Positions 1-64,000 of a stretch of 64,000 bases of DNA are shown here, in pieces. The notes below the pieces were generated by a model. It was not told where the DNA came from, ran no database searches, and worked only from the letters and a program-made list of their open reading frames with translations. This DNA is from Patescibacteria group bacterium. GTDB taxonomy: Bacteria; Patescibacteriota; Patescibacteriia; 2-12-FULL-57-11. Every line of letters begins with the position of its first letter. Within the stretch, counting starts at the first letter, position 1. The stretch spans positions 93,862 through 157,861 of the forward strand of contig SCUL01000001.1 of the NCBI GenBank assembly GCA_004297205.1. Reading direction: 5' to 3'. The position numbers were made by a program, and so were the translations under genes.

Positions 1-1073
1 TCGTCCCGGAGCATCTCCAGGCCGAGCATCATCGGCGGCAGGTCCGAGTCGCTGCCAGTGATGACCACCACGTGGGGCTTCGGCAGCGCCACGTCGATAC
101 CCATCGCCTCCTTCTGGTAGGCCTCGAGCTTGCGGCCGGTCAGCCGCCAGAAGATGTAGCGGTAGAGGCGCGCCGTCTGGACGAGCACCTCCGGCGGCAC
201 GATCTGGCCGTGGACCCAGCCGACGTCGTAGTCCGACTCCGGCTTCTTCTTGTCGATCCCGCGCGTCTTGCCCCAAATCCGGACGAACTGCTTGTCGTAG
301 CTCGTCGGGCTCTCCCGCCTGGCCTTGGCCTGGGCCGCGGCCCACTGCCGGCCGTCCCAGAAGCGGGACGAATCCGGGGTCAGCACCTCGTCGCCGACCG
401 TGAGCTGCCCGTCATCGTCGAAGCCGTACTCGAACTTCGTGTCGGCCAGGACGATGCCACGGTCCTGGGCGAACGCGCGCGCCTTCTCGAACAGGCGGAG
501 CGTCAGGTTCTCGACGACGTCGCCGTGCTGCTCGCGCACGCTCTCGGCCGAGATGTGCTCGTCGTGCCCGACCTCGGCCTTGGTGGTCGGGGTGAAGAGC
601 GGCGACTCGAGCCGATCACCGTCCTGGAGGCCCTCGGGCGGCTTGTGCCCGCAGACCTCGCCGGTCTTCTTGTAGGCCGCGAGCCCGCTGCCCGTCAGGC
701 AGCCGCGCGCGATGGCCTCGACCGGCAGCATCAGCAGCTTGCGGACCACTGTGGCCCGCATCTGGAGCATCTGATTGCCCTGGAGCGCCTCGGGCAGGTG
801 CGCGTCGATCGCGCTGCCGCTGGCGACGAGATCGTGCGCGAACTGCTCGCGCATCACCTCCGTCCGCCAGAAGCGGTTCATCGCCGTCAGCACCGCGCCC
901 TTCTGGGGCACCAGCGCGTTCAGGACGAAGTCGAAGATGCTGATGCGGTCGCTGGCGACCACGAGCAGCTTCGACGGGTCCGGGAGGGTGTAGGTGTCGC
1001 GCACCTTCCCCCGCCGCACCAGCTCCAGCCCCGCGAGGGGCTCCTTGATCAGACCATCTGGAATTTTCGTCAT
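1..1073 (-). CDS. purC: bifunctional SAICAR synthetase / AIR carboxylase (PurC-PurE fusion, PAICS-like). The 3' end (PurE domain) runs off the window start
   Basis: Hand translation of the reverse complement from ATG at ~1071-1073 gives MTKIPDGLIKEPLAGLELVRRGKVRDTYTL...LLVVASDRISIFDF (PurC signature). It continues in frame without a stop to ...EAMGIDVALPKPHVVVITGSDSDLPPMMLGLEML (PurE G-S-x-S-D motif). It is absent from the ORF track because it is edge-truncated. Track ORF 72..1115(+) is its antisense artefact. Confidence 0.8.
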   Translation of the reverse strand, partial: MTKIPDGLIKEPLAGLELVRRGKVRDTYTLPDPSKLLVVASDRISIFDFVLNALVPQKGAVLTAMNRFWRTEVMREQFAHDLVASGSAIDAHLPEALQGNQMLQMRATVVRKLLMLPVEAIARGCLTGSGLAAYKKTGEVCGHKPPEGLQDGDRLESPLFTPTTKAEVGHDEHISAESVREQHGDVVENLTLRLFEKARAFAQDRGIVLADTKFEYGFDDDGQLTVGDEVLTPDSSRFWDGRQWAAAQAKARRESPTSYDKQFVRIWGKTRGIDKKKPESDYDVGWVHGQIVPPEVLVQTARLYRYIFWRLTGRKLEAYQKEAMGIDVALPKPHVVVITGSDSDLPPMMLGLEMLRD

Positions 1074-1159
1074 CGCGTGCCCCTCCTGTTTGGGCGGACC
1101 CATCCAACCAAATAGGCGCTCCCTTGTCGAGAGGCGCCTATAAAGTGGTACTAGTATTG

Positions 1160-1999
1160 CTAGTATGCGACGCCGCTGATTTCCTGTTCGCGGCCGTCGG
1201 GGGTGACCCGCGTCACCGTGAACTCGCCCGGGCCGCTCCAATGCAGGTCCTTCCAGTACGGCAAGCGTTTCCCGCTCGCGTCGGTCGCCCAGGGCTCTTC
1301 GGCGGCCGTTTCGGTGGTCACGTCGTGCGAGCTGTCCGTCGCCAAGCTGTACATGGAAATCGGCTCAACACCGCAACCCGCACCGCCGCAGGTGTGCGGA
1401 TACGACAGCACGGTCCAACCCTGCGCACTCCAGATGGGCTTGCCGAACTGAGGAAAATTGTTGAGCGTCTTGTACCCCGCCAACGCGCCGTTATCGGGCT
1501 CGAGCGTGTACGTGCCGGTGACGTAGTTTTCCGGCAACCCGACGCCGCAGTAGTTCTCGTCCACCAGGCAGCCTTGCGGCGCAAAGGAGATCACCAGCCG
1601 CGCCGGACCCCGCGCGAAGTTCAGGGAATCCACGTCCAGTAAGAACGGAGCGTTGGCGTCCGTGTATACCTCGCCGGCGGTCAGGAGGACGTCGCTCTTC
1701 CCGACGACGCGGAGCACGAGCTTGTACTCGCCCAGGCAATAGCGCGTGTCCGCATCCTCCATCACGGCCTGTTTCACTTCGCCTTTGCACAGATAGACCA
1801 CGGCTGAGCCGGAGCCGTACGAAATCGTTCCCGCCTCCTTGTACTCGTCCGCCTGCGGGACGGGAGACGACGGGACGAGCGTGCCGATCCGACCCACCAA
1901 GTCGCGATACTGCGCTTCGCTCTGCCACCACACAAAGCCGATCATGCCGAGCATGATCACGAAGAGAAAGATGACCGCTGCGCCGAGGAGCTTGGACAT
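1160..1999 (-). CDS. hypothetical secreted or membrane-anchored protein (N-terminal TM helix, Cys-containing extracytoplasmic domain)
   Basis: 279-aa ORF with protein-like composition, an N-terminal hydrophobic segment MSKLLGAAVIFLFVIMLGMIGFVWW, and no family I recognise. Confidence 0.55.
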   Translation of the reverse strand: MSKLLGAAVIFLFVIMLGMIGFVWWQSEAQYRDLVGRIGTLVPSSPVPQADEYKEAGTISYGSGSAVVYLCKGEVKQAVMEDADTRYCLGEYKLVLRVVGKSDVLLTAGEVYTDANAPFLLDVDSLNFARGPARLVISFAPQGCLVDENYCGVGLPENYVTGTYTLEPDNGALAGYKTLNNFPQFGKPIWSAQGWTVLSYPHTCGGAGCGVEPISMYSLATDSSHDVTTETAAEEPWATDASGKRLPYWKDLHWSGPGEFTVTRVTPDGREQEISGVAY

Positions 2000-2058
2000 A
2001 GGGTGATGTGCGTTGCTGCCAGCATATCATACGCCGGTCGCCCCCGCGCGCCAGCACG

Positions 2059-2091
2059 ACAAAAAAGAGAACTCGCTGGAAAGCGAGTCTA
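2059..2091 (-). terminator. intrinsic terminator-like hairpin (agaactcgct-ggaa-agcgagtct) with a flanking A/T run, at the 3' end of the Ham1-like gene
   Basis: Inverted repeat plus aaaaaag on the plus strand, which is a T-run on the minus strand. It overlaps the stop codon. Confidence 0.45.
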
Positions 2092-2697
2092 TGCGACGCC
2101 GAGAAGTCGCTTCAATGCCGCGGTAACCGGTTGAAGTTCCAGCATCTCGTCTTCAGGTGTCTGGTCGACGACGTACTTTCCGCTTGGTTCGACGATGTAC
2201 AGCGAACGCGTCGGGAAATGTGGATCGACCTGTCCGTGGACCTCAGCGGTCAGCGTGACCGGCCGATGCGACCGATCTTCACGCACCGTACCGTCGGGCA
2301 GCGACAAAGCGAACGCGTCTTCCCAATGTGCCGGAACCCTTCCACCGTGGCGCACGGCGATCGACCCATAGAACGCGATGTATGCCGCGGCGACCTCGTC
2401 GCGGCTCATGGCCGTTTCGTCGAGTCCCGCCAAGGCGTTCCGTTTGACCATCGCCGGATCCAAATCCTCACTGGGAATGACGAATGCGTTGTCCATGCCG
2501 AGAATGGGCAGGTCGGTGAGCCCGCGGTATGCCAAGACCTTCCGCCGTGCGTTCTCCGCGATGTCGCTCCCTTCGTCGACATCAACCGGTTCCAGACCCA
2601 GATCCTGCGGCACCAGCAACTCCACGCCGGTGTCGCGCAACAACTTGCGGAAGCGTTCCACCTTCGCAGGATTCGTCGTGGCAATCAGAACGCGCAT
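2089..2697 (-). CDS. Ham1/RdgB-like non-canonical purine NTP pyrophosphatase (putative)
   Basis: Internal start MRVLIATTNPAKVERFRKLL resembles the RdgB/Ham1 N-terminus (LATGNxGK). The minus strand has GAGGAGA 5 nt upstream of this ATG. The N-terminal 15 codons of the track ORF are probably not translated. Confidence 0.5.
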   Translation of the reverse strand: MRVLIATTNPAKVERFRKLLRDTGVELLVPQDLGLEPVDVDEGSDIAENARRKVLAYRGLTDLPILGMDNAFVIPSEDLDPAMVKRNALAGLDETAMSRDEVAAAYIAFYGSIAVRHGGRVPAHWEDAFALSLPDGTVREDRSHRPVTLTAEVHGQVDPHFPTRSLYIVEPSGKYVVDQTPEDEMLELQPVTAALKRLLGVA

Positions 2698-2734
2698 ATT
2701 TCTCCTCGGCGCGAGGCTAACACCAACCGACGCT

Positions 2735-3781
2735 TCAGTCAACCAGTGCCAGCACCACGCCGATCACCGCCGCCACGGCGGAAATCACCCAGGCACGCAT
2801 GACGATCTTGGGTTCCGGCCAGCCCATGGCCTCCAGATGATGGTGGATGGGCGCCGACAGGAAGACTTTCTTCTTGCGGATCTTCTTGGACAGCACCTGG
2901 ATGATCACGGAGAGCGACTCGACGACGAAAACGATGCCGATCACGGGCAGGAGCAGTGCCGTGTTGGTGAGCATGGCCACGATGCCGAGCGTGACGCCGA
3001 GCGACATGGCGCCGGTGTCGCCCATGAAGAAACGCGCCGGCATGATGTTGAACCACAGGAACGCCAGGAGCGCCCCGGCGATGACGCCGCAGAACGCGGC
3101 CAGGTCGTAGCGGCCCTGAGCGAAGGCAATTGCTCCGTAGGCGGCGAAGCCGGTGAGCAAGGTGCCGCCGGCCAGACCGTCGAGTCCGTCGGTTTCGTTC
3201 ACGGAAAACGCGGTGGCCACGATCACCAGGAAGAACAGCGGGATGTACCACCAGCCGATGTCGAAAACGCCCAGGAACGGCACCTGGAACTGCGTCCATT
3301 CCAGCTTGAAGAAAAACCACCAGGCGCCGACCGCGGCGATGACGCTGTAGATGGCGAGGCGGTGCCGGGCGCGCAGGCCGCCGCCGTGCGCGCCGATCTT
3401 CCGGACGTTCCAATAGTCGTCGACGAGCCCGACCACGGCCGAGGCTACCAGCGCGCCCAGCGGCAACAGCGTTTCGCTGCGCGTCAGGAAGGAGAGCTGC
3501 GCGAAGATGCCGTCGAACCAGACGCCGAGCGCGGCCAGCGCCAGCGCCAGCACCGCCGTCGTCACCCAGACGAGCAACCCGCCCATGACCGGCGTGCCGG
3601 ACTTGGCGGCGTGGAGCTTGGCGTAAATCGGCGCCTCATCCGCCGAACGGATGCTCTTGCCGAGCTTGTACTTGTACAGGAAGTGGGTCAGCGCCGGCGT
3701 CCAGGCCATGGCCGCGACGAAGCTCAGCGTGGCAAGGACTCCGATTTTGATGACGGCGAAAGTGATGGGCATGTCAGGCAA
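2735..3781 (-). CDS. mraY: phospho-N-acetylmuramoyl-pentapeptide transferase MraY
   Basis: Motifs NETDGLDGLA, MGDTGA and APIHHHLE, in a polytopic membrane protein of about 348 aa. Confidence 0.9.
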   Translation of the reverse strand: MPDMPITFAVIKIGVLATLSFVAAMAWTPALTHFLYKYKLGKSIRSADEAPIYAKLHAAKSGTPVMGGLLVWVTTAVLALALAALGVWFDGIFAQLSFLTRSETLLPLGALVASAVVGLVDDYWNVRKIGAHGGGLRARHRLAIYSVIAAVGAWWFFFKLEWTQFQVPFLGVFDIGWWYIPLFFLVIVATAFSVNETDGLDGLAGGTLLTGFAAYGAIAFAQGRYDLAAFCGVIAGALLAFLWFNIMPARFFMGDTGAMSLGVTLGIVAMLTNTALLLPVIGIVFVVESLSVIIQVLSKKIRKKKVFLSAPIHHHLEAMGWPEPKIVMRAWVISAVAAVIGVVLALVD

Positions 3782-4154
3782 CGTTGAGCAGGGCGACGAG
3801 CGCCGAGGCGGCCAAGAGCACCACGAGGATGGCGACGGTGACTGCGGCGCTGACCCGGGCCACCAACGGTTCCTTCTCCGCGAAGGCGGCCACGAGCCCC
3901 AGGTTGATCAAGAAAATGGCGGTCGCGAGGTAGGCCGGCAGGAACACCTGCCACCACGGGCCGACGCGGTCCACGCCGAAGTAAATCGTGTAATGGACCG
4001 GAAAGATGCGCTCCTCCATGCGCAGCGGCCAGACCACCCAGCCGATCACCCCGTAGCTCGCCGCGAGCATCAGGATGCACAACGCGAGCCAGCCCGTCAT
4101 GAGCGGGCCGCGCACGGCGGCACGGAAGCGCGGAAGCACGGGCGGAAACGGCAT
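3774..4154 (-). CDS. small hypothetical membrane protein (3-4 TM helices). Start may be the internal Met at ~4100.
   Basis: Hydrophobic 126-aa ORF whose 5' end is directly upstream of mraY and overlaps it by 8 nt. No family recognised. Confidence 0.4.
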   Translation of the reverse strand: MPFPPVLPRFRAAVRGPLMTGWLALCILMLAASYGVIGWVVWPLRMEERIFPVHYTIYFGVDRVGPWWQVFLPAYLATAIFLINLGLVAAFAEKEPLVARVSAAVTVAILVVLLAASALVALLNVA

Positions 4155-4188
4155 GGGAACGCAGCCAGTATAGCCACGCGCCCCGCGC

Positions 4189-4217
4189 TTGACAAACCTG
4201 GGGCGGACAGGTAATTT
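4189..4217 (+). promoter_or_regulatory. near-consensus sigma70-type promoter TTGACA-17nt-TAATTT upstream of rpmA
   Basis: cTTGACAaacctggggcggacaggTAATTTgcgg lies ~27 nt upstream of the rpmA ATG. Confidence 0.5.
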
Positions 4218-4243
4218 GCGGGCAATTCTCTACCGAACCCCGT

Positions 4244-4531
4244 ATGGCACATAAGAAAGCAGGTGGCTCTACAGCACTCGGCCGCGATTCCCACGGCCAG
4301 CGTTTGGGCATCAAAGTGGCCGGCGGCGACCTGGCCAAGCCGGGCGCGATCATCGTCCGCCAGCGCGGCACCCGCATCTTCCCGGGCCGCAACGTGATGC
4401 GCGGCAGCGACGACACGCTGTTCGCCACGGCCGAAGGCGTCGTCTCCTTCCTGGACACCAAAAAGGAAAACTTCCACGGCATCCCGCGGACCATCAAGAC
4501 GGTCCACGTCGATCCCGTAAAGTCGAAGTAA
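4244..4531 (+). CDS. rpmA: 50S ribosomal protein L27
   Basis: [28 protein letters not shown]...[13 protein letters not shown] matches the L27 signature. Confidence 0.9.
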
Positions 4532-4540
4532 ACCGAACGA

Positions 4541-4580
4541 AAAGAAAGAGCGCCGGGTGCGAACCAGGCGCTCTTTGTTA
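4541..4580. terminator. bidirectional intrinsic terminator hairpin (AGAGCGCC-12nt loop-GGCGCTCT) between convergent rpmA and the surface-protein gene
   Basis: 8-bp perfect stem with aaagaaag upstream and ttgtta downstream. Confidence 0.55.
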
Positions 4581-4598
4581 TTCGGACTGACGGAGAGG

Positions 4599-6926
4599 TT
4601 ACGGGTATGGCAGCGCCAACCCGGACTCAAACCCGACAATGTCGACTCCGCTCGCGGGCAAACCCGTCCGTGAAGCGATGACAAACGTGGACGAGAAACG
4701 GTTCAAGGCGAGGACGTTTGCGCTCGCATGCCGGCGAACCTTGCCCGATGCGTCCGTGGAGATCCACCAGTACCCGCCGATCCCGTCGGCGACGACGGTT
4801 CCCGTCGGAATTTCTCCCAGAATCAGCGGTTCGCCGCTCGCATAGTCAGCGAACAACGTCGCATCGACATCGCGCACGCGCGCCGCCCATGACGACCCGT
4901 AGAGATCTTGGGCGATGCCCTCCGAGGGGATCCAGCGCAGCACGCCGCCCGGCTCGATGGCGTAGACCTTGGGGTCGGAGACGATCTTCACCGGATGCGT
5001 CCCCGGTCGCATGATGACGTTTTTCCCCAGCGGCAGCGCGGCCAGCGTCGCGTCGCTCACCGTCTTCACTCCCGAAAAGTCCGGGAACCACGTCCGATAG
5101 ACCGTTTCGTTCGGAAAGGCGTGCCGCTTGCCGTCGGAGGAGACGGCATAGACGGCAGCCGTGGTGCCACGGACGAGGTCGCCCGCGGCGACGCCCGCGG
5201 GGAGCGTGGGGGCGGCGGGCGAGGCCGGGGGCGCCGACGGAGGAGTCCCCGGTGGCGTGGCCGGCGGCGTGGATGTCGATGCCGTCACGACGAAGGGGTA
5301 TTCCGTCGCGTCGGTGCGCACGTTGCCGGCCGCATCAACCGGATGGAAGGTGTAGTAGTACGTCGCGCCCGCCGTCAAACCGAGGTCGGTGTAGGTGCCA
5401 GCAAGCGTCTCAGTGAGTGTCGTGCCGAGCGCCTGCGACACCGCGGCCCGCAGGACGCGCACGCCCGCGAGATCGGCGTCCGCGGGGTTTGTCCAGGCAA
5501 GAACCGCCGAATGCCCGTCGGTTCCGAGGGTCGCGCTCACGTTCGTGACGGGCCCCGGCGGGGTCGTATCCCCGCCGCCGGCGCCGGCCGGAGCGCTGAA
5601 GGTATCCGCGGCGACGGCCGTGTTCTCCTCGATCGTCGCGTTCCCCGTGGTCGTCGTCTTGATCTGATATGTCCCGCCGCTTCCCGATGTCGTCGGGTTC
5701 TTGATGTTCGCAATCGTGCAGCTCTCCGCGGCCGCGTTCTGGACGCTCCCGGCGGAACGCGTGATCGTCACGACCTGTCCGGAGACGGCGGTCGCAAAGC
5801 TGCCGTCCATGCTCGAGCAGGTACCACCGCTTGCCTGGCTGACGTCGAAGCCGGTCGGGAACGTCACGACGATCTTCCCGTCGACGGGAATCGCGCTTTG
5901 CGTGGTGAGGGAGACGTTGACCGTGCCGATGACTCCACGCGTCAAACTCACCGGCTCGACGTTCGCGGGGGTGAGACTCCCCGCAGTGAACGTGTCGGCA
6001 GTAACGGCCGCATCCTGCTCGATGGTCTGGGTAGCCCCGCCGGAGGCTTGCGTCTCAATGGCATAGGTTCCGGCCGCTCCCGTGCCCGGATTGATGACGC
6101 GGCCAATGGCGCAGGTCTGGACGCCATTGGGCTCGGTGGTGCCCCCGCTCCTGGTGATGCTCACGACCTGTCCGACGACGGCGGTCGCGAACGTACCGTC
6201 CATCGAGGTACACGTACCGTCGAGTACGGCCACGGACGTCAGGATGAAGTTGGAGGGGAAGGTCACCTGGATGATGCCGTTTGCCGGTGTCGACGTGGTC
6301 TGCGTGAATGTGATGGTCGAGGTCGTCATCCGACCCGCCACGAGGGAGGCAGGCTCCACGTTGGTGCTGGTGAGCGTCGCCGGCGTCACCGTGATCGCCG
6401 TGTTGACGTTCGCGGTGCCATACGCCGCTCCCCCGTCGATGGAGAATTCCAGCGCCGCGGCGGCGGTCTCGTAATTGACGCCGATGATGCCGAGGTCGGC
6501 GATGGTGAGGGTGGCAAGAGGAGAGAAACGTTCCGTGGCGTTGATGACCAGCACCTTGTTGTTGCTTTCGTATGAAACCGTCGCGGACGTCGAGGTGGAT
6601 GCCGTTCCGCCGATCGTCGCCGTCGTGTCGAAGGGGTTCCAAACGGCGTTCACGGCGGCCGGGATGCGGATGCGCAGGTCATTGGTCGCGGTGACTTCCG
6701 ACGGGCTGACGTCGGTGAAGGTCAGCGTGTTGATGGTCGACGTTGCCGCCCCGACAACGATGCTTTGGGCGGTGCCGGTGAGCGTGCCCGTGGGGGCCGC
6801 AGCCCGCGCCCTGTTCACAAAAAACAGGCCGAACGCCGTCAGTGCGAGAAGGGACAAAAAAACGACCGGCAACACCCCTCTCCGGAGTTGTCCGAACGCG
6901 CGACTTTGGCTGTACATATCTTCCAT
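4599..6926 (-). CDS. large secreted cell-surface protein: signal/TM anchor, FN3-like segment, Pro-rich linker and two ~130-aa tandem repeat domains
   Basis: 775-aa ORF with N-terminal VLPVVFLSLLALTAFGLFFV. The repeat units TLTSTNVEPASL...QTCAIGRVINPGTGAAGTYAIETQASGG and LTPANVEPVSL...SCTIANIKNPTTSGSGGTYQIKTTTTGN are about 50% identical. It also has the linker PPATPPGTPPSAPPASPAAP. Confidence 0.7.
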   Translation of the reverse strand: MEDMYSQSRAFGQLRRGVLPVVFLSLLALTAFGLFFVNRARAAAPTGTLTGTAQSIVVGAATSTINTLTFTDVSPSEVTATNDLRIRIPAAVNAVWNPFDTTATIGGTASTSTSATVSYESNNKVLVINATERFSPLATLTIADLGIIGVNYETAAAALEFSIDGGAAYGTANVNTAITVTPATLTSTNVEPASLVAGRMTTSTITFTQTTSTPANGIIQVTFPSNFILTSVAVLDGTCTSMDGTFATAVVGQVVSITRSGGTTEPNGVQTCAIGRVINPGTGAAGTYAIETQASGGATQTIEQDAAVTADTFTAGSLTPANVEPVSLTRGVIGTVNVSLTTQSAIPVDGKIVVTFPTGFDVSQASGGTCSSMDGSFATAVSGQVVTITRSAGSVQNAAAESCTIANIKNPTTSGSGGTYQIKTTTTGNATIEENTAVAADTFSAPAGAGGGDTTPPGPVTNVSATLGTDGHSAVLAWTNPADADLAGVRVLRAAVSQALGTTLTETLAGTYTDLGLTAGATYYYTFHPVDAAGNVRTDATEYPFVVTASTSTPPATPPGTPPSAPPASPAAPTLPAGVAAGDLVRGTTAAVYAVSSDGKRHAFPNETVYRTWFPDFSGVKTVSDATLAALPLGKNVIMRPGTHPVKIVSDPKVYAIEPGGVLRWIPSEGIAQDLYGSSWAARVRDVDATLFADYASGEPLILGEIPTGTVVADGIGGYWWISTDASGKVRRHASANVLALNRFSSTFVIASRTGLPASGVDIVGFESGLALPYP

Positions 6927-6988
6927 TCCTAAGATTCGTTATCGAAAGAATGATACACCACTCGGGGGAGGTGGCTGTGGACAACTCT

Positions 6989-8605
6989 CTACTTCCTCCG
7001 TTTGACCGCCGCGGCCAGGAAGGCGTGGAACAACGGATGCGGTTTGAGCGGGGTCGACTGGAATTCCGGATGAAATTGCACGCCGACGAAGAACGGATGG
7101 TCCTTGATCTCGATGATTTCCACCAAATGGCCGTCCGGCGACGTGCCGGAGACGACGAGCCCCTTGGCCTCAAGGCGCTTGCGGTAAGCGTTATTGAACT
7201 CGTACCGGTGGCGGTGGCGCTCCCCGACCGTTTCCTTGCCGTAGGCGGCGCGGCTGACGGTGCCACGGGCGATTTTGCAGGGCCAGGTGCCGAGCCGCAT
7301 GGTGGCGCCGTACTCCTGTTTGAGCAGCTTCTTTTCCTGCTCCGGCATGATGTGGATGACGGGGTGCTTGCTCTTGGGGTCGACTTCCGTGGTGTTGGCC
7401 TCTTTCAGCCCGGCGACGTTACGGGCGAACTCCACGCAGGCCAGCTGCATGCCGTAACACAGCCCGTAGTACGGAATCTTCTTTTCACGGGCATAGCGGA
7501 TGGCGGAGATGATGCCTTCGATGCCGCGGCTGCCGAAGCCGCCCGGCACGGCGATGGCGTCGACGCCGGACAGCACCTCGTCTGCGCCGAGTTTTTCGAT
7601 ACGCTGCGAATCGACCCAAACCAGCTCCGGCTTGCGGCCGAGCGCCCACGCCGCATGCTTCAGCGATTCGATGACCGAAATATAGACGTCGGAGAGCTGG
7701 TATTTGCCGCTGCCGAAATATTTGCCGACCACGGCGATCTTGATCGGCCGCCGCGCCCGCTTGATGCCCGTCACGAGCGCCCGCCACTTCTTGAGATCGA
7801 CTTTGCGGTTGCGCAGGCCGAGCTTGTTCAAAATCTTGTCAGCGAATTTCTGCTCTTCCAGGATCAAGGGAATCTCGTAAATCGAACCGACGTCCGGATT
7901 ACTGATGACGTCGCGCTTGTCGATGTTGCAAAACAGGGCGATGCGCTCCTTCCGCCGGTCGTCCATCGATTCCTCGGACCGACCGACCACGAATTCCGGC
8001 TGGATGCCCATGGAGTTCAACATGCGCACGCTCTGCTGGACCGGCTTGGTCTTCATCTCGCCCAAGTAGCCCGGCACCGGCAAATAGGCCACGTGGATCT
8101 GGATGATGTCCTTGGGCCGGCGCATCTTCATGATGCGGGTGGCCTCGAAGAAGATGCCGTTCTGGTACTCCCCGACCGTGCCGCCCAGCTCGACGATGAC
8201 GATGTCCGCGCCTTTGCCGGCGGCGTCGAAGCGGCGGATGATTTCGTCGGTGATGTGCGGGATGGCCTCGACGTCTTCGCCTTCATATGCAAAAGCCCGC
8301 TCCTTGCGCAGCACCTCGGCGTAGACCTGTCCGGTCGTGAGGTAGTTGACGCGATGGAGCGGGCGGCCGAGGAAACGTTCGTAATTGCCCAAGTCCTGGT
8401 CCGTTTCGAGTCCGTCTTCGGTGACGAAGACTTCGCCGTGTTCGACTGGTCGGATGGTGCCGGCGTCGACGTTCAGGTACATGTCGACCTTCATCGGCGA
8501 GACGCGGTAGCCGCGGGCTTGCAGGATCGTGCCGAGCGACGCGGTGGTGATCCCCTTGCCGAGGCCGGAGATGACGCCGCCGGAGATGAAGATGAACTTG
8601 GGCAT
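6989..8605 (-). CDS. pyrG: CTP synthase
   Basis: MPKFIFISGGVISGLGKGITTASLG at the N-terminus and a C-terminal glutamine amidotransferase domain (GLCYGMQLA, HPEF). The start was placed at the internal Met matching the PyrG N-terminus. Confidence 0.9.
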   Translation of the reverse strand: MPKFIFISGGVISGLGKGITTASLGTILQARGYRVSPMKVDMYLNVDAGTIRPVEHGEVFVTEDGLETDQDLGNYERFLGRPLHRVNYLTTGQVYAEVLRKERAFAYEGEDVEAIPHITDEIIRRFDAAGKGADIVIVELGGTVGEYQNGIFFEATRIMKMRRPKDIIQIHVAYLPVPGYLGEMKTKPVQQSVRMLNSMGIQPEFVVGRSEESMDDRRKERIALFCNIDKRDVISNPDVGSIYEIPLILEEQKFADKILNKLGLRNRKVDLKKWRALVTGIKRARRPIKIAVVGKYFGSGKYQLSDVYISVIESLKHAAWALGRKPELVWVDSQRIEKLGADEVLSGVDAIAVPGGFGSRGIEGIISAIRYAREKKIPYYGLCYGMQLACVEFARNVAGLKEANTTEVDPKSKHPVIHIMPEQEKKLLKQEYGATMRLGTWPCKIARGTVSRAAYGKETVGERHRHRYEFNNAYRKRLEAKGLVVSGTSPDGHLVEIIEIKDHPFFVGVQFHPEFQSTPLKPHPLFHAFLAAAVKRRK

Positions 8606-8606
8606 G

Positions 8607-9050
8607 TCAGGCAGGGATGATGGTGATATGCAGCGAGGCGACCTTGCCACCGCCGAGTTTGACCGGCACGTCGGCCGGACCGAGCTTCTTGATGGGGCCG
8701 GTCAGCGCGAGCTGTTCCTTGGCGATGATGAGCCCGGCCGCGGACGCCGCCTCAAGTATAGCGGAAACGCCGACCCCTGCGTACGGTTCGCCCTGGTCGT
8801 TGACGCGCACCCGCATGGTCAAAGCCGCAGCACCCAGCTGTTTGCCGAGGTCCTTGGCCGCCTTCTGCGCCTGGCGCTGCTCCTTTTCCTTGCGTTTGAC
8901 CCGCGCTTCGGCCTGGGCGAGCGCCGCAGGCGACGCCGGCACCGCCAATCCGCGCGGCAGCAGCATGTTGCGGGCCAGCCCGTTGGCCACGTCAACGAGG
9001 TCTCCGGTCCGGCCGACGTTCGGCACATCCTTCACCAAAACAACCTTCAT
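8607..9050 (-). CDS. rplI: 50S ribosomal protein L9
   Basis: C-terminal 147 aa of the track ORF: MKVVLVKDVPNVGRTGDLVDVANGLARNMLLPRGLAVPAS is the L9 signature. The upstream part of the track ORF is junk. The stop abuts the pyrG start with a 1-nt gap. Confidence 0.85.
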   Translation of the reverse strand: MKVVLVKDVPNVGRTGDLVDVANGLARNMLLPRGLAVPASPAALAQAEARVKRKEKEQRQAQKAAKDLGKQLGAAALTMRVRVNDQGEPYAGVGVSAILEAASAAGLIIAKEQLALTGPIKKLGPADVPVKLGGGKVASLHITIIPA

Positions 9051-9081
9051 ACGGCTGCAAGTATAGTCGCCCGGCCCCTGC

Positions 9082-9110
9082 TTGACAAAAGTACCTGCGA
9101 CCCGCAGTAT
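9082..9110 (+). promoter_or_regulatory. sigma70-like promoter TTGACA-17nt-CAGTAT. It shares the gCTTGACAAA motif with the rpmA promoter.
   Basis: ctgCTTGACAaaagtacctgcgacccgCAGTATgcg is followed by RBS AGGAGGA and the ATG at 9138. Confidence 0.4.
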
Positions 9111-9137
9111 GCGCCGCACGTCGGACCAGGAGGACAC

Positions 9138-9479
9138 ATGCAGACGTTGACCGAGACCGCCCTGTCGAAGGGTGTCGTGTATCCGGACGGCACGCCGGTG
9201 CGGATCCGTCACGGGTGGATCATCATCTTCCACCTGCAGTGCGGAACGCTGGCTCTCGCCGAGGGCATGACCAAGGGCTATTGGGCGAAGCCCGACAGCC
9301 TGGTGGGAAAGGACGACAAGCTCCTGCTCTGCCCCGGCGGCTTCTCGACGGATGACCTGCCCGCGATGGTCCGCCTCGCGGAGCGGATCGCGGCACGGCA
9401 CGGGTGCGGTGTGAAGCGCGTCACGCTCCCGTCCACGACCGTCGTCGCCTTCGATCTCGTCGCCTCCGCCGCGGCCTGA
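9138..9479 (+). CDS. hypothetical small protein (113 aa)
   Basis: Strong RBS AGGAGGA 6 nt upstream of the ATG. The sequence MQTLTETALSKGVVYPDGTPVRIRHGWIIIFHLQCGT has protein-like composition. This is the only real part of track ORF 8529..9479. Confidence 0.55.
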   Translation: MQTLTETALSKGVVYPDGTPVRIRHGWIIIFHLQCGTLALAEGMTKGYWAKPDSLVGKDDKLLLCPGGFSTDDLPAMVRLAERIAARHGCGVKRVTLPSTTVVAFDLVASAAA

Positions 9480-9505
9480 ACCCGCACGGACGCTCCCCGG
9501 CTTCA

Positions 9506-9545
9506 GTCGAGCCAAGCTCGACCGCGGCCGGCTCTTTTTTATGAG
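9506..9545. terminator. bidirectional terminator: hairpin GTCGAG-ccaag-CTCGAC plus a GC-rich stem, then TCTTTTTT
   Basis: Lies between the convergent small ORF (+) and ribH (-). There is a T-run on the plus strand and an A-run-equivalent on the minus strand. Confidence 0.5.
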
Positions 9546-9558
9546 AAAAGCCCCGGCA

Positions 9559-10026
9559 TCAGCCGAGGCTTCCGACCGCGGCAAGCATCTCCAGCGCCAC
9601 CTTGGCCGCTTCCCGCCCGCGGTTCATCTCCCCCGGACCGCTGCGCTCCTCCGCCTGCTCGCGCGTAAAACAGGTGATGACGCCGAAGACACAGGGTTTT
9701 CCGTGGCGAAGCCCGACCTGCATGATGCCGGAGGCGGCGGCCCGGCTAATGTATTCAAAATGCGGCGTGTCGCCTTGGATGAGCGCGCCCAGGCAGATCA
9801 CGGCGTCCGCGGCTTTGGCGGCAAAAAGCCGGTCGGCGGCCAGCGGCACTTCAAACGAGCCCGGCACTTCGACGACGCGGACCTTCTCCTGCGGGATGCC
9901 CGCTTCGCCGAGCGCCTCGAGCGCCCCGGCAAGCAATGCCGCGGTGATGTCCTCGTTGAAACGCGCCCGGACGATGGCGACGCGAACGTCGGCACTGCGC
10001 ATCTTTTGGAAGGTATTGTGTTTCAT
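9559..10026 (-). CDS. ribH: 6,7-dimethyl-8-ribityllumazine synthase
   Basis: 155 aa. VAIVRARFNEDIT...VPGSFEVP...ICLGALIQGDTPHFEYI are lumazine synthase motifs. Confidence 0.9.
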   Translation of the reverse strand: MKHNTFQKMRSADVRVAIVRARFNEDITAALLAGALEALGEAGIPQEKVRVVEVPGSFEVPLAADRLFAAKAADAVICLGALIQGDTPHFEYISRAAASGIMQVGLRHGKPCVFGVITCFTREQAEERSGPGEMNRGREAAKVALEMLAAVGSLG

Positions 10027-10083
10027 ATGTGAGGCCTACGAAAGTACGAACGACCGCGAAAATACGAATTCGTAGTTTTGTTG

Positions 10084-10692
10084 CTATTCGTAATTTCGTA
10101 GGACCCGTTTCACCGTGTCCACGATCGCCTGCGTCTGGCGGTCGATTTCCAGATTGACGCGCTCCCCCACTTTCCGCGATCCGAACGTGGTGAGACGCAG
10201 CGTTTCCGGAATCAGATGGACGGTGAAGATCGTATCTACGGGATCGACGACGGTCAGCGAGCAGCCGTCGAGCGCGACGAAGCCCTTGGGCAGGATGTAC
10301 GGCACGAGCGCGGCATCGACGCGGAACGTGATGCTGCGGTTGTTCGGTCGTTCCTCGACCGCGACGATCTGCGCCATGCCGTCGACGTGTCCGGACACGA
10401 TGTGGCCGCCCAGCTCGTCGCCGATTTTATACGACCGTTCGACGTTCACGGTATCGCGCATGGCCAGCGTGCCGATGGTGGTTTTCTTGAGCGTCTCGTC
10501 CATGGCGTCGAACCAGACGTCGCCGCCGTCGAGGTGCGTCACCGTCAGACAGACGCCGGCCACGGCCACGCTCGCCCCGGGCTGGAGTCCAGCATGCAGC
10601 TCGGACGGCAGGGATACGGAAAAGCGACGCAGACCGGATTTCTCCTCGATGTGCGTGATCGGATAGTGGCCTTGGACGATCCCCGTGAACAT
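10084..10692 (-). CDS. ribE: riboflavin synthase alpha chain
   Basis: The internal start MFTGIVQG is the canonical riboflavin synthase N-terminus, and the protein has two lumazine-binding repeats. Confidence 0.85.
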   Translation of the reverse strand: MFTGIVQGHYPITHIEEKSGLRRFSVSLPSELHAGLQPGASVAVAGVCLTVTHLDGGDVWFDAMDETLKKTTIGTLAMRDTVNVERSYKIGDELGGHIVSGHVDGMAQIVAVEERPNNRSITFRVDAALVPYILPKGFVALDGCSLTVVDPVDTIFTVHLIPETLRLTTFGSRKVGERVNLEIDRQTQAIVDTVKRVLRNYE

Positions 10693-10693
10693 A

Positions 10694-11050
10694 TCAACCA
10701 AATGCCGCGCGGGCATCTTCCACGTCTTTTTTGATCTGCGCAACCAACGCCGCCTCGTCCGTGAACGTCAGCAGATCGCGGAGTCTTTTGCCGATCGAGA
10801 CGGCGACCGTCTTGCCGTACAGCTCGCCCCTGAAGTCGAGCAGATGCGCCTCGAGCGACGGATGCCCGTTCACGTCGTCCGTCCACATGCCGACCACGGC
10901 CAGCGCCTGGTGGACGGCGGTGCCGACGAGCACATGGGCCAGGAACACGCCGGGTGAAAGCCCCGACGTCTCGTGCGCGATGTTGGCCGTCGGATAGCCG
11001 ATGCGGCGGGCTTCCCCTTTGCCGCGCACCACGACCCCGCGGACGGTCAT
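10694..11050 (-). CDS. monofunctional riboflavin kinase (RibF C-terminal-like domain only, no FAD-synthetase domain)
   Basis: 118 aa. GKGEARRIGYPTANI matches the riboflavin kinase motif GxGRGxxLGFPTAN. The stop is 1 nt from the ribE start. Confidence 0.75.
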   Translation of the reverse strand: MTVRGVVVRGKGEARRIGYPTANIAHETSGLSPGVFLAHVLVGTAVHQALAVVGMWTDDVNGHPSLEAHLLDFRGELYGKTVAVSIGKRLRDLLTFTDEAALVAQIKKDVEDARAAFG

Positions 11051-11688
11051 ACCTGGGCCGGCGGCTTTTTGTCCCGTGCGTCGTCACGGGACCCCCCGAG
11101 CTCGCGTCTGATGATGCGGACGGCTTTGCGCAGCAGGCCGACCGTGTTCGGATAAATCGGGACGCGGTGGACGCGGTTGAGCGGCACCCAGTCGAGTTTG
11201 TGGATCATCTCCTCTTTCTGCGGCCGGCCGCGGCTGCCCGACGTCGCCTCCAACAAGTAGTAGGTGATGAACTTGTGTACCAGCGCGCCTTTGTGTTCGA
11301 AACGGTCGCGGAACCAGATGTCGGTCGTGCCGAGTTTGGACACCACTTTCAGACCGGCCAGCCCCATCTCCTCTTCCGTTTCGCGGACCGCGGCTTCTTC
11401 CAACGTCTCCCCCTTGGCCATTTTGACGTGGCCCTTGGCGAACGACCATTTGCCGTGCGAATCCAAAATGAAGCCGACGTACGGCCCGTCCGGCCGACGC
11501 TGAAAGACGATCCCGCCCGCGGTGATTTCCACGCGGGCCTGTTCGCCCGGCTTGCGCGCCGGCACCCGCCGGCGGCGCGGCCTAGCGCCCGCTCCGTGCC
11601 GTCCCTGCGGCGATGAGTTCGAGCGCTTTTTCGAGTTGGGGGTCTCGGTCGGCATCAATGTCTTCTTTGGTGTATTCAACCTTTTCAT
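11047..11688 (-). CDS. NUDIX hydrolase. True start is probably downstream of the annotated one (in-frame GTG near 11532 or an internal Met).
   Basis: Nudix box GHVKMAKGETLEEAAVRETEEEMGL. The K/R-rich N-terminal ~50 codons overlap the 3' end of the Ctp gene and are probably not translated. Confidence 0.7.
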   Translation of the reverse strand: MKRLNTPKKTLMPTETPNSKKRSNSSPQGRHGAGARPRRRRVPARKPGEQARVEITAGGIVFQRRPDGPYVGFILDSHGKWSFAKGHVKMAKGETLEEAAVRETEEEMGLAGLKVVSKLGTTDIWFRDRFEHKGALVHKFITYYLLEATSGSRGRPQKEEMIHKLDWVPLNRVHRVPIYPNTVGLLRKAVRIIRRELGGSRDDARDKKPPAQV

Positions 11689-12868
11689 CCGGAGCGATAC
11701 CCGTTTCGTTGATGGTCCGTCCCTTGGGCGTCAACCATTCGGCGATGGTCAGCTTGAGCGCGCCGCCGTCGGACAGCTCTTCGTAATCCTGGACGGATCC
11801 CTTGCCGAAGGTCTGTTCGCCCACGAGCGTGGCGAGCTCCGCGTCCTGGAGCGCGCCTGCCACGATTTCCGAGCCGGAAGCGCTGCCGCCGTTGACGAGC
11901 ACGACCGTGGGGAACTCCGCCAGCCGGGCGCGCACCGCCGCGTCAAACGGCTCGTCGTTGCCGTCGCTGCGCCGTTCGATCACGACCGTGCCGCGGCCGA
12001 TCCACTCGCCGGCCACGTCGACTGCGGCGTCCAGGTAACCGCCGGGGTTGTTGCGCAGGTCGAGGATGACGGCGACCGGCTTCTGGCGCGTGAATTCGCG
12101 GATGGCCTTGTCGAAGAGCGGCACCGTCTCCTCGTTGAACTGGCGCATCTCCACATAGGCGACGTTGCGCCCGTCCGTGGTGCGCTTCATCTCCCAGGTC
12201 ACCGATTTCACGACGATGACGTCGCGCACGACCGACACTTCGAACGGTTCACCGCCGTTGTTCTCGCGGAACAGCAGGAGCTTCACGGTCGTCCCTTTCT
12301 CGCCGCGGATAAGGTCCACGGCCTCGTCCACGGTCATGCCGCTCGTGTCCGAGTCGTCGATGCGCAGGATCATGTCGCCGGCTTTGATGCCGGCGCGCGC
12401 CGCCGGCGTGTCGGAGAGCGGGGCGATCACCACGATACGCTCTTCACGCATGCCGATCTCGGCGCCGATACCGCCGAAGGTGCCCTTGAGGTCGTTGGAG
12501 AATTCCTCGGCCGACTCCGGATCGAAGTACACGGAGTACGGATCGCCGAGCGAGGCCACGATGCCCGCCAGCGCGCCGCGGAACAATTCGCCCTCGCTTA
12601 CCGGCTGGTGCACGTACTTGCGGCGGATGTCGTCCCAAATCTTCCAGAACAGGGTGAAGTCGACGTCGTCCGGCAAGCCGCGTCCCTCAGCCAATGCGCG
12701 GCGGGCCGCGACGGCTTCGGATTCGGCACGGTCGGCGCCGCGCTTCTCGCCGACCAGCACGCCGGCCACGAAACCGCCGGTCCCCAGAAGCAGGACCAGA
12801 TAGATCGTGACCAAGCTACGCAATAGCCGCGTCCCCCGTTTTGAGGGCGGGACTCCGGGTTCGTTCAT
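11582..12868 (-). CDS. C-terminal processing peptidase (S41 family, Ctp/Prc-like) with an N-terminal TM anchor and a PDZ domain
   Basis: LDLRNNPGGYLDAAV and NGGSASGSEIVAG are S41 motifs. The track start at 12874 appears to be TTG, and the first ATG is 2 codons in. Confidence 0.85.
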   Translation of the reverse strand: MNEPGVPPSKRGTRLLRSLVTIYLVLLLGTGGFVAGVLVGEKRGADRAESEAVAARRALAEGRGLPDDVDFTLFWKIWDDIRRKYVHQPVSEGELFRGALAGIVASLGDPYSVYFDPESAEEFSNDLKGTFGGIGAEIGMREERIVVIAPLSDTPAARAGIKAGDMILRIDDSDTSGMTVDEAVDLIRGEKGTTVKLLLFRENNGGEPFEVSVVRDVIVVKSVTWEMKRTTDGRNVAYVEMRQFNEETVPLFDKAIREFTRQKPVAVILDLRNNPGGYLDAAVDVAGEWIGRGTVVIERRSDGNDEPFDAAVRARLAEFPTVVLVNGGSASGSEIVAGALQDAELATLVGEQTFGKGSVQDYEELSDGGALKLTIAEWLTPKGRTINETGIAPDEKVEYTKEDIDADRDPQLEKALELIAAGTARSGR

Positions 12869-12978
12869 ACGCAAAAAACGGCAACCGACGAAAAAGAGAT
12901 CGCCCGCAGTGTATCAAAACGGGATCCGCTGGCAAGCCGGGATTCGGGTGAATAACGTTATCCACACCCACCTCTTGC

Positions 12979-12993
12979 GTTCGGTTTCTGTTC
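12979..12993. promoter_or_regulatory. candidate LexA/SOS box, direct-repeat type GTTC-N7-GTTC
   Basis: gcGTTCggtttctGTTCgg lies ~45 nt upstream of the lexA ATG. Confidence 0.4.
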
Positions 12994-13005
12994 GGAAGAT
13001 ACTAC

Positions 13006-13020
13006 GAACAAGAACCGAAC
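13006..13020. promoter_or_regulatory. second candidate LexA box GAAC-N7-GAAC (same motif, opposite orientation)
   Basis: ctacGAACaagaaccGAACata lies 15 nt upstream of the lexA ATG. Confidence 0.4.
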
Positions 13021-13034
13021 ATACCCCCACGCCC

Positions 13035-13643
13035 ATGCTCACCAAAAAACAGAAGGCCATCCTCGACTACATCATCTCCTTCACCCAGGAGAACGACGGG
13101 CCGCCCAGCTACCGGGACATCGCCGACGCGGTGGGGCTCTCCTCCCCTGCCACGGTCCACGAACACGTCGACAACCTCCGTTCCAAGGGCTACCTCGTGA
13201 ACGAAGGCGACGGACGCGCCGCCACGGTCAACCCGACCTTCCTGCGCTTCGGCCGGGCGCTCGAACTGCCGCTGGCCGGCCTCATCACCGCCGGCTCCCC
13301 GATCGAAGCCGTGCAGGACACCAATGAGACCTTCGCCGTGCCGGCCAAGCTCGTGGTCGACGGCGCCAACTCCTACGTCCTCAAAGTCAAAGGACGCTCC
13401 ATGATCGAAGACGGGATCCTCGACGGCGACTACGTGGTCGTGGAGCGCAACCCCTCGCCCAAGAACGGCGACGTGGTGGTGGCCCTGCTCGACAACGCCT
13501 ACGCCACGCTCAAACGCTTCTACCGCGAACCGACCCGCATCCGCCTGCAGCCCGCCAACCGCGAGATGGAACCGATTTATGTGAAAGACGTGATCGTCCA
13601 AGGAGTCGTCCGCGCTGTCATCCGCCAGTTCGCAACGTCATAA
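13035..13643 (+). CDS. lexA: LexA repressor (SOS regulator)
   Basis: MLTKKQKAILDYI...PPSYRDIADAVGLSSPATVHEHV (winged HTH) and ...AGSPIEA...VKGRSMIEDGILDGDYVVV (S24 peptidase with Ser/Lys dyad). The start was moved to the internal Met, because the track N-terminal extension is K/R-rich junk. Confidence 0.85.
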   Translation: MLTKKQKAILDYIISFTQENDGPPSYRDIADAVGLSSPATVHEHVDNLRSKGYLVNEGDGRAATVNPTFLRFGRALELPLAGLITAGSPIEAVQDTNETFAVPAKLVVDGANSYVLKVKGRSMIEDGILDGDYVVVERNPSPKNGDVVVALLDNAYATLKRFYREPTRIRLQPANREMEPIYVKDVIVQGVVRAVIRQFATS

Positions 13644-14238
13644 CGGCGAACGGCGTCCCGCAGCGGCCGGAGCGGGACCCGTGAGCCGTCAAAATCGTTT
13701 ATTCATCGCCTGTCCCGACCTGCCTACCGGCAGGCAGGCAGGCGCGTGTTTCCTGCACCCTCATATGTCACTCGCCCTCACCAACCGCTCCCGCCTCTTC
13801 TGGCCGCCGTTGAAGCGCGCGCTGCACCGCCCGGCCGCCCGCGAATACCGCGTCCATCGCCATGACAGGCGCTTCGAACGCTATTGGCACCGGCTGATGC
13901 GCCGCCACCGCCGTTTCGCCATCCTGCGCCGTCTCCCCTCTCTTCCTGCCGCCGTCCGCCGCGGCATACCCTCCGAATTCGGCGACCAAGGCGCATATCG
14001 GTTGATGCCGAATGCCATCTAGCTTCATTACCCAACGAGGCGGGGCGGCTGCGGATCGATGCGCGTCGCATTCCCGCGCCAGCGGGGCCGTCGCAGTTGG
14101 TCGAACATCCGCAACTAGGAATTGCACGGAGTCGGATGCGACCCGACGGCACCTATGCGACGCGCGGAGAGACGCAGCCGCCCCGCCGAGCGCCGCTCCA
14201 TGAATCGGAGAGTCGCGCGCGAAAAAAAATCACGCATT

Positions 14239-14490
14239 ATGCAAACCCTGTGTGACGATCCCGTCTCCGTCGTCGTGGCCTTCACCGATGACGGCAAGGT
14301 CCGACCATGGAAAATCCGCTGGGGCAACGCCCTGTACCATGTCCGGCGGGTCAACATGGTCCACGGCAGCCGCGAAGGCCGCACCCGCATCTTCTACTTC
14401 TCCTGCTCAAACGACACCAACGCCTGGAAACTGCGCCTCGACACGGAAACGCTGGAATGGCGGATGGTCGAACATTACGCAGGAGCATGA
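14239..14490 (+). CDS. hypothetical small protein (83 aa)
   Basis: MQTLCDDPVSVVVAFTDDGKVRPWKIRWGNALYHV... has protein-like composition. It sits downstream of lexA, and the N-terminal part of the track ORF is R-rich junk. Confidence 0.4.
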   Translation: MQTLCDDPVSVVVAFTDDGKVRPWKIRWGNALYHVRRVNMVHGSREGRTRIFYFSCSNDTNAWKLRLDTETLEWRMVEHYAGA

Positions 14491-14573
14491 TTGGTCGGGT
14501 CCCGGCATGGACCGATCAATAAAAAGAAGCGGTGACACGGGTCACCGCTCGGCTGCGGCCGACGCGTGGTGCG

Positions 14574-16049
14574 TCAGGTCGCGGGGAGTCGCTTGAAGTC
14601 GTCGCGGACGACGAACTGCTCGTAGATGGCGTCCTCTCCCTCCTGCACCCAGTCTCGCCAGACGAAGCAGGACTCGAAGTCCGGATGGAACTTCTTCGTC
14701 TCGGCGTTCCGGATGTGCGGGACGCCCATCTGGAGGAGCATCTCCGGAAGCGAGGCGTTGATGCCTGCCATCTTCTTCGTCGCCTCCTGGACCGTGCGGT
14801 AGGCCTCCTCGGCAGGCATCCCCCGCTCCTTGAGGAACATCTCCACGCGCTGCGAGGCGATCGCGCCGCGCGTCATCTCCAGATTGGCGGCCATCCGCTG
14901 CGGGAAGACCTCCAACCCGTCGACGATGCCCGCGAAGCGGCGGAGCACGTAGACCAGCAGTCCGAAGGCGTCGGGGAGCGCCATGCGCTCCACCGAGCTG
15001 TGGCAGATGTCACGCTCGTGGCGCGTGTCCACGTTCTCCATGGTCGGCGTCGCCTGAGCGCGGATCTCGCGACACAGTCCCCGGATGTTCTCGAGACCGA
15101 TCGCGTTCCGCTTGTGCGGCATCGCGCTCGACCCCTTCTGATCCGGTGCGAACGGCTCGCAGACCTCCGCGATCTCGGTCCGCGTCAGGTCGTGGAGGTC
15201 GCCGGCGATCTTCTCGATCACCGCGGCGATCTCCGCGCAGGTGTTCACGAACTGCGCCAGCCGGTCGAGCGGCACGATCTGGGTGGCGATCACGGGCGGG
15301 AGCCCGAGGATCTCACCGACCCGCTTCTCGATGCGCGGCTTGAGCGTGGTGAAGAGGCCCACAGCCCCCGCCAGCTTCATGACCTCCGCTTCGAGGCGGG
15401 ACGCCGCGAAACGCGTTCGCGCCCGGAGGATCATGTCCAGATACCACAGGCACTTCACCCCGAAGGTGATGGGCTGGGCGTGCTGAACATGGGTGCGACC
15501 GACCATGAGCGTGCCACGGTGCGCCGACGCCTGCTTCCAGAGAGCCAGCGCGAGCGCCGCCAGGGCGGCGTCGATGATGTCGGCCGTACGGCGCAGGAGA
15601 AGCCCCTTGGCCGGCTCCTGCGTGTCGTACGACGTCATGCCGTCGTGGAACAGCCCGGCCTCCCGGCAGGTCACCTGGTCGAGCTGCGCCTTGAACTCGA
15701 CGTTCCAGGCCTTCTCGATAGCTTTGGGCGCCGCGCCCTCCCCGGTGAGCCGGGCGGCGATCTCATTGCACGCGGCGAGCGCGACCTCGAAGCGGCCGCC
15801 GATCTGCAGGCGCATCACCTCGATGAAGGCGTTGAGATCGTGCCTGATCCACTCGTCTCGGCGCTCCATGACGCCGACGACCACCGGATCAATCCAGGTG
15901 CGACGACGGACGTAGTCCGTCGTCTCGGCCGGGATCTCGTCGAACTCCTCGCGCGCCTGGAGAACAGCGATCTCCGTATCGCGCCAGGCGCCGAACTTGC
16001 TGACGTTCTCCCAAAGCTCCTGCACTTCGGTTTCGTACCGCGGAATCAT
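14574..16049 (-). CDS. purB: adenylosuccinate lyase
   Basis: GSSAMPHKRNAIGLE matches the fumarate-lyase signature. The start was placed at MIPRYETEVQELW, with GGAGGAGGA 6 nt upstream. Confidence 0.9.
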   Translation of the reverse strand: MIPRYETEVQELWENVSKFGAWRDTEIAVLQAREEFDEIPAETTDYVRRRTWIDPVVVGVMERRDEWIRHDLNAFIEVMRLQIGGRFEVALAACNEIAARLTGEGAAPKAIEKAWNVEFKAQLDQVTCREAGLFHDGMTSYDTQEPAKGLLLRRTADIIDAALAALALALWKQASAHRGTLMVGRTHVQHAQPITFGVKCLWYLDMILRARTRFAASRLEAEVMKLAGAVGLFTTLKPRIEKRVGEILGLPPVIATQIVPLDRLAQFVNTCAEIAAVIEKIAGDLHDLTRTEIAEVCEPFAPDQKGSSAMPHKRNAIGLENIRGLCREIRAQATPTMENVDTRHERDICHSSVERMALPDAFGLLVYVLRRFAGIVDGLEVFPQRMAANLEMTRGAIASQRVEMFLKERGMPAEEAYRTVQEATKKMAGINASLPEMLLQMGVPHIRNAETKKFHPDFESCFVWRDWVQEGEDAIYEQFVVRDDFKRLPAT

Positions 16050-16089
16050 GTTGTCCTCCTCCCCTCTTGTGGGGCGCCGCCACCCTACC

Positions 16090-16445
16090 GAAATCACCAT
16101 AAAAAAGAAACGGCCACTCTCACAGGAGAGCAGCCGCGACGGCCTCGATGGCCGCGATGATGCCGAGCGGTCAACGACCGAAGACGACGGCGGCCCAGAC
16201 GACCGATGCGACCGCCGCGCCGATCAGGAAGCCGTAGAACAACTGGCTCGTGACGACGTCGCGCGCGTTCTGCTTGAGTTGGTCGCGGGCGATCGCCAGC
16301 ACGTCCCGCCAGGTGAGTCGGAACATATCCGTATTCCTCCTTTCTGTCGCACGGACAGTCCGTTCTACCACAAAACCGCCTCCTCGTCAACCATGCGCCG
16401 CTTCATTTTCCACATCGACATGAATTCGTATTTCGCCTCGGTGGC
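16090..16445. repeat. tandem segmental duplication, copy A (~355 nt): 3' end and terminator of the membrane-protein gene, a decayed gene copy, and a dinB 5' fragment
   Basis: The ~80-nt block aatcaccataaaaaagaaacggccactctcacaggagagcagccgcgacg... and the 54-nt block atgcgccgcttcattttccacatcgacatgaattcgtatttcgcctcggtggc both recur in copy B. The interior is ~75-85% similar. Confidence 0.7.
16171..16326 (-). pseudogene. decayed paralog fragment of the downstream aromatic-rich membrane protein gene
   Basis: The 51-aa ORF MFRLTWRDVLAIARDQLKQ... shares its N-terminus with MFQFTWRDALSLVWDRL... of the 16476..17093 gene. After its TGA, the in-frame remnant PLGIIAAIEAVAAALL matches the paralog C-terminus GLLGIIAAVEVVAAALL. 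It still has an RBS AGGAGGA. Confidence 0.45.
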
Positions 16446-17214
16446 GGAATCACCATAAAAAAGAAACGGCCACTCTCACAGGAGAGCAGCCGCGACGACC
16501 TCGACGGCCGCGATGATGCCGAGCAGGCCGATCGCCAGCCCTGCGCCGCGCAGACCGCGCGGAGCGAACGCCGCGAGCACCAGGACCCGCAGCAGCATGA
16601 GCGGATAGTCGCTCGGGACCGGTCCCCACCAGTCGGCGTGCCACCAGATGTGCTCCGGGGCGAACCGGCCGAGCCCGTAGTGGGGGTTCCAGACGAACCA
16701 CAGGAAGTCCTCAAGGACCGCCAGCAGGTGCGACCACATCAGCGCCTCGGCCGCCCGGGACCAAGTGATCTTCACCCCGAAACAGAACGGGATGAAGAAC
16801 AGCAGGTTCCAGAGCGCGAAAGCGAAGACGTGGTAGCCGGTCATGGGTTTGCCGCCCATGGCCGCATCCCACAGCCGCGCGTACCACTCGTGTCCTTCCG
16901 GCCGCCAGCAGGGCAGCTCGCCGGCCCAGCCGTGCGCGCCCTCGATCTGGATCTCGAGGCCGGCGACGACCGTGGCCAGCACCGCCACGCAGGCGGCGCG
17001 CAGGATCATCTCGTTGCGGCCCTCGGCGTCCAGCCGGGGAACCAGGCGGTCCCAGACCAGGCTGAGTGCGTCCCGCCAGGTGAATTGGAACATGTCCGCT
17101 TCCTCTCTTTCTTTGCGTACGGACCGCGCCTTGTACCACAAAAATGTTTCCCCGTCAACCATGCGCCGCTTCATTTTCCACATCGACATGAATTCGTATT
17201 TCGCCTCGGTGGCC
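16446..17214. repeat. tandem segmental duplication, copy B (~770 nt), containing the intact membrane-protein gene and the true dinB start
   Basis: See copy A. The junction is ...gcctcggtggc|ggaatcaccat... Confidence 0.7.
16476..17093 (-). CDS. hypothetical Trp/aromatic-rich polytopic membrane protein (205 aa)
   Basis: Internal start MFQFTWRD with RBS GAGAGGAAG. W-rich segments such as HIWWHADWWGPVPSDYP. The upstream 77 codons of the track ORF overlap the dinB 5' region and are probably not translated. Confidence 0.6.
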   Translation of the reverse strand: MFQFTWRDALSLVWDRLVPRLDAEGRNEMILRAACVAVLATVVAGLEIQIEGAHGWAGELPCWRPEGHEWYARLWDAAMGGKPMTGYHVFAFALWNLLFFIPFCFGVKITWSRAAEALMWSHLLAVLEDFLWFVWNPHYGLGRFAPEHIWWHADWWGPVPSDYPLMLLRVLVLAAFAPRGLRGAGLAIGLLGIIAAVEVVAAALL

Positions 17215-18393
17215 TGCCAGGCGAATCCGTTTTTGCGCGGCAAAGCCTTCGGGGTGGGCGGCAAACCGGGGACGCGCGGCATCATCGCCGCGGCCAGCCG
17301 CGAAGCCAAGAAACGCGGCGTCAAAACCGCGATGAATTCCTACGAAGCACTGCTCATCTGCCCGGAACTGGAAATCATCCACGGCGACCCGCGCATGTAC
17401 AGCGACATCACCAACCGTTTTCTGCGCATCTTCCGCCGCCACACCGAAGAGGTCGAAGTCTTCTCACTCGACGAAGCCTTCCTCGATCTGACCGGCTGGG
17501 TGCGCAACCTGGCCGAGGCCATGGCCGTGGCCTGGAAGATCAAAACGGAGATGCGCGAAGAGCTGGGCGATGAGCTGACCTGCTCGATCGGCATCGCTGA
17601 GAACAAACTGCTGGCGAAACTCGGCAGCGACCTCAAAAAACCGGATGGCATCGTGGTGCTCACTGCGGACGGCGCGCGGCGGCTCTGGCCGCAGCTTCCG
17701 GTAACGGACCTCTGCGGCATCGCCGGACGGCTCGGAGCGCGGCTCAGCGGCCGCTTCGGCGTGGCCACGGCCGGAGACCTGGGCGCCGTGCCGGTCGACA
17801 AATTGATCGACGAGTTCGGCCCGGTCATGGGCTACCACCTGCACCTCATGGGCCGCGGCGAAGATCCGTCTCCCGTCATTTCCACGGTGGCCGCCGCCAA
17901 ATCCTACAGCCACTCCTACACCCTGCCGCGCGACCTGACCGACCGTGACGAGCTGCGCAAGGTGCTGTTCGCGTTGGCGGAAAAAGTCTGCCGCCGGATG
18001 CGCGAAGACGCCGCCTGCGGACGGGTCATCTCGGCCTACGTCCGCTACGGCGACTTCAGCGGCGAGGGCGGCCGGACCACGCTGGCCGCGCCGATCGACG
18101 ATGGACTGGCCTTGTTTCGCGAGGGCTGGCGCATCGTCAAACCGCTCATCGCACGCAAGCCGGTGCGCCTGTTCGGCATCGGACTCGGCGACATACGCCC
18201 GATCCAGCAGCAGGCGTCCCTGTTCGAGAAGGATAACAAACGCCGCCGGGTCGTAGCGGCGGCGGATGCGGCGAACGACAAGTGGGGCGAACGGACCGTG
18301 GAGCCAGCGGCGACGGCCGGCACGGTGCTCAAACGGCACGTCTCAGGGTTCCATCACGCTTTGCCCGTCCACGTACGTCGCAAGGGGTTCTGA
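17161..18393 (+). CDS. dinB: DNA polymerase IV (Y-family translesion polymerase)
   Basis: MRRFIFHIDMNSYFASVA...GIIAAASREAKKRGVKTAM...SLDEAFLDL are Y-family polymerase motifs. The start is at the internal Met of track ORF 16843..18393. Confidence 0.9.
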   Translation: MRRFIFHIDMNSYFASVACQANPFLRGKAFGVGGKPGTRGIIAAASREAKKRGVKTAMNSYEALLICPELEIIHGDPRMYSDITNRFLRIFRRHTEEVEVFSLDEAFLDLTGWVRNLAEAMAVAWKIKTEMREELGDELTCSIGIAENKLLAKLGSDLKKPDGIVVLTADGARRLWPQLPVTDLCGIAGRLGARLSGRFGVATAGDLGAVPVDKLIDEFGPVMGYHLHLMGRGEDPSPVISTVAAAKSYSHSYTLPRDLTDRDELRKVLFALAEKVCRRMREDAACGRVISAYVRYGDFSGEGGRTTLAAPIDDGLALFREGWRIVKPLIARKPVRLFGIGLGDIRPIQQQASLFEKDNKRRRVVAAADAANDKWGERTVEPAATAGTVLKRHVSGFHHALPVHVRRKGF

Positions 18394-18412
18394 CCCTTTT
18401 TGTTCCTTGTTC

Positions 18413-18922
18413 TTAACGCTTCGCGCGGATCGTGGTGACGCCCAACTCGCTGTCGCAGGCGATCACTTCGATGCGGTTGCCGGACGTCTTATTGATGGCG
18501 TAGCGGGTATTTTCGGCCGTGCCCGTGTTCGGATCCATCGGGATCTCCGCCAGATAGGTTTCCACGAGGTCGCTGGTCAGATCGCTGCAGGCCGCCGTCA
18601 GAGATTCGACGGGGATGCCCGCACATGCCGTTGCATTGCAGCCGGTCGTCGCCGTACCGAGCATCTGGTAACTCGTCGCGAGCGCATCGATGTTCTTCGG
18701 GAACGTGTTGCGGTTGTCTTTCATGTACTCAAGCACGGCTTCCACGACGTCGCGCACGTCCTGGCGTCGGACCGCATTGCGCGCTTCCGCGAAGCGGCGC
18801 GCCGGGTCGACGGCGACCAGGATGACCGCGAAGAGAATGCCGATGATGCCGATGATGATGAGCAATTCAATGAGCGTGAACCCCTTCTGCTTCCGTTCCG
18901 TACGTATTTCTCCCCCCTGCAT
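18413..18922 (-). CDS. type IV pilin-like / pseudopilin protein (prepilin-type N-terminal cleavage/methylation domain)
   Basis: KGFTLIELLIIIGIIGILFAVILVAVDP is the prepilin signature G|FTLIEL. Confidence 0.8.
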   Translation of the reverse strand: MQGGEIRTERKQKGFTLIELLIIIGIIGILFAVILVAVDPARRFAEARNAVRRQDVRDVVEAVLEYMKDNRNTFPKNIDALATSYQMLGTATTGCNATACAGIPVESLTAACSDLTSDLVETYLAEIPMDPNTGTAENTRYAINKTSGNRIEVIACDSELGVTTIRAKR

Positions 18923-18978
18923 AGTGAGTCGCTTATATTACTTATGCACACGACCGTATTGCATCCAATATAGCACAC

Positions 18979-19482
18979 TCACCGGGCGGAATAGAGATCG
19001 GTGACCCCCGACTCCGGATCGCATGATCCGACGAGGACGCGCCCGTCGGCAGTGCGGTTGATGAAGTAGTCGGTGTTGGCGTCGGTCCCGGTTTTCGGGT
19101 CTTTCGGAACTTCGGCGATGTAGCCGCCGACCAGCGCGCCGCCGAGATCGAGACAGGAGGGAAGCGTCGTCGTCGCCGTGCAGGTGATGTCGCACCCCGA
19201 GGGAGCGGTGCCGATGACCTGCGAACTCGTGCCCGGGGAGTCGAGACCCGGCGGATCATTGCCGGTGTCGATCGTGAAGGCCAGCACCGCCTCCACGACG
19301 TCGCGCACGTCCTCGCGGCGGTTGGCGTTTCGCGTCTGCGCGAAACGGCCCGCCGGGTCGACGGCGACGAAGATGACGGAAAACAGGACGGCGACGATGC
19401 CGACGACCACGAGAAGCTCGATGAGGACGAATCCCTCGACGCGGCTCGGCGCACATGCTTTGTTGTGTCGCAGGTATCTCAT
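18979..19482 (-). CDS. type IV pilin-like protein, paralog 2
   Basis: EGFVLIELLVVVGIVAVLFSVIFVAVDP. Start placed at the internal Met MRYLRH. It is a tandem paralog of the adjacent pilin. Confidence 0.75.
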   Translation of the reverse strand: MRYLRHNKACAPSRVEGFVLIELLVVVGIVAVLFSVIFVAVDPAGRFAQTRNANRREDVRDVVEAVLAFTIDTGNDPPGLDSPGTSSQVIGTAPSGCDITCTATTTLPSCLDLGGALVGGYIAEVPKDPKTGTDANTDYFINRTADGRVLVGSCDPESGVTDLYSAR

Positions 19483-19517
19483 AGGAAAAATCTCGTTCCG
19501 TGCCGGCCCTGGGCGCC

Positions 19518-20789
19518 TCACGGCGTCATTTCGTCGAAAACGTCGTCGATCGTGGTCACGCCGGCAAGCACCTTGGCGATGCCGTCGTCGAACAAGGTGG
19601 TCATGCCCTTGCGGATGGCTTCCCGGCGGATGATGTCGGCGCCGGCCCGTGCCATGATCAGGTCGCGGATGGCCTCGTCCACCTCCATCGTCTCATAAAT
19701 GCCGACGCGGCCCAACGTGCCGCGGAAGCCGCAGGCGGCGCAGCCGACGCCTTTGGAGAGCTGGACCGTGCGCTTGCCCGCGAAGAGCGTCTTCTTTACG
19801 TCCTTCGGCAGGTTCTCCGGCAGCTGGTCTTCCTGGACGGTGTAGCTTTGGATGCAGTGGGGGCAGACGCGGCGCACCAGCCGCTGTGCGATGATGAGCG
19901 AAATCGTCGAGGCCATCAGGAACGGCGTGACGTTCATGTCCCGCAGGCGCGGAATGCACGCCGGCGCGTCGTTGGCGAGCAGTGCGGACAACACCAGATG
20001 GCCCGTGAGCGCGGCGTCGGCGGCGATGGAGGCGGTTTTCCGGTCGCGGATTTCCCCGACCATGATGACTTCGGGGTCCCGGCGGATGACGGACCGAAGC
20101 CCTTCGGCGAACGTCGGATGCGTTTCTGGGTTGACGTGGAGCTGGGTGACGTCGGCCAGTTGGTATTCGACCGGATCCTCGACGGTAGCGATGCCGGCCC
20201 CGCGTTCGTTCAGAACCTTCAACAGGGCGTAGAGCGTGGTCGTCTTGCCGGAGTCGGAGGGACCGGCGACGACGATCATGCCGAACGGACGGTCGAGGGC
20301 CGAGCGGACTTTTTTCATGTCTTCTTGGGACAATCCGAGGTCTTCGAGCGCATGCCGCCGGGACGTGCCGGCACGCAGCCGCATGATGACCTTTTCGCCT
20401 TCGATGACGGGGGTGGTCGAAACGCGGACGTCGACGCGCTGTTCGCCGGTCTTAATTTTGGCGAGGGTCTTGATGCGGGCGACGATCGGCTCGTGCAGCC
20501 GCTTCGGCAGGGTTACCACGTCGTGGAGCAGGCCGTCGACGCAGAACCGGACCGCCGTCTGCGTCTCCCGCGGCTCGATGTGGACGTCGGAGGCGCGGTT
20601 CTCGCAACCGTATGCCAGGATCGCATCGACGATCTTGACGATCGACGGATCTTCCGGATGGTGAACGCCGCCGACGGACCGGACCTGCGTGTCGATGAAC
20701 TTGGTGAACGCCGTTTCAAAGCCGGCCTCGGGGACCAATCCGAGGCCGAGCACCGTTTTTTTCAACGTGTCAGGAGCGACAAACGACAT
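19518..20789 (-). CDS. type II secretion / type IV pilus assembly ATPase (GspE/PilB family, short form)
   Basis: Walker A GPSDSGKTT, Walker B/Asp-box and His-box motifs, and a C-terminal CPHC...CAAC tetracysteine. Start at the internal Met, with GAGGGAGG upstream. Confidence 0.85.
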   Translation of the reverse strand: MSFVAPDTLKKTVLGLGLVPEAGFETAFTKFIDTQVRSVGGVHHPEDPSIVKIVDAILAYGCENRASDVHIEPRETQTAVRFCVDGLLHDVVTLPKRLHEPIVARIKTLAKIKTGEQRVDVRVSTTPVIEGEKVIMRLRAGTSRRHALEDLGLSQEDMKKVRSALDRPFGMIVVAGPSDSGKTTTLYALLKVLNERGAGIATVEDPVEYQLADVTQLHVNPETHPTFAEGLRSVIRRDPEVIMVGEIRDRKTASIAADAALTGHLVLSALLANDAPACIPRLRDMNVTPFLMASTISLIIAQRLVRRVCPHCIQSYTVQEDQLPENLPKDVKKTLFAGKRTVQLSKGVGCAACGFRGTLGRVGIYETMEVDEAIRDLIMARAGADIIRREAIRKGMTTLFDDGIAKVLAGVTTIDDVFDEMTP

Positions 20790-20815
20790 GTCATTCTTCG
20801 TAGCCTCCCTCGGCA

Positions 20816-21013
20816 TCAATCGTCCTCTTCATCCTCGGCGGATTCGTATTTCAAGGGTTCGATTTGAAAGCGTTCCTTGCATGTCTCCGTGTCGAACTCC
20901 CACACGTCGTCACCGCGGCGCAAAACGACCGGATTGCCGTTGATGGGCGCGGCGCACACCGGACACTTTTTGATCGGCGGTGGCGGAAGCGTCATATGTA
21001 GAAAGTATAGCAA
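20816..21013 (-). CDS. small YHS/TRASH-like metal-binding domain protein (putative)
   Basis: KKCPVCAAPINGNPVVLRRGDDVWEFDTETCKERF resembles the YHS/TRASH pattern (CPVC...yFCS..C...F). It has an acidic C-terminal tail and an apparent TTG/ATG start. Confidence 0.45.
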   Translation of the reverse strand: MLYFLHMTLPPPPIKKCPVCAAPINGNPVVLRRGDDVWEFDTETCKERFQIEPLKYESAEDEEDD

Positions 21014-21028
21014 AAAACGCGCCGGAGC

Positions 21029-22357
21029 TCACGGAGTGTCCCCCGCGGAACGGGATGGTACGGGCACGTCCGGCGGCATCGGGGCGCGTTGCGTCGAAAC
21101 GTACACGTACCCGTCGCGCGTGAGCGTCGGATAAAAGGGAACGCAGTCCTTGCGGAAGGCCGGCGGACCGCAGCCGTCTTTCGTGGAGTATTCCCAACCG
21201 TGCCAGGGGCAGACCAGGTGGCCTGCGGCGTTGAAGCTGCCTTTGTGGAGCGGCCCTTTCTGGTGGGCGCAGAAGTTCGACACCGCCAGGTAACGGTTCG
21301 TCAGCTTGAAAACGGCGATCGGCCGGCCGTCCAGGAAAAACTTCTCGCCGACGCGCGGCTGAAATTCGTCCTCGCGGGCCACGGCGACGTAGCGCACTCC
21401 CCCTTCGCTCAGCTCGCGGCCGAGCTTGATGACGCGTTCGCGCGCACGGCGATCCCCGGACCAGCGCAACACGAGGCCGACCAGATGCGAGCCTGCCACG
21501 AACGCCGCGAGCAGCACGAAGGCCGTCTGCAGCCAGCGGCCCTGGTATTGCACGACGCCGGCCCAGACATGGGCCACGGCCATGGCATAGGCGGCATAGA
21601 CCATGGCGTGCATCTGCTTCCAACCCCAGACGCGGCGGATGATCCGTGCGGTCAGCGGGTTGCGGACGACGAGCAGTCCGTACACGACCGTTCCGGCAGG
21701 AAGCGCCAGCGTCCACCACGGCAAACCCGGCTGCCGGGAGAGCACCCACCAGGCGATCGCGGCGTACCCCAGCACCATCATGAGGTGCGCGATCTGCCAG
21801 GTCCGCTCTTTGACGTGCTTCTGCCAGCGGTCGTTCGACGTCACCGCCAGGAAGAACAGGAAGTACGTGGCGGTGAAGCCGAAAAAGGTGAAAACCGCGC
21901 CGAACGCTTCCGTGAGCTGGCCGTTGTAGTAACTGCGCACCACGGTCGTGGCATGCAGCTCCGCCAGCAGGAACACGGTGACGCCCAGGTGGCGGCGGTG
22001 CGTGACGAGCCGCATGACCCACTTTTGCCACCACGACCACGGCCCGATCAAGAGAACGGCGTGGAACAGCAAGAAGGCGTCAATGGCCGCCGTACGCAGC
22101 ACGAGCGTCACCGGATCGAGGTCGGGAAAGGCAAAGTGCGCGACGATGAAGCTGACGGCGAGCACCGCGGCCAGAGCGACGTCGAACCAGGCGCGCAGGG
22201 CTGCCGAAACCGCGGCGACGATCAGGAAAAAAGCGACGACCGCGGCGAGATAGAAAACATCGAAGGCGCCGGCCACGCCCCCCAGGGCGATGAATCCTGC
22301 CGCCGCGATCAAGATGCCGCGGATGCGCCAACGCTCGCGGAGGTTCACGGCGGCCAT
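21029..22357 (-). CDS. polytopic membrane protein with a C-terminal Rieske [2Fe-2S] domain
   Basis: About 330 aa of TM helices (W-rich), then CAHQKGPLHKG...LVCPWHGWEY, which gives the Rieske CxH...CxxH ligands. Confidence 0.7.
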   Translation of the reverse strand: MAAVNLRERWRIRGILIAAAGFIALGGVAGAFDVFYLAAVVAFFLIVAAVSAALRAWFDVALAAVLAVSFIVAHFAFPDLDPVTLVLRTAAIDAFLLFHAVLLIGPWSWWQKWVMRLVTHRRHLGVTVFLLAELHATTVVRSYYNGQLTEAFGAVFTFFGFTATYFLFFLAVTSNDRWQKHVKERTWQIAHLMMVLGYAAIAWWVLSRQPGLPWWTLALPAGTVVYGLLVVRNPLTARIIRRVWGWKQMHAMVYAAYAMAVAHVWAGVVQYQGRWLQTAFVLLAAFVAGSHLVGLVLRWSGDRRARERVIKLGRELSEGGVRYVAVAREDEFQPRVGEKFFLDGRPIAVFKLTNRYLAVSNFCAHQKGPLHKGSFNAAGHLVCPWHGWEYSTKDGCGPPAFRKDCVPFYPTLTRDGYVYVSTQRAPMPPDVPVPSRSAGDTP

Positions 22358-22360
22358 AGG

Positions 22361-22906
22361 TCAGTTGAGGGATGCGGCGGTGAACACCACCTTGAACGGC
22401 ACGCAGTAGACGACGACGCTGCGCCAGTCTTCGTCCGCTTTATCGTCCGGAATCTCGTAGACCTGCCCGCCGGACGGCGACTTGAGCGCTCCCAGATCGA
22501 GGTCGCCCATGCTGTGCAGGTCGGTACTCGAGCCGGGATCCGGATGGCCGGCCAGAAAGACGTGCAACCGCGGGCCGGCATCGGTCTTGAACGCGGCATC
22601 GAGCACGAGATACGTCTTGCCGTCCTTGCGGGTGATCGTCGCCGTCCCCTGCCCCGCATGAGCCTTCTCCCGGAAGGTGCCGGAGCGCATCTTTTCTTCA
22701 CGCTTCAGCATGAGGGCGAAATCGTCCTCCATGGCCATCTCGATCTCCGGCAGGTACTGCGGCGGGTTCACGCGCATTTCCTCATCCATGGCACGCTGCA
22801 ACTGTTCCGGCGTCATGTTCGTGGTGTCCGGATACTCGTTGGTGGAGACGGAACAACCCGCCCCGAGCAGGGTGAACATGGAAAGCACGACGATCAGGCG
22901 TTTCAT
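22361..22906 (-). CDS. lipoprotein with a DM13-like domain (putative extracytoplasmic electron-transfer module)
   Basis: Signal peptide with lipobox LLGAGCS. The C-terminal half KDGKTYLVLDAAFKTDAGPRLHVFLAG...VVYCVPFKVVF resembles the DM13 pattern (F.t..GPdL.VyL). It overlaps the Dus gene stop by 4 nt. Confidence 0.55.
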   Translation of the reverse strand: MKRLIVVLSMFTLLGAGCSVSTNEYPDTTNMTPEQLQRAMDEEMRVNPPQYLPEIEMAMEDDFALMLKREEKMRSGTFREKAHAGQGTATITRKDGKTYLVLDAAFKTDAGPRLHVFLAGHPDPGSSTDLHSMGDLDLGALKSPSGGQVYEIPDDKADEDWRSVVVYCVPFKVVFTAASLN

Positions 22907-23889
22907 GCAGGCACCGGTGAGGATTCTTGGCCGAAGTATACCAAATCCAGAGCCGCCACCAGCTCGGCGCGCGAGGCGATGCGCACCAGGCGGCCGCGCA
23001 GCTCCTTGGCGCCGTGCGCACCCTTGTAGTACCAGGCCAAGTGCTTACGCATCAGAACCGCGGCCTGCGCCTCGCCGTGTTCCTCAGCCATCAAGTCGAA
23101 GTGTTCGAGGATGGTGCGGCGGCGCGTCGCCTCGTCGATCACGGTGCGGACTTCGCCGGAGCGCAGGATCTCCTCCATCTGCGCCATGCGCCAGGGATTG
23201 CCGAGCGCGCCGCGGGCCACGAGCACGCCGTCGGCGCCGCTGATGCGCAACGCTTCCACGGCTTGTTCCGGCCGGTGGATGTCGCCGTTGGCCAGTAACG
23301 GAATGTGTACACGTTTCGCAACCTCGCCGATGCGCGCCCAATCCGAGACGCCGGAGTAGCCCTGCGCCTTGGTCCGGCCGTGAACAGTGAGGAGCGCCGC
23401 CCCCGCCTGTTCCAAACGCGGTGCAAAATCCTTGGCTTCGTCCGGATCGCTCCAGCCGAGCCGGATCTTCACGGACACGGGCACCGGCACGGACGCCGCC
23501 ACCTGACGGACGATTTCCTCGGCCCGCTCCGGCTCCTTCATGAGCGCCGCGCCGTTGAAATCCGAGGTGATCTTGTAGACGGGACAGCCCATGTTGATGT
23601 CGATGGCGTCCGGTTGGTGCGTTTCATGGACGATGCGCGCCGCCTCGGCCATGACCGACGGATCCTTGCCGAAGATCTGCTGGACCATGGGCCGCTCTTC
23701 CGGATGGAACGCCGCCATCCGCAACGTTTTGGCGCTGCCGCGAACAATGGCTTCAGCCGAGACCATTTCGCGGAACACAATCTTGGCCCCGAAGCGCTTG
23801 GCGACGCGGCAGAACGGCGAATCGGTCATGTCGGCCATCGGGGACAGCGCCACGATGGGCCGCGGCTGGTCGTTCCAGGAAAACGGCAT
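22903..23889 (-). CDS. tRNA-dihydrouridine synthase
   Basis: LSPMADMTDSPFCRV...NMGCPV...VSVKIRLGW...HGRTKAQ are Dus family motifs. Confidence 0.85.
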   Translation of the reverse strand: MPFSWNDQPRPIVALSPMADMTDSPFCRVAKRFGAKIVFREMVSAEAIVRGSAKTLRMAAFHPEERPMVQQIFGKDPSVMAEAARIVHETHQPDAIDINMGCPVYKITSDFNGAALMKEPERAEEIVRQVAASVPVPVSVKIRLGWSDPDEAKDFAPRLEQAGAALLTVHGRTKAQGYSGVSDWARIGEVAKRVHIPLLANGDIHRPEQAVEALRISGADGVLVARGALGNPWRMAQMEEILRSGEVRTVIDEATRRRTILEHFDLMAEEHGEAQAAVLMRKHLAWYYKGAHGAKELRGRLVRIASRAELVAALDLVYFGQESSPVPA

Positions 23890-23959
23890 AAACGTGCGTA
23901 GGGGCGGGTTTTCCCCGCCCCTACCAGACCGTGAACCTACCAGAAAATTGCGTCCGTGT

Positions 23960-25450
23960 CTACTGTTTCACCCCGGCAATCGCTGCCTGAGCGCGGTAGG
24001 CCGAGACGGTCATCCGGCGCCAGTCAATCTGTCCCGACACTCCAGGCCTGACAGCCTTCAGCCGCTCGCAAGAAAACCTGCTGGTAAACGCCTCGTTGGG
24101 TGACGCCGTTGTGAATGGAGATACCTCGGCACAGGCAAACTCGGCCATGGTCGGAACCGCATCAGCGGACAAATGAAGCATGTATGGAACGTCCAACCTG
24201 TCTGTTTTTCCGCTTAAGATGCGTTCGGCGTTGAATCGCACGACGAACCCCTCAACGTTGAACAACAAGAGCGCCGAGACGACGACGAGCACGCCCGGAA
24301 AGGCGTACTTGGCCAGGTCGTGGTACTTCACCTTGGCCAATGCACCGACAAAGCAGGAGACGAGTACGGCCGCGATGATACCGATCGTCACCAGCGCCCA
24401 GTAGCGCGACACGGAAAGCCCGTACGCGTCGATGTAGAGCAGCAGGCGGTTGATCGCAGAAACGATCACCACGCCGGTCTGCGCGATGAGGAGCAGGGAC
24501 AGGCCCCGTGTCCCCCACTGCCGCAGTTCGGTTTGCCGGTAGATCGCCCAGATGACGCCGAAGACGATGCCGGCGACGGCCAAGAGCTGGAAGAATCCTT
24601 GCCGCGCGTACTCGGCGTAGGTCAGCCCCTGGCTTTCCACGAAGGCCTGGCCGCCGAAGAACGTGACCGTTTGGAACGCCAGGAACACCACGAACAGCGC
24701 GTTCAACAACCCAAGAAAGGTCATGACCACGGTGCGGTCGAGCGAGGCGTCGTGCGCGGCGGTCGAGGGTTTGCGCCCTTCGATGGCGCGGGTCAGCAGC
24801 AGCCAGCCGCCGCCCAGGAAGAACAGCAGGGCGACCGCATCACGGCACAGGCGGAACAGCGTCCGTGCCAGGTCCACGTCATCGAACACTCCCTCGATCC
24901 CCTTCCGGAACAGCGGATCAGCGCCGGCGAACAGCGCGCCGATGACGATCAAGAACGGAATCGCCAGAACGACGCCGCCGAGGACCGGCGTCCAGTCGCG
25001 CTTGCCGCTGCGCGTCGTCAGCATTTCCGCCGTTCCGCGCACCGGGAACAGGACTTCCGGCACGATGCGCCGCGGCCAGAGCGATTGCACCTCGTCGAAC
25101 CGCAGGCGCGGCACGGTCAACCAGTACGAGAAAAAGGTCAGTGACACGAACGTGATCAGGAAGCCGAGCGCGGCCACCACGTCGCTGGCATACAACGTTT
25201 CCGCCGCCAGCGTGAAGGCCACCGGAACCAGGAACAGGAATGCCCAGGTGTTCAGCGGCTTCGAGGACATGACGGCCAGCACCAGCATGCCGGCGATGAG
25301 AACCGCCGCGAACAGCACGAAACCGAATCCGTGCCCGGATGGAATCAACAAAAAGTGAAAGGCCAGCGTCGCGGCGAATGCCGTGAGCATGGTCGCGACG
25401 ACCAGATGAGCCTTGTGGTGCGGGTGCGGCGCGGACAGGTCAAAAGCCAT
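23960..25450 (-). CDS. hypothetical polytopic membrane protein (496 aa, more than 10 TM helices)
   Basis: Hydrophobic periodicity throughout. No family recognised with confidence. Confidence 0.55.
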   Translation of the reverse strand: MAFDLSAPHPHHKAHLVVATMLTAFAATLAFHFLLIPSGHGFGFVLFAAVLIAGMLVLAVMSSKPLNTWAFLFLVPVAFTLAAETLYASDVVAALGFLITFVSLTFFSYWLTVPRLRFDEVQSLWPRRIVPEVLFPVRGTAEMLTTRSGKRDWTPVLGGVVLAIPFLIVIGALFAGADPLFRKGIEGVFDDVDLARTLFRLCRDAVALLFFLGGGWLLLTRAIEGRKPSTAAHDASLDRTVVMTFLGLLNALFVVFLAFQTVTFFGGQAFVESQGLTYAEYARQGFFQLLAVAGIVFGVIWAIYRQTELRQWGTRGLSLLLIAQTGVVIVSAINRLLLYIDAYGLSVSRYWALVTIGIIAAVLVSCFVGALAKVKYHDLAKYAFPGVLVVVSALLLFNVEGFVVRFNAERILSGKTDRLDVPYMLHLSADAVPTMAEFACAEVSPFTTASPNEAFTSRFSCERLKAVRPGVSGQIDWRRMTVSAYRAQAAIAGVKQ

Positions 25451-25462
25451 ATGCGATGGACG

Positions 25463-26815
25463 TTACACGATCATGGACGGCGCTTCCAGTTCGGACGGCC
25501 GTTTGAAAATCACGTCTTCGATGCGGTAGGTGCCATGGGTCGGCGCTTCGATAAAGCCGTTCCAGGCCATGCGGGCCAGGCCGCCGGACTGCAACCAGTC
25601 GAACAACCATTCGTCCGTGTACCGCTCGTCGTTCTGGGCCACGCCGCCGCCGACCTGCTGCAGCCACAGCCGGTTGAAATCTTCCTGCGATCCCACCGAC
25701 GGCGCCAGGATGAGCGGGATGCCGAGACCCGTATAAAAGGACAGTTCGGACGGCTTGGTCCACAGCAGGTCCGTGGCGCGCAGCGTCTGGCTGAACTCGC
25801 GAAAGTAGGCGGGGCGGTCTTCGGCGAGCATCACGTTGATGCTCTTGCCGAGTTCCTTGCCGAGTCCGAGCGTTTTCACTTCGTCCCGGAAGAACCGCGC
25901 CACCTCGGCACGCACGCCGGCCACCAGGTTGATCTGCACGTCGTGGTGCTTGAGACGGCGGCGCAACGACTTGCAGATGTTGATACCCAGCTGCTTTTGC
26001 GCGCCGGCGCCGCCCACGCAGAAGGTGATGGTCAGCGGGTGGTCGGCTTTGGCCGGGCAGTACTTATTACCCAAAAAGAGGTCCAAGGTTTCCGCGTAGC
26101 GCATGCGGAAGGCGCCCGACGGGTCCAGGTTGCACAAACGGTTGCCCATGTCGCGCTTGATGATCGACGACCCCGGCCCGCCAATCAGCTCTTTCGGCAT
26201 CGGAAAACCGGTCAGGAAAATGTTCTTTTCCGGGACGCCGTACAGCTTCAGGCGCTCGACGACGCGGCCGTTCGACGCGAAGTACTTGATGCGGCTCTTC
26301 TTGGGGTCCTTGGCCACCCAGGCGCGGCTCATGTCCGCGTCGCAGACAACCATGTAAATGTCGTTCGGGTAGTCGTAGATTTCCGCGGCGAAGGCGGGAA
26401 TGAAAAACGTGGACACGAGCGGTCGGTCCGGATGTTCGCGCAGCCGCTCCACCAGGTCGCGTCCCAGTCCCCGCTTTTCGATCAGCGAGTAGGTCTGGCG
26501 CACCTGCAGGCTCGGCTCCGACAAATCGCGCCGCGGATAGAACTGCGGGATGCGCTGCAGCGAGTCGAGCACCTCGAAGACGTACGGGCCGATGACCGGC
26601 AGGGGTTTCAGGCGGGAAATCGTCTCGTAGACGGATTTGCCCTCATGCCACATGCGCTTGTCCTCGCGCGGGATGCCCGGATAGTTGTTGGCGATGATGT
26701 AGCCCTGCGGTCCGGCCAGGTCGCGCAGCGCATACGCGGCGCGCTCGTGGCCGTAGCCCATGTCCACGGCCACGACCCAGGCGCGCTTGTTTTTCGGCGC
26801 GGCGTGCGAATGCAT
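25463..26815 (-). CDS. hypothetical protein, possibly a GT-B-fold glycosyltransferase (MurG / MGDG-synthase-like N-terminal G-x-G-H motif)
   Basis: KRAWVVAVDMGYGHERAAYAL resembles the GT28 N-terminal motif. Assignment is tentative. Confidence 0.45.
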   Translation of the reverse strand: MHSHAAPKNKRAWVVAVDMGYGHERAAYALRDLAGPQGYIIANNYPGIPREDKRMWHEGKSVYETISRLKPLPVIGPYVFEVLDSLQRIPQFYPRRDLSEPSLQVRQTYSLIEKRGLGRDLVERLREHPDRPLVSTFFIPAFAAEIYDYPNDIYMVVCDADMSRAWVAKDPKKSRIKYFASNGRVVERLKLYGVPEKNIFLTGFPMPKELIGGPGSSIIKRDMGNRLCNLDPSGAFRMRYAETLDLFLGNKYCPAKADHPLTITFCVGGAGAQKQLGINICKSLRRRLKHHDVQINLVAGVRAEVARFFRDEVKTLGLGKELGKSINVMLAEDRPAYFREFSQTLRATDLLWTKPSELSFYTGLGIPLILAPSVGSQEDFNRLWLQQVGGGVAQNDERYTDEWLFDWLQSGGLARMAWNGFIEAPTHGTYRIEDVIFKRPSELEAPSMIV

Positions 26816-26872
26816 GCCGGCAGTATACCAAAACGCGCTCCCGCCGGGGAGCGCGTTTTTGCCGGTGTACGA

Positions 26873-27907
26873 TTACGAAGCCGACGGGCCGCCAAGGCGC
26901 TGGTTGGCGAGCTGTCCGCAGGCCGCGGCGATGTCCACGCCCGCCGAGTGGCGGATGGTGCAGGGCACGCCTTCGGCCATGACGGCTTCCTGGAACCGCT
27001 CGATCTCCGGGCGCGGCGTCGGCTTCCAGCTGAAAAAGGTCTGGTGGAACGGAATCAGGTTGACCTGCACGAGCGGCACGAACGGACGCAGCAGTTCGCC
27101 GAGTTCGCGCGCCAGCTCCGGCGTGTCGTTGATGCCGCGCAGCATGACGTATTCGATGAACAGCTTGCGGTTGGTCTTTTCGAGGTAGGTCTTGCAGGCG
27201 GCCATCAACTTCTCAAGCGGATAGGCCCTGTTGACCGGCATGATTTTGCTGCGCACCTCGTCGTTCGGCGCGTGCAGCGACACCGCCAGGTTGATCTGCA
27301 AGGGATAGTCGGCCAGTTTCAGGATGCCGGGCACGATGCCGCAGGTGGAAATGGAAATGCGGCGCGCGCCGAGCCCGAGTCCCTGCTCGTCGTTCATCTG
27401 CTCGACGGCGGGGAGGACCGCTTCCAGATTCTGGAGCGGCTCGCCCATGCCCATGAACACCACGTTCGTGACTTTCTCGCCCTCGCCGCGCGACTTCAAC
27501 AGCCGCTCAAAGTACAGCACCTGATCGACGATTTCGTCGGCCGTCAGGTTCCGCTTGAACCCCATGGTGCCGGTGGCACAAAAGCCGCACTTCATGGCGC
27601 AGCCCACCTGGGAGGAGACGCAGATCGTGCGGAACTCCTTGTTCGGGATCATCACGGCTTCGATTTCCTTGCCGTCCAGGAGCTTAAACAGGACTTTGAT
27701 CGTGCCGTCCTTGGACTGCGCGGTGTGCGACGGCTCCAGGGTCAGGGTCGGTTCATTTTCGAGCGCCGCGCGCAGCCCCTTGCTCAGCGTCGTGATATCA
27801 GAAAAACGCGCCACCTTCTGGACGTAGATGGCGTTCTCGATCTGCCGCATGCGGAAAGCGGGCTCTTTCCGCTCCTCCAGGATGGCTGCGATGCGCGCGC
27901 GGTCCAT
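26873..27907 (-). CDS. rlmN: 23S rRNA (adenine2503-C2)-methyltransferase RlmN (radical SAM)
   Basis: The radical-SAM cluster motif SSQVGCAMKCGFCATG and the RlmN C-terminal Cys. Confidence 0.9.
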   Translation of the reverse strand: MDRARIAAILEERKEPAFRMRQIENAIYVQKVARFSDITTLSKGLRAALENEPTLTLEPSHTAQSKDGTIKVLFKLLDGKEIEAVMIPNKEFRTICVSSQVGCAMKCGFCATGTMGFKRNLTADEIVDQVLYFERLLKSRGEGEKVTNVVFMGMGEPLQNLEAVLPAVEQMNDEQGLGLGARRISISTCGIVPGILKLADYPLQINLAVSLHAPNDEVRSKIMPVNRAYPLEKLMAACKTYLEKTNRKLFIEYVMLRGINDTPELARELGELLRPFVPLVQVNLIPFHQTFFSWKPTPRPEIERFQEAVMAEGVPCTIRHSAGVDIAAACGQLANQRLGGPSAS

Positions 27908-28713
27908 AGCCGCCGAGTTCTACCATCAAAAAACGAACGTGTCCAGTAGTGCGGCAAAAAAAATCGGCACCCCGCAGCGTCACCGGAAGCAGTCACATGC
28001 TCCGGAGAAACGCAGGATGCCTTCTCCGCGGATGCCCGCGGACGGAGTGCCCACCTCCGGGTACTTCGTGAATCACGCTACTTCCTCGGCGTCGCGCTGG
28101 CCGCGACGGTGATGGCCGGCCACCTCTTTGCTTTCCAGGCAGATGGCACCTGGGGCTGTGTCCCTCCTGCCGGTCACGGAATGGTCTTGGAACGGCGTGT
28201 GTGACGACGCCGTGTCCGCACATCCGCGCTGACCGACAGACCCTGCCAGGGCCCGTGCTTCTCCCTTCACCCGCAATGTTCTTCGAGAAGCGGGACTGTG
28301 ATGGTCTTTTGGACCGTACGGTCTCTCGGAGTCACGGAAGTCCACAAAAATGTGGGTGTCGAGTGACGTGGCTCCGGTCGCGTACTCGCACTTTTTGTGA
28401 CGCGCGGTGCTTGGCGCGGCCGTTCGTGGCGCTCGGATCGGCCACGACGCGGCGGAAGACGATCTCCTCTCGGGTTGGCGCCCCTCCAGAAGGGCGCGCA
28501 GGGTTGTGACGTGCCGGTCCTGCCTCCGCAGCCGGGCGGGCTGCGGACGCGACGGTTCTCAGAACCGTCGGCAGGCGGGCACACGATGACGGTTCGAGTC
28601 TCAACGGTCTACCGACCCATCTCACACACGCATAGGACGTACCTCCCGCGTTGTTCCCCGCTCTGGGGTACCTGCCTTATAGCAGATAGCCGTGGTCGTG
28701 TCAATCCTCGCAC
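27908..28713. other. ~800-bp GC-rich region with no convincing ORF in any frame. Candidate structured ncRNA locus or decayed gene.
   Basis: Only short R/A/G-rich ORFs occur, in all six frames. It contains a perfect hairpin GACGGTTC-tca-GAACCGTC (~28552) and several other stems. No rRNA, tRNA, tmRNA, RNase P or SRP signature could be confirmed by eye. Confidence 0.3.
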
Positions 28714-29124
28714 TTAGCGCCACCCTCGTTGTTCTTCTAGCTGATGCAGCTCCTCGTCATCCAACCCGTATTGATGGGCGACTTCGTGCCACAGCGTGCG
28801 GCGAATTTCTTCGCGGACATGGTCTTCGAGCGCGCCGCCCTCGTTGGCGTGGATGTCGGCGGCTTCGTCTTCGATCGCTTCTTGAAACAAGTAAATGCGC
28901 GATGGCAGCAGACCGGAAACCTCGGGGCCGCGGTCCACGTCGGCCACGCCTTCGAACAAGCCGAGCAGATCATCGGTGTCCGGGTCCATCCCCTGCTCCC
29001 GGATCTGCGCGTCGGTCGCGAACGGCTGCACCTCGACCACCAGTTCTTCCAGCCGGTCGCGCACCGGCGCCGGCAAGGCGGCGATGGCTTCACTGACCAA
29101 CCGGTCGAACTCCGCAGCGGTCAT
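28714..29124 (-). CDS. DUF1025-like putative zinc metallopeptidase (HExxH, LWHEVAHQYG)
   Basis: Start at the internal Met MTAAEFDRLVSEAIAALP. The HEVAH motif is present. The start is 1 nt from the pepF stop. Confidence 0.6.
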   Translation of the reverse strand: MTAAEFDRLVSEAIAALPAPVRDRLEELVVEVQPFATDAQIREQGMDPDTDDLLGLFEGVADVDRGPEVSGLLPSRIYLFQEAIEDEAADIHANEGGALEDHVREEIRRTLWHEVAHQYGLDDEELHQLEEQRGWR

Positions 29125-29125
29125 A

Positions 29126-30904
29126 CTAGGCGAGCGATTCCAGCTCGGCGACCAGCGCTTCGACCGAAGCGAGCGTCTGCGCGTACAGGTTCGGATCATC
29201 CAGCCGCAAGCCGAAGTCGGCGAGCAGTTCCTGCGGCGAGCGTGTTGCGCCGGCAGCGAGGAAGGCGCGGTAGGCGGGCACGAACCGCTCCCCCCTTTCG
29301 CCGCGCTTGGCGATCAGGGCGCGGACCACGCACATGCTCATGGCGTAGCTGTAGACGTAGAACGGATGGTCGAAGACGTGCGGGATGCGCGCCCACTCGT
29401 ATTGCTCAAACGGCAGCGTTTCGAGCGCGTCGCCGTTGCGTTCCGTGACGAGCCGGAGCCAGGTCGTGTTCAACCACTCGGCAGTGAGGCCGGTTTCGCG
29501 GACGCGGGCGTGCGCCTCCCGCTCGAAACGCGCAATCAATCCTTGGCGGAACAGCGCGTTCAGCACGTCGTCGATTTTGCCGGCCAACACGGTGCGAAAC
29601 TCCTCCGGTTTCAACGTCGTCCGGTAGCGCTCCAGCAGCAAATCCTCGTTGAGCTGGGAGGCCGTCTCGGCAATGACATACGCCGTGTGCCGGACCGCGT
29701 ACGGCGCTCCGGCCGCATGAAGCGCGTGCACGCCGTGACCGAGTTCGTGCGCCAAGGTAAAGGCATCACGCAGGGTCGGCTCCCAGTTCAGGAGCAGGTA
29801 GGGATGGTCCGGCGCGCCCCAGCAGTAGGCGCCTTTATATTTGGTTGCTTTGACCGGCACGTCGATCCACGGTTCGTCGCGGAAGCGGCGCGTCATGGCC
29901 GCATACTCCGCGTCGAACGAACCGAGCGCGGCTTCCACGTCCTCCCAGGCCGCGGCGTAACTGCGCGACGGCATGGCACCGCCGATCGGCGCGTAAATGT
30001 CGGCGCTCGTTTGTTTCTTCAAGCCGATCAGTTTGGCCTTGAGTCGGTAGAAGCGGCGGAACAATTCTTCGTTCTTTTCCAAAACGCCGAGCATGGCGTC
30101 GACGGCCGCCGGCGGCACGCCCGCTTCGGTGGCTTCCCGTTCCTGACCGCCGCCGTAGCTGCGCAGGTCGCGGCTTTCCGTCTCATAGTCGCCGACTACC
30201 TGGTTGTAGGCGTGCGCGTAGACGGCGATATCCGGCGCGTAAGATTCCTTCATGCGTTGATGCGCCTCGAGACGCACCGCCGAATCGGCATGATGGACGA
30301 GCTGCTGGATGTTGAGCCGGATGTCCGTGTCTTTGCCGTCGACGCGCATCGTCCCCGGCTTCTGGCGGTTGTCGAGCTCGAGGCGCAGGCGCGACCAGGC
30401 TTCATGCGAGGTGGCACGCTTCAGGGCCACAACCCGCTCTTCGCCGTCCGAGAGCGTGTGCGGAGCAAGCAGACGCGCCTGGGTGATCATCCAGCGGTAC
30501 GGAGCGAGTTCGGGAGCTGCCAGCGCGGCATCCGCGTAAGCGGCGTTCCAGGCCTGGATGCCGGACGTCAAAAAGACGAAGGCGGCGTGCCAACCGGCCA
30601 CTTCGCGGTCGATACGTTCCGAATACGACTTGGCGGCCGTGTCATCGGTGTCGCGGTGGTAGCGGAAGGTGGCCCAGGCATGAAGCGATTCAATCGCTTC
30701 TACGACGGTATTCCAACGGGCCAACAACGCCGCGAGCTCCACAACCGTCAGGGTCCCGGCGCGAAAAGTCTCCTTCTGCGCGACGATGGCGGCGGTTTCC
30801 CGCTCAATCGTCTCGCGCAGTTTCTTGTACCGCGCATCGTCCGGTCCGGTCGGAAAATCAGCCACGTGCCACTCGGGAAGTCTTTCAGTCATTGTCTTCT
30901 TCAT
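29126..30904 (-). CDS. pepF: oligoendopeptidase F (M3B family)
   Basis: HELGHGVH zinc-binding motif, about 590 aa. Confidence 0.85.
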   Translation of the reverse strand: MKKTMTERLPEWHVADFPTGPDDARYKKLRETIERETAAIVAQKETFRAGTLTVVELAALLARWNTVVEAIESLHAWATFRYHRDTDDTAAKSYSERIDREVAGWHAAFVFLTSGIQAWNAAYADAALAAPELAPYRWMITQARLLAPHTLSDGEERVVALKRATSHEAWSRLRLELDNRQKPGTMRVDGKDTDIRLNIQQLVHHADSAVRLEAHQRMKESYAPDIAVYAHAYNQVVGDYETESRDLRSYGGGQEREATEAGVPPAAVDAMLGVLEKNEELFRRFYRLKAKLIGLKKQTSADIYAPIGGAMPSRSYAAAWEDVEAALGSFDAEYAAMTRRFRDEPWIDVPVKATKYKGAYCWGAPDHPYLLLNWEPTLRDAFTLAHELGHGVHALHAAGAPYAVRHTAYVIAETASQLNEDLLLERYRTTLKPEEFRTVLAGKIDDVLNALFRQGLIARFEREAHARVRETGLTAEWLNTTWLRLVTERNGDALETLPFEQYEWARIPHVFDHPFYVYSYAMSMCVVRALIAKRGERGERFVPAYRAFLAAGATRSPQELLADFGLRLDDPNLYAQTLASVEALVAELESLA

Positions 30905-31045
30905 AGATAGGCGGTATGCGGATCAGACGGTACGCGTTGCTGCGGAGACGGTCCATCCGGCATTTCTTATCGCTGCCGGACCTTCATCCCAAGCCACCGG
31001 CAGCGAGCGCCGGATGGTTCGCGTACCGGATGAGACGCGTGCCGC

Positions 31046-31678
31046 CTATGTCTCCCCCGCGTCGTGCGCCGGGAACGGCTTGCTGCGCAAGAGGTTCGCC
31101 AAAATGACGAGATTGCGGACGAAGCGGCGGTTCATCTCGGCAACGTCCTGGTTCTGCGCCAGCCGCACGCGGGTCGGCGGCCGCTTCACGCCGACCTCGC
31201 CGACCCAGTAGCACAGGCTCTCCGGCGGAAAGGCGAACCCCAGGAACTGCAGCGTATTCATGATGTGCTGGCCGACCTGCTGCGCGCCGTCCTCGGAACC
31301 GGTCGTGAGCACGCCGGCGGCCTTGTTGTAGAGCTTGCTGGTGCGCGTGCGGAGGTATTCCTCATCGAACGCGTCCATCCGCTCCAAGGCACGCTGGACG
31401 AGCGAGGACGGCCCAGGCCCCCACCAGACCGGCGAGGCCATGATCAAGATGTCGCAGGCGGCGATGGCGCGGGCGATCTTCGGCCAATCGTCCCCCTTGC
31501 CCTCGTTGTGACGCAGGCCGGGCAGCACGTTCTCCCCGATCAAGCGGATGACGCGGCTGCGCACCCCCGCTTTGGAGAGCCGGTTGCGCGTCATGATGAC
31601 CAGATCTTCGATGCTTGAGCCGGACGTGCGGTTGAGTCCGCCCTCCAAGATGAGCGCGGTCAGAGGTTTCTTTGGCAT
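31046..31678 (-). CDS. NAD(P)H-dependent FMN reductase / flavodoxin-like fold oxidoreductase
   Basis: LIMASPVWWGPGPSSLVQRALERM is typical of the PF03358-like FMN reductase family. Confidence 0.7.
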   Translation of the reverse strand: MPKKPLTALILEGGLNRTSGSSIEDLVIMTRNRLSKAGVRSRVIRLIGENVLPGLRHNEGKGDDWPKIARAIAACDILIMASPVWWGPGPSSLVQRALERMDAFDEEYLRTRTSKLYNKAAGVLTTGSEDGAQQVGQHIMNTLQFLGFAFPPESLCYWVGEVGVKRPPTRVRLAQNQDVAEMNRRFVRNLVILANLLRSKPFPAHDAGET

Positions 31679-31734
31679 ATCACGGACAGCGTATCAGAAA
31701 AGCGCTCCGTTCGGGAGCGCTTTTCTGCCGACCG

Positions 31735-32025
31735 TTACATGCCGCCCATGGGCTTGGCACCGCCAGCGGCCGGAGCACCCGGCTCATTCTTGCACGCTCC
31801 GCCGCAGCAGGCCTTACAGCCCTTGCACATGCCCTTGGTGAGCATGAACAGCGCCGAGAGGCCGACCACGATGTAGACGATGCGTTCCACCATCGGCACG
31901 CTGCCGAGAATGGCGTTGACCAGGTTGAAGTCGAACGCGCCGATCAGACCCCAGTTCACCGCGCCGATCCACATCAGCCAGTAGGTGACCATGTGGACGC
32001 CGCACATCTTGTGATGTCCCATCAT
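31735..32025 (-). CDS. DUF378-family small membrane protein with a Cys-rich C-terminal tail
   Basis: WIGAVNWGLIGAFDFNLVNAILG...RIVYIVVGLSALFML is the DUF378 pattern. Tail CKGCKACCGGACK. Confidence 0.65.
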   Translation of the reverse strand: MMGHHKMCGVHMVTYWLMWIGAVNWGLIGAFDFNLVNAILGSVPMVERIVYIVVGLSALFMLTKGMCKGCKACCGGACKNEPGAPAAGGAKPMGGM

Positions 32026-32052
32026 ACTGCTGGATAAAAACGAACACCGTGC

Positions 32053-32325
32053 TTAGAGCACGGCGTCCTTCACTGCCTTGGCGAGGCGGAATTTAACCAC
32101 CGTCTTGGCCGGAATCTGGATCGAGGCGCCGGTCATCGGGTTGCGGCCGGTGCGCGCTTCACGGCGCTTCTTCACCAGCTTGCCGAAGCCCGGGAGGGCG
32201 AATTCCCCGCTCTTTTTGACCTCGTCGTAGGCCATGGCGGCGAGCTGATCCATGATCTCCCCGACCTGCTTCTTGGTCGTGCCGGTCTTTTCGGCCAGCA
32301 TTCCGAACAGCTGAGTCTTCGACAT
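32053..32325 (-). CDS. hup: DNA-binding protein HU
   Basis: MSKTQLFGMLAEKTGTTKKQVGEIMDQL...GFGKLVKKRREARTGRNPMTGASIQIPA. Start at Met 12 of the track ORF gives 90 aa. An alternative Met lies 3 codons upstream. Confidence 0.85.
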   Translation of the reverse strand: MSKTQLFGMLAEKTGTTKKQVGEIMDQLAAMAYDEVKKSGEFALPGFGKLVKKRREARTGRNPMTGASIQIPAKTVVKFRLAKAVKDAVL

Positions 32326-32370
32326 CTTTGCCATAAGGCGCGGACAGTAAGTTATCAACAGGGTCTATTA

Positions 32371-32406
32371 TTACAGAAAACGGGCGGTTTTTGAACACGC
32401 CGCCCG
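32371..32406 (-). terminator. intrinsic terminator hairpin CGGGCGG-loop-CCGCCCG followed on the minus strand by TTTTCTGTAATAAT
   Basis: Located at the 3' end of the 32415..32882 gene. The AT-rich tract may also serve as the hup promoter -10. Confidence 0.45.
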
Positions 32407-32414
32407 CGATCCGT

Positions 32415-32882
32415 CTAGGGGAGGAGGCCCGGAACGTTCTGGGCTTCAATCGTGAAGCAGGTGCGGCCCTGGCCGTGTTTCCAGAAATCCGCGCCTTGCC
32501 CGACGTAATACGGCCGCGCGTATTTGTCCTGTGCCGCCTCGGCGGTCGCGTCCGTTTCGAACGTCGCGCACATTTCGTAGGTTTTTCCGGCAGTCACGCG
32601 GTATTCGTAGGCTTCCTGGGTACGCGGATCAAGCAGCGACGGGACGTAGTATTCCCGGCGGTTCTGCAAGTCCGTCAGGGCTTCCGGCAAGCGGGCGTTG
32701 CGGGTCCAGTACTGGTCCACGGCTTGGGAGAGCTGCTGCAGATCGTTGATCCGGCGGGCGTCGAACTGCCGGGCCCGTTCCTGGCTGGGCGAACCGGCCA
32801 CGAACAATCCGCCGATGGCCGCCGCTGCCACGGCCAGGATGACCGCGCCCACGAAGATCTTTTTGCCCATGTCTTTTTGCAT
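32415..32882 (-). CDS. hypothetical membrane-anchored protein
   Basis: Start at the internal Met MQKDMGKKIFVGAVILAVAAAAIGG (TM anchor), with AAGGAAG 5 nt upstream. Confidence 0.5.
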   Translation of the reverse strand: MQKDMGKKIFVGAVILAVAAAAIGGLFVAGSPSQERARQFDARRINDLQQLSQAVDQYWTRNARLPEALTDLQNRREYYVPSLLDPRTQEAYEYRVTAGKTYEMCATFETDATAEAAQDKYARPYYVGQGADFWKHGQGRTCFTIEAQNVPGLLP

Positions 32883-32883
32883 G

Positions 32884-33519
32884 TCAAGCTTCCTTCTCTT
32901 CTTGGCGGAGATCCCACAGGTAGTACCCAAAGATGGTGCCGGCAATGCCGCCGACGACCAGCACCTTCAGGACGAAGCGCAGGGTCAGTTCGCCGCCCAG
33001 GACGTTGAAGACGAGCGTGATGAGGTCGCCGATGATGATGCCGGCGGCCACGAACAGCGTGAGGTACGTCAACCACTTGCGGACCTTGGAACCGCGCTTC
33101 TCCGGATCCTTCGCAATCGCCCTGTTCAGCATTCTGGAAAGCCACAGGAAGACCGGGAAGGCGATGATCAACGACGCCGTGGACCAACGGATGGCCTGCA
33201 GCGAGTTGTCGTAGACGTAGTCGCCCACCAGCGGGTCCGGCAACCAGCGATTGATGAACTGGAACAGCAATGTTCCGAAGCTGAAGGAGCTGATGTACAG
33301 CGTCAGGAAAAGCACCAGATACAGGAACGCTTCCCGGGCCGAGAGATACGGCTTGCGCCGCGGTACCGGCACGGGGAAGGTCACGTCGGCGTAGGCGCTG
33401 AGGGCGTTCTTGACCTCGTCGGCGTTCCAGCCGGCCTTGCCGAGCGTGTCCCGGATTTGTTCCCGGGTGGCGCCTTTCAGCAGCGCATCTCGGACGAACG
33501 ACTGCAATTCATTGGGCAT
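32884..33519 (-). CDS. DUF5671-like membrane protein
   Basis: Soluble N-terminal domain followed by four TM helices. The architecture is typical of DUF5671 proteins found in CPR-type genomes. Confidence 0.5.
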   Translation of the reverse strand: MPNELQSFVRDALLKGATREQIRDTLGKAGWNADEVKNALSAYADVTFPVPVPRRKPYLSAREAFLYLVLFLTLYISSFSFGTLLFQFINRWLPDPLVGDYVYDNSLQAIRWSTASLIIAFPVFLWLSRMLNRAIAKDPEKRGSKVRKWLTYLTLFVAAGIIIGDLITLVFNVLGGELTLRFVLKVLVVGGIAGTIFGYYLWDLRQEEKEA

Positions 33520-33578
33520 AGCAGGAAAAAAGTACCATTTTCAGCCGTTTTCCACAACGGCGCGCGGATCGCCGGGTC

Positions 33579-35021
33579 CTACTGGATATGGACGGTCGTG
33601 CCCAGCTCGGCCCAGTCGTAGACCCATTTGGAATCTGCCAGGGAGACGTTGATGCAACCGTGGCTCATGGGGACGCCGAAGTTGTTGTGCCAATAGGCGT
33701 CGTGAATGTAAAAACGCGGCTTGAAGTTGAGGTTCCACGGGACGTTCTTGAGGTTGTAGTTGTTGGGGTTGCCCGGCCCGTAGCTCCAGCGGTAATCCAT
33801 GAGCGGCACTTTGCGGAAGATCGCGAAGGTGCCGGTCGGCGACGGAAAGCGGGCCGTGCCCGAGCTGATCAGGAAGGTGTGGGCGAGACGGCCGTTCTCC
33901 CAGGCCCACAGCTGCTGGCGGGCAAGATTCACTTCGATATGCTTGCCCGATACGGATGCCGCGTCCGCCGCCGCGGTCGCCACCAACGACGGGGCCACCG
34001 TGCGCGGCGCCGGAGCGGCCACCAGTTCCGGCCGGGCGTCGCCGTCGACGTCGCCCGCGACGGCGCGGACCGCGTCGGCCTGGGTCGGACCGTACGGCTG
34101 CCAGCTGCGCAACAAGACGCCGCCCATGGTGTAGGCGCGCACCTCGGTCCCGACGAGCTGGGAGATGATGATGTCGACTTTGCCGTCGCCGCTGCCGTCC
34201 CCCGCGCTGAGCTCGACGCCCGAGGCGTAGGCCGGCTCCGACCCGCTGAAGGCGACGGCGAGCTCCGGCTTCCCCGAGGTGAAGCGGAAGACGCGCACTT
34301 CGCTCTCCCCCGCCCCCTGCCGGGCGACCGCGAGTTCGTCGCGGCCGTCGCCGTTGAAGTCGCCGCCGGCCACGGAAACGCCCTGGGTCATTGTCGCTTC
34401 GAAGGCGAAAAATTCCATGACCAGGGAGCCGTCCGGACGGAAGGCACGGATATGCGGCCCGCCGCCCGCGCCCGGCCCGGTGATGATTTCGTCGCTGCCG
34501 TCGCCGTCCACGTCCGCCGCGGTCACGGAAAGACCGCCGCGAAAGGCGCGGTCGTAAGCCGAGAATCCGTTCTCGTTGAAAAGCTCCGTGCCGGTGCGGT
34601 TCCAGACACGGACGTGCGGTCCGCCGCCGAAGCCGGGCGTGGTGACGATCTCCCGGGAATTGTCGTTGTTGAAGTCCCCGACCGCCACGTTGACGCCGCG
34701 GGCAAAGGCTTTGTCGTAGGCCAGGAAGGTTCCCAGCAACTTGGCGTCACCGGTCAGCACGCGCACCCGCGGTTCTTTCCCCAACCCCTCCGCAAGGACG
34801 ATCTCCAGTTTGCCGTCGCCGGTGAGCTCGCCGAGCGCGACATTCGCGCCGCCGACATCGAACCGGCCGAACGTGGAAAGCACCTGCTTGGCGGTGCTGG
34901 TGGTCGCGCCGTCGAAGACTTTGGCGGGCGGCAGCGGCAGATATTTGGCGTGCGCCGGAACGGAGACGGCGAAGACGGCCAGAACGCCCAAGACCACCGC
35001 CGCCGTGTCACGTCGTTTCAT
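33579..35021 (-). CDS. FG-GAP/VCBS repeat beta-propeller protein fused to a C-terminal L,D-transpeptidase (YkuD) domain
   Basis: Repeats of the form GDFNNDNSREIV / ADVDGDGSDEII / GDFNGDGRDELAV. The C-terminal YIHDAYWHNNFGVPMSHGCINVS carries the YkuD catalytic His/Cys. Start at the internal Met MKRRDTAAVVLGVL (signal peptide). Confidence 0.75.
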   Translation of the reverse strand: MKRRDTAAVVLGVLAVFAVSVPAHAKYLPLPPAKVFDGATTSTAKQVLSTFGRFDVGGANVALGELTGDGKLEIVLAEGLGKEPRVRVLTGDAKLLGTFLAYDKAFARGVNVAVGDFNNDNSREIVTTPGFGGGPHVRVWNRTGTELFNENGFSAYDRAFRGGLSVTAADVDGDGSDEIITGPGAGGGPHIRAFRPDGSLVMEFFAFEATMTQGVSVAGGDFNGDGRDELAVARQGAGESEVRVFRFTSGKPELAVAFSGSEPAYASGVELSAGDGSGDGKVDIIISQLVGTEVRAYTMGGVLLRSWQPYGPTQADAVRAVAGDVDGDARPELVAAPAPRTVAPSLVATAAADAASVSGKHIEVNLARQQLWAWENGRLAHTFLISSGTARFPSPTGTFAIFRKVPLMDYRWSYGPGNPNNYNLKNVPWNLNFKPRFYIHDAYWHNNFGVPMSHGCINVSLADSKWVYDWAELGTTVHIQ

Positions 35022-35085
35022 ATCTTCATATTGAATCAAATCCGCACATGCTCGTACAGGGGAAAACCGCGCGGACTCCCCCTCC

Positions 35086-37744
35086 TCACGGCGCGCCGCC
35101 GGAGGGAAACGCCGAATGTTCATCAATCAACTCGCCGGGGGACGGCAGTCCAAGTTCTTCGTCGATGGTGGTCTCCGAGGGAACCGGCTCGACCGTGGCC
35201 ACGTCGGCGACGTTCTGCCCGATGACGTAGTCGCCGAAGAAGATCGTGTTCACGAGCCACACGCTCGTCTGCGCCCAGGTGGGACCGAACAAGGCCTGCA
35301 GCACTCCCTCGGAAATCACGCGGCGCAACGTCCGTTGCTGGGCCACGAGATGATACTCGAGCGTGGTGCGGACCTGGACGGCGCGGCCGGGACGGATCGT
35401 GACGTTTTGGCCCACCGGAAACCGCGCCAGATGGTAATTCGGCCACGTGCGGATCTGCGGGGCGTCGCCGAACCAGGAAACGAGCACGGACGGTTCCGGA
35501 AAGGTATGCCGCTTGAAGTCGGTGCCGATGTAGGCGACCTGTCCGGATTGGCCGCGGACCAGGTCGCCCGGATGCGGGTGGTAGACCTTTTCGACGGAAC
35601 AAATCTCGGGATAGGCGTCGAGGTCGAAGGACCATTCCTCTCCGACGGCTCCGCTGACGTCCGTCCACAGGGGGAGGTCGTCGACAGCGAGGTCTCCCGC
35701 AAACACCACAGCGCGCAGCGCGTAGGCGGCGGTCGAGGTGGCGGACGGGATGTGGGCGTACGCCTTGCTCTCGAAATGTTCGATGTGGACGATGACATCC
35801 TCGAACTGCCCGTCGCCGTCGGCGTCGAACGCGTACGACGTCTCCGACGCGGATACCGACTCCACCCGGACCGCCGCCGAACCCGGCTTCAACGCGCGGC
35901 CGTCGGGAAACACCAGATACGGCAGGACCGCGGCATGGGCGAAGTCGGCGATGCAGGCCTCGTCCAGTTCGGGCGCGACGATGCGGCCTTCGCGCAGTTC
36001 GTGCTCGTGCGGTGGTGCAGCGCAGTTGTTCGTGAGGTCGACGCGGATGGACTCCGATTGCACGGGCGAAACGTCGTACGACGGACTGCGGAATTGAAAG
36101 TACGTGCTGTAGTTGCCGTCTTCCGCCGGGAACTCCACGTCGGTGTCCGCCATGACGCCGTCGAAGTTCAGCCAGGGCAGGTTCTCCAGATCGCTCGTCG
36201 GGCCGACGCGATACCACGCGGCGCTGTGGGCATGAATATGCAGTGTCGCCGTCGCGTCCGGACTGCAGCCGCCCTCGAGGTAGTAGGCTTCGATCTCCGT
36301 CGGCGCGGAGCCTTCCGGTTCGGTGACGCGCGGTTGCGGCGGAGGTTCCGGAGCCGGCGGCGAACTGACCATGACGGCGTCCACATCGTCGTCGATGCCG
36401 ACGGCGCCATCCGGTGCGGCCGCGTTGTCCGAGACGGTGACGGTCCAGTCGCCGGCCGTCTCATCGGCGTACCAGAACGCCGCGCTCGAAGCACCGGGGC
36501 CGATGGTCCGCGAGGTGATGGCGGAACCGCCGGATGCGGCGTCATAGAAATGCGGACCGGAACCCGATGAATCGGTGTACAGGGAGACGGTGTCAGACCC
36601 CGTGGTCACCGGGTCGCCGTCCTGGTCGACGCGGGAGACGGCGTACGCGAGGCGCGTCCCGGCGGTCATGTCGCCGGGGTCGGTGAGCTGGAACGCGACG
36701 ACGTCATTGAGGTCGCTGGAAAGGATGGCAACTTTGGCGTTATCGTAATTTGCTACGGCAAGATCGACATCATTGTCCCCGTCAAGATCAGCGGGAAAAG
36801 CGGACCACGGACCGCTGCCCGCCGAATACTGCACGGCTGCGGCGAAGGTGCCGTTGCCGTTGTTGAGGAGGACGGAGACGTTGTCACTGTCATAATTCGC
36901 CGTGACAAGATCGCGGTCGCCGTCGCCGTCGAGATCGGCGGTGAAGACCGAGGGAGGATGGGTTCCCACGGCGTAGTTCACGGGCGAAGCGAACGTGCCG
37001 TCGCCGTTGTTGAGGAGGACGGAGACGTTCGTTATGGTTGTCGTAATTCGCGGTGGCGATATCGACGTCGCCGTCGCCGTCGAGATCGGCGGCGTCGAGC
37101 GCGATGGGATATGCGGTGATTCCGTAATGCACCGCCGCGGCGAAGGTGCCGTCGCCGTTGTTGAGGAGGACGGAGACCGACGCACCGAAATAATCCGCGA
37201 CGACCAAATCCTGGTCGTTGTCCCCGTCAACATCGACGGTCTGGACGGACGCCGGTACGTCCAGCACTCCGTACGCCACCGCCGCGGCGAAGGTGCCGTC
37301 GCCGCTGTTCAGAAGAACGGAAACGCTGTCGCTCATGAAATTCGTGGCGGCCAAATCGAGATCGAAATCGCCGTCGAGATCGGCGGCGAAGACCGAACTG
37401 GGCCTGCTCCCCACGGCGTAATTCACGCTGGCGGCGAAGGCGCCGTCGGCGTTGTTGAGGAGAACCGAAACGGTATTGCTGTTATAGTTCGCGACCGCCA
37501 GATCACGATCGCCGTCGCCGTCGAGATCGGCGGCGAAGACCGAGCGAGGATTGTTGCCTACATCGTATGAAATGGGAGACCCGAAAGCCGCGTAGCTTGC
37601 TTGGGGAGCAAGCAGCACGGAAATGGTGAACAGAGCCGTACTGGATACAAACCCAACGAGCATGCCGACGGCGACGCGTCCGACGCGCGAAACATCCTTC
37701 TTGGCACGGAAACGACGCGTCCGTTTGGCATGTGGTCGGGACAT
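35086..37744 (-). pseudogene. FG-GAP/VCBS repeat surface protein (~886 aa) broken by a +1 frameshift near 37033. Either a pseudogene or a sequencing error.
   Basis: Track ORFs 36890..37822 and 35086..37233 are two frames of one repeat protein (DLDGDGDRDLAVANYNSNTVSVLLNN...). At ~37030 the sequence reads aaccataacgAacgtctcc. Deleting one A restores ...ANYDNHNDVSVLLNNGDGTF. Confidence 0.6.
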
Positions 37745-37962
37745 ATGCAGATGCCGAGTGCCGCAGCGGCGCCTTCCGCCAGGGCGTCCCATTCCTAGGA
37801 TGAACAATCCACCGGACAACACGTCTCTTTGGTCTCTCGCATTCTATCACGAATCGGCATTCTCATGAAAAACGCCAGGTGCCGGTTCTCGCACCGTCGC
37901 GTACCCCGTGTTGAACCAAACTCCGTGCCGCCGTATATAGTGGAGGCGTACCCAGGAGGACT

Positions 37963-38550
37963 GTGGCACACACAACGGCCAGCCAACACGCATTTGCGAC
38001 GGTGTTGTACGACACCCTGTTCGGGCTCGTGTTGTTCTTCAGTCTCGACTCTTTTTTGACCATCTCGGAGCCCGCGCACTTCCTCTTCTTTCTGTTCGCC
38101 ACGGCCGTGCTGGTCCACTGGTGGCTCATGTTCAAGGCCGCCGAAGACGAGTTCGGCAACGAATTCCGCACCGCGGCGGTTCATTTGGTGCTCAACCTTG
38201 CCGTCATCCTGCTGCTGGAGTTCTTCATCCTGAACGCGCGCACCTTCCATTACCTGGCTGCGGCGCTGTTCATGCTGGCGGTGTTCTGCGTGGACCTGGC
38301 GTGGGCCGGACTCGCCTTGCGCGCGCATCGCTTCAAAGCGAAGGGCCGGAGACTGGCCGCCATGCGCACGGAACTGCGCTCCATCATCGCGACCGACGCG
38401 CTTGTCGTCGCCTTGCTCGGTGCCCTGACCGCCGCCGCCTTCCTGTTCCCCCTGCCGCCGCTCGTCTTCGTACTCGGCTTCGTCGCCATCTACTTGTTCT
38501 ACATCCAGCTCAGTTTCAAGTTCCAGATCATCGACCTGAAGGCGTTCTAG
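37963..38550 (+). CDS. hypothetical membrane protein (195 aa)
   Basis: GTG start with AGGAGGA 4 nt upstream, and several TM helices. Confidence 0.6.
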   Translation: MAHTTASQHAFATVLYDTLFGLVLFFSLDSFLTISEPAHFLFFLFATAVLVHWWLMFKAAEDEFGNEFRTAAVHLVLNLAVILLLEFFILNARTFHYLAAALFMLAVFCVDLAWAGLALRAHRFKAKGRRLAAMRTELRSIIATDALVVALLGALTAAAFLFPLPPLVFVLGFVAIYLFYIQLSFKFQIIDLKAF

Positions 38551-38584
38551 AACATGGTGCGCGGAGGGTGGCGAGCGGCAGCAT

Positions 38585-40510
38585 TCAAACGGAAACTGCA
38601 GCCAAGGCGCCCTCGGCCATGGCGTCCGTCACCCGTCGCGGCTGTTTGGCGTCGCCCACGACCTGCAGCGAGCGCACCTTCCCCCGGAGTTCCGCGGCGA
38701 CGCCGTCATTGGGCGTGGCGCCCAGGCAAAGGACGACGGTATCCGCGGGCAACGTTCTTGGACCATGCGGACCCTCGACCGACACCGTCTGCGGGCCGAC
38801 GGCCATGACCTTGGTGTCCGTCAGGATGGCGACGTGGTGTTTTTTCAAACGTCCGAGCAGCAGGGCCCGGTCGTCGACCGGCCCGTCGGCGGCGACGGCG
38901 CCGCCGGCTTCGACGATCGTCACGCGATGCCCGTCGGCGGCGAGCGCCTCGGCCGTCTGCGCGCCCATGCAGCCGCCGCCCGCCACGACGACGCGGCCGG
39001 TCGCGTTCACCCAGCCTTCCAGCAGGTCGCGCGCAATGACCACGTTGGTCCGACCGACGCCCGGGATGTTCGGCCGGTTTGGCACGGACCCGATGGCGAT
39101 GATCGCGGCGTCGTACTGCCCCGCGCGGACGGCGCCGGGAACGAACTCGGCGTTCAGCCGGACCGTGATCGGCAGGCGCTTCACGTCCCGGACCAACGCA
39201 TCCCGCAATTCCGACCAGCCTTGGCGGTGCGGAGCCACCGCGGCGGCGGCCAGCTGCCCGCCGAGTTGTCCGTGCTTCTCGTACAACGTCACTGTGTGTC
39301 CGAGTTCCGCGGCCGTGCGCGCGGCGGACAATCCGGCCGGTCCCCCGCCGACCACGAGCACGCGTCTCTTCGTTTTGGGCTTCTTGGCGAATTGCCGTTC
39401 CCGCCCGTTGGCCGGATTCACGGTGCACCAGACGTCCTGCTGCGCGAACAACCGGCTGATGCAGCCCTGGTTGCAGGCGATGCAGGGCATGATTTCGCCG
39501 AGCCGCCCTTCGCGCACCTTGTTCGGCCACTCGGGGTCGGCGAGCAACGTTCGTCCGACGGCGATGAAATCAGCCTTCTTCTCTTTGATCGCGCGCTCTC
39601 CCGTCTCGGCGGACCGAATTTTTGCAACAGCAATGACAGGTATCTTCACGGCCTTTTTGACGCCCGCCGCGAGATGCAGCAGCGGGGCATCCGGCACGGC
39701 CATGGGCGGGATCATCATGCCGCGCGCGTAGGAGGCGTAGTTGCCGGCGGAAATGTGGAGCGCGTCGGCGCCGAGGTCCTGCAGCCGCTGGGCGATGCGG
39801 ACGGTGTCGGACAAACGGATGCCGCCCGCAACGAGCTCGTCGCCCGACAAGCGGACCGCGACCGGATAGCGTCCGCCGACGGCGCCGCGCACCGCGGCCA
39901 TGACCTCCGCCAGGAACCGGATGCGGTTGTCGAAACCGCCGCCGTAGCCGTCGGTGCGCCGGTTCGAAAACGGCGAGAGGAACTGCGTGATGAGGTAACC
40001 GTGGGCGCCGTGGACCTCCACGAAGTCCAGTCCGGCCTTTTTGGCGCGCAGCGCCGCGGCCCCGTAGGCGCGCACCAGCGACGTGATTTCCGCCGCGGTC
40101 AGCTCGTGCGGAATCTCGTTGACCGTGGGGTCCGGCAGCGGCGAGGGCGCTACCGGCTGCCTTCCCGTGGTCTTCGCGGACGTCTGCCGGCCGGCGTGGT
40201 AGAGCTGGATGCCGATCTTGGCGCCGTGGCGATGCGCCGCCGCGGCGAGTTTGCGCAGTCCCGGCACCATCGCATCGCTGTGGATGCCGAGCTCGTTGAC
40301 GAATCCCTTGCCGTCGGGACGGATGAAGCTCGCCTCCAAGATCATCATGCCGATGCCGCCGCGCGCCACCCGTTCGATGTGGTCGACGTAGCGCGGCGTG
40401 ACGCGACCGCGCGCGTCCGCATAGTTGCGGACCATGGGCGGCATGACGAGACGATTTTTGAGCGTCATCGTGCCGATGCGTCCTTGGCTGAACAGCGTGT
40501 GGAAGGACAT
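38585..40510 (-). CDS. NADH:flavin oxidoreductase (Old Yellow Enzyme domain) fused to an FAD/NAD(P)-binding domain (2,4-dienoyl-CoA reductase-like)
   Basis: N-terminal TIM-barrel OYE motifs (GRIGTMTLKNRLVMPPM, HGAHGYLITQFLSP), a Cys cluster CIACNQGC, and a C-terminal VLVVGGGPAGLSAA Rossmann fold. Confidence 0.8.
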   Translation of the reverse strand: MSFHTLFSQGRIGTMTLKNRLVMPPMVRNYADARGRVTPRYVDHIERVARGGIGMMILEASFIRPDGKGFVNELGIHSDAMVPGLRKLAAAAHRHGAKIGIQLYHAGRQTSAKTTGRQPVAPSPLPDPTVNEIPHELTAAEITSLVRAYGAAALRAKKAGLDFVEVHGAHGYLITQFLSPFSNRRTDGYGGGFDNRIRFLAEVMAAVRGAVGGRYPVAVRLSGDELVAGGIRLSDTVRIAQRLQDLGADALHISAGNYASYARGMMIPPMAVPDAPLLHLAAGVKKAVKIPVIAVAKIRSAETGERAIKEKKADFIAVGRTLLADPEWPNKVREGRLGEIMPCIACNQGCISRLFAQQDVWCTVNPANGRERQFAKKPKTKRRVLVVGGGPAGLSAARTAAELGHTVTLYEKHGQLGGQLAAAAVAPHRQGWSELRDALVRDVKRLPITVRLNAEFVPGAVRAGQYDAAIIAIGSVPNRPNIPGVGRTNVVIARDLLEGWVNATGRVVVAGGGCMGAQTAEALAADGHRVTIVEAGGAVAADGPVDDRALLLGRLKKHHVAILTDTKVMAVGPQTVSVEGPHGPRTLPADTVVLCLGATPNDGVAAELRGKVRSLQVVGDAKQPRRVTDAMAEGALAAVSV

Positions 40511-40605
40511 AGCTCCTGTGGTTTGCCCGCACTCTACCATGCTTGGCATTTCCCACGAAGAATGCCAGGATGCCGCCGCATCTTCACGGGGAAGATGCGG
40601 AGGGA

Positions 40606-42255
40606 ATGTTCTTGTCAGTCACATCAGGCAACGTGCACCGCTTCCCGTGGGCCGCCGGAAACGACGCCCAGATCCTGATCGTCCAGATGGGCTCCAAGTC
40701 CACCCCGACGATCAAGGAGCTGCTCATGAAGATCGGCTTCCGAAGCCGGGTCGTCGGGTGGCGGGAACTTCCGGACGTCTGGGCGCGGCAGGACCTCAAG
40801 CCGAACCTGGTCATCCTCTCCGGAGGCGAGCAGAGCGTCTACGACCCGGACGCGCCAGGCATGTCCGCCGAGCTCTTCCGGGCCATCATCCGGGAGTCGG
40901 TCATCCTCGGGATCTGCTACGGCGCCCAGCTGCTCGCGCAGCTCGGCGGAGGCGAGGTGCGCAAGGCGGCCAAGCCGGAAGTCGGCATGGTCGACGTCCG
41001 CGTCAAGAGTCCGCTCGGCCATTACAAGGGCGGAACCGTGGTCATGAACCATGGCGACGAGATCGTGCGGATGCCGGCCGACTGGAAGGTCGTCGGCTCC
41101 ACGCAGGACTGCGCGCACGCCCTGTGCGTCAGCCCGCGCGCCGTGGCGGTCCAGTTCCACCCGGAGATGGACCACACCGAGGGCGGGAACCACCTGCTCA
41201 AGTACGTGGCCAAGGCGATCGCCGACTGCCGCACCGACTTCTCCTTCCAGCCGAGCACCTTCATCACGGAGGCGGGCCGCTGGCTGCGGGAGACGATCCC
41301 GACCGGTCACGTCGTCTGCGGCGCTTCGGCCGGCGTCGACTCCACGTCGGCGCTGCTCATCGGCCGCCAGGCCTACGGCACGCGCATCCATGGCGTCTAC
41401 GTGGACAACGGGCTGATGCGCGAGGGCGAGACGGACGAAGCGCGCGGCATCTACGGAGCCGCGGGCATGACCTATGTCGACGCCCGCGAAGTGTTCTACG
41501 ACGCGCTCGAGGCCATTCCGTACCCCGCGGACGGCCGCCCGGCGCAACGCGAGAGCGCGTACTTCAAGGAAGTGCGCGCGGTGGTCGGCAAGACCTTCAT
41601 CGAGGTCTTCGCCCGGCAGACGCGGGTCATGGAGCTCCCCTTCCGGGCGCTCATGCAGGGCACCAACCGCGCCGACATCGTGGAGTCGGAGACGGGGCTC
41701 AAGGCGCACCACAACGTCGGGGCGCTGCCGCTCCGGCTCATGGAGGAGTTCGGCCTCGACGTCATCGAGCCGCTGGCCGACCTCTTCAAGTACCAGGTCC
41801 GGGAGGTCGCCGAGGCGCTCGGCCTGCCGGAGGAGGTGGCACGGCGCCAGCCGTTCCCCGGTCCGGGGCTCTCACTCCGGCTGTGGGGCAAGATCGACCG
41901 TTCGATCTTCCCGCCGCTGGCGCGCGCCAACCGGATCCTCCACGAGGTGGTGGTCAAGCACTACCCGGCGTTCAACCGGCGCCCGCACCAGTACTACGCG
42001 GCGTTCATGCCGCTGCCGTCGGTGGGGATCATGGGCGATGGGCGCGTCTCCGGTTACGGCTGGTGGATCCGCCTCGTCTCGGCCCGCAACCGGGAGAACT
42101 ACTCCTCGATCGGGAACTTCCTAGCCAGCGCCAAGTTCTACGCCGAGCTCACCCAGCGCCTGACGACCGAGACGCGCATGCCGGACGGCACGCCGTTCAT
42201 CCGGGTGGCGCAGGAGATGACGCCGAAGCCCCCGTCGACGACCGAGCTGCACTGA
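40606..42255 (+). CDS. guaA: GMP synthase (glutamine-hydrolysing)
   Basis: GATase domain (ILGICYGAQLL, HPE) and the ATP-PPase motif CGASAGVDSTS. The start is uncertain; candidates are 40543 (TTG), 40570 and 40606. Confidence 0.8.
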   Translation: MFLSVTSGNVHRFPWAAGNDAQILIVQMGSKSTPTIKELLMKIGFRSRVVGWRELPDVWARQDLKPNLVILSGGEQSVYDPDAPGMSAELFRAIIRESVILGICYGAQLLAQLGGGEVRKAAKPEVGMVDVRVKSPLGHYKGGTVVMNHGDEIVRMPADWKVVGSTQDCAHALCVSPRAVAVQFHPEMDHTEGGNHLLKYVAKAIADCRTDFSFQPSTFITEAGRWLRETIPTGHVVCGASAGVDSTSALLIGRQAYGTRIHGVYVDNGLMREGETDEARGIYGAAGMTYVDAREVFYDALEAIPYPADGRPAQRESAYFKEVRAVVGKTFIEVFARQTRVMELPFRALMQGTNRADIVESETGLKAHHNVGALPLRLMEEFGLDVIEPLADLFKYQVREVAEALGLPEEVARRQPFPGPGLSLRLWGKIDRSIFPPLARANRILHEVVVKHYPAFNRRPHQYYAAFMPLPSVGIMGDGRVSGYGWWIRLVSARNRENYSSIGNFLASAKFYAELTQRLTTETRMPDGTPFIRVAQEMTPKPPSTTELH

Positions 42256-42290
42256 ACCGACCGGGAACAGTGCGGCGGCTGCGCAGCAAT

Positions 42291-42312
42291 GCGCGGCTTC
42301 TTTTTTTATCCA
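42291..42312 (+). terminator. T-tract terminator-like element gcgcggcttctttttttatcca downstream of guaA. It is repeated identically after prs.
   Basis: 22-nt identical copy at ~43444-43465. Confidence 0.4.
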
Positions 42313-42393
42313 CCGACCATGGACGGGACGGCACGGTTTTTTGTAGGATGCGGCCGCGCCTTCATGGAGAAGGCGCGGGAGAGCGAGGGAGTG

Positions 42394-43410
42394 ATGAACG
42401 AAATTCTGGTCTTTTCAAACACGGCCGCCCACGCGCAGGCGCGACAGGTCATCGCCGCAAGCGCCGCGGCGGGGATGAACGGCTCCCTCACGCCCGGGAA
42501 GGCGGAGGTCGGCTTCCACAACGACGGCGAGCCCTGGGTGGAGATCCTCTCCCAGGTGCGCGGTCGCGATTGCGTCGTGATCGCGACGATCGCGCCGTTC
42601 GCGCAGGGGTCGGTCCGCCACAGCGTCAACGACATGGCCATGCAGATGCTGATCCTGCTCGATGCGCTGCGCAACGCCTCGGCGCGCATCGTGACGGTGG
42701 TCTTCCCCTACCTCGGGTATCTGCGGCAGGACCGCCGCAGCGGCAAGGTCACCCACCGCACCGCGGTGAGCGCCCGCGTCATCGCCGAGGCCGTGGAGGC
42801 CGTCAACCACCGGACGCCGCACGCCTGCGCCGTGGAAATCCACGCGCTGCAGGTCGAGGCGTTCTTCCGCACGATGTCCTTCGAGAACATCCCGGCGCTC
42901 CGGACCATCGCCGACCAGCTGCCCGCCGAGGCCCACCGCAACGCGGTGGTCGTGTCCCCGGACCGCGGGGGCGTGGACCGTGCCGCGGCGCTCAAGGAGC
43001 ACCTTGGGCTCCAGGACCTGGCGATCGTCTACAAGTCGCGCATCGAGCCGGGCAAAGCCAAGGCCGAACGGATCGCCGGCGACGTCCGCGGCCGCGACGT
43101 CATCGTCGTGGACGACATGATTGACACGGCGGGAACGCTGGTCTCGGCCGCGTCGTTCCTGCGCGCGGAAGGTGCCGCCCGCATCACGGTCGCCGCCTGC
43201 CACGGGCTGTTCTCCGGTCCGGCGCTCGAGCGCATCGCAGCCTCCGACATCGACCGCATCTACGTGCTCGACACGGTGCCGCCGGCGCCGGGGGTCGCCG
43301 AACACCCCAAAATCACCGTGCTGCCGGTGGCGCCGCTGCTGGCGCGCGCCATCCGGTCCATCCGCCAGGGCGAGTCCCTGCGCAGCCTCGGCAAGTCCGA
43401 ACCCCGATAG
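42394..43410 (+). CDS. prs: ribose-phosphate pyrophosphokinase
   Basis: VVVSPDRGGVDRA and VDDMIDTAGT (PRPP-binding). The start is at the internal Met, with GAGGGAG 4 nt upstream. Confidence 0.9.
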   Translation: MNEILVFSNTAAHAQARQVIAASAAAGMNGSLTPGKAEVGFHNDGEPWVEILSQVRGRDCVVIATIAPFAQGSVRHSVNDMAMQMLILLDALRNASARIVTVVFPYLGYLRQDRRSGKVTHRTAVSARVIAEAVEAVNHRTPHACAVEIHALQVEAFFRTMSFENIPALRTIADQLPAEAHRNAVVVSPDRGGVDRAAALKEHLGLQDLAIVYKSRIEPGKAKAERIAGDVRGRDVIVVDDMIDTAGTLVSAASFLRAEGAARITVAACHGLFSGPALERIAASDIDRIYVLDTVPPAPGVAEHPKITVLPVAPLLARAIRSIRQGESLRSLGKSEPR

Positions 43411-43443
43411 TCCGCCCCGCCGCCGCGGGACCGCCGTGCATCT

Positions 43444-43496
43444 GCGCGGCTTCTTTTTTTATCCAAAAACAAAACGCGACCCACACGGGTCGTGTT
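43444..43496. terminator. bidirectional terminator region: second copy of gcgcggcttctttttttatcca, plus a hairpin GCGACCC-acac-GGGTCG followed by a T-run on the minus strand
   Basis: Lies between convergent prs (+) and the NUDIX gene (-). Confidence 0.5.
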
Positions 43497-43499
43497 CGG

Positions 43500-44084
43500 T
43501 CAGGCGGCGACCGGATGCCAGACGTGCATGTGCTCCGCTGTCGGCGCGGCGCCGGTGGTCGAAGCCGCGGTGATGGCGGCGCGCATGCAGGCGTAGTCCG
43601 TAAGGAAGCCGTGGGTTCCCGCTTTCCAAGATTCGCCGGATGCGGATCGGCGCACGACCTCTTCCGGCCCGCACCACGCGAAGCGTTCCACCTCGCCCGG
43701 CTGCGGCGCGAAGGCCTCGACCGGCAGGTCCAACACGGCGACGAATTCCCGCATCCACAACCGCACTTCCGGGACGCGCGTGGTGCGCCAGGCGACGAGC
43801 GGCAGATGCGCCAGACGGATGCCAGCCTCCTCCTCGATCTCCTTGCGGGCGTTGCTCTCGTACGTCTCGCCCACGGCGACGTGGCCGCCGAGATGCGTCA
43901 TCCACGTTCCGGGTAGGCGTTCCTTGCCGAAAGAACGCTGGTGGCAAAGCACCTCCCCGGCATGATTGAGGATGAAGATGTTGGTGGAGCGGCACCAGGC
44001 GCGCTGGGCGATGGCATCCGCGCGCGGCAAACACACGCCGGTGCTCTGACCGGTGTCGGCGTGGACGATTTCAAGCATTTCCAT
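43500..44084 (-). CDS. NUDIX hydrolase
   Basis: Nudix box GGHVAVGETYESNARKEIEEEAGI. Start at the internal Met MEMLEIV. The upstream part of the track ORF is probably not translated. Confidence 0.7.
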   Translation of the reverse strand: MEMLEIVHADTGQSTGVCLPRADAIAQRAWCRSTNIFILNHAGEVLCHQRSFGKERLPGTWMTHLGGHVAVGETYESNARKEIEEEAGIRLAHLPLVAWRTTRVPEVRLWMREFVAVLDLPVEAFAPQPGEVERFAWCGPEEVVRRSASGESWKAGTHGFLTDYACMRAAITAASTTGAAPTAEHMHVWHPVAA

Positions 44085-44277
44085 ACGGGCGATAAAACAA
44101 AAGACTCTTCCCTGCCGGAAAAAGTCCCTTGCGGGGATCAAGCGGCTGGGTCCGCTTGTCCCAAGATCTTCCGCCATTTCACTCGGGTTGGGCAGATGCC
44201 CAAACCCGCGAAGATGCGTCAATCTTGTGGCAAACGGTTATCCGGAAGATAGCACGTCTGCCGGCCTTTTGCAAGGC

Positions 44278-44766
44278 CTATTCCACGGTCACCGCCGTGA
44301 CCATGCCCATGGCGCGGTGCACGCCCACGGAGCAATACGCCTCGAACGTTCCCGTCTTGTCCGGGGTGAATTCGACCGTCTCCGATTCGCCGGCCTTCAG
44401 CTTCTTCGTGGCCACGCCGAACTCGTCGAGCCGGAAGTCGTGCATGCCCTCGTTGTTCACGAAGGTCAGGCGGACCTTCTGCCCGCTCTTCAACGCCAGC
44501 GTCTTGGTGGAGAAGGCGAAGTTATCGCCGACAATGACCACTTCGCGCACGTCCTCGGCGTCCACGGCATCCGACGGCGGCGCCGTCTCCACCGGTGCGG
44601 CGGCGGCGCCCCCCGTGTTCGTCCCCTGGCCGGACCGCGGCAAGGCGCTCCCAATGTCGGCCTGCGCAGCCTCCGACGCGGGCGCCGGCGTCCGGGTCAG
44701 ATAAAATCCGCCGGCGGCGAAGACGGCGAAAACGAGAACAACGGCCGCGGCAATCTTGATGGACAT
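44278..44766 (-). CDS. cupredoxin-like (type 1 copper, plastocyanin/amicyanin-like) protein with an N-terminal TM/signal anchor
   Basis: Candidate copper ligands H(DF)...CSVGVHRAMGM, which is a C-x-x-H-x-x-x-M spacing. Start at the internal Met MSIKIAAAVVLVF. Confidence 0.6.
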   Translation of the reverse strand: MSIKIAAAVVLVFAVFAAGGFYLTRTPAPASEAAQADIGSALPRSGQGTNTGGAAAAPVETAPPSDAVDAEDVREVVIVGDNFAFSTKTLALKSGQKVRLTFVNNEGMHDFRLDEFGVATKKLKAGESETVEFTPDKTGTFEAYCSVGVHRAMGMVTAVTVE

Positions 44767-44792
44767 AGCCGGAGAGAAAAATGACGGCCCTA

Positions 44793-44809
44793 TACTACAA
44801 ATTGTAGTA
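44793..44809. promoter_or_regulatory. perfect inverted repeat TACTACAA-a-TTGTAGTA in an AT-rich divergent intergenic region. Candidate operator.
   Basis: 8-bp arms. The core TACA-N3-TGTA resembles CopY/BlaI-family boxes (TACAnnTGTA). It lies next to a TATACT -10-like hexamer. Confidence 0.4.
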
Positions 44810-44910
44810 AACACGCACAACGCACGGTCTGTGGATAGCTTGGCGCGTGGACGACATATGTACACGAAGCATCGGGGGCGGTTACACTGCTCCTCCACGC
44901 ACTATCTCCT

Positions 44911-46593
44911 ATGGCAAAAAAATCCAGCACCACCGCCCTGACTCCCGAACAACGCGACGCGCAGGACGCCCGTTACGCCCAGGGACACACGTACGACGTG
45001 GTGATCATCGGCACGGGCAGCTCGGCGCTGACCGCCGGTGCGCTTCTGGCCCACGCCGGTAAAAAGGTCTGCCTGCTGGAGGCGCATGACATTCCCGGCG
45101 GCTACGCCCAGACGTTCAAGGCCGGCGGCTTCGAGTTCTGCGCCCAGGTCCACTACATCTGGGGCTGCGCGCCCGGCGGCCGCATCTACGAATTCCTGAA
45201 ACGCATCGGTCTCGAGAACGACATCACCTTCGAGCTGTTTGATCCGGAGGGCTACGACCACATGGTCCTGCCGGACGGCAGGCGCGTGAAAATTCCCTAC
45301 GGCTGGGACAAGCTCGTGGAGAACGTCTGTGCGGCCTATCCCGACCAGCGCGTCCCGATGGAAAAGTTCGTCGGCGTGCTCCGGACGCTGCGCGACGAGT
45401 TCCGACATTTGCCGGCGCGCAAAGCCAAGTGGTGGGAGTACCTGCGCGCCTGGCGCGTCCGGCATATCATCAAATATCGGAAAGCCTCGCTCCAGGACCT
45501 GTTCGATGCGTGCAGGCTTTCCCGCGAAGCGCAGGCCGTGCTCGCCGCCAACGCCGGCGATTTCATGCTGCCGCCGGAGAAGCTCTCGCTCTTCATGTAC
45601 ATGGCGCTGTTCGGCGGCTACAACACCGGCGCCTACTCCCCCACCAAGCACTTCAAGTATTACGTCGAACGGTTGGCCCGCTTCATCACGGACCATCCGG
45701 GCTGCCACATCTATTACGAAACCGAAGTCACCGCGATCACCACCAACGGCGACCGCGTCAGCTCCGTCGGCACCAAAGACGGCAAAACGTTCACGGCCGA
45801 GACGTACGTCTGCAACGGCGACCCGCAGAAAATGGCCAAGATCATCGGCTGGGAAAAATTCCCGGCGGCCGAGCAGAAAAAACTGTCCTACCAGTATTCC
45901 GAGGCCGGCGTGGTCGTCTATCTCGGGCTCAAGGATATCGACCTGCGGAAGTTCGGCTTCGGCTCCTACAACATCTGGCATCTCGAAGGCTGGGACATGA
46001 ACCAGATGTGGCGCGAGATGGGCGCCTGCGACTTTTCCAAACCCTGGGTGTTCCTCTCCACGCCGACCTTGCACACCAGCGAAGGCGGAACCACGCCCGG
46101 ACCCGGCTACCAGATTCTGGAGCTGGCGTCGTTCGCGAACTATGCGCCGTTCAAGGATGCGCAGGACAAGGGGTATGCCGAATACTTCAAACTCAAACAG
46201 CGCGTCTCGGAACGGATGATCGACATCGCCGAAAAACGCTACATCCCGAACCTGCGCAAGCACATCGTCGTCAAACAGGTCGGCACGTCGACGACGAACG
46301 AGGATTTCGTGCTGGCGCCGAACGGCAACGCCTACGGCGCCGACATGATCCCCTCCCAGGTAACGCTGTCCCGCCTCAAGGCAACGACGCCCTTCAAAAA
46401 TTTCTGGTGGTGCAACGCCTCGAGCGGTTGGGCCGGCATGTTCGGCACGGTCTCGACCGGCATGAACCTGTACATGGACCTGACCGGCGACCGCTTCTTC
46501 GGCACGACTAAAGGCCCGACGGACGAGGAACTTATCGCGGCGCTGCCTCAGCCAGAGGCTGATCCGCCTCCGGCGGAGAAAACCGCGCGCTGA
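44911..46593 (+). CDS. FAD-dependent oxidoreductase, phytoene desaturase (CrtI)-like family
   Basis: YDVVIIGTGSSALTAGALLAHAGKKVCLLEAHDIPGGY is the dinucleotide-binding motif. About 560 aa. Confidence 0.7.
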   Translation: MAKKSSTTALTPEQRDAQDARYAQGHTYDVVIIGTGSSALTAGALLAHAGKKVCLLEAHDIPGGYAQTFKAGGFEFCAQVHYIWGCAPGGRIYEFLKRIGLENDITFELFDPEGYDHMVLPDGRRVKIPYGWDKLVENVCAAYPDQRVPMEKFVGVLRTLRDEFRHLPARKAKWWEYLRAWRVRHIIKYRKASLQDLFDACRLSREAQAVLAANAGDFMLPPEKLSLFMYMALFGGYNTGAYSPTKHFKYYVERLARFITDHPGCHIYYETEVTAITTNGDRVSSVGTKDGKTFTAETYVCNGDPQKMAKIIGWEKFPAAEQKKLSYQYSEAGVVVYLGLKDIDLRKFGFGSYNIWHLEGWDMNQMWREMGACDFSKPWVFLSTPTLHTSEGGTTPGPGYQILELASFANYAPFKDAQDKGYAEYFKLKQRVSERMIDIAEKRYIPNLRKHIVVKQVGTSTTNEDFVLAPNGNAYGADMIPSQVTLSRLKATTPFKNFWWCNASSGWAGMFGTVSTGMNLYMDLTGDRFFGTTKGPTDEELIAALPQPEADPPPAEKTAR

Positions 46594-47854
46594 CCTGGGC
46601 GGCGACACGCTTCCCGCAACGCAGCGCGCCTTCGGTCCAGGGACTGTTCAGCCAGTCGCCGGCGAAAAAGACGTTCTGCCCGCCCTGCCCGTGTTCCATG
46701 AACGTTTTCACGGCGCGCAGATGCCCGTGCGCGAACTTCGGCATGGCCAGCGGCCAACGTTCGAGGTCGTGTTCCCGCACGTCGGCCGGAGAGGAGACCC
46801 ACGGACAGATCGGGAGGAACGCTTTTTTCACGGCCGCAAAGATCTCGGCGTCGCTCTTGTCCATGATCTGCCGCGCGAAGTCCTCATGCAGCCAGAGGTT
46901 CAAGAGCGTGTCGCCGTCCTGCAGGGCGTCGTCGCCTTTCATGGCCTCATTGACGTAGCCGCAGATCTTTTCCGACTCGACGTACGGCACCCAGACCACG
47001 GCCGTGTCCGGCAGCAGCGCGCGCCGCACCCGGAAGGAAACGCTGATGGTCGCGGCGAAGCGGGAACCCGCCAGTATGTCGCGCTGCGCCGCCGTCGGAT
47101 TCTTGTACAGAGCGGCGATGGACGGCGCCGGCGCGGCGACGACAACGGCGTCAAACGCATCCTCCGAACCGTCGACGAAAACGCGCACCTGCTCCCCGCC
47201 CGTGACGGCGCTGACCGCGGCGTTCAAACGCACGTCGGGCAGACGCGCCGCCATGGCATCCGGCAACGCTTGCATGCCGCCGGCGGTGCGATGCAGATGC
47301 CAGCGGTCCTTGTCCTTTTGAATGGATTGCATGATGCCCAGGAGCGCACCCAGGCTGATCTCGCGGGCGCGGTGGAACTGGTAGGTCGTCGAGAACGCGT
47401 CCACGAAGTAGTCGCTGACCTCGCGGCCGGCGCGCACGCGCATGTAGTCATAGGCGTTGGCGTGGTCGTGGATGGCCAGGTCGTCGAGCCAGAGGAAATC
47501 GCCGACGTCGCGCATCAGCGCCTGTTGCGCGGCAAGACGCAGCTTGCTGAGCGGTCCGAGGGCGGCCTCGGGAGAAATGACCTTTCCTCCTTTGACGATG
47601 CCGTACTTCAAGAAACGCATCTTCTCCCAACCGACGCCGAACTCGCGGCAGGCGTCCTTGATGCCGTCGTACAGGTCGCACAGGTGGTCGGCGCCCAAAT
47701 CAAAGATGAAGCCGTCCTTGCTGCGGGACGACATGCGGCCGCCGACGTAGCCGTTTTTCTCAAACACCACCACGTCGAACCCCGCCTTCCGCAGATCGGT
47801 GGCGCAACTCAGGCCGGCGATGCCGGCGCCGATGACGGCAATCCGTTGAGGCAT
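46532..47854 (-). CDS. FAD-dependent amine oxidase / protoporphyrinogen oxidase (HemY)-like oxidoreductase
   Basis: IAVIGAGIAGLSCATDLRKAGFDVVVFEKNGYVGGR. It overlaps the convergent CrtI-like gene by ~62 nt. Confidence 0.7.
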   Translation of the reverse strand: MPQRIAVIGAGIAGLSCATDLRKAGFDVVVFEKNGYVGGRMSSRSKDGFIFDLGADHLCDLYDGIKDACREFGVGWEKMRFLKYGIVKGGKVISPEAALGPLSKLRLAAQQALMRDVGDFLWLDDLAIHDHANAYDYMRVRAGREVSDYFVDAFSTTYQFHRAREISLGALLGIMQSIQKDKDRWHLHRTAGGMQALPDAMAARLPDVRLNAAVSAVTGGEQVRVFVDGSEDAFDAVVVAAPAPSIAALYKNPTAAQRDILAGSRFAATISVSFRVRRALLPDTAVVWVPYVESEKICGYVNEAMKGDDALQDGDTLLNLWLHEDFARQIMDKSDAEIFAAVKKAFLPICPWVSSPADVREHDLERWPLAMPKFAHGHLRAVKTFMEHGQGGQNVFFAGDWLNSPWTEGALRCGKRVAAQVSARFSPPEADQPLAEAAPR

Positions 47855-47864
47855 GGGGAAACGA

Positions 47865-48116
47865 TCAGGAACCGGACGTCAGCATGTCCTCTTTTTCGAG
47901 GCGTGTCATCTGCTTGACGGCCGCCTCTTTTTTGCGCGCCGCGGTCGCAGAACGCATGGCCTGCGACCAGACCACGGTCACCGGCAACCGCGAGCGGGTG
48001 TACTTGGCGCCTTTCCCGGCGTTGTGCGCCGCGAGGCGCGCGGAAAGATCGTTGCTGATGCCGGCGTACAGCGTGCCGTCGGCGCAGCGCAACAAGTAAA
48101 CGTGCCAGCGGCTCAT
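47865..48116 (-). CDS. GIY-YIG nuclease domain protein (UPF0213-like, small)
   Basis: WHVYLLRCADGTLYAGISNDLSARLAAHNAGKGAKYTR. Start at the internal Met, and the ATGA start overlaps the ABC transporter gene. Confidence 0.7.
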   Translation of the reverse strand: MSRWHVYLLRCADGTLYAGISNDLSARLAAHNAGKGAKYTRSRLPVTVVWSQAMRSATAARKKEAAVKQMTRLEKEDMLTSGS

Positions 48117-49885
48117 GCCTCCGATCCAAGAAAGCCGCCCGCCTGGATGTTCCACAGGGTGGCGTACGTGCCTTTTTCCTGAAGCAACGTCTCATGCGTA
48201 CCCGTGGCGACGACGCGGCCGCGTTCGACGACCACGATGCGGTCCATTTCCATGATCGTGGACAGGCGGTGCGCGATAGCGATGACCGTCTTGTCGCGCA
48301 TCAGGGCGTGCAACGAGTCCTGGATCAACGCTTCGGATTCGGAGTCAAGCGACGAGGTGGCCTCGTCGAGCACCAGGATTGGCGCGTTCTTGAGGATGGC
48401 GCGGGCGATGGCCACGCGCTGGCGCTCGCCGCCCGAGAGCTTGATGCCGCGCTCGCCGACGTAGGTGCCGTAACCTTTCGGCAACGCGGCGATGAACTCG
48501 TCGCAATGCGCCCGCCTGGCCGCGGCGATCACCTCCTCGTCCGTGGCGTCGCGGCGGCCGTAGCGGATGTTTTCCATGAGCGTCCGATGGAAGAGCACCG
48601 GCTCCTGCGGCACGAGCGCGATCTGGGAGCGCAGCGAGTCCTGCGTGACCTTGGCGATGTCCTGTCCGTCGATCAGCACTTTGCCCTCCTGCACGTCGTA
48701 AAAACGGAACAGCAGTTTGGTGATGGTCGACTTTCCGGCCCCGGACGGACCGACCAGCGCGACCTTCTCGTGCGGTCTGATGGCCAGGGAGAAGCGTTCC
48801 AGGACCGGCTTGCGCCCGAAGGAGAAGGTGACGTTCCGGAAGGTGACGGCGCCGGACGTCACGCGCAACGGCTTGGCGCCGCGCGCATCCCGGACGCCGT
48901 GCGGCTGTTGCAGGATTTCCACCATCTCCTTACCGTCGGCGTAGGCGCCGAACAGATGGCGGAACGACCGGCTGATTTCCCAAACCTTATGGAACACCAG
49001 CGCCATGAAGGTCTGAATGAAGGCCAAATCGCCCAGCGAAAGGACGCCGGCGATCCAGGCGCGCACCCCCAGGTACATCAGGACGACTTCGATGACGATC
49101 ATCAGCACGCCCTGGATGGCGAAGATGGTGTCGTGACGCAACCAGCTCCGTATCTGGGCCCGGGCGCGGCGGCCGAGCACCTCGTCCAGTTTCTCCCGCT
49201 CATAACCATGCGCCGGGAACAGCTTGATGGTGACGGCGTTCGAGACGGCGTCCGCGAGCGCGCCGCCGACTTCGGAGTCGAGCTCCGCGCGCAGCGTGTC
49301 GGCCTGCACCGCCCAGCGCGCGGCAAGCACGTTGCAGAACAGGTACACGGCAGTCCAGGCCACGAACAGGACCGCCAACAAGGGCCATTGCAGTGCCAGG
49401 CCGACCGTCGCCGAAACGAGAACGATCGTCACCGGCAACATCCGGAAGGTGAGCTCGTCGGCGAACGTCTCAAAAGCCCGCGCCAGACGACCAATCTTCT
49501 TCACCAACGACCCGGCGAAGGTGTCGGCATAAAACTGGTACGAATGGCCGAGGAGGTAGTCGAACGCCTCCGACTCCAATTCGGCCATGACCGTCGGCTG
49601 GAGATTGTCGTTGATAAGCGCCTGGATGCGCCAACATACCCAGCCTGATACTTTGACCAAAACGAAGGCGGCAATGACCGGAAGGAAAAGGGCCATGGTG
49701 GCCACTGTGGGCGTCGTACCCTCGAGGAGGTCGAACAACCGCTTGATGATCCAAGGCTGCGCCGTTTCCAGTCCGATCGCGCCCGCCGTGAAGAGAAGCG
49801 TGAAAAACGTCCACCACGGATGGCGGAGCGCGGCGCGCACGAACAGCACGAAGACGTCCTTCACGGTGACCTGCTTCATAGCCAT
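48113..49885 (-). CDS. ABC transporter, fused permease/ATP-binding subunit (exporter type)
   Basis: Six TM helices, then Walker [10 protein letters not shown], signature [14 protein letters not shown] and Walker [10 protein letters not shown]. Confidence 0.85.
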
Positions 49886-49951
49886 ATTCTAGCACGACTC
49901 CCCTCCTTGACGCGTCCTCTCCGCGCTGGTAAGCCAGGGACGAGGTGTGAC

Positions 49952-51472
49952 ATGAACCCGACCGATCTCCGTTCGTTCTCCTACAGAATGAGCGCGACGC
50001 GACTCGGGGACATCACGTACCTTCCCGAGGAGCCGTCGCCGCACGCCTTCATCGGCGCGCATGAAGTCATACAGCAGCGGCTCGACCGGCTCCCCCCGGA
50101 GCTGGCGGCCGACATCCGCGCCCATCCGCGCGACCTGTACATCCGCATGGCCGTGGAAACGGCGGCGCACTTGGCGGCCTGGCCGCCGCACGGCGTGCCG
50201 CAATGGTTCGATGCGCTGCCCGAGGCCTACCGCCGCGAAGCGGAACGGCAGTACGCCATCCACGCCACGGAGGACCCGAACATCGCGCTCGGGTTCCCCT
50301 ACACGCGGCTCGGCGGGTACGTCGTGGACCTGGACGAGCGCGGCATGCTCGGGCAGGCCTACCACCTGTTCCGGCTGCAACGGCTGAACTTCATCCGGCA
50401 GCTGGCCTGGCTGACCCAGCCGGTCCTGCCGCAGGATGCGCACGACATCTACCCGGCGCGGTACGAACACAACCGGCTCAGCCACGTCGAAGATGTCGCC
50501 GCTGTCGCCAACCTGCTCGGCCACGGCCTCGGCTTGTCCGAGACCGAGGTCCGCACGCTGACCCTGGCGGCGATGACGCACGACGCGCGTACTCCGGCCG
50601 GCGGCGACACCACGAAGCTGCTCGACCGGGACTACTTCGACGAGGACAAGCACTACGGCGAACTCCTCGCGCGCGACGGCGTGGCCGACTTCCTCCGGGA
50701 GTTCGGCATCGACGCGGCCTTCCTCACGGCCACCGTGCAGGGAGAGGGGCTGCTCGGCACGCTCCTCGACCTGGCCGACAAGACGGCCTACCTCTCGCGC
50801 GACGCAGCCAGCTTCCACTACCGGTTCCGCAACGAGCTCGCGGACTGCCCGGAAGGACAGGCCGTCCACGACCTGCTCATCAAGCGGCCAGACGTCTGCG
50901 CCGCCTGGCGCTGCGCCGAGGTCCGCGGCGGCAAGCTCGTCCTCCGGGACCCGGAAGCGCTGGCCGAGATGCTGCGCCTGCGCGCGCTCCTGTTCCGCTC
51001 CCTGTATTTCCACCCGGGCGCGCGGTACACGGAGTGGATCGTCTCGCACATCGTTCTGCGCCATCTGGTGAAGAGCGGCGAGATCCGGAAAGAAGATCTT
51101 CTGGAATGGAACGACCAAGAGCTCGATCTGCACGTTCAGCGCTACACCAACTTCGGCCTCGGCAGCGTCTTCGGCGATCCCGTCTATGAAGGATTCGACG
51201 ACGAGGCCTCTGCCGAAGCGCGACGCACCGAGCTCCTGGCCGACAATGAAAACTGCGTGACCATCGAACGTCTGCCGGCGAAGATCGGCAGCGGCACCAA
51301 GTTCCTGGTGCTCGGACCACGGAAGCGGAAACCGTTGCCGTTGGCCGAGGCCTACCCGGAGCTCGCGGCCCCGGTCGACGCGCTGGCCCGCGTCGTCCAA
51401 CCCTACCGGCTGTACTGGGTGCCGACGGACTCGCTCCCCGGCCGCCTGCGGAAGTTCTTCGCGGACACCTGA
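49952..51472 (+). CDS. HD-domain phosphohydrolase family protein
   Basis: H...HD motif region NRLSHVEDVAAVANLLGH...LAAMTHDARTPAGGD. Start at the internal Met MNPTDLRSF. Confidence 0.65.
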   Translation: MNPTDLRSFSYRMSATRLGDITYLPEEPSPHAFIGAHEVIQQRLDRLPPELAADIRAHPRDLYIRMAVETAAHLAAWPPHGVPQWFDALPEAYRREAERQYAIHATEDPNIALGFPYTRLGGYVVDLDERGMLGQAYHLFRLQRLNFIRQLAWLTQPVLPQDAHDIYPARYEHNRLSHVEDVAAVANLLGHGLGLSETEVRTLTLAAMTHDARTPAGGDTTKLLDRDYFDEDKHYGELLARDGVADFLREFGIDAAFLTATVQGEGLLGTLLDLADKTAYLSRDAASFHYRFRNELADCPEGQAVHDLLIKRPDVCAAWRCAEVRGGKLVLRDPEALAEMLRLRALLFRSLYFHPGARYTEWIVSHIVLRHLVKSGEIRKEDLLEWNDQELDLHVQRYTNFGLGSVFGDPVYEGFDDEASAEARRTELLADNENCVTIERLPAKIGSGTKFLVLGPRKRKPLPLAEAYPELAAPVDALARVVQPYRLYWVPTDSLPGRLRKFFADT

Positions 51473-51508
51473 CAAGGTGTCCCTCTTTTTTGTGGTAGCA
51501 TCCTCGGC

Positions 51509-52756
51509 ATGCACATCGCCATCATCGGCGGCGGGGCGGCCGGACTCATGGCCGCCGCGGCCGCGCAGGAAACCACCCCCGCGGCCACCATCTCCCTCAT
51601 CGAGCGCAACCCGTCGCTCGGCAAGAAGGTCATCATCTCCGGCGGCGGACGCTGCAACGTCACGACCGGGCTCCACGATATCCGCGCCGTGCTTTCGCGT
51701 TACCCGCGCGGCGGCAAGTTCCTGTCCTCGGCCATGCGCCGTTTCCCGCCGGCCTGGACCATCGCCTGGTTCGAAGCGCACGGCGTGCCGCTCAAGACCG
51801 AAGAGGACCTGCGCGTCTTCCCCCGCTCCGACGACGGTAAAGACGTGGTGGCGGTCTTCGAACGGCTCTTCCGCGCGCCGGACTCGCACGTCCGTCCCCT
51901 GCTCGGCCGTCACGCCGTCGCCGTCGCCAAAACCGCGCACGGATTCGCGGTGTCGTTCCGCAGCGGCGCACCGCTCACGGCCGACCGCCTCATCCTGACC
52001 ACCGGCGGCCAGGCGTACCGGCAGACCGGTTCGACCGGCGACGGCTACGCCTTTGCTGAATCGCTCGGCCACCGCATCACGCCGCTCGCACCGAGTCTCA
52101 ACTCCTTCTTCAGCAAGGAGACCTGGCCCAAGGAACTGTCCGGGTTGTCCGTTCCCCGCGCCAAGCTCTCCGCGCCGGGCGTTCTGCACGCCGCGTACGT
52201 TGGCCCGTTCCTGTTCACGCACCGCGGCGTGAGCGGGCCGGCCGTCTTCGCACTGTCGGCGCTCGTGGCTTTCGAGCGCTTCGACGCCGCGCATCCCCTG
52301 CCGATCACCATCGACCTCTTTCCGGACGAAAAGGCGGAGGCGCTGGCCGCCCGACTGGCTGAAACATTCCGCGCCAACGGCAAGAAGAGCATCAAGACCG
52401 TCCTCGGTTTTCTGCTTCCCAAGGCGCTCGCTGCCGTCCTCGTCGCGGAAGTCGACGTGGAGGGCGAGGAACAGGCGGCGCAGGCATCGAAAAAAGACGT
52501 CACGGCATGCGTCCGCTGGATGAAAGGCATGCCGCTGACCGTCATCGGCCGCGGCGCCGGGGACGAATTCGTGACCGCGGGCGGCGTGGACACGGACGAG
52601 GTGAATCCGCGGACCATGGAGTCGCGCATCTGTCCCGGTCTCTTCTTCGCCGGGGAAATTCTGAACGTTGACGGCTTCACCGGCGGGTTCAACCTGCAGG
52701 CCTCCTGGGCTACGGGCCGCGTGGCCGGGGAGAACTCTGCCGGCGTGTTCCCGTAA
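51509..52756 (+). CDS. BaiN/HI0933-family flavoprotein (NAD(P)/FAD-dependent oxidoreductase)
   Basis: MHIAIIGGGAAGLMAA...ISGGGRCNVTTG...FFAGEILNVDGFTGGFNLQ. Confidence 0.8.
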   Translation: MHIAIIGGGAAGLMAAAAAQETTPAATISLIERNPSLGKKVIISGGGRCNVTTGLHDIRAVLSRYPRGGKFLSSAMRRFPPAWTIAWFEAHGVPLKTEEDLRVFPRSDDGKDVVAVFERLFRAPDSHVRPLLGRHAVAVAKTAHGFAVSFRSGAPLTADRLILTTGGQAYRQTGSTGDGYAFAESLGHRITPLAPSLNSFFSKETWPKELSGLSVPRAKLSAPGVLHAAYVGPFLFTHRGVSGPAVFALSALVAFERFDAAHPLPITIDLFPDEKAEALAARLAETFRANGKKSIKTVLGFLLPKALAAVLVAEVDVEGEEQAAQASKKDVTACVRWMKGMPLTVIGRGAGDEFVTAGGVDTDEVNPRTMESRICPGLFFAGEILNVDGFTGGFNLQASWATGRVAGENSAGVFP

Positions 52757-52763
52757 AAAACAC

Positions 52764-52788
52764 CCCCGCCACGGCGGGGGTATTTTTA
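52764..52788. terminator. rho-independent terminator CCCCCGCC-ac-GGCGGGGG followed by TATTTTTA
   Basis: Perfect 8-bp GC stem and T-tract, immediately after the stop at ~52754. It serves the convergent gene pair. Confidence 0.7.
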
Positions 52789-52802
52789 CGCGATCCTGCT
52801 CC

Positions 52803-53780
52803 CTACGGCAGGTTTACGTTGACGTTCAGATTGAGATTCGCGTTCGCGTTTGCATTGGCATTCACGTTCACGTTCTCATTTTCGTTCTCATTTTCGTTTT
52901 CGTTGTCGTTCTCATTGTCGTTTGTGTTGACGTTGACATTGGCGCGCGGGCCGGTACCCGTCGCCGCGCCCGAACCGACGCGCAACTCGATGCGCAGCCT
53001 CAGCTGGCTGGCGGCCATGATCTGGGCATCCTGGGCGGTACGATGGGCCTGGGAAGCCAGCTGGAAAGCCTCGCCGTTCGCCCCGGCCGCAAGTCGGGCG
53101 CGCGCCTCGACCAGCAGAGTGTCGGCGGCGGACAGACGCGCTTCGCCGCGGGCCGTCGCTTCGGCGGACAGACGCGCACGGACACCGGCAATGTAACGAC
53201 GGACCTCGGCGATCTTGTTGGTGGCGGCGCCGATGCGGCCCTCCGCCGCGGCCCGCACGTCGGCCTGCGCCTTCAGGCGCCCTTCGAGATCGACGCGGAT
53301 GCGCTCGAAGGCGCGTGCCTCCTCCCCCACGCGGCCCCGAAGCGCGGCGGTCTCGGCCGCCTCCGACTGGCTGTCGATGTCGGCTTCGAGCTGCGCCAAG
53401 ACCTGCTCATGTGCCTTGAGCGACGTCTCGAGGTTCGAGGCGATGTCGGCCGCGGCCCGCACGTCGGCGTCCTCCAGATCGTCAATCAGCGCCTGGACGC
53501 GCCCGGCATGATCGCTGAAGTTTGTCTCGACCTGGGCACGCGTCTGGCCGTCCAGCCGGCCGTCCACGGCCAGCCGTTCCGCTTCATTCAGCCGTTCCAC
53601 GGCGATCTCGCCGTTCGTGCCGGCCTTGGCTTCGGCCGAAACGGAGAGCCCGACGCGCACGCGCTCGTTGACCTGGACCTTGATCGGATGCAGGACGTCG
53701 CCGGGAAGGCTGGTGTTGGCGGCGACCGAAACGCCCCCGCCGAGGACCAGGGCTATGATGATAGCGATGATTGCGTTCAT
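52803..53780 (-). CDS. coiled-coil protein with an N-terminal TM anchor and a low-complexity Asn-rich C-terminus (DUF5667-like architecture). An alternative in-frame start at 53981 would add a 67-aa basic N-terminal extension.
   Basis: Start at MNAIIAIIIALVLGG with AAGGA upstream. Long Ala/Glu/Arg-rich heptad region. Tail NVNVNTNDNENDNENENENENENVNVNANANANANLNLNVNVN. The upstream in-frame MARYGKAAQKSVKRAVSKYKRRK... is K-rich and not junk-like. Confidence 0.55.
   Translation of the reverse strand: MNAIIAIIIALVLGGGVSVAANTSLPGDVLHPIKVQVNERVRVGLSVSAEAKAGTNGEIAVERLNEAERLAVDGRLDGQTRAQVETNFSDHAGRVQALIDDLEDADVRAAADIASNLETSLKAHEQVLAQLEADIDSQSEAAETAALRGRVGEEARAFERIRVDLEGRLKAQADVRAAAEGRIGAATNKIAEVRRYIAGVRARLSAEATARGEARLSAADTLLVEARARLAAGANGEAFQLASQAHRTAQDAQIMAASQLRLRIELRVGSGAATGTGPRANVNVNTNDNENDNENENENENENVNVNANANANANLNLNVNVNLP
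52806..52935. repeat. imperfect hexanucleotide repeat (~20 units, NNCGTT-type) encoding the (N-V/N-E/N-A) tail
   Basis: cgttcagattgagattcgcgttcgcgtttgcattggcattcacgttcacgttctcattttcgttctcattttcg... Confidence 0.6.
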
Positions 53781-54040
53781 ATAAACGAATCCTTTAGCGG
53801 CGCCGACGCGGGGCGGCGGCACCTTGGCGCCTTTCTTGCGCGCCATGGATAAACCAATAGCAATGGCTTGCGCACGGCTGCGGACCACGCGCCGCGCTTT
53901 GCCGCTGTGGAGTTTCCTTCTTTTATATTTGCTGACCGCCCGTTTGACCGACTTTTGGGCGGCTTTCCCGTATCTCGCCATACGCGGGAGAAAAGAAAAG
54001 GAGCAAGAATTCGATTATACACTTTTTGTGTCCCGCCGGA

Positions 54041-55069
54041 CTATACGATCTGCTCAAACAGCCGGGCGTAGGCCTGCCCCACCCGCCGCCGGTCGAAGCG
54101 CGTCTCCGCTTCCGTGCGGCATGCTTCACGAGAAAGACGGCCGACATTGCCGATCCTATCCTTGAAATCCTCAAAGGAGTCAACGATATAGCCGGTCACG
54201 CCGTCGCGCAACACCTCCGGCACGGAACCGTTGTTGAAGGCCACGACCGGCGTGCCGCAGGCCAGGGACTCGATCATCACCAGCCCGAACGCCTCCTGCC
54301 AGCGGCTCGGGAACAGCAGGGCTTTGGCGCCGGCGAAGAGGGCGGACTTTTCCGCCTGGCTGATTTCGCCGACATAGCGGATCTGCTCGCCGTCCACGAA
54401 GGAGAACACCTCCTTTTGCACGAAGGCCTCGTCTTCCTTCCGATACACGCCGGCGATGACCAGCCGTTCCCCGAGCTCGCGCGCCGCCCGAACGGCAAGA
54501 TCGACGCCCTTGTCGTGCGTCATGAGACCGATGAAAAGCAGATACCCGTCGCCCGGGGAGAAATCCGGGATATAGGCCGAGGTGTCGATCCCGTGCGGAA
54601 TGGTGGCGACGTAGTTCAGCGCGGGGGCCAACCGGCGCTGCGCCTCGCTGATCGACACGAACGGCCGGTCCTTAAAGCGCTCGGCCAGGTAGGGAAAGTC
54701 CGGCGGCTTGCTGCCGTGCAGCGTGGTGACGATCGGCGCGTCGACCACCCGGCTCAAGACGAGCGGATGGATACCGGCATGATTATGGATGACGTCGAAC
54801 TCGCCCGCGCGCGCCAGGAGCTCGTCGAACGCCAGGAACTCGTATGCCGGGACGGCGTTCCAGGAGAATCCGCCGAGCAGTTCGAGCATCGGCTTCCCGA
54901 TGACTTGCACCAGCGTGGCGGGGGTCTTCGATCCGCCGCAGGCGAACAGCGTCACCTCGTGACCCAACTCGTGCAGGGCCGTGGAGATGTCGGAGACGGC
55001 CAGCTCCGTGCCGCCGTATTTGGGCGGCGGGACCGGGACCCACAGCGGGGCGAATTCGGCGATCCTCAT
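54041..55069 (-). CDS. glycosyltransferase family 4 (GT-B, retaining)
   Basis: EAFGLVMIESLACGTPVVA is the EX7E region. 342 aa. Confidence 0.8.
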   Translation of the reverse strand: MRIAEFAPLWVPVPPPKYGGTELAVSDISTALHELGHEVTLFACGGSKTPATLVQVIGKPMLELLGGFSWNAVPAYEFLAFDELLARAGEFDVIHNHAGIHPLVLSRVVDAPIVTTLHGSKPPDFPYLAERFKDRPFVSISEAQRRLAPALNYVATIPHGIDTSAYIPDFSPGDGYLLFIGLMTHDKGVDLAVRAARELGERLVIAGVYRKEDEAFVQKEVFSFVDGEQIRYVGEISQAEKSALFAGAKALLFPSRWQEAFGLVMIESLACGTPVVAFNNGSVPEVLRDGVTGYIVDSFEDFKDRIGNVGRLSREACRTEAETRFDRRRVGQAYARLFEQIV

Positions 55070-56538
55070 AGACGGGTCCTGGTTTCTAATTCCTTAAGCA
55101 ACATCGCGGAAACACGTTTGGTGAAGCGGGTCTCGGCGTCGACCATGACCACCGACGCATGAAGCGCAAACACGAGGACGGCGGCGGCCGCGATCGCCGG
55201 GCGTCCTTCGGCGACGGCGATCATCCCGAGCACGGCGCTGACGATGCTCATGCCGATCTCGAAAATCGAGTGTTCGACGGCCGGGGGAACGCGCGGAATG
55301 ATGAACTTGTTGGTGCGCTCAAACTTGCCGCCGAGGCGGAAGACGCCCAGGAAGAGCGCGGTGGCGTACGTCCAATTCATGCCGAAGTGGACGGCCAGGG
55401 CCCGCAGGATGTCCGTCCAGGAGTATCTCCCATGGAACAGCAGGCCGAAGGCAACCGTCTTCGTCGCGACGTGGATGGCCAAGGCTGCCGCGGACACCAG
55501 GATGATCCGTTCGGTGAAGCGCCCTTCGCCGATGCCGGCCATCTCCGCCAAGGAAAAGGCGACGATGCACAGGCTCGGGAGCAACGTAAAATTCGTCCAG
55601 GCGCCGAGTTGCGACAAGAGCGCCAGCTTCTGGGCCCACGACAGGTCGCTGGGGAAGACGATGTCCGTGAAACGCCGCATCAGGACCTCCATGTTCCCGC
55701 GCGCCCACCGCTTCTTCTGTTTCTTGTAGGCGACGAAGTCGTACGGCATCACCCCGCGGCCCATGACCCGGTCGACAAAGACGCCGCGATACCCCGCAAA
55801 GAACAGCCGTGCGCCCATCTCGGCGTCCTCCGTCATCGAAGTGGGCGTGTAGGGCCCGACGTGCCGCAGCACCGCGGCGCGGAAGACGGTCAGCGTACCC
55901 GTCGCCGTGACGCACCCGAAACGGTTGCCGGCGTTCAGGTAATTCTGGAAGAAGTGCTCATACTCGATGCGCAGACCCCGGTTCCCGGAACCGATGTTTT
56001 GGTAGGTCTGCGGAAACTGCACGAAGGCCACGCGCTCGTCGCTGAAATACCGCAGCGCTTCCGTGAGGAAGTCCGGCTGGACCTCGTAGTCGGCGTCGAC
56101 CACGGCGATGAATTCCGCGCGCGGGTCGGTCTTCTCCCGCAACAGATTCAACGCTCCGGCCTTGAATCCGGACAACTTGTCGACGTGATAGAACCGGAAG
56201 GGCGCCCCGAGCTCCTTGCAGTAGGCCTGGATGGGTCTCCAGACGGCGGGGTCCGCGGTGTTGTTGTCCAGGACGATCACCTCGAAGTCGCCGTGCCGCA
56301 ACCCGTGCAGCGAGCGCAGGGTGTTCTTGAGCAGGACGGGCGGTTCGTTGCAGGTCGGCACGTGGATCGAGACGAAGCCGGTGCGCGGTCGGGCCGAGCG
56401 CCGCGGCGGTCTCTTGGGGAGCAGGGCGCCGACGATCTGTAATCCGCCCTGCACGGCCACGAGGGAAACCGAGCCGTATGTCAGCAAAAGCAGGGCGCCG
56501 ACAAAAATGTCATGTGCGGCCGTGACATACAGGGGCAT
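55066..56538 (-). CDS. glycosyltransferase family 2, processive (cellulose-synthase-like), with a C-terminal TM domain
   Basis: VIVLDNNTAD, VVDADYEV, TEDAEMG and the QxxRW-type KKQKKRWARG. The 4-nt overlap with the GT4 gene suggests an operon. Confidence 0.8.
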   Translation of the reverse strand: MPLYVTAAHDIFVGALLLLTYGSVSLVAVQGGLQIVGALLPKRPPRRSARPRTGFVSIHVPTCNEPPVLLKNTLRSLHGLRHGDFEVIVLDNNTADPAVWRPIQAYCKELGAPFRFYHVDKLSGFKAGALNLLREKTDPRAEFIAVVDADYEVQPDFLTEALRYFSDERVAFVQFPQTYQNIGSGNRGLRIEYEHFFQNYLNAGNRFGCVTATGTLTVFRAAVLRHVGPYTPTSMTEDAEMGARLFFAGYRGVFVDRVMGRGVMPYDFVAYKKQKKRWARGNMEVLMRRFTDIVFPSDLSWAQKLALLSQLGAWTNFTLLPSLCIVAFSLAEMAGIGEGRFTERIILVSAAALAIHVATKTVAFGLLFHGRYSWTDILRALAVHFGMNWTYATALFLGVFRLGGKFERTNKFIIPRVPPAVEHSIFEIGMSIVSAVLGMIAVAEGRPAIAAAAVLVFALHASVVMVDAETRFTKRVSAMLLKELETRTRL

Positions 56539-56659
56539 AGTTGGTCGTGGACCATTATGCCATCCGGACGGGAAAATGGCCACTCGCCGCATGTCGCCGC
56601 CGCAGGAGCTGCGGGAGCTGAGCGGTCAGGGGCGGTAGGAATCGGTTTGCTGCCGCAAA

Positions 56660-56692
56660 CGAAAACACCAGCCACATCGGCTGGTGTTTTCG
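56660..56692. terminator. bidirectional terminator hairpin AACACCAGCC-acat-GGCTGGTGTT with T-runs on both strands
   Basis: Perfect 10-bp stem at the left edge of the low-GC island. Confidence 0.5.
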
Positions 56693-56832
56693 TGACAGGC
56701 CAACTCGCCTGAAAACTGACACTTTCAGGGGGGTTCAAGCTACTTTCGGGGTTTGACCGCTGGATACTCGGTCGGAAGAGAAAAGTGGAAAAAGTGGGAC
56801 TCCGGGTGAGGGGCGTGTCTCACTTTTAGAGG

Positions 56833-57345
56833 TTACAGGAGCCGCGCGGTCGAAAGCTTGATGGAGAGTGCCTGGGCACTGACAAGGTATTTCTTCGCCA
56901 GCGAAGGAATGTCCGGCGTGGCCGCGAGATCCTTCTTTAGCATCTTCGCGGGCATCAGCAATTCGCCAGCAAAGAGGTTCGCCTCCTTTTCGGCGTGCGA
57001 GGCCGGACCGTCTTCGCTACAGCTACCGTGCCTCATGAGCATGTGTCCGATTTCATGCGCCAGTGTAAAGCGGCGGCGACACCCTGGGTGGTTCTCGTTG
57101 AACACAATCGTGACGAATTCATCGTCCGCCTTTTTACACACGACCAGAAGTCCAGAGACCTTTTCGGTGAACTTCTGGCTGCCGACCACGTCTAGGTTTG
57201 TTTTGGACTGAAGATGCTCAATGACTTGGCGCAGGGACACGGGTGCGGTCGAGATGCGCGCATGCTTCAGAAGATTTTGAGCTGTGACTTCAGCAAACTT
57301 CTTCCGAGGCCCGAGATCGACCCCGCCCTCATCCATTCTTTGCAT
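56833..57345 (-). CDS. ImmA/IrrE-family metallopeptidase (anti-repressor protease)
   Basis: HEIGH motif in RFTLAHEIGHMLMRHG. Start at the internal Met overlaps the XRE gene's 3' end, as in immR-immA pairs. Confidence 0.75.
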   Translation of the reverse strand: MQRMDEGGVDLGPRKKFAEVTAQNLLKHARISTAPVSLRQVIEHLQSKTNLDVVGSQKFTEKVSGLLVVCKKADDEFVTIVFNENHPGCRRRFTLAHEIGHMLMRHGSCSEDGPASHAEKEANLFAGELLMPAKMLKKDLAATPDIPSLAKKYLVSAQALSIKLSTARLL

Positions 57346-57679
57346 TCCCTTTTCGCTTAGCCATTTCAATAATCCGCTCGATCGCTTCCCGATCTTGTTT
57401 GGAAATATTCTTCTCCGCCCTAAGCGCAACTATGACGTCCATCTTTGTGTCTTTGCCCAGCAAAGAATCCACGTCGATCTTAAGGATGCTTGCGATGCGA
57501 CCCAGATTCTCCGCCGTCACCCCGCGCTGGTCGTTTTCTATGAGGGAGATGGCGGTAGCGGTTTCGAAATCCAGCGCCTTCGCAAGGTCAAGCTGTGAAT
57601 AACCTGCGGCCTCCCGTGCAGCCCGTATGCGCTGACCAATTGTTTTCGCCTTATTCTCATCGGTTTTCATACGTTTCAT
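57329..57679 (-). CDS. XRE-family helix-turn-helix transcriptional regulator (ImmR/Cro-C1-like)
   Basis: IGQRIRAAREAAGYSQLDLAKALDFETATAISLIENDQRGVTAENLGRIASIL is an HTH_XRE domain. Confidence 0.8.
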   Translation of the reverse strand: MKRMKTDENKAKTIGQRIRAAREAAGYSQLDLAKALDFETATAISLIENDQRGVTAENLGRIASILKIDVDSLLGKDTKMDVIVALRAEKNISKQDREAIERIIEMAKRKGNAKNG

Positions 57680-57707
57680 GTTGGCATGATAGCATCATCG
57701 TTTCGAT

Positions 57708-57755
57708 TTGACAAGGGTATTTCGTATTGATATACTTCTATTGTCATAATGACAA
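57708..57755 (+). promoter_or_regulatory. consensus-like promoter TTGACA-17nt-TATACT followed by a perfect palindrome TTGTCAT-a-ATGACAA (candidate repressor operator). A divergent promoter for the XRE gene overlaps it on the other strand.
   Basis: gatTTGACAagggtatttcgtattgaTATACTtctaTTGTCATAATGACAAtatcc lies 25 nt upstream of the operon's first ATG. In reverse it reads TTGTCA-17-TATCAT before the XRE ATG. Confidence 0.55.
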
Positions 57756-57778
57756 TATCCCCCGTAGGGGTCACCCAC

Positions 57779-58051
57779 ATGAACACCTACCTCGTGTCGT
57801 ACGACCTTCGGAAGCCGGGAAAGGATTACGCCCCGCTGCACGCGTTCCTCAAAAAGTATTCGGCATACGCGAAGCCCCTTGAGTCGCTGTGGTTCGTGAA
57901 GAGCCCGCTGACCGCCGAGGGCGTCCGCAACGAGATCATGACCCAAATCGACTCCAACGACCGCCTCTTCGTCGTGAACGTCACCAAGGCGGGTGCGGCT
58001 TGGACCGGCGTGGACAACGCAAATTCTAACTGGATTAAGGCTAACATGTAA
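57779..58051 (+). CDS. hypothetical small protein with a Cas2/VapD-like beta-alpha-beta-alpha-beta sequence pattern (putative ferredoxin-fold nuclease-like)
   Basis: MNTYLVSYDLRKPGKDYAPLHAFLKKYSAYAKPLESLWFVKSPLTAEGVRNEIMTQIDSNDRLFVVNV. Compare the Cas2 pattern LVxYDI..kRraKv.k.L..yG.RvQnSVFec.l......l...i..ii...DsvriY.l. There is no cas1 or CRISPR array in the window. Confidence 0.45.
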   Translation: MNTYLVSYDLRKPGKDYAPLHAFLKKYSAYAKPLESLWFVKSPLTAEGVRNEIMTQIDSNDRLFVVNVTKAGAAWTGVDNANSNWIKANM

Positions 58052-58056
58052 CCCCT

Positions 58057-58278
58057 ATGGCAAACCAGCACATAGTGCAGCGCGAGGAAGGTTGGGCGGT
58101 CCGGCGCGAGAAGGCCGGACGCGATACCGCCGTCCTCGACACCCAAGCGGAGGCAATCAAAGAGGCGAAGCGCATCGCGGACAACCAGGGCGGCGAGGTG
58201 CTCATCCACGGGCGTGACGGCAAGATCCGCAACAAGGATACGCACAGCAAGGTCGACCATCACCCACCTAAAGGCTAA
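58057..58278 (+). CDS. DUF2188-family small protein
   Basis: HIVQREEGWAVRREKAGRDTAVLDTQAEAIKEAKRIADNQGGEVLIHGRDGKIRNKD matches the DUF2188 pattern. Confidence 0.6.
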   Translation: MANQHIVQREEGWAVRREKAGRDTAVLDTQAEAIKEAKRIADNQGGEVLIHGRDGKIRNKDTHSKVDHHPPKG

Positions 58279-58283
58279 CCCCC

Positions 58284-58502
58284 ATGAACATCGGCGAAGT
58301 TAAGAACAAGGCAGAGTGCCCCGCCTGCAAGGCTGCGGTCGAGTTCACCCTGGTGGAGATCGCTGCGGAATCGTCCGTGACATGTGGCGGCTGCGGGGCA
58401 TCAATCAAGCTCACCGACAAGGACGGCGGCGCAAAGAAGCTCATCAAGGAGATGAACGATATCACCTCCCAATTCCCCAAGAAGATCACCCTCAAGTTCT
58501 AA
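58284..58502 (+). CDS. small zinc-ribbon protein (CPAC...CGGC)
   Basis: 72 aa with four Cys in two CxxC pairs. The 5-nt spacing from the previous gene suggests it is in an operon. Confidence 0.5.
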   Translation: MNIGEVKNKAECPACKAAVEFTLVEIAAESSVTCGGCGASIKLTDKDGGAKKLIKEMNDITSQFPKKITLKF

Positions 58503-58526
58503 TCCATCACCGACCCAAACGACCGT

Positions 58527-58835
58527 ATGATTTACGACTTCAAGGGTCCGTACACCTTCTCTGAAAAGGTCATATCGGACTGGGACAGCGACTCGATCGG
58601 CGTCTACTACTGCGGATACAAAAATGCGGATGGAAAGCTCGCTATCTGCTACATCGGCAGGGCAGTCGCCGAAGGCGGTATGCGCGGACGCCTCCTCGAG
58701 CACCTCGGTGAGGACAAGTGGTCCGATGTTACTCACTTTGGCTTCCATCGTTGCGACACCGCCACGGAGGCCAAGAACCACGAGATTGCCGAAATCGTTC
58801 TCTACAAACCCAAATACAACACGGTCGGCAAGTGA
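58527..58835 (+). CDS. stand-alone GIY-YIG nuclease domain protein
   Basis: GVYYCGYKNADGKLAICYIGRA...RLLEH...NHEIAEI carries the GIY-YIG motif, the Arg and the Glu. It has no additional DNA-binding domain. Confidence 0.65.
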   Translation: MIYDFKGPYTFSEKVISDWDSDSIGVYYCGYKNADGKLAICYIGRAVAEGGMRGRLLEHLGEDKWSDVTHFGFHRCDTATEAKNHEIAEIVLYKPKYNTVGK

Positions 58836-58937
58836 GTGTGGTGCCGCACCTCGCCGAGAAGTACACGAGGTAGCTCGCGGAATAAAAAACGTAACGCCCT
58901 CGAACATGCTGAGGGCGCGGTAGTGATCCATAATCGT

Positions 58938-59014
58938 GCTTTGCTTATCGGGCTAAAAACTTATCTACTTGTTCGATAAGCCGAGCCCATGTAACTAGGT
59001 GTGACCTTTGTTTA
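58938..59014. promoter_or_regulatory. AT-rich region upstream of the methyltransferase gene with an inverted repeat GCTTATCG...CGATAAGC and a palindrome TTTGTT-tat-AACAAA. Candidate promoter/operator.
   Basis: Seen directly in the sequence. It is preceded by a terminator-like hairpin CGCCCTC-gaacatgct-GAGGGCG at ~58895. Confidence 0.35.
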
Positions 59015-59030
59015 TAACAAATAGATAGTT

Positions 59031-59810
59031 ATGGGAAATTCCTATACAATTCCAATGTTAATCGCTATGCCAGAAGCAGTAGCTACAAAACGACGGATCC
59101 AGGGAGGGGTCGCTACGACCAACCTAGTCTTGTCAGCCCATGTAACGGGAAATGCCGATGTCTTCCCGACAGTTATTGATTTGCATGTGGCTCCGGGATC
59201 AAAGGTGGCTGACGTCACTTACGGAAAGGGTGTTTTTTGGAAAAAGGTTCCGCCGGGAAAGTACCAACTTTTCCCGAGCGATCTGAAAACCGGAATTGAT
59301 TGCACAAAATTACCCTACGAAAACGAGAGTCTTGATTGCGTCGTTCTTGATCCCCCCTACATGGAGGGGCTATTCCGCGGATCAAAGAATCAGCTGGCCG
59401 GATCTGGTACCCACGCAGCCTTCCGCGAAAACTATTCCAACGGTCAAGCATCCTCAATTGATGGGCCGAAATGGCACGACGCTGTTCTCGACCTGTACTT
59501 CCGTGCTGGCATCGAGGCCAGGAGGGTTCTAAGAAATGGCGGTACGCTCATCGTCAAATGCCAAGATGAAGTGAGCGCAAACAGGCAGAGACTTACTCAC
59601 GTTGAGATCATCAACGAGTACGTTGGGTATGGATACTACGCGAAAGATATTTTCGTAGTCGTACGGACGAACAGGCCGGTCATGAGCCGACTAAAGAAGC
59701 AGGTTCACGCTCGAAAAAACCATTCTTACTTCCTCGTGTTCGTGAAGGTCCCTGTCAACAAAAATCCGCGTCTTTATCGACCGCGAAGCAATTCGTCGAG
59801 CAACGGATAG
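59031..59810 (+). CDS. DNA methyltransferase (N6-adenine or N4-cytosine class, DPPY motif). Probable modification subunit of a type II R-M system.
   Basis: [10 protein letters not shown] (motif IV) followed by LAGSGT (motif I-like), which is a beta-class order. The gene is low-GC. Confidence 0.75.
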
Positions 59811-60352
59811 GGATCGGTGGTAAAGGGAGGCTCAGGAGGCCAAGAGACGTTGACTGTAGTGGCCAGCAGGTGTTGCTGCTGCTCGGGGGTATACTTTTTG
59901 GATTTAGATCTCGGAAGGTCTTTGTTTTTTGCAAAAATGAACCTCCAACCCTCCCCGAACGAGAAGAGATTCACCGCCAAGATATCGAACTCGCCCACAA
60001 GCAGGCACGTGGTTTCGACAACTGACCCGTCAAACAGCTTGACTGGCCGCCGGTCGCTTGCGTCAACTTGGGCTTTTCCGCACATCACCTTGTCAACACA
60101 ACGGATACTATTCGTTTGAAGCGACTTCACTTCGATGAAGAACTCTCTGCCACCGTAAGTAACGGAAATATCGCCTTTCTTAGTGCGGTCGTGATCATCA
60201 TACTTTTTTACATTTGTCACTTCCTTACGGCCATCGAACCACGTCTTCTTGGCCTTGGTCTCGCCGAGATAACCAAGAAGCATCCCGCGCAGGCTGGGAT
60301 TCGTGTCTATTACTTCGGTGAGATCATCCGCTGTGATCTCCCATCTCTGCAA
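59774..60352 (-). CDS. putative restriction endonuclease (PD-(D/E)xK-like motif), convergent with and overlapping the methyltransferase gene
   Basis: [17 protein letters not shown] gives D...E-x-K. The call rests on position and motif only, with no recognisable family. Confidence 0.4.
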
Positions 60353-60569
60353 GATGTCCTTCTTGGGGTCACTCAGATCGAGAGAGTATTACCACAAATT
60401 GACAGATGAGTCCAGTATAGCGCCCAACCATCTTCGGCGACTAGCCACACAGTAATTGAAAAAGCACCAACCGAAGATGGCGGCTTTCAGCAACTGGCTT
60501 GGGACTCCGATCTTTGGAACCGGCGCGCAACTTCCGCTGGGAAGCCGGATTTTGACGCAAGTCATCTCT

Positions 60570-60616
60570 TGGCAGGGGCGGTAGGAATCGAACCCACGCA
60601 AGGGGTTTTGGAGACC
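60570..60616 (-). repeat. partial tRNA-Trp gene copy (3' 47 nt: acceptor, T-arm and part of the anticodon stem). An att-like direct repeat of the intact tRNA-Trp 1.4 kb away.
   Basis: tggcaggggcggtaggaatcgaacccacgcaaggggttttggagacc is identical to 62026..62072 and lies at the right edge of the low-GC island. Confidence 0.7.
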
Positions 60617-60627
60617 TTGCGCGAGTG

Positions 60628-60664
60628 ATAAAAAAGTAGGCTCTCAGCATTTCTGCTGAGAGCC
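60628..60664 (-). terminator. intrinsic terminator hairpin GGCTCTCAGCA-tttc-TGCTGAGAGCC plus a T-run, minus-strand orientation, downstream of rtcB
   Basis: 11-bp perfect stem, with TACTTTTTT on the minus strand. Confidence 0.55.
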
Positions 60665-60689
60665 CGGTGCTGTCGCGTCGTCGAGGCGA

Positions 60690-61877
60690 TCACCCCTTGA
60701 CGCAGAGCACCTGCTTGAGCTCGGCCACGATCTCGACCAGGTCCGCCTGGTTGGCCATCACCCGCTCGATGTCCTTGTAGGCCGCGGGGATCTCGTCGAG
60801 GACCCCTTCGTCCTTGCGGCACTCCACGCCGGCGGTCTGCGCGGCGAGGTCCGCCGTCGTGTAGGCCTTCTTGGCCTTGTTGCGGCTCATCCGCCGACCG
60901 GCGCCATGCGAGGCGCTCTGGTAGGACTCGGCGTTGCCGCGGCCGCGCACGATGTAGCTCTTCGCGCCCATCGACCCGGGGATGATCCCGAGATCGCCGG
61001 CACCCGCGCGGATCGCGCCCTTGCGGGTGATGAAGAGCTGCTCGCCGAAGTGCGTCTCCTCGGCCACGTAGTTGTGGTGGCAGAGTACCGGTGCCTCGCA
61101 GGTCATGTGCGGAAAGGACCCGCGCAGCACCGCGAGGCAGCGCTCCAGCATCACGGTCCGGTTGATCCGCGCGTACTCCTGCGCCCAGTAGAGGTCGCGT
61201 CGGTACGCGGCCATCTGGGGCGTTCCGGCGAGGAACACCGCGAGGTCGCGGTCCGGAAGCTCGGCGTTGTGGGCCAGCTTCTTGGCCGCGGCGATGTGGA
61301 AGTCGGCGAGCTCCTTGCCGATGTAGCGGCTGCCCGAGTGCAGCATCACCCACACCCGGCCCTCCGTGTCGAGACACAGCTCGACGAAGTGATTACCGCC
61401 GCCGAGCGTTCCGAGCTGCTTCGCAGCGCGGCTGGCCAGCTGCCCGACCTTCGGCGACAGCTCGGCGAACCGCGCCATGAGCTCGGCGCCGGCGCGAGCC
61501 GTCTCTGCCGCGCATGCCGCGAACACCGGCTCCTCGTAGGTGGCGAAGCCCACGGGGATCGCCGCCTCGATCGCGAGCCGAATCTCGCGCAGCGACTCCG
61601 GCAGGTCGCCCGCGGTGAGGTTGGTCCTCACCGCGCCCATGCCGCAGCCGATGTCGACACCGACCGCGGCCGGCGACACGGCGTCGCGCATGGCCACGAC
61701 GGAACCGACCGTCGCGCCCTTGCCGAAGTGGACGTCCGGCATGATGGCGACGTGGTGCACGCACCACGGCAACCGGGCGATGTTCTTCAGCTGCTCGAGC
61801 GCCTCGGCCTCGACGTCGGCGACGTCGGTCCAGAGCTTCACGGGTACCCGACCACCGACGATCTCACTGCGTGCCAT
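60690..61877 (-). CDS. rtcB: RNA-splicing ligase RtcB
   Basis: GGGNHF, HGAGR and MPDVHFGKGATVGS are RtcB motifs. 395 aa. High GC, host-like. Confidence 0.9.
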   Translation of the reverse strand: MARSEIVGGRVPVKLWTDVADVEAEALEQLKNIARLPWCVHHVAIMPDVHFGKGATVGSVVAMRDAVSPAAVGVDIGCGMGAVRTNLTAGDLPESLREIRLAIEAAIPVGFATYEEPVFAACAAETARAGAELMARFAELSPKVGQLASRAAKQLGTLGGGNHFVELCLDTEGRVWVMLHSGSRYIGKELADFHIAAAKKLAHNAELPDRDLAVFLAGTPQMAAYRRDLYWAQEYARINRTVMLERCLAVLRGSFPHMTCEAPVLCHHNYVAEETHFGEQLFITRKGAIRAGAGDLGIIPGSMGAKSYIVRGRGNAESYQSASHGAGRRMSRNKAKKAYTTADLAAQTAGVECRKDEGVLDEIPAAYKDIERVMANQADLVEIVAELKQVLCVKG

Positions 61878-62025
61878 AGCTGTTTTCTCCCTGTGGTGTT
61901 TGTTATGGAAAGAGAAGCGAATTGTTCAGGAACGACGCGACAGTAAATCACATTTTCTCTGGAAAGTCAAGCCTGTGCGCATGTACAAGAAAAGCGCGGC
62001 CGTCAGTACGACGGTCGCGCTTTTC

Positions 62026-62099
62026 TGGCAGGGGCGGTAGGAATCGAACCCACGCAAGGGGTTTTGGAGACCCCTGTACTACCATTATACGACGCCCCC
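62026..62099 (-). tRNA. tRNA-Trp (anticodon CCA), with the 3' CCA encoded
   Basis: The reverse complement GGGGGCGTCGTATAATGGTAGTACAGGGGTCTCCAAAACCCCTTGCGTGGGTTCGATTCCTACCGCCCCTGCCA folds as a cloverleaf. The anticodon loop is CTCCAAA and the T-loop is GGTTCGATTCC. Confidence 0.85.
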
Positions 62100-62147
62100 A
62101 GGCGCGGAAGACGTTACGCGAAAATGTCCGACAGGGCAAGACTGCCA

Positions 62148-63671
62148 CTATTTGAACGAGTCCGCGAACACCGGCGCGATCATGGTGTCGACCGGGACGT
62201 AATCGTCGGTCAGGACGAGCCCCTTCTTCTCCGTAACGAATCGGTCGAGCTCGTCGGCGGGAATCAGGTAGTGCATGCGCTCCCAAAGATCCGCGGCGTT
62301 CTCGCCGTCGATGCGCACGCCCGTGGGAGCGCTCCCCTTCCAGTCTCCCGGCAACTGCGCGTCGCTCGCCAGCACCACGAAGGTGTTGCGGCCTTTGTCC
62401 CGCCAGTTCTCGCCGAGCGGCAGCACCAGAACGGTGGCGAATTGCGCGCGCAGCGTTGCCACGGTCGAAGCCAGGAAGCGGCCGTGCCGCGCGTCGTCGA
62501 TGATGTTCACGGCGTACCAGCCGTCGGACGCGAGATGTTCCTTCACGAGTCCGTGGAACTCGCGCGTCGTCAGGTGGTACGGCACCGAGTAGTCGTTGAA
62601 GGCGTCGCCGAACACGAAGTCGTAGCTCTCGTCGGCGGGCATGCGCATCAAGGCGATGCGCGCGTCGCGGTTGACGCTGACGATGTCCGTGTCGCGCGGC
62701 AGGCCGAACCGTTCATGGACGATCTCGGTCACGCCGGGGTCGATTTCGAGCACCGTGTTCGCCGATCCGGGGTACTGCGCGGCGACGTACCGCGGCATGG
62801 TGTATCCCCCGCCGCCGATATAGAGCGCGCGCGGCGCCGCTTTGCCGACCGCGGCCATCAGCACGGCGTACACTTTCTCGTATTCGTACCCGAGCTCGCT
62901 CGGGTCGGTCTTGGAGACGTAGCTGTGCACGAGGTGGTCCAGACGCAGGATGGAAAAATCCTCCTGCTCGGTGACGCGGATGCAGTAATACTGCGTCTCG
63001 GCCGTGCACTGCGCCGGCAGGAACAGCGTCGAGATGAACAGCAACCCGGCGGCAGCGGATTTCTTGCCCGGTCGCAACCCCTGCGCGTGAACGAAGGCCG
63101 CGAGGAGCAAAAGCACCACCGCGGACAGACGCACGATGGTGGCCGTGCCGATGAGGTCGATCAGGACGAAGCCGGTCGTGAACGTGCCGAGGATGCTCCC
63201 CAGCGTGCCGAGCGCCGAGATGCGGCCGACCGTGCGCCCGGTCCGCGACAGGTCGGTCAGGTCGAACTTCACGACGAGCGGCGAGACGGCCCCGAGCAGG
63301 ATGCTCGCCGGCAGGAAGGTGAAGATGGAAAACACCAAGGCTGCGACCATCAACGGCAGCGGCGTAAACGTCAGGGTGTTGCCGAGCACCGGCACGATGA
63401 ACAGCACCAGGATGGTGGCGATACCGGCCGCGAAAAAAAGCACCGCCACATGCGCGCGCTTCAGCTCCGTGTCCGCCACTTTGCCGCCCAGCCAGGCGCC
63501 GATGCTGATGCCGGCCAGGATGACCCCGATGATGGCCGTCCAGGTGAAAATCGAGACGCCCAGGTACGGCGCCATGACCCGGCCGGCCACCAGCTCCAGC
63601 GTCATCAATACGAAACTCGCCAGGAAGACGATCGTCCCTCCGAAGCGCAAGGATTCCCTCCCCTGATCCAT
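62148..63671 (-). CDS. polytopic membrane domain fused to a spermidine-synthase-like (PABS) aminopropyltransferase domain
   Basis: N-terminal ~200 aa of TM helices, then LYIGGGGYTMPRYV...DFVFGDAFND, which are spermidine synthase family motifs. Confidence 0.7.
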   Translation of the reverse strand: MDQGRESLRFGGTIVFLASFVLMTLELVAGRVMAPYLGVSIFTWTAIIGVILAGISIGAWLGGKVADTELKRAHVAVLFFAAGIATILVLFIVPVLGNTLTFTPLPLMVAALVFSIFTFLPASILLGAVSPLVVKFDLTDLSRTGRTVGRISALGTLGSILGTFTTGFVLIDLIGTATIVRLSAVVLLLLAAFVHAQGLRPGKKSAAAGLLFISTLFLPAQCTAETQYYCIRVTEQEDFSILRLDHLVHSYVSKTDPSELGYEYEKVYAVLMAAVGKAAPRALYIGGGGYTMPRYVAAQYPGSANTVLEIDPGVTEIVHERFGLPRDTDIVSVNRDARIALMRMPADESYDFVFGDAFNDYSVPYHLTTREFHGLVKEHLASDGWYAVNIIDDARHGRFLASTVATLRAQFATVLVLPLGENWRDKGRNTFVVLASDAQLPGDWKGSAPTGVRIDGENAADLWERMHYLIPADELDRFVTEKKGLVLTDDYVPVDTMIAPVFADSFK

Positions 63672-63708
63672 AGAAACGCAAAGTCCGCTTTAAAAAGCGG
63701 ACTCGCCG

Positions 63709-63864
63709 TTACTTCGTTTCTTTGTGCACTTTGTGCGTCTTGCACCAGCGGCAGAACTTGGAAAGCTCGAGCCGGGCCTTGATGGTCTTCTTGTTCTTCT
63801 GGGAGTAGTAGCCAATCCGGTGGCATTGCGTGCACTCCATCTTGATCAGGTTGTCCTGGGACAT
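63709..63864 (-). CDS. rpmG: 50S ribosomal protein L33
   Basis: MSQDNLIKMECTQCHRIGYYSQKNKKTIKARLELSKFCRWCKTHKVHKETK is an L33 zinc ribbon. Start at the internal Met of the track ORF. Confidence 0.8.
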   Translation of the reverse strand: MSQDNLIKMECTQCHRIGYYSQKNKKTIKARLELSKFCRWCKTHKVHKETK

Positions 63865-63921
63865 ACGGGGGAAATTGAAAGCCGGGAAGAATGTATCAAA
63901 CCGGGCCGGGGCTGGCAAGGG

Positions 63922-64000
63922 TCAGGCGCTGTGCAGCTCGTCAAAGCCCTCAGCCATGCCCGGCGGTTCATAGACCGCGGCCATCCGGCGGATCAGGTCC
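63922..64000 (-). CDS. 3' end of an unidentified gene that continues beyond the window edge
   Basis: The reverse complement translates to ...DLIRRMAAVYEPPGMAEGFDELHSA* with protein-like composition. It is not in the ORF track because it is edge-truncated. Confidence 0.3.
   Translation of the reverse strand, partial: DLIRRMAAVYEPPGMAEGFDELHSA

Follow-up and report, generated by a model that had tools for sequence, protein, structure and literature searches.

A probable temperate-phage-type immunity switch and its mosaic leading operon on an integrase-less tRNA-Trp island of a Patescibacteria genome

Four small genes, here called g1 to g4, lie head to tail on one strand of a Patescibacteria contig, facing an XRE-family repressor and an ImmA-type peptidase. 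Their tight packing raises the question of whether they form a new dedicated system or a looser assembly of independently moving parts. Having analysed the window (the whole stretch of 64,000 nucleotides in which they lie) together with related loci from other genomes and phages, we consider that the locus probably comprises an immunity switch and the operon it leads into, both derived from a temperate-phage-like element of Patescibacteria that survives on a 3.9-kb integrase-less remnant at tRNA-Trp. On our best reading, g1-g4 are swappable phage early genes, combined in a mix-and-match fashion, rather than a fixed new four-part system. The features on which this reading rests are collected in Table 1.

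Table 1. Features of the island and of the switch region (positions in the window).
Feature	Position	Strand	Size	Basis or remarks
Outer island boundary, exact copy of the tRNA-Trp 3' end	56627..56644	.	18 nt	repeat family D3
ImmA-type M78 zinc metallopeptidase	56833..57336	-	~167 aa	HEIGH motif; Pfam Peptidase_M78 E=2.1e-16
XRE-family HTH repressor (ImmR/CapH-like)	57329..57679	-	116 aa	HTH_3 E=1.2e-11
Divergent control region between XRE and g1	57680..57778	.		promoter scan, palindrome, alignment
P(xre), divergent promoter	57714-57686			promoter scan
P(g1)	-35 57708-57713; -10 57731-57736			promoter scan
Putative operator O1, TCGTTTCGA	57698-57706			inferred from alignment
Putative operator O2, TCGTATTGA	57722-57730			inferred from alignment
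Putative operator O3, palindrome, core TCATAATGA	57739-57757			inferred from alignment
g1, stand-alone Cas2/VapD-like ferredoxin fold	57779..58051	+	90 aa	phrog_1090
g2, DUF2188 protein	58057..58278	+	73 aa	Pfam DUF2188 E=7e-21
g3, zinc-ribbon protein, CPAC...CGGC	58284..58502	+	72 aa	CxxC...CxxC; sub-threshold matches
g4, minimal GIY-YIG domain, UvrC N-terminal type	58527..58835	+	102 aa	
Phage-type N4/N6 DNA methyltransferase	59031..59810	+	259 aa	Pfam N6_N4_Mtase E=9.3e-9; phrog_24333 E=1.2e-68
Convergent ORF, overlaps methylase 3' end	59774..60352	-	192 aa	
Inner island boundary, exact copy of the tRNA-Trp 3' part	60570..60616	.	47 nt	repeat family D1

The four reading frames are separated by gaps of only 5, 5 and 24 nt. 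The region before g1 contains a promoter with 11 of 12 consensus matches (TTGACA-17-TATACT with a TG extension, 57708-57736), followed by a perfect palindrome, TATTGTCAT-A-ATGACAATA, whose 9-nt arms are 100% complementary. An earlier note, made from the sequence alone, had described a tight four-gene operon behind a consensus promoter and a palindromic operator, under the apparent control of the adjacent XRE/ImmA pair. The tight operon, the promoter and the palindrome are borne out by the window itself. Control by XRE/ImmA is made probable by comparison: the control region is homologous in 18 loci (the window and 17 others), with the TTGACA -35 element invariant in the alignment and TCA-N3-TGA-type sites at the same three positions, the window's palindrome included. 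These three sites would act as operators overlapping the promoters. Two features of the putative transcript count against our best reading. No clear Shine-Dalgarno sequence was found at any of g1-g4, and nothing in the stretch from g4 to the methyltransferase gene makes a convincing intrinsic terminator.

The regulators themselves are adjacent, co-directional, overlapping and divergent from g1-g4, which is the layout of ImmR/ImmA, CapH/CapP and DdrO/IrrE. The repressor matches the PADLOC capH profile (E=1.2e-13, positions 2-102 of 103). The peptidase, which probably starts at the ATG at 57336 with an 8-nt overlap with the XRE stop (the longest reading frame reaches 57429), matches capP at E=2.1e-22, but only over positions 6-151 of 242. 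Identities to the proteins of other g1 and g4 loci range from 40 to 59% for the repressor and from 30 to 54% for the peptidase. The HEIGH...E motif is conserved across an alignment of 33 peptidases, whereas conservation of a Cys following HExxH is confined to the clade nearest to the window's protein.

Each of the three known switches resembles the window in some respects and differs from it in others. As in ImmR/ImmA elements such as Bacillus ICEBs1 and the phi105-type prophages, a small XRE protein and a short (~170 aa) M78 peptidase run in the same direction, divergent from an operon, within an integrated element; furthermore, Enterococcus phage phiFL1A carries an XRE/M78 pair beside a g1 homologue. 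Unlike those elements, the island has neither integrase nor excisionase, the place that an excisionase or Cro-like HTH gene would take as first in the operon is held by a Cas2-fold gene, and cleavage and induction are putative. CapH/CapP, the regulator pair of CBASS and further immune operons (Lau et al. 2022; Calloji et al. 2026), is matched in both profiles and in the divergent layout. CapP cleaves CapH once DNA damage has activated it, and similar pairs stand at the head of operons with a DUF2188 gene (Lau et al. 2022), which lies within the regulated operon as it does here (Figure 6F of that study). A link between HTH plus metallopeptidase regulators and DUF2188 operons has already been published (Lau et al. 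2022, bioRxiv 10.1101/2022.04.27.489752), and the single-stranded DNA mechanism of CapP is described in PMC13228613. Relatives of the window's pair also regulate CBASS genes, although the window has no CD-NTase and its peptidase lacks the CapP C-terminal domain region. Finally, the Deinococcus pair DdrO/IrrE (PprI) likewise has an XRE repressor, cleaved by an M78 peptidase that senses single-stranded DNA (PMC10904395). There, the regulon is global and chromosomal and IrrE has a GAF domain, whereas the window has a local, island-borne switch in a host whose separate LexA is encoded at 12807-13643 of the window. Because the window's ImmA is short, ImmA-sized and without the C-terminal sensor (GAF-type) domain of CapP/IrrE, its activation by single-stranded DNA is an extrapolation.

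The Cas2/VapD-type fold that the earlier note had suspected for g1 is confident. As in Cas2, VapD and BPSL1038, an invariant Asp closes strand 1: this putative catalytic residue, D9, lies within S-Y-D-L and is present in 20 of 20 sequences, while strand 2 bears a conserved E-S-[VL]-W. The full set of invariant residues comprises S7-Y8-D9-L10, P13-G14, L34, S36, W38, D58, N60-D61 and W75. Sequence similarity to Cas2 nonetheless lies below significance, with a Pfam Cas2 score (PF09827) of 15.4 bits where 23.8 would be needed (E=0.022) and a non-significant Cas2 match of the g1 profile among PDB sequences (E=0.76). PADLOC Cas2b is matched at E=5.4e-4, and a Foldseek search against viral structures gave no informative match. 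Of the CRISPR components whose absence was asserted earlier, no array-like repeats were found in the window, no cas1 adjoins g1 (its neighbours are the XRE and DUF2188 genes), and Cas1 is absent from the commonest neighbour families of 86 g1 loci. BPSL1038 similarly stands alone without CRISPR (PMC10491678); its D(X20)SST motif is not evident in g1. Members of the g1 family are present in about 190 species-representative genomes and in 57 records of cultured phages. The 'Cas2' label in some of these phage records is misleading, because the family is not CRISPR-associated. Cultured temperate phages of Enterococcus and Staphylococcus carry g1 homologues within their immunity regions, beside ImmA/XRE.

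The earlier call of the last gene as a GIY-YIG protein is supported. A profile built from 56 g4 sequences matches the UvrC N-terminal GIY-YIG domain (1yd6, E=3.1e-5), all top six matches being UvrC, and the g4 pattern Y...YxG...R...E...PKYN aligns with YVGKA...R...E...PKYN of 1yd6. Residues G25, Y27, Y42, G44, R55, E86 and N98 are invariant in the 56 sequences, and H59 is also listed as invariant. By itself g4 has no Pfam match above the cut-off; among 16 members, 11 match DUF123 and 3 match GIY-YIG, all weakly, and hhalign against one single GIY-YIG protein found nothing. At pLDDT 57.6 and pTM 0.49, the AF2 model falls short of the quality that a fold search needs. E. coli Cho is an SOS-induced UvrC homologue under LexA-type control, and g4 homologues are likewise linked to LexA-type control. 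Unlike UvrC and Cho, g4 consists of the 100-aa catalytic core only, without UvrB-binding or C-terminal domains. Its N-terminus is extended by 24 aa, its GIY and YIG motifs are spaced further apart, and phages or islands often carry it. RNAalifold predicted no structure in the g4 leader; a structure was proposed there by eye and then counted. The resulting motif has no Rfam match at gathering thresholds and no convincing copy in the window.

The assignment of g2 to DUF2188, already made in the earlier note, holds with 74.6 bits against a Pfam cut-off of 22. This protein also matches phrog_3220 (E=5.4e-23) and, over its full length, the PADLOC candidate PDC-S16 (E=6.2e-27), whose defence role is itself unvalidated. 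The zinc-ribbon domain matches of g3 are all sub-threshold, and its relatives are few: 72 representatives at E<=1e-3, mostly of 65-85 aa, among 1.84 billion. In the eight g3-family contexts that we examined, the closest relatives adjoin homologues of g1, g2 or g4, and XRE/ImmA or LexA-like repressors stand in front of them.

The island that carries the module has a copy of the tRNA-Trp 3' end at either border, and across it GC content drops from ~0.65 to 0.48-0.58 (56627 to about 60570). Repeat family D3 is present three times without mismatch (56627, 60573, 62029), and the D1 copy matches positions 62026-62072, part of the tRNA-Trp gene (62026-62099), with 100% identity. The island is not an intact prophage or integrative element. 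The att-like repeats are present, while phage core genes are absent, with no integrase, terminase or structural gene between 56645 and 60569; relatives have these genes. The phage origin of the module consequently rests on those relatives and not on the window itself. The methyltransferase gene begins 195 nt after g4 on the same strand. The convergent ORF has no match in Pfam, PHROGs, PADLOC, NCBIfam or PDB sequences, and a restriction-modification system formed with the methylase is unsupported, the ORF having no detectable relative; to call it a restriction enzyme would be a guess only.

Do the four families travel together? We collected 86 g1 loci (83 non-redundant) and 73 g4 loci (57 non-redundant) using iterative searches and family HMMs. 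Among the non-redundant g1 loci, g2 is adjacent in 2 of 83 and neither g3 nor g4 in any; g1, g2 and g3 are all missing from the 57 g4 loci. No locus other than the one in this window showed the complete set, and since the families do not travel together, these neighbourhoods lead us to reject a fixed four-gene system. Of the two predictions on which the earlier note had staked its proposal, the Cas2-like fold has stood and the co-occurrence of all four genes has not. The opposite extreme, that the genes never co-occur, is overturned by the g3-relative loci, where g1-g2-g3, g4-g2-g3 and g4-g3 are found. A divergent regulator immediately precedes each recurring subset, XRE+ImmA in some and a LexA-like S24 repressor in others. 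In the closest relative, L166, ImmA (71% identity) and XRE (81%) face g1 (70%), g2 (89%) and g3 (47%), which are separated by 4-nt gaps and followed by an unrelated 204-aa gene and a ParB-methylase. XRE/ImmA faces g4-g2-g3 in L169, and an S24 LexA-like repressor faces g4-g3 in L167, where ParB-methylase, TerS and TerL genes follow. In L001, g1-g2 is followed by ParB-methylase (phrog_498), TerS and TerL (phrog_38, E=6.4e-81). Three further loci (L005, L007, L012), whose phage assignment depends on shared N-terminal sequence judged by eye, have the regulator, g1 and downstream ORFs of equal size in common.

A divergent regulator lies directly upstream of g4 in 44 of 57 non-redundant loci: XRE+ImmA in 19, XRE only in 4 (truncated contigs), a LexA-like protein in 16 and an HTH-Panacea protein in 5. 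XRE+ImmA regulators accompany g1 in 11 loci. In seven loci an HTH_3 plus SocA_Panacea protein stands directly upstream of g1 or g4 homologues, either of which also occurs alone behind such a protein. The ~250-aa XRE proteins found beside g1 and g4 are of this HTH_3 plus SocA/Panacea type in Pfam, and not the CI-like XRE-S24 repressors for which they could be mistaken. Two aspects of the survey count against our best reading: 66 of the 83 g1 loci lack any such regulator upstream and lie in varied, often defence-island-like neighbourhoods, and many g4 loci look chromosomal and monocistronic beside a bona fide LexA, an arrangement that would also fit a host SOS gene.

Building on the established gene families, folds and motifs, control region, mosaic neighbourhoods and island boundaries, we can propose a model for the switch. 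The XRE repressor would occupy the three TCA-N3-TGA-type sites overlapping the face-to-face promoters and keep g1-g4 off. By analogy with ImmR/ImmA, CapH/CapP and DdrO/IrrE, DNA damage, in the form of single-stranded DNA, would activate the M78 peptidase, which would cleave XRE, whereupon g1-g4 would be transcribed as one unit. The four products need not form an obligate complex. They may be drawn from a pool of small genes (Cas2-fold, DUF2188, zinc-ribbon and UvrC-like GIY-YIG) that replace one another as leading genes in related elements, next to repressors cleaved on damage. Most likely, g1 and g4 are effectors that cut or bind nucleic acid and would need tight repression; they probably serve the element in conflict with its host or with competing DNA.

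Other explanations have to be weighed against this model. The earlier note suggested a toxin, abortive-infection or anti-defence module switched on when ImmA cleaves the repressor, a guess to which the repeated pairing of g1 and g4 with cleavable repressors or HTH-Panacea proteins lends some indirect support. In the form weighed here, the four proteins would jointly be sensor and effector of a dedicated CapH/CapP-regulated anti-phage (abortive-infection) system, triggered through repressor cleavage by DNA damage or phage attack. The capH and capP matches, the PDC-S16 match of g2 and the published finding that CapH/CapP-like pairs head immune operons, DUF2188 operons among them (Lau et al. 2022), all favour it, as do the CBASS operons in which g1 heads SAVED/SMODS genes (L006, L011), the R-M, PIN, KAP, GmrSD, Kiwa and AbiEii genes among g1 neighbours, and the two nuclease-like folds among the four genes. 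We nevertheless judge it improbable: partners are not constant, an unrelated gene replaces g4 in L166, related cassettes run directly into terminase genes, no PADLOC system model fits, and none of the four families has a known defence phenotype. About as improbable is the proposal that g1 (Cas2/VapD/GhoS-like) and g4 are each growth-arresting nucleases of toxin type, with divergent regulators as a safety catch and g2 and g3 as accessories. The seven HTH-Panacea loci recall PanA antitoxins, and the Panacea protein may be the direct antitoxin there, but these proteins are divergent from g1 and g4, not co-transcribed with them, and the window has none. Bicistronic type II toxin-antitoxin pairs are laid out differently, and the operon, with its divergent regulators, contains no known antitoxin domain. 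Furthermore, the main text of the Panacea paper mentions neither GIY-YIG nor Cas2, and PMC10491678 reports BPSL1038 as non-toxic to nematodes and of limited cytotoxicity.

A host origin is very unlikely. In this scenario, g4 would be a Cho/UvrC-like incision nuclease within an SOS-type DNA-repair operon under an IrrE/DdrO-like regulator, consistent with its UvrC profile match, with the LexA-like repressor that faces it in 16 non-redundant loci and with the control of Deinococcus repair genes by IrrE/DdrO. Set against this are the low-GC island with its tRNA repeat boundaries, the host's separate LexA and the absence from g4 of any UvrC or Cho region past the catalytic core; moreover, LexA-like proteins beside g4 can be prophage repressors, as the terminase genes of L167 indicate. 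Least probable of all, and by our estimate hardly credible, is that the four are unrelated leftover ORFs, decaying cargo with accidental spacing and no joint regulation. The lack of mobility genes on the island, the scarcity of g3 relatives and the lack of clear ribosome-binding sites point in this direction. On the other side, all four genes are intact, their homologues are conserved with invariant motifs, the g1-g2-g3 order recurs closely spaced in L166, and the promoter and operator-like sites are conserved.

A more ambitious interpretation can also be formulated, which we regard as unlikely. Here, g1 and g4, with DUF2188 and zinc-ribbon proteins as adaptors, would represent an unrecognised class of interchangeable, damage-licensed nucleases under cleavable repressors or HTH-Panacea proteins. 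The repressors could be ImmR/ImmA or LexA-like, and the users could be temperate phages and islands in Patescibacteria and other phyla. Within minutes of the onset of induction, these users could deploy such nucleases, for instance against DNA or RNA of the host or of competitors, which would be destroyed, or to disarm defences. In a variant of this idea, the Cas2-fold g1 could be a third functional component of the ImmR/ImmA switch, in the position of Cro.

The regulatory logic of this locus, in which a damage-sensing protease cuts a repressor, is already known, and the new part is what the switch drives here. Two uncharacterised nuclease-fold families are repeatedly found directly behind damage-cleavable or antitoxin-type regulators. 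More generally, the mosaic early operon cautions against taking tight small-gene operons beside regulators for fixed 'systems'. Temperate phages are difficult to study in Patescibacteria (CPR bacteria), and the results offer a concrete picture of how their early regions are assembled from swappable small genes.

The coordinates and spacing that the earlier note gave for a four-gene operon agree exactly with the ORF calls, with gaps of 5, 5 and 24 nt between the genes g1 to g4. The Cas2-like fold proposed for g1 is supported. The g2 protein matches DUF2188 (E=7e-21) and, over its full length, the PADLOC single-gene candidate PDC-S16 (E=6.2e-27). A CxxC...CxxC zinc-ribbon pattern is present in g3, for which family searches gave no above-threshold match and a word-indexed search returned only g3 itself; a full HMMER scan recovered 72 representative relatives, most of 65-85 aa. 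For g4, nothing in Pfam exceeded the cut-off and the AlphaFold model is poor (pLDDT 57.6). Its assignment as a GIY-YIG protein is supported by a 56-sequence profile, which matches the UvrC N-terminal GIY-YIG domain (1yd6, E=3.1e-5) and whose top six matches are all UvrC entries; every member of the family keeps the YIG, Arg, Glu and PKYN positions, which align with those of 1yd6.

Features of the window and of related loci (L numbers, fetched around homologues of g1, g3 or g4)
Feature	Position	Strand	Basis or detail
g1, Cas2/VapD-like fold, 90 aa	57779-58051	+	ORF call
g2, DUF2188, 73 aa	58057-58278	+	ORF call
g3, zinc ribbon, 72 aa	58284-58502	+	ORF call
g4, GIY-YIG, 102 aa	58527-58835	+	ORF call
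P(g1), near-consensus sigma-70 promoter	57708-57736		TTGACA-17-TATACT with TG extension, 11/12 matches
Divergent promoter, opposed to P(g1)	57714-57686		promoter scan
O1, operator-like site	57698-57706		TCGTTTCGA
O2, operator-like site	57722-57730		TCGTATTGA
O3, perfect palindrome directly past -10 of P(g1)	57739-57757		TATTGTCAT-A-ATGACAATA, core TCATAATGA
XRE HTH protein	57329-57679	-	HTH_3 E=1.2e-11
M78 metallopeptidase (ImmA)	56833-57336	-	Peptidase_M78 E=2.1e-16
Phage-type N4/N6 methyltransferase	59031-59810	+	phrog_24333 E=1.2e-68
192-aa ORF	59774-60352	-	no relative detected in any library searched
tRNA-Trp 3'-end exact copy, 18 nt	56627-56644		island edge
tRNA-Trp 3'-end exact copy, 47 nt	60570-60616		island edge
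tRNA-Trp gene	62026-62099	-	
Host LexA, 278-aa ORF	12807-13643	+	LexA_DNA_bind and Peptidase_S24
HTH-Panacea proteins	L013:5074-5859, L014:5004-5783, L093:1471-2247, L109:3974-4696, L116:216-938, L118:2645-3409, L146:4071-4850
g4-homologue leaders, examples	L098:4900-4960, L136:1000-1060, L113:2210-2270

The four genes had been read as one novel system, and this is not borne out by the distribution of their relatives. Homologues of g1 occur in 190 species-representative genomes from many phyla and on six viral contigs; in the 86 g1 loci fetched, g2 adjoins g1 at L001 and L008 only, and g3 and g4 are absent throughout. Relatives of g4 were found at 68 metagenomic loci and five more from look-ups, every one lacking g1, g2 and g3, and none was found in viral contigs. 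Starting from g3 relatives, partial sets emerge. At L166 an ImmA (71% identical to that of the window) and an XRE protein (81%) lie opposite g1 (70%), g2 (89%) and g3 (47%), with 4-nt gaps, followed by an unrelated 204-aa gene and a ParB-methylase. XRE/ImmA stands opposite g4 (53%), g2 (56%) and g3 (45%) at L169; an S24 LexA-like repressor stands opposite g4 (48%) and g3 (36%) at L167/L168, beyond which lie a 106-aa gene, the ParB-methylase, a second methylase, TerS and TerL; and g3 faces a LexA-like N-terminus at L163-165. Remoter g3 relatives occupy other mobile or defence-type contexts, and the complete set has so far been met in the window alone. Subsets recur, but g1-g4 mostly do not travel as a set and thus make up a shuffling pool of genes.

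Regulatory company and gene position are what is conserved. A divergent regulator lies directly upstream in 44 of 57 non-redundant g4 loci: XRE with ImmA in 19, XRE only (the contigs being truncated) in four, a LexA-like protein in 16 and an XRE protein of ~250 aa, composed of HTH_3 and SocA/Panacea, in five. For the 83 non-redundant g1 loci the figures are 11 with XRE and ImmA (including most of the closest relatives, mainly Patescibacteria), two LexA-like and two HTH-Panacea. The regulators beside g1 or g4 are 40-59% identical to the XRE protein of the window and 30-54% to its ImmA. Furthermore, 18 homologous intergenic control regions can be aligned, with TTGACA invariant and three TCA-N3-TGA-type sites at fixed positions: one adjoining the upstream side of the -35, one in the spacer between the two promoter boxes and one directly past the -10. 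Since the three sites keep register across the alignment, the palindrome noted earlier as an operator occupies a conserved operator-like position, at which the repressor would bind. Together with the shared regulator families, these control regions support the proposed control of the operon by XRE/ImmA. Comparison with homologues puts the probable start of ImmA at 57336, which gives an 8-nt overlap with the XRE stop. Its sequence has a Cys nine residues past the second His of HExxH (around HEIGHMLMRHGSCSED), kept in the closest peptidase clade and missing from a more distant one. This residue recalls the 'cysteine switch' loop of CapP, although the loop is shorter here, and would be a putative switch. 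The peptidase is ImmA-sized, and the C-terminal portion of the capP profile has no counterpart in it.

At seven loci the divergent gene upstream of a g1 or g4 homologue encodes HTH_3 combined with SocA/Panacea, a PanA-like antitoxin domain. Panacea is known from antitoxins (PMC8832971, whose main text mentions neither GIY-YIG nor Cas2), and this company suggests that g1- and g4-type small proteins may both be toxic.

What follows g1 in its relatives is varied. At L001 the cassette precedes a ParB-methylase (phrog_498, E=1.9e-76) and the small and large terminase subunits (the latter phrog_38, E=6.4e-81), an arrangement similar to that downstream at L167. L005, L007 and L012 share the regulator, g1 and downstream ORFs of the same size, assigned to phage on N-terminal sequence shared as judged by eye. 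In two Patescibacteria genomes g1 heads an XRE/ImmA-controlled operon with SAVED-effector and SMODS (CD-NTase) genes, which is a CBASS system (L006, 6001-9041; L011, 6001-7680). A metallo-beta-lactamase-fold gene lies 3' of g1 at L081, and large ORFs at L008. In other phyla g1 has a wide variety of immediate neighbours, which often resemble those of defence islands (type I S subunits, PIN_8/PIN_12, KAP NTPase, GmrSD, KwaB, AbiEii-type AAA_21 and Fic). Homologues also occur in the immunity regions of cultured temperate phages of Staphylococcus, Enterococcus, Klebsiella, Mannheimia and other hosts (57 records), among them Enterococcus phiFL1A gp05 (NC_013646), whose neighbours are XRE, ImmA and a serine integrase; Staphylococcus phage SN8 gp35 (NC_055020), beside a repressor, a metalloprotease and TIR/DUF4231 genes; and the StB20-like NC_028821. 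Several of these records carry the label 'CRISPR-associated endonuclease Cas2', which looks like over-annotation.

Outside the window, ~50 nt from the -10 box to g4 form a conserved leader at XRE/ImmA-type loci. By eye we proposed two helices, P1 (GCAAAGU/ACUUUGC) and P2 (4-5 bp), with the loop AUGUAAAGGUCGA. The share of cells that pair is 82% on this structure and 32-48% with partners slid, and both sides change in 8 of 12 pairs, a result reached by 0 of 500 shuffles. RNAalifold predicted no structure for the leader, and Rfam gave no match. LexA-type and HTH-Panacea-type loci, and g1 at L013/L014, have a less elaborate hairpin that shares the (A/G)GUCGA loop. The leader is a possible new cis-regulatory RNA.

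The operon lies in an island (~56650-60570) where GC falls from ~0.63-0.71 outside to 0.48-0.59. It holds ImmA, XRE, g1-g4, the methyltransferase and the 192-aa ORF, with nothing else and no integrase. The last two genes are convergent and overlap by 37 nt; they may constitute an R-M pair, or else an orphan methylase next to an uncharacterised gene. Counting the gene, the tRNA-Trp 3' end occurs three times (the other copies are 18 and 47 nt long), implying that this tRNA has received two insertions in tandem. Of these, the inner segment (60617-62025) encodes only the RNA ligase RtcB (Pfam E=5.4e-125) and has a host-like GC of 0.64-0.69. Since a full LexA is encoded elsewhere in the window, a canonical SOS repressor exists alongside XRE/ImmA, and the island switch is therefore extra and element-borne. 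A 147-nt tandem repeat in a high-GC region (36832-37551, 4.9 copies, 69% matches) probably encodes a repeat-domain protein unrelated to g1-g4.

We propose that in the resting state XRE would occupy O1-O3 and block P(g1). DNA damage would activate the M78 peptidase, XRE would be cut, and g1-g4, possibly with the methylase, would be expressed. Such cleavage of the repressor has been demonstrated by experiment in CapH/CapP and is also described for ImmR/ImmA and DdrO/IrrE (Lau et al. 2022; PMC13228613; PMC10904395). The association of such regulators with DUF2188 is not new, as Lau et al. 2022, citing Burroughs & Aravind 2020, already reported DUF2188 operons headed by CapH/CapP-like pairs. As for the cargo, g1 and g4 probably act on nucleic acids as effectors and need tightly gated expression, the main argument being their gating by cleavable repressors or by the Panacea domain known from antitoxins; g2 and g3 would be small partners. 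Overall, the region is best described as a prophage remnant comprising an ImmR/ImmA-type damage switch and early phage genes arranged as a mosaic cassette, and its main interest lies in two uncharacterised nuclease-fold families, those of g1 and g4, in unusually consistent regulatory company.

Follow-up and report, generated by a model that had tools for sequence, protein, structure and literature searches.

Probable serial insertions at a tRNA-Trp gene placed a lone rtcB gene and a low-GC island in tandem in a Patescibacteria genome

A complete tRNA-Trp gene and an identical direct copy of its 3' part enclose a single gene, rtcB, in the 64-kb stretch of DNA that we analysed (hereafter the window). 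We consider it probable, at roughly 60%, that this arrangement arose by serial Campbell-type insertions at tRNA-Trp that have since decayed, and that the 47-nt repeat is the duplicated attachment site. Additional tRNA-end traces in the same orientation, a third copy of 18 nt and a fourth trace made of CCTGTCA and a terminator (T2), support this explanation at the far end of the neighbouring low-GC island X.

An intact tRNA-Trp gene and a displaced copy of its 3' part

The only tRNA that ARAGORN found in the window is a minus-strand tRNA-Trp(cca) gene at 62026-62099, which scored 60.3 bits over the full Rfam tRNA model (RF00005). A repeat search showed that positions 60570-60616 and 62026-62072 form a 47-nt direct repeat with 100% identity (47/47). 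Both the intact gene and the identical 3' fragment reported in the original prediction were thus confirmed. Two sub-patterns of the 47-mer, searched with up to 3 mismatches, matched at those two places only, with 0 matches expected from 100 shuffles. Read on the tRNA strand, the 47-mer corresponds to nt 28-74 of tRNA-Trp. Its first base is the third of the 5' anticodon-stem strand and its end coincides exactly with that of the encoded CCA, and the sequences beyond both edges diverge immediately between the copies. The features around the two copies are:

62100..62141, minus strand: upstream (promoter) region of tRNA-Trp, orthologous to that in the sister loci L069 and L002 (blastn, alignment)
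62026..62099, minus strand: intact tRNA-Trp(CCA), 74 nt, with encoded CCA; attL-like copy (ARAGORN, Rfam RF00005)
60617..60627, minus strand: 11-nt spacer CACTCGCGCAA, distal end of the rtcB module (RNA fold)
60570..60616, minus strand: displaced 47-nt 3' part of tRNA-Trp, nt 28-74 (repeat and pattern searches)

The idea that the displaced copy belongs to a second tRNA gene was rejected. At 60570-60650, ARAGORN found no cloverleaf and Rfam no tRNA at E<=1, and the 27 nt preceding the fragment consist of the rtcB terminator's T-tract and spacer, with no 5' tRNA half. As had been claimed, the fragment does not extend into a full cloverleaf.

The geometry of the repeat, a complete tRNA followed downstream by a direct copy of its 3' part, fits a putative attL/attR pair, and the extent of the 47-mer, from anticodon stem to CCA, is as expected for what may be an anticodon-loop attachment site. 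The displaced 47-mer appears to serve two elements, the rtcB module as its attR-like end and the low-GC island as its attL-like end. According to the Islander principle, a regenerated tDNA and a displaced fragment mark the ends of an island, and the crossover subsites are the anticodon loop, the T loop and the T/acceptor junction (PMC4383910). As in the Islander islands, a complete tDNA and its direct, displaced cognate 3' fragment lie at the insert ends, on the same replicon and in the same orientation. The identity block opens in the anticodon stem for the 47-mer and in the T loop for the 18-mer, and several tandem inserts would share one tDNA. At the left edge of the displaced copy, the spacer CACTCGCGCAA plus the first GG of the repeat forms an inverted repeat (9/11) with CCTTGCGTGGG across the anticodon loop (RNA fold). 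The flanks of this dyad are complementary at 7/9 positions (p ~0.001 per register by our own binomial estimate), and it may be a candidate core-type recombinase site.

The interval between the repeats holds one gene

The interval between the repeats is 1409 nt long and contains one real gene. Its content is a terminator hairpin (T1), a promoter, rtcB and the rtcB terminator, and nothing else:

61988..62025, minus strand: terminator hairpin T1, abutting the tRNA CCA, inside the repeat-bounded interval (inverted repeat I8)
61942..61970, minus strand: rtcB promoter, TTGACT-N17-TTTACT (alignment, sequence)
60690..61877, minus strand: rtcB, 395-aa 3'-phosphate/5'-hydroxyl RNA ligase, short bacterial form (PF01139, phrog_1075, PDB)
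60628..60665, minus strand: intrinsic terminator of rtcB, 12-bp stem then T-tract (terminator scan, fold)

The arms of the T1 hairpin are 17 nt long with 94% complementarity. Behind rtcB, the terminator scan called a strong terminator at 60638-60665, in agreement with the original claim that only rtcB, with a terminator of its own, lies between the repeats. The protein matched PF01139 over its full length (profile 1-426/426; 5.5e-125, 418 bits) and phrog_1075 (3.5e-134). Its PDB homologues (E about 7e-34 to 7e-28) include Thermus TTHA1785, human RTCB and Pyrococcus RtcB, with which the GGGNHF, HSGSR, PGSMG and HGAGR segments align.

In composition, rtcB (GC 0.695, GC3 0.93) stands at the upper edge of the host genes (GC3 0.80-0.93), and the interval has a GC of 0.666 versus 0.646 +/- 0.020 for the background. 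The gene was originally described as host-like in GC, which is correct as far as GC and GC3 fall within the host range, but host-like does not equal native. In the same database, the best non-self match of RtcB reached 77%, while those of the adjacent SpeE-like protein reached 90, 87, 86 and 84%. Because no RtcB match exceeds 77% while the neighbouring gene has matches of 84-90%, rtcB looks like an acquired or accessory gene.

No recurrent link between rtcB and tRNA genes appeared at the nine rtcB homologue loci that we inspected: all were solo genes in unrelated contexts, with no tRNA-Trp, no flanking repeats and no adjacent tRNA fragment. The rtcB promoter architecture was conserved upstream of two homologues (L041 and L062) in unrelated contexts. 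A literature search returned no report tying rtcB to tRNA-gene islands. In E. coli and Salmonella, rtcB belongs to the RNA-repair operon rtcBA with its regulator RtcR. The gene in the window encodes the same ligase family (PF01139) in the short bacterial form; unlike rtcBA, it is solo, with its own sigma-70-like promoter and terminator and no adjacent rtcA or rtcR.

RtcB ligases join tRNA halves, and the 3' piece of tRNA-Trp might yield an RNA that works together with RtcB, as a tRNA half, decoy or repair substrate, and selection would keep it identical to the tRNA. The copy is perfectly conserved and sits 21 nt past the rtcB terminator. A separate tRNA 3' part in an RtcB-bearing genome also recalls Nanoarchaeum equitans, which has split tRNA genes with a separately encoded 3' part and RtcB in its genome. 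We regard such functional coupling as highly improbable. A strong terminator separates the copy from rtcB, and no promoter was matched between terminator and copy. The first base of the copy is nt 28, which is neither an anticodon-loop cleavage nor an intron position, and the copy offers nothing with which its acceptor 3' strand could pair. An adjacent tRNA fragment was missing from every rtcB homologue locus inspected (0/9 had one), and two more tRNA-end remnants lie on the far side of island X, unlinked to rtcB. Nanoarchaeum differs further, as in the window an intact tRNA-Trp is present and the fragment, which already begins at nt 28 and not past nt 37, has no complementary leader and follows a terminator. 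On these grounds (intact tRNA-Trp, start at nt 28, terminator ahead, no promoter match), a split tRNA gene or functional half was rejected.

Island X is followed by further tRNA-Trp traces

Directly beyond the displaced copy lies low-GC island X, with a GC of 0.528 versus 0.621 for the lowest background window of the same size. The island and the sequence at its far end contain:

56700..60569: low-GC island X, GC 0.528 (predicted genes, profile matches)
59774-60352, minus strand: PD-(D/E)XK-like ORF
59031-59810, plus strand: N4/N6 DNA methyltransferase
58527-58835: GIY-YIG-like
58284-58502: Zn-ribbon
58057-58278: DUF2188/PDC-S16
57749-58051: phrog_1090
57329-57679, minus strand: XRE/CapH-like
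56833-57429, minus strand: M78/CapP-like peptidase
56693..56699, minus strand: CCTGTCA, a 6/7 match to the last 7 nt of tRNA-Trp, CCTGCCA (local alignment)
56653..56692, minus strand: terminator T2, homologous to the terminator directly behind tRNA-Trp in L002 (local alignment)
56627..56644, minus strand: third tRNA-end copy, 18 nt (CGATTCCTACCGCCCCTG), equal to tRNA nt 54-71 (exact pattern search)

Island X holds phage- and defence-type genes together with a CapH/CapP-like regulator pair, and no recombinase was found among its genes. In viral contigs we found no relatives of the M78/CapP-like peptidase, and the methyltransferase of the island retrieved phage methyltransferase homologues only, which have no bearing on integration.

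At the far end, homology to the close relative L002 begins sharply at CCTGTCA. The CCTGTCA-T2 region aligned with L002 with a score of 51, compared with 18.4 +/- 2.1 in shuffles. For T2 and the downstream flank of the L002 tRNA, z was 11.3 and the alignment began, in both sequences, with the first base that follows the tRNA. T2 would mark an older downstream flank of tRNA-Trp. Because T2 is homologous to the sequence immediately behind tRNA-Trp in L002, the 5.3 kb between the present tRNA and T2 would all have been inserted. Upstream of CCTGTCA, alignment detected no decayed tRNA body with significant similarity to either tRNA-Trp allele.

The 18-nt copy sits 8 nt beyond T2. It is identical to the tRNA from the T loop to the discriminator base, is of the window's allele type, and continues with ACC rather than CCA. 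The 18-mer CGATTCCTACCGCCCCTG occurs 3 times in the window, each time on the minus strand, against an expectation of 0. Its reading as an ancient scar common to L002 was set aside, as ~14/19 matching positions by eye are too weak to rely on. At 7 nt and 18 nt, the far-end traces of island X are short, and it is ambiguous which event left which of them. With the 47-mer on the tRNA-proximal side and CCTGTCA, T2 and the 18-nt copy on the far side, island X is itself bracketed by putative att remnants. The original prediction placed the low-GC island outside the 47-nt repeats. This is true of 56700-60569, but the island is not simply outside, given its own bracketing by the 47-mer and the far-end tRNA traces. 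The proposed history of successive integrations, or of loss of the integrase and a second repeat, is strengthened with respect to succession by the same bracketing, while the second repeat appears truncated, not absent.

Closely related genomes carry other contents and another tRNA-Trp allele

The gene order SpeE-like, tRNA-Trp, variable segment, HI0933-like flavoprotein and ABC transporter was kept in the window, L002 and L069. Behind tRNA-Trp, the content differed in each of four clade members, and in L066 it was a Dcm/Vsr island that includes a large serine recombinase. L002, L066 and L069, whose SpeE-like identity is 86-90%, all lacked rtcB and island X behind tRNA-Trp. With 89.5% between the window and L066, 84.6% between L066 and L069 and 83.8% between L066 and L002, the window is nested among these three closest relatives by SpeE-like identity. 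The promoter region of tRNA-Trp was identical to that of L069 in the last 23 nt ahead of the gene, and the identity ran on through GGGGGC. The tRNA-Trp allele of the window, by contrast with the promoter, differs throughout the stems from the one allele that the three closest relatives share, and resembles those of the distant relatives L003 and L004. We found no exact empty site, and no exact attB could be aligned among L002, L066 and L069, because the same promoter is followed there by a different tRNA-Trp allele. The alignment with related genomes that had been suggested thus yielded relatives free of rtcB and island X, but not the exact site before insertion.

For the same reason, namely a different allele at the same promoter in the three closest relatives, the intact tRNA may itself have been imported, which counts against serial insertion. 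A single event could have brought in a pre-assembled array, in which a 5.4-kb block (an L003-like tRNA body, T1, rtcB, the 47-mer and island X) took the place of the resident tRNA-Trp body, of which only the first ~6 nt and the last 7 nt stayed, the duplication having been made earlier in another host. We consider this unlikely, though it accounts for several observations. The allele differs although the window is nested among the relatives. The promoter is of the clade type up to GGGGGC, and a clade-type flank returns at CCTGTCA-T2. The tRNA and T1 are 85% identical to L003 over 110 nt, compared with 73% at the DNA level for the flanking gene. However, the 18-nt copy, which is of the window's allele, lies beyond T2 and hence outside the proposed block, and ordinary homologous replacement would need more than microhomologies of 6-9 nt. 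In the outgroups L003 and L004, T arm and acceptor are of the window type, so that this allele could be ancestral and the one shared by the sisters imported.

Unitigs from the reads break at the repeat

Unitigs (k=31) of run SRR8426588, which are independent of the contig, break exactly at the 47-mer. One (L070) ends 30 nt inside it. Another (L001) is 1469 nt long (1409 + 30 + 30), starting with the last 30 nt of the 47-mer and ending with the first 30 nt. Therefore, the reads hold two left and two right contexts of the 47-mer, although k=31 unitigs can neither phase these junctions nor tell an integrated from an excised form. L001 was rejected as evidence of a circle, since its length is fully accounted for by the interval with 30 nt added at each end, which is what a k=31 assembly gives when it breaks at a repeat.

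The sequence comes from a metagenome-assembled genome (MAG), and in the same run the two left and right contexts are unphased. An assembly artefact, with the rtcB segment derived from another strain or a free circle and threaded in via the common 47-mer, could produce the same contig. This is very unlikely in our view. A repeat of 47 nt is shorter than the reads and than the larger k values of assemblers, so that the path should resolve. All four junction halves are present in the independent assembly of the run, and a 1.4-kb circle with no replication gene would not persist.

No recombinase gene was found in the window

Pfam searches of all predicted genes of the 64-kb window revealed no integrase, resolvase, recombinase or transposase. 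The leftover non-genic six-frame pieces of 56.4-62.15 kb yielded no integrase or pseudogene fragments, so the flanks (the genes of the window and the pieces from 56400-62150) did not supply the integrase remnants that had been proposed as a check. The claim that the repeats are attL/attR-like remnants of integration is partly supported, by geometry, boundaries and orientation; no integrase was found in the window. Exact searches of metagenome contigs for the 47-mer and the junction of the tRNA 3' end with T1 gave 0 matches, as did three tRNA or junction patterns in viral contigs.

These results raise the question of whether a site-specific recombinase acted on the rtcB unit at all. A deletion could have reduced a second tRNA-Trp copy to the 47-mer, or a circle with 47 nt of homology could have been inserted by a single crossover, either RecA-dependent or illegitimate. 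Apart from the lack of any integrase in the window, the interval speaks for this: it comprises a chromosomal-looking terminator and one transcription unit with host-range GC3, and shows no trace of a mobile element. In L003, the chromosomal tRNA-Trp is followed by a terminator similar to T1, which serial insertion counts as part of the insert; T1 and the L003 sequence agree in all of the first 12 nt (GAAAAGCGCGAC), and the local alignment (z=5.1) begins at base 1 after CCA in both. Both features count against serial insertion. Still, we find a history with no such recombinase improbable. Homology of 47 nt is short for efficient RecA recombination. The further tRNA-end remnants in the same orientation argue for recurrent site-specific insertion at tRNA-Trp, a dyad lies at the block edge, and the identity block is bounded like anticodon-loop att sites (PMC4383910).

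Discussion

Taken as serial insertion, the locus would have formed as follows. A circular DNA carrying the 3' part of tRNA-Trp, T1 and the rtcB transcription unit would have recombined in or near the anticodon loop, which corresponds to the anticodon-loop class of tyrosine-integrase sites; a tyrosine integrase is the probable maker of the joints. The insertion would have regenerated a complete tRNA and displaced the previous 3' part 1456 nt downstream, and by then that part would already have been linked to the low-GC defence island X as an older insert. The far end of X would keep the last 7 nt of tRNA-Trp, the older terminator T2 and then the 18-nt remnant from T loop to acceptor. The result would be a tandem array with the newest insert nearest to the tRNA, in the order tRNA - [T1-rtcB] - 47 nt - [X] - CCTGTCA-T2 - 18 nt. 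Recombinase genes would all have been lost or, for the rtcB unit, never present, and the unit may always have been small or may be a remnant after deletion. Both inserts would now be fixed, integrase-less elements. The rtcB unit would resemble a minimal cis-mobilizable element that could move again only with a matching integrase in trans.

Tandem accretion and decayed, integrase-less elements that keep their att sites (CIMEs) are an established pattern (PMC5704250). The CIMEs of ICESt1-related elements in Streptococcus thermophilus (Pavlovic et al. 2004), as far as they are summarised in PMC5704250, have lost integration and transfer genes but kept attL and attR, share the 3' end of the target gene with further decayed elements arranged in tandem, and receive newer elements at the att site of the resident array. 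The locus resembles them on each point: the direct repeats are identical (47/47), and integration or transfer genes are absent between them, where only T1, the promoter, rtcB and its terminator occur. Unlike the CIMEs, the rtcB unit has no remnant of an ICE or IME gene (none was found by Pfam in the genes and six-frame pieces of the 1409-nt interval) and no helper element, and may never have belonged to a larger element. The best reading of the unit is a putative minimal integrase-less, att-flanked, CIME-like module. Compared with the Islander islands, no integrase (PF00589 or another recombinase, which Islander seeks inside the interval) was found in either interval or elsewhere in the window, so that the Islander integrase filter would reject both inserts. 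The rtcB interval, at 1.4 kb and one gene, is also far smaller than usual islands, and the host is a Patescibacteria MAG. A published account of islands in a small-genome bacterium likewise describes repeated site-specific gain of accessory DNA at one small-RNA gene; it describes site-specific mobilisation, unlike the elements here, which appear decayed and have no recombinase.

In a bolder version, which is doubtful, the rtcB unit would be a true minimal mobile cassette: a self-expressed gene with a 47-nt tRNA-derived att site and its own tRNA terminator. A tRNA-Trp-specific integrase acting in trans would move it in the form of a 1.46-kb circle. If true, this would explain the solo rtcB genes with a conserved promoter across unrelated contexts in related Patescibacteria, and it would amount to integron-like shuffling of single genes at tRNA genes in small-genome bacteria.

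A decayed insertion hot spot at a tRNA gene, with att scars, is ordinary and well-known biology. Two cautions follow from the present case. Island finders that require an integrase would miss both inserts, and host-like GC is no proof of a native gene, because sister lineages seem to have no orthologous rtcB. On our reading, the locus shows how accessory genes, here an RNA-repair ligase and a small restriction/defence island, would pile up behind one tRNA gene of uncultured high-GC Patescibacteria, with the recombinases then lost.

A duplicated tRNA-Trp 3' end on either side of rtcB

ARAGORN predicted a single tRNA gene in the 64-kb window, tRNA-Trp(CCA) at 62026-62099 on the minus strand (Rfam, 60.3 bits). 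A repeat search of the window found its last 47 nt again, as an exact copy in the same orientation, at 60570-60616, and sub-patterns of this 47-mer with up to 3 mismatches matched at these two sites only (0 expected by chance). The 47-nt direct repeat of the original prediction is thus confirmed as a 100% copy. On the tRNA strand it comprises tRNA nt 28-74, from the third base in the 5' strand of the anticodon stem exactly to the encoded CCA, and the flanks of the two copies are unlike from the first base on both sides. In tRNA orientation, the region is ordered as follows:

62026-62099, minus strand: tRNA-Trp(CCA)
61988-62025: hairpin T1, 17-bp stem, abutting the CCA
61942-61970: promoter TTGACT-N17-TTTACT, ahead of rtcB
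60690-61877: rtcB, full-length PF01139 (418 bits)
60628-60665: rtcB terminator, 12-bp stem and T-tract
11-nt spacer CTCGCGCAA, between the rtcB terminator and the 47-mer
60570-60616: displaced copy (47-mer)

The predicted RtcB protein also matches solved RtcB ligases. Nothing else is encoded between the copies, where leftover six-frame pieces had no Pfam match at E<=0.1, so the expectation that rtcB would be the sole gene there, with its own terminator, was borne out. Its composition (GC 0.695, GC3 0.93) is host-like, as had been stated, and lies at the top of the host range.

A second tRNA gene at 60570-60616 was considered and rejected: ARAGORN and Rfam (E<=1) were blank there, and the 27 nt before the displaced copy are the tail of the rtcB terminator plus the spacer. 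Mis-assembly is very improbable. Two independent k=31 unitigs of run SRR8426588 are interrupted at the 47-mer in the manner of a repeat (one ends 30 nt inside it; the other is 1469 nt long, that is, 1409 + 30 + 30). The duplication is therefore present in the reads, although at k=31 the pairing of left with right contexts cannot be told.

At the edge of the displaced copy, the spacer CTCGCGCAA and the first GG pair with CCTTGCGTGGG across the anticodon loop (60590-60627, minus strand), giving an 11-bp stem as RNA and a 9/11 inverted repeat as DNA. Seven of the nine flank positions are complementary (p ~0.001 per register, binomial estimate), and the intact tRNA-Trp gene has no such stem extension. 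This dyad would suit core-type binding sites.

The low-GC island and its far edge

The low-GC island X (56700-60569) has a GC content of 0.528 vs a background of 0.646, and the lowest background window of equal size reaches 0.621. It contains:

56833-57679, minus strand: XRE repressor and M78 peptidase (PADLOC CapH, 1e-13, and CapP, 2e-22; phage regulator PHROGs)
divergent small genes: phrog_1090 (Cas2-like), DUF2188/PDC-S16, Zn-ribbon and a GIY-YIG-like ORF
N4/N6 DNA methyltransferase (phrog_24333, 1e-68)
192-aa PD-(D/E)XK-like ORF with a D...EVK motif, paired with the methyltransferase

The XRE/M78 pair stands head-to-head with the divergent genes (57749-60352). X is a small restriction/defence island, and its gene content could make it a CapH/CapP-regulated one in a Patescibacterium.

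The edge of X nearest the tRNA is the 47-mer. On the minus strand, the far edge consists of CCTGTCA, a hairpin (T2, 56653-56692), 8 nt and lastly CGATTCCTACCGCCCCTG (56627-56644). This 18-mer lies on the strand of the tRNA, is an exact copy of its nt 54-71 and occurs three times in the window (0 expected by chance). CCTGTCA and T2 align with the last 7 nt of tRNA-Trp and its terminator in the relative L002 (score 51 vs 18.4 +/- 2.1 for shuffled sequences; also detected by blastn), and the T2 alignment (z=11.3) begins at the first base past the tRNA end in both. No tRNA-like sequence was detectable upstream of CCTGTCA, which indicates a sharp breakpoint. On the simplest reading, an older tRNA-Trp 3' end and its terminator would now lie 5.3 kb from the gene, everything between having been inserted. 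The distal att site of X may be either the 7-nt trace or the 18-mer; on either choice, X is flanked by directly oriented sequence that comes from the tRNA 3' end. The original prediction placed the island outside the repeats; it does lie beyond the 47-nt pair, but it is not simply outside, being itself bracketed.

An insertion hot spot behind tRNA-Trp

The gene flanking tRNA-Trp, a fused MFS/spermidine-synthase-like (SpeE-like) gene at 62148-63671, assigns the window to a high-GC clade of Patescibacteria. By amino-acid identity of this protein (L066, 89.5%; L069, 86.6%; L002, 85.8%; the more distant L003, 66%), the window is nested among L066, L069 and L002. The window, L002 and L069 share the order rpmG, SpeE-like, ..., tRNA-Trp, [variable], HI0933-like flavoprotein, ABC transporter, GIY-YIG. 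The variable part is unlike in every genome compared:

Window: rtcB, 47-mer, low-GC island, two glycosyltransferases, DUF6496 protein
L002: HicB-like small gene, a further ORF, LRR protein
L069: Bro-N protein and small ORFs
L066: Dcm/Vsr island with a large serine recombinase at its end

This variability marks the stretch behind tRNA-Trp as a hot spot for insertion in the clade.

The L066 island (5200-12100) carries an HTH (excisionase-like) ORF, a Dcm methylase, Vsr, DUF6339 and the 448-aa large serine recombinase; tRNA-derived direct repeats are absent. In the window, GT2 and GT4 glycosyltransferase genes (54041-56592, minus strand, host-like GC of 0.641) sit between the 18-nt remnant and the conserved flavoprotein gene. 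Since L002 and L069 lack them at this locus, they could represent another insert of greater age or genes retained in this lineage alone. The DUF6496/DUF5667 protein (52803-53981, minus strand), also in the part not syntenic with relatives, has long, asparagine-rich dipeptide repeats at its end (NDNENDNENENEN..., NVNVNANANAN...).

The origin of rtcB

rtcB is probably not native to the lineage. Its best non-self match among 5.8 billion proteins is 77%; for the neighbouring, faster-evolving membrane protein, the same database yields matches at 90, 87, 86 and 84%. The tRNA-Trp loci of L002, L066 and L069 have no rtcB. The nine rtcB homologues looked up (70-77%, most of them from Patescibacteria/Uhrbacteria) each occur as a solo gene with unrelated neighbours, and neither tRNA-Trp nor flanking repeats were found at their loci. 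The promoter architecture is nevertheless kept in L041 and L062; rtcB thus travels or persists as a self-contained unit. That the 47-mer is a functional tRNA piece acting with RtcB is scarcely credible, given that it is placed after a terminator, begins at nt 28 and has no counterpart at other rtcB loci.

In L041, where the closest homologue (77%) is located, the 5' end of tRNA-Asp and the 8 nt ahead of it are duplicated as a 36-nt direct repeat, 94 nt before the tRNA gene (3638-3767); rtcB is 4 kb downstream, past a run of small unannotated ORFs.

Proposed serial insertion and its alternatives

Serial insertion of the Campbell type at a single tRNA gene is our preferred explanation, with a probability of roughly 0.6. 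X would have entered first, and so may an earlier element that left the 18-mer. Later, recombination at or close to the anticodon loop would have joined a circle carrying the 47-mer, T1 and rtcB to the tRNA, regenerating the tRNA gene and displacing the old 3' part along with X. Crossover site classes in tRNA genes include the anticodon loop and the T-loop/junction (PMC4383910). The serial-insertion reading fits the limits of the 47-mer block (anticodon-loop class), the 18-mer (T-loop/junction class), the 9/11 inverted repeat across the anticodon loop, and the position of the newest, best-kept repeat closest to the tRNA, as for successive insertions into the functional copy. We infer an integrase as the maker of the joints, and likewise the order of events; the rtcB unit may always have been minimal or may be a deletion remnant. 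Pfam scans found no integrase, resolvase, recombinase or transposase in any predicted gene of the 64-kb window, X itself included. An origin involving no site-specific recombinase is improbable.

The tRNA allele complicates this account. The window's 74-nt tRNA-Trp (compared over 62026-62141) is unlike the 75-nt allele common to L066 (4930-5071), L069 (4745-4883) and L002 (14150-14291), with compensating differences in all stems; its T arm and acceptor instead match those of the more distant L003 and L004. The 42 nt upstream are clade-type, the same as in L069 up to GGGGGC. Together, these alignments point to an essential single tRNA gene whose allele was replaced while its promoter stayed fixed. 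In the Campbell model T1 belongs to the insert; its first 12 nt and its 3' arm are also found in the terminator that follows tRNA-Trp in L003. Between SpeE-like and tRNA-Trp (window, 62100-62147; L066, 2650-4990; L069, 1952-4800; L002, 11059-14210; L003, 1745-2240), the window lacks a small Zn-finger-like ORF present in all four relatives, along with the other genes that part the two there, and its tRNA promoter begins ~6 nt past the SpeE-like stop codon. The allele difference, the likeness of T1 to L003 and the missing ORF allow a variant in which the tRNA body, T1, rtcB, the 47-mer and X arrived as one imported block, which we consider rather unlikely. The observations further suggest a chromosomal tRNA-Trp locus as the original source from which the rtcB unit captured its att region.

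The integration at a tRNA gene originally proposed is largely right, and can be extended by the bracketing of X and the far-end remnants. Decayed elements in tandem arrays, still with their att sites but lacking integrases, are described as CIMEs (PMC5704250). The locus is a further instance of an already known type of feature.
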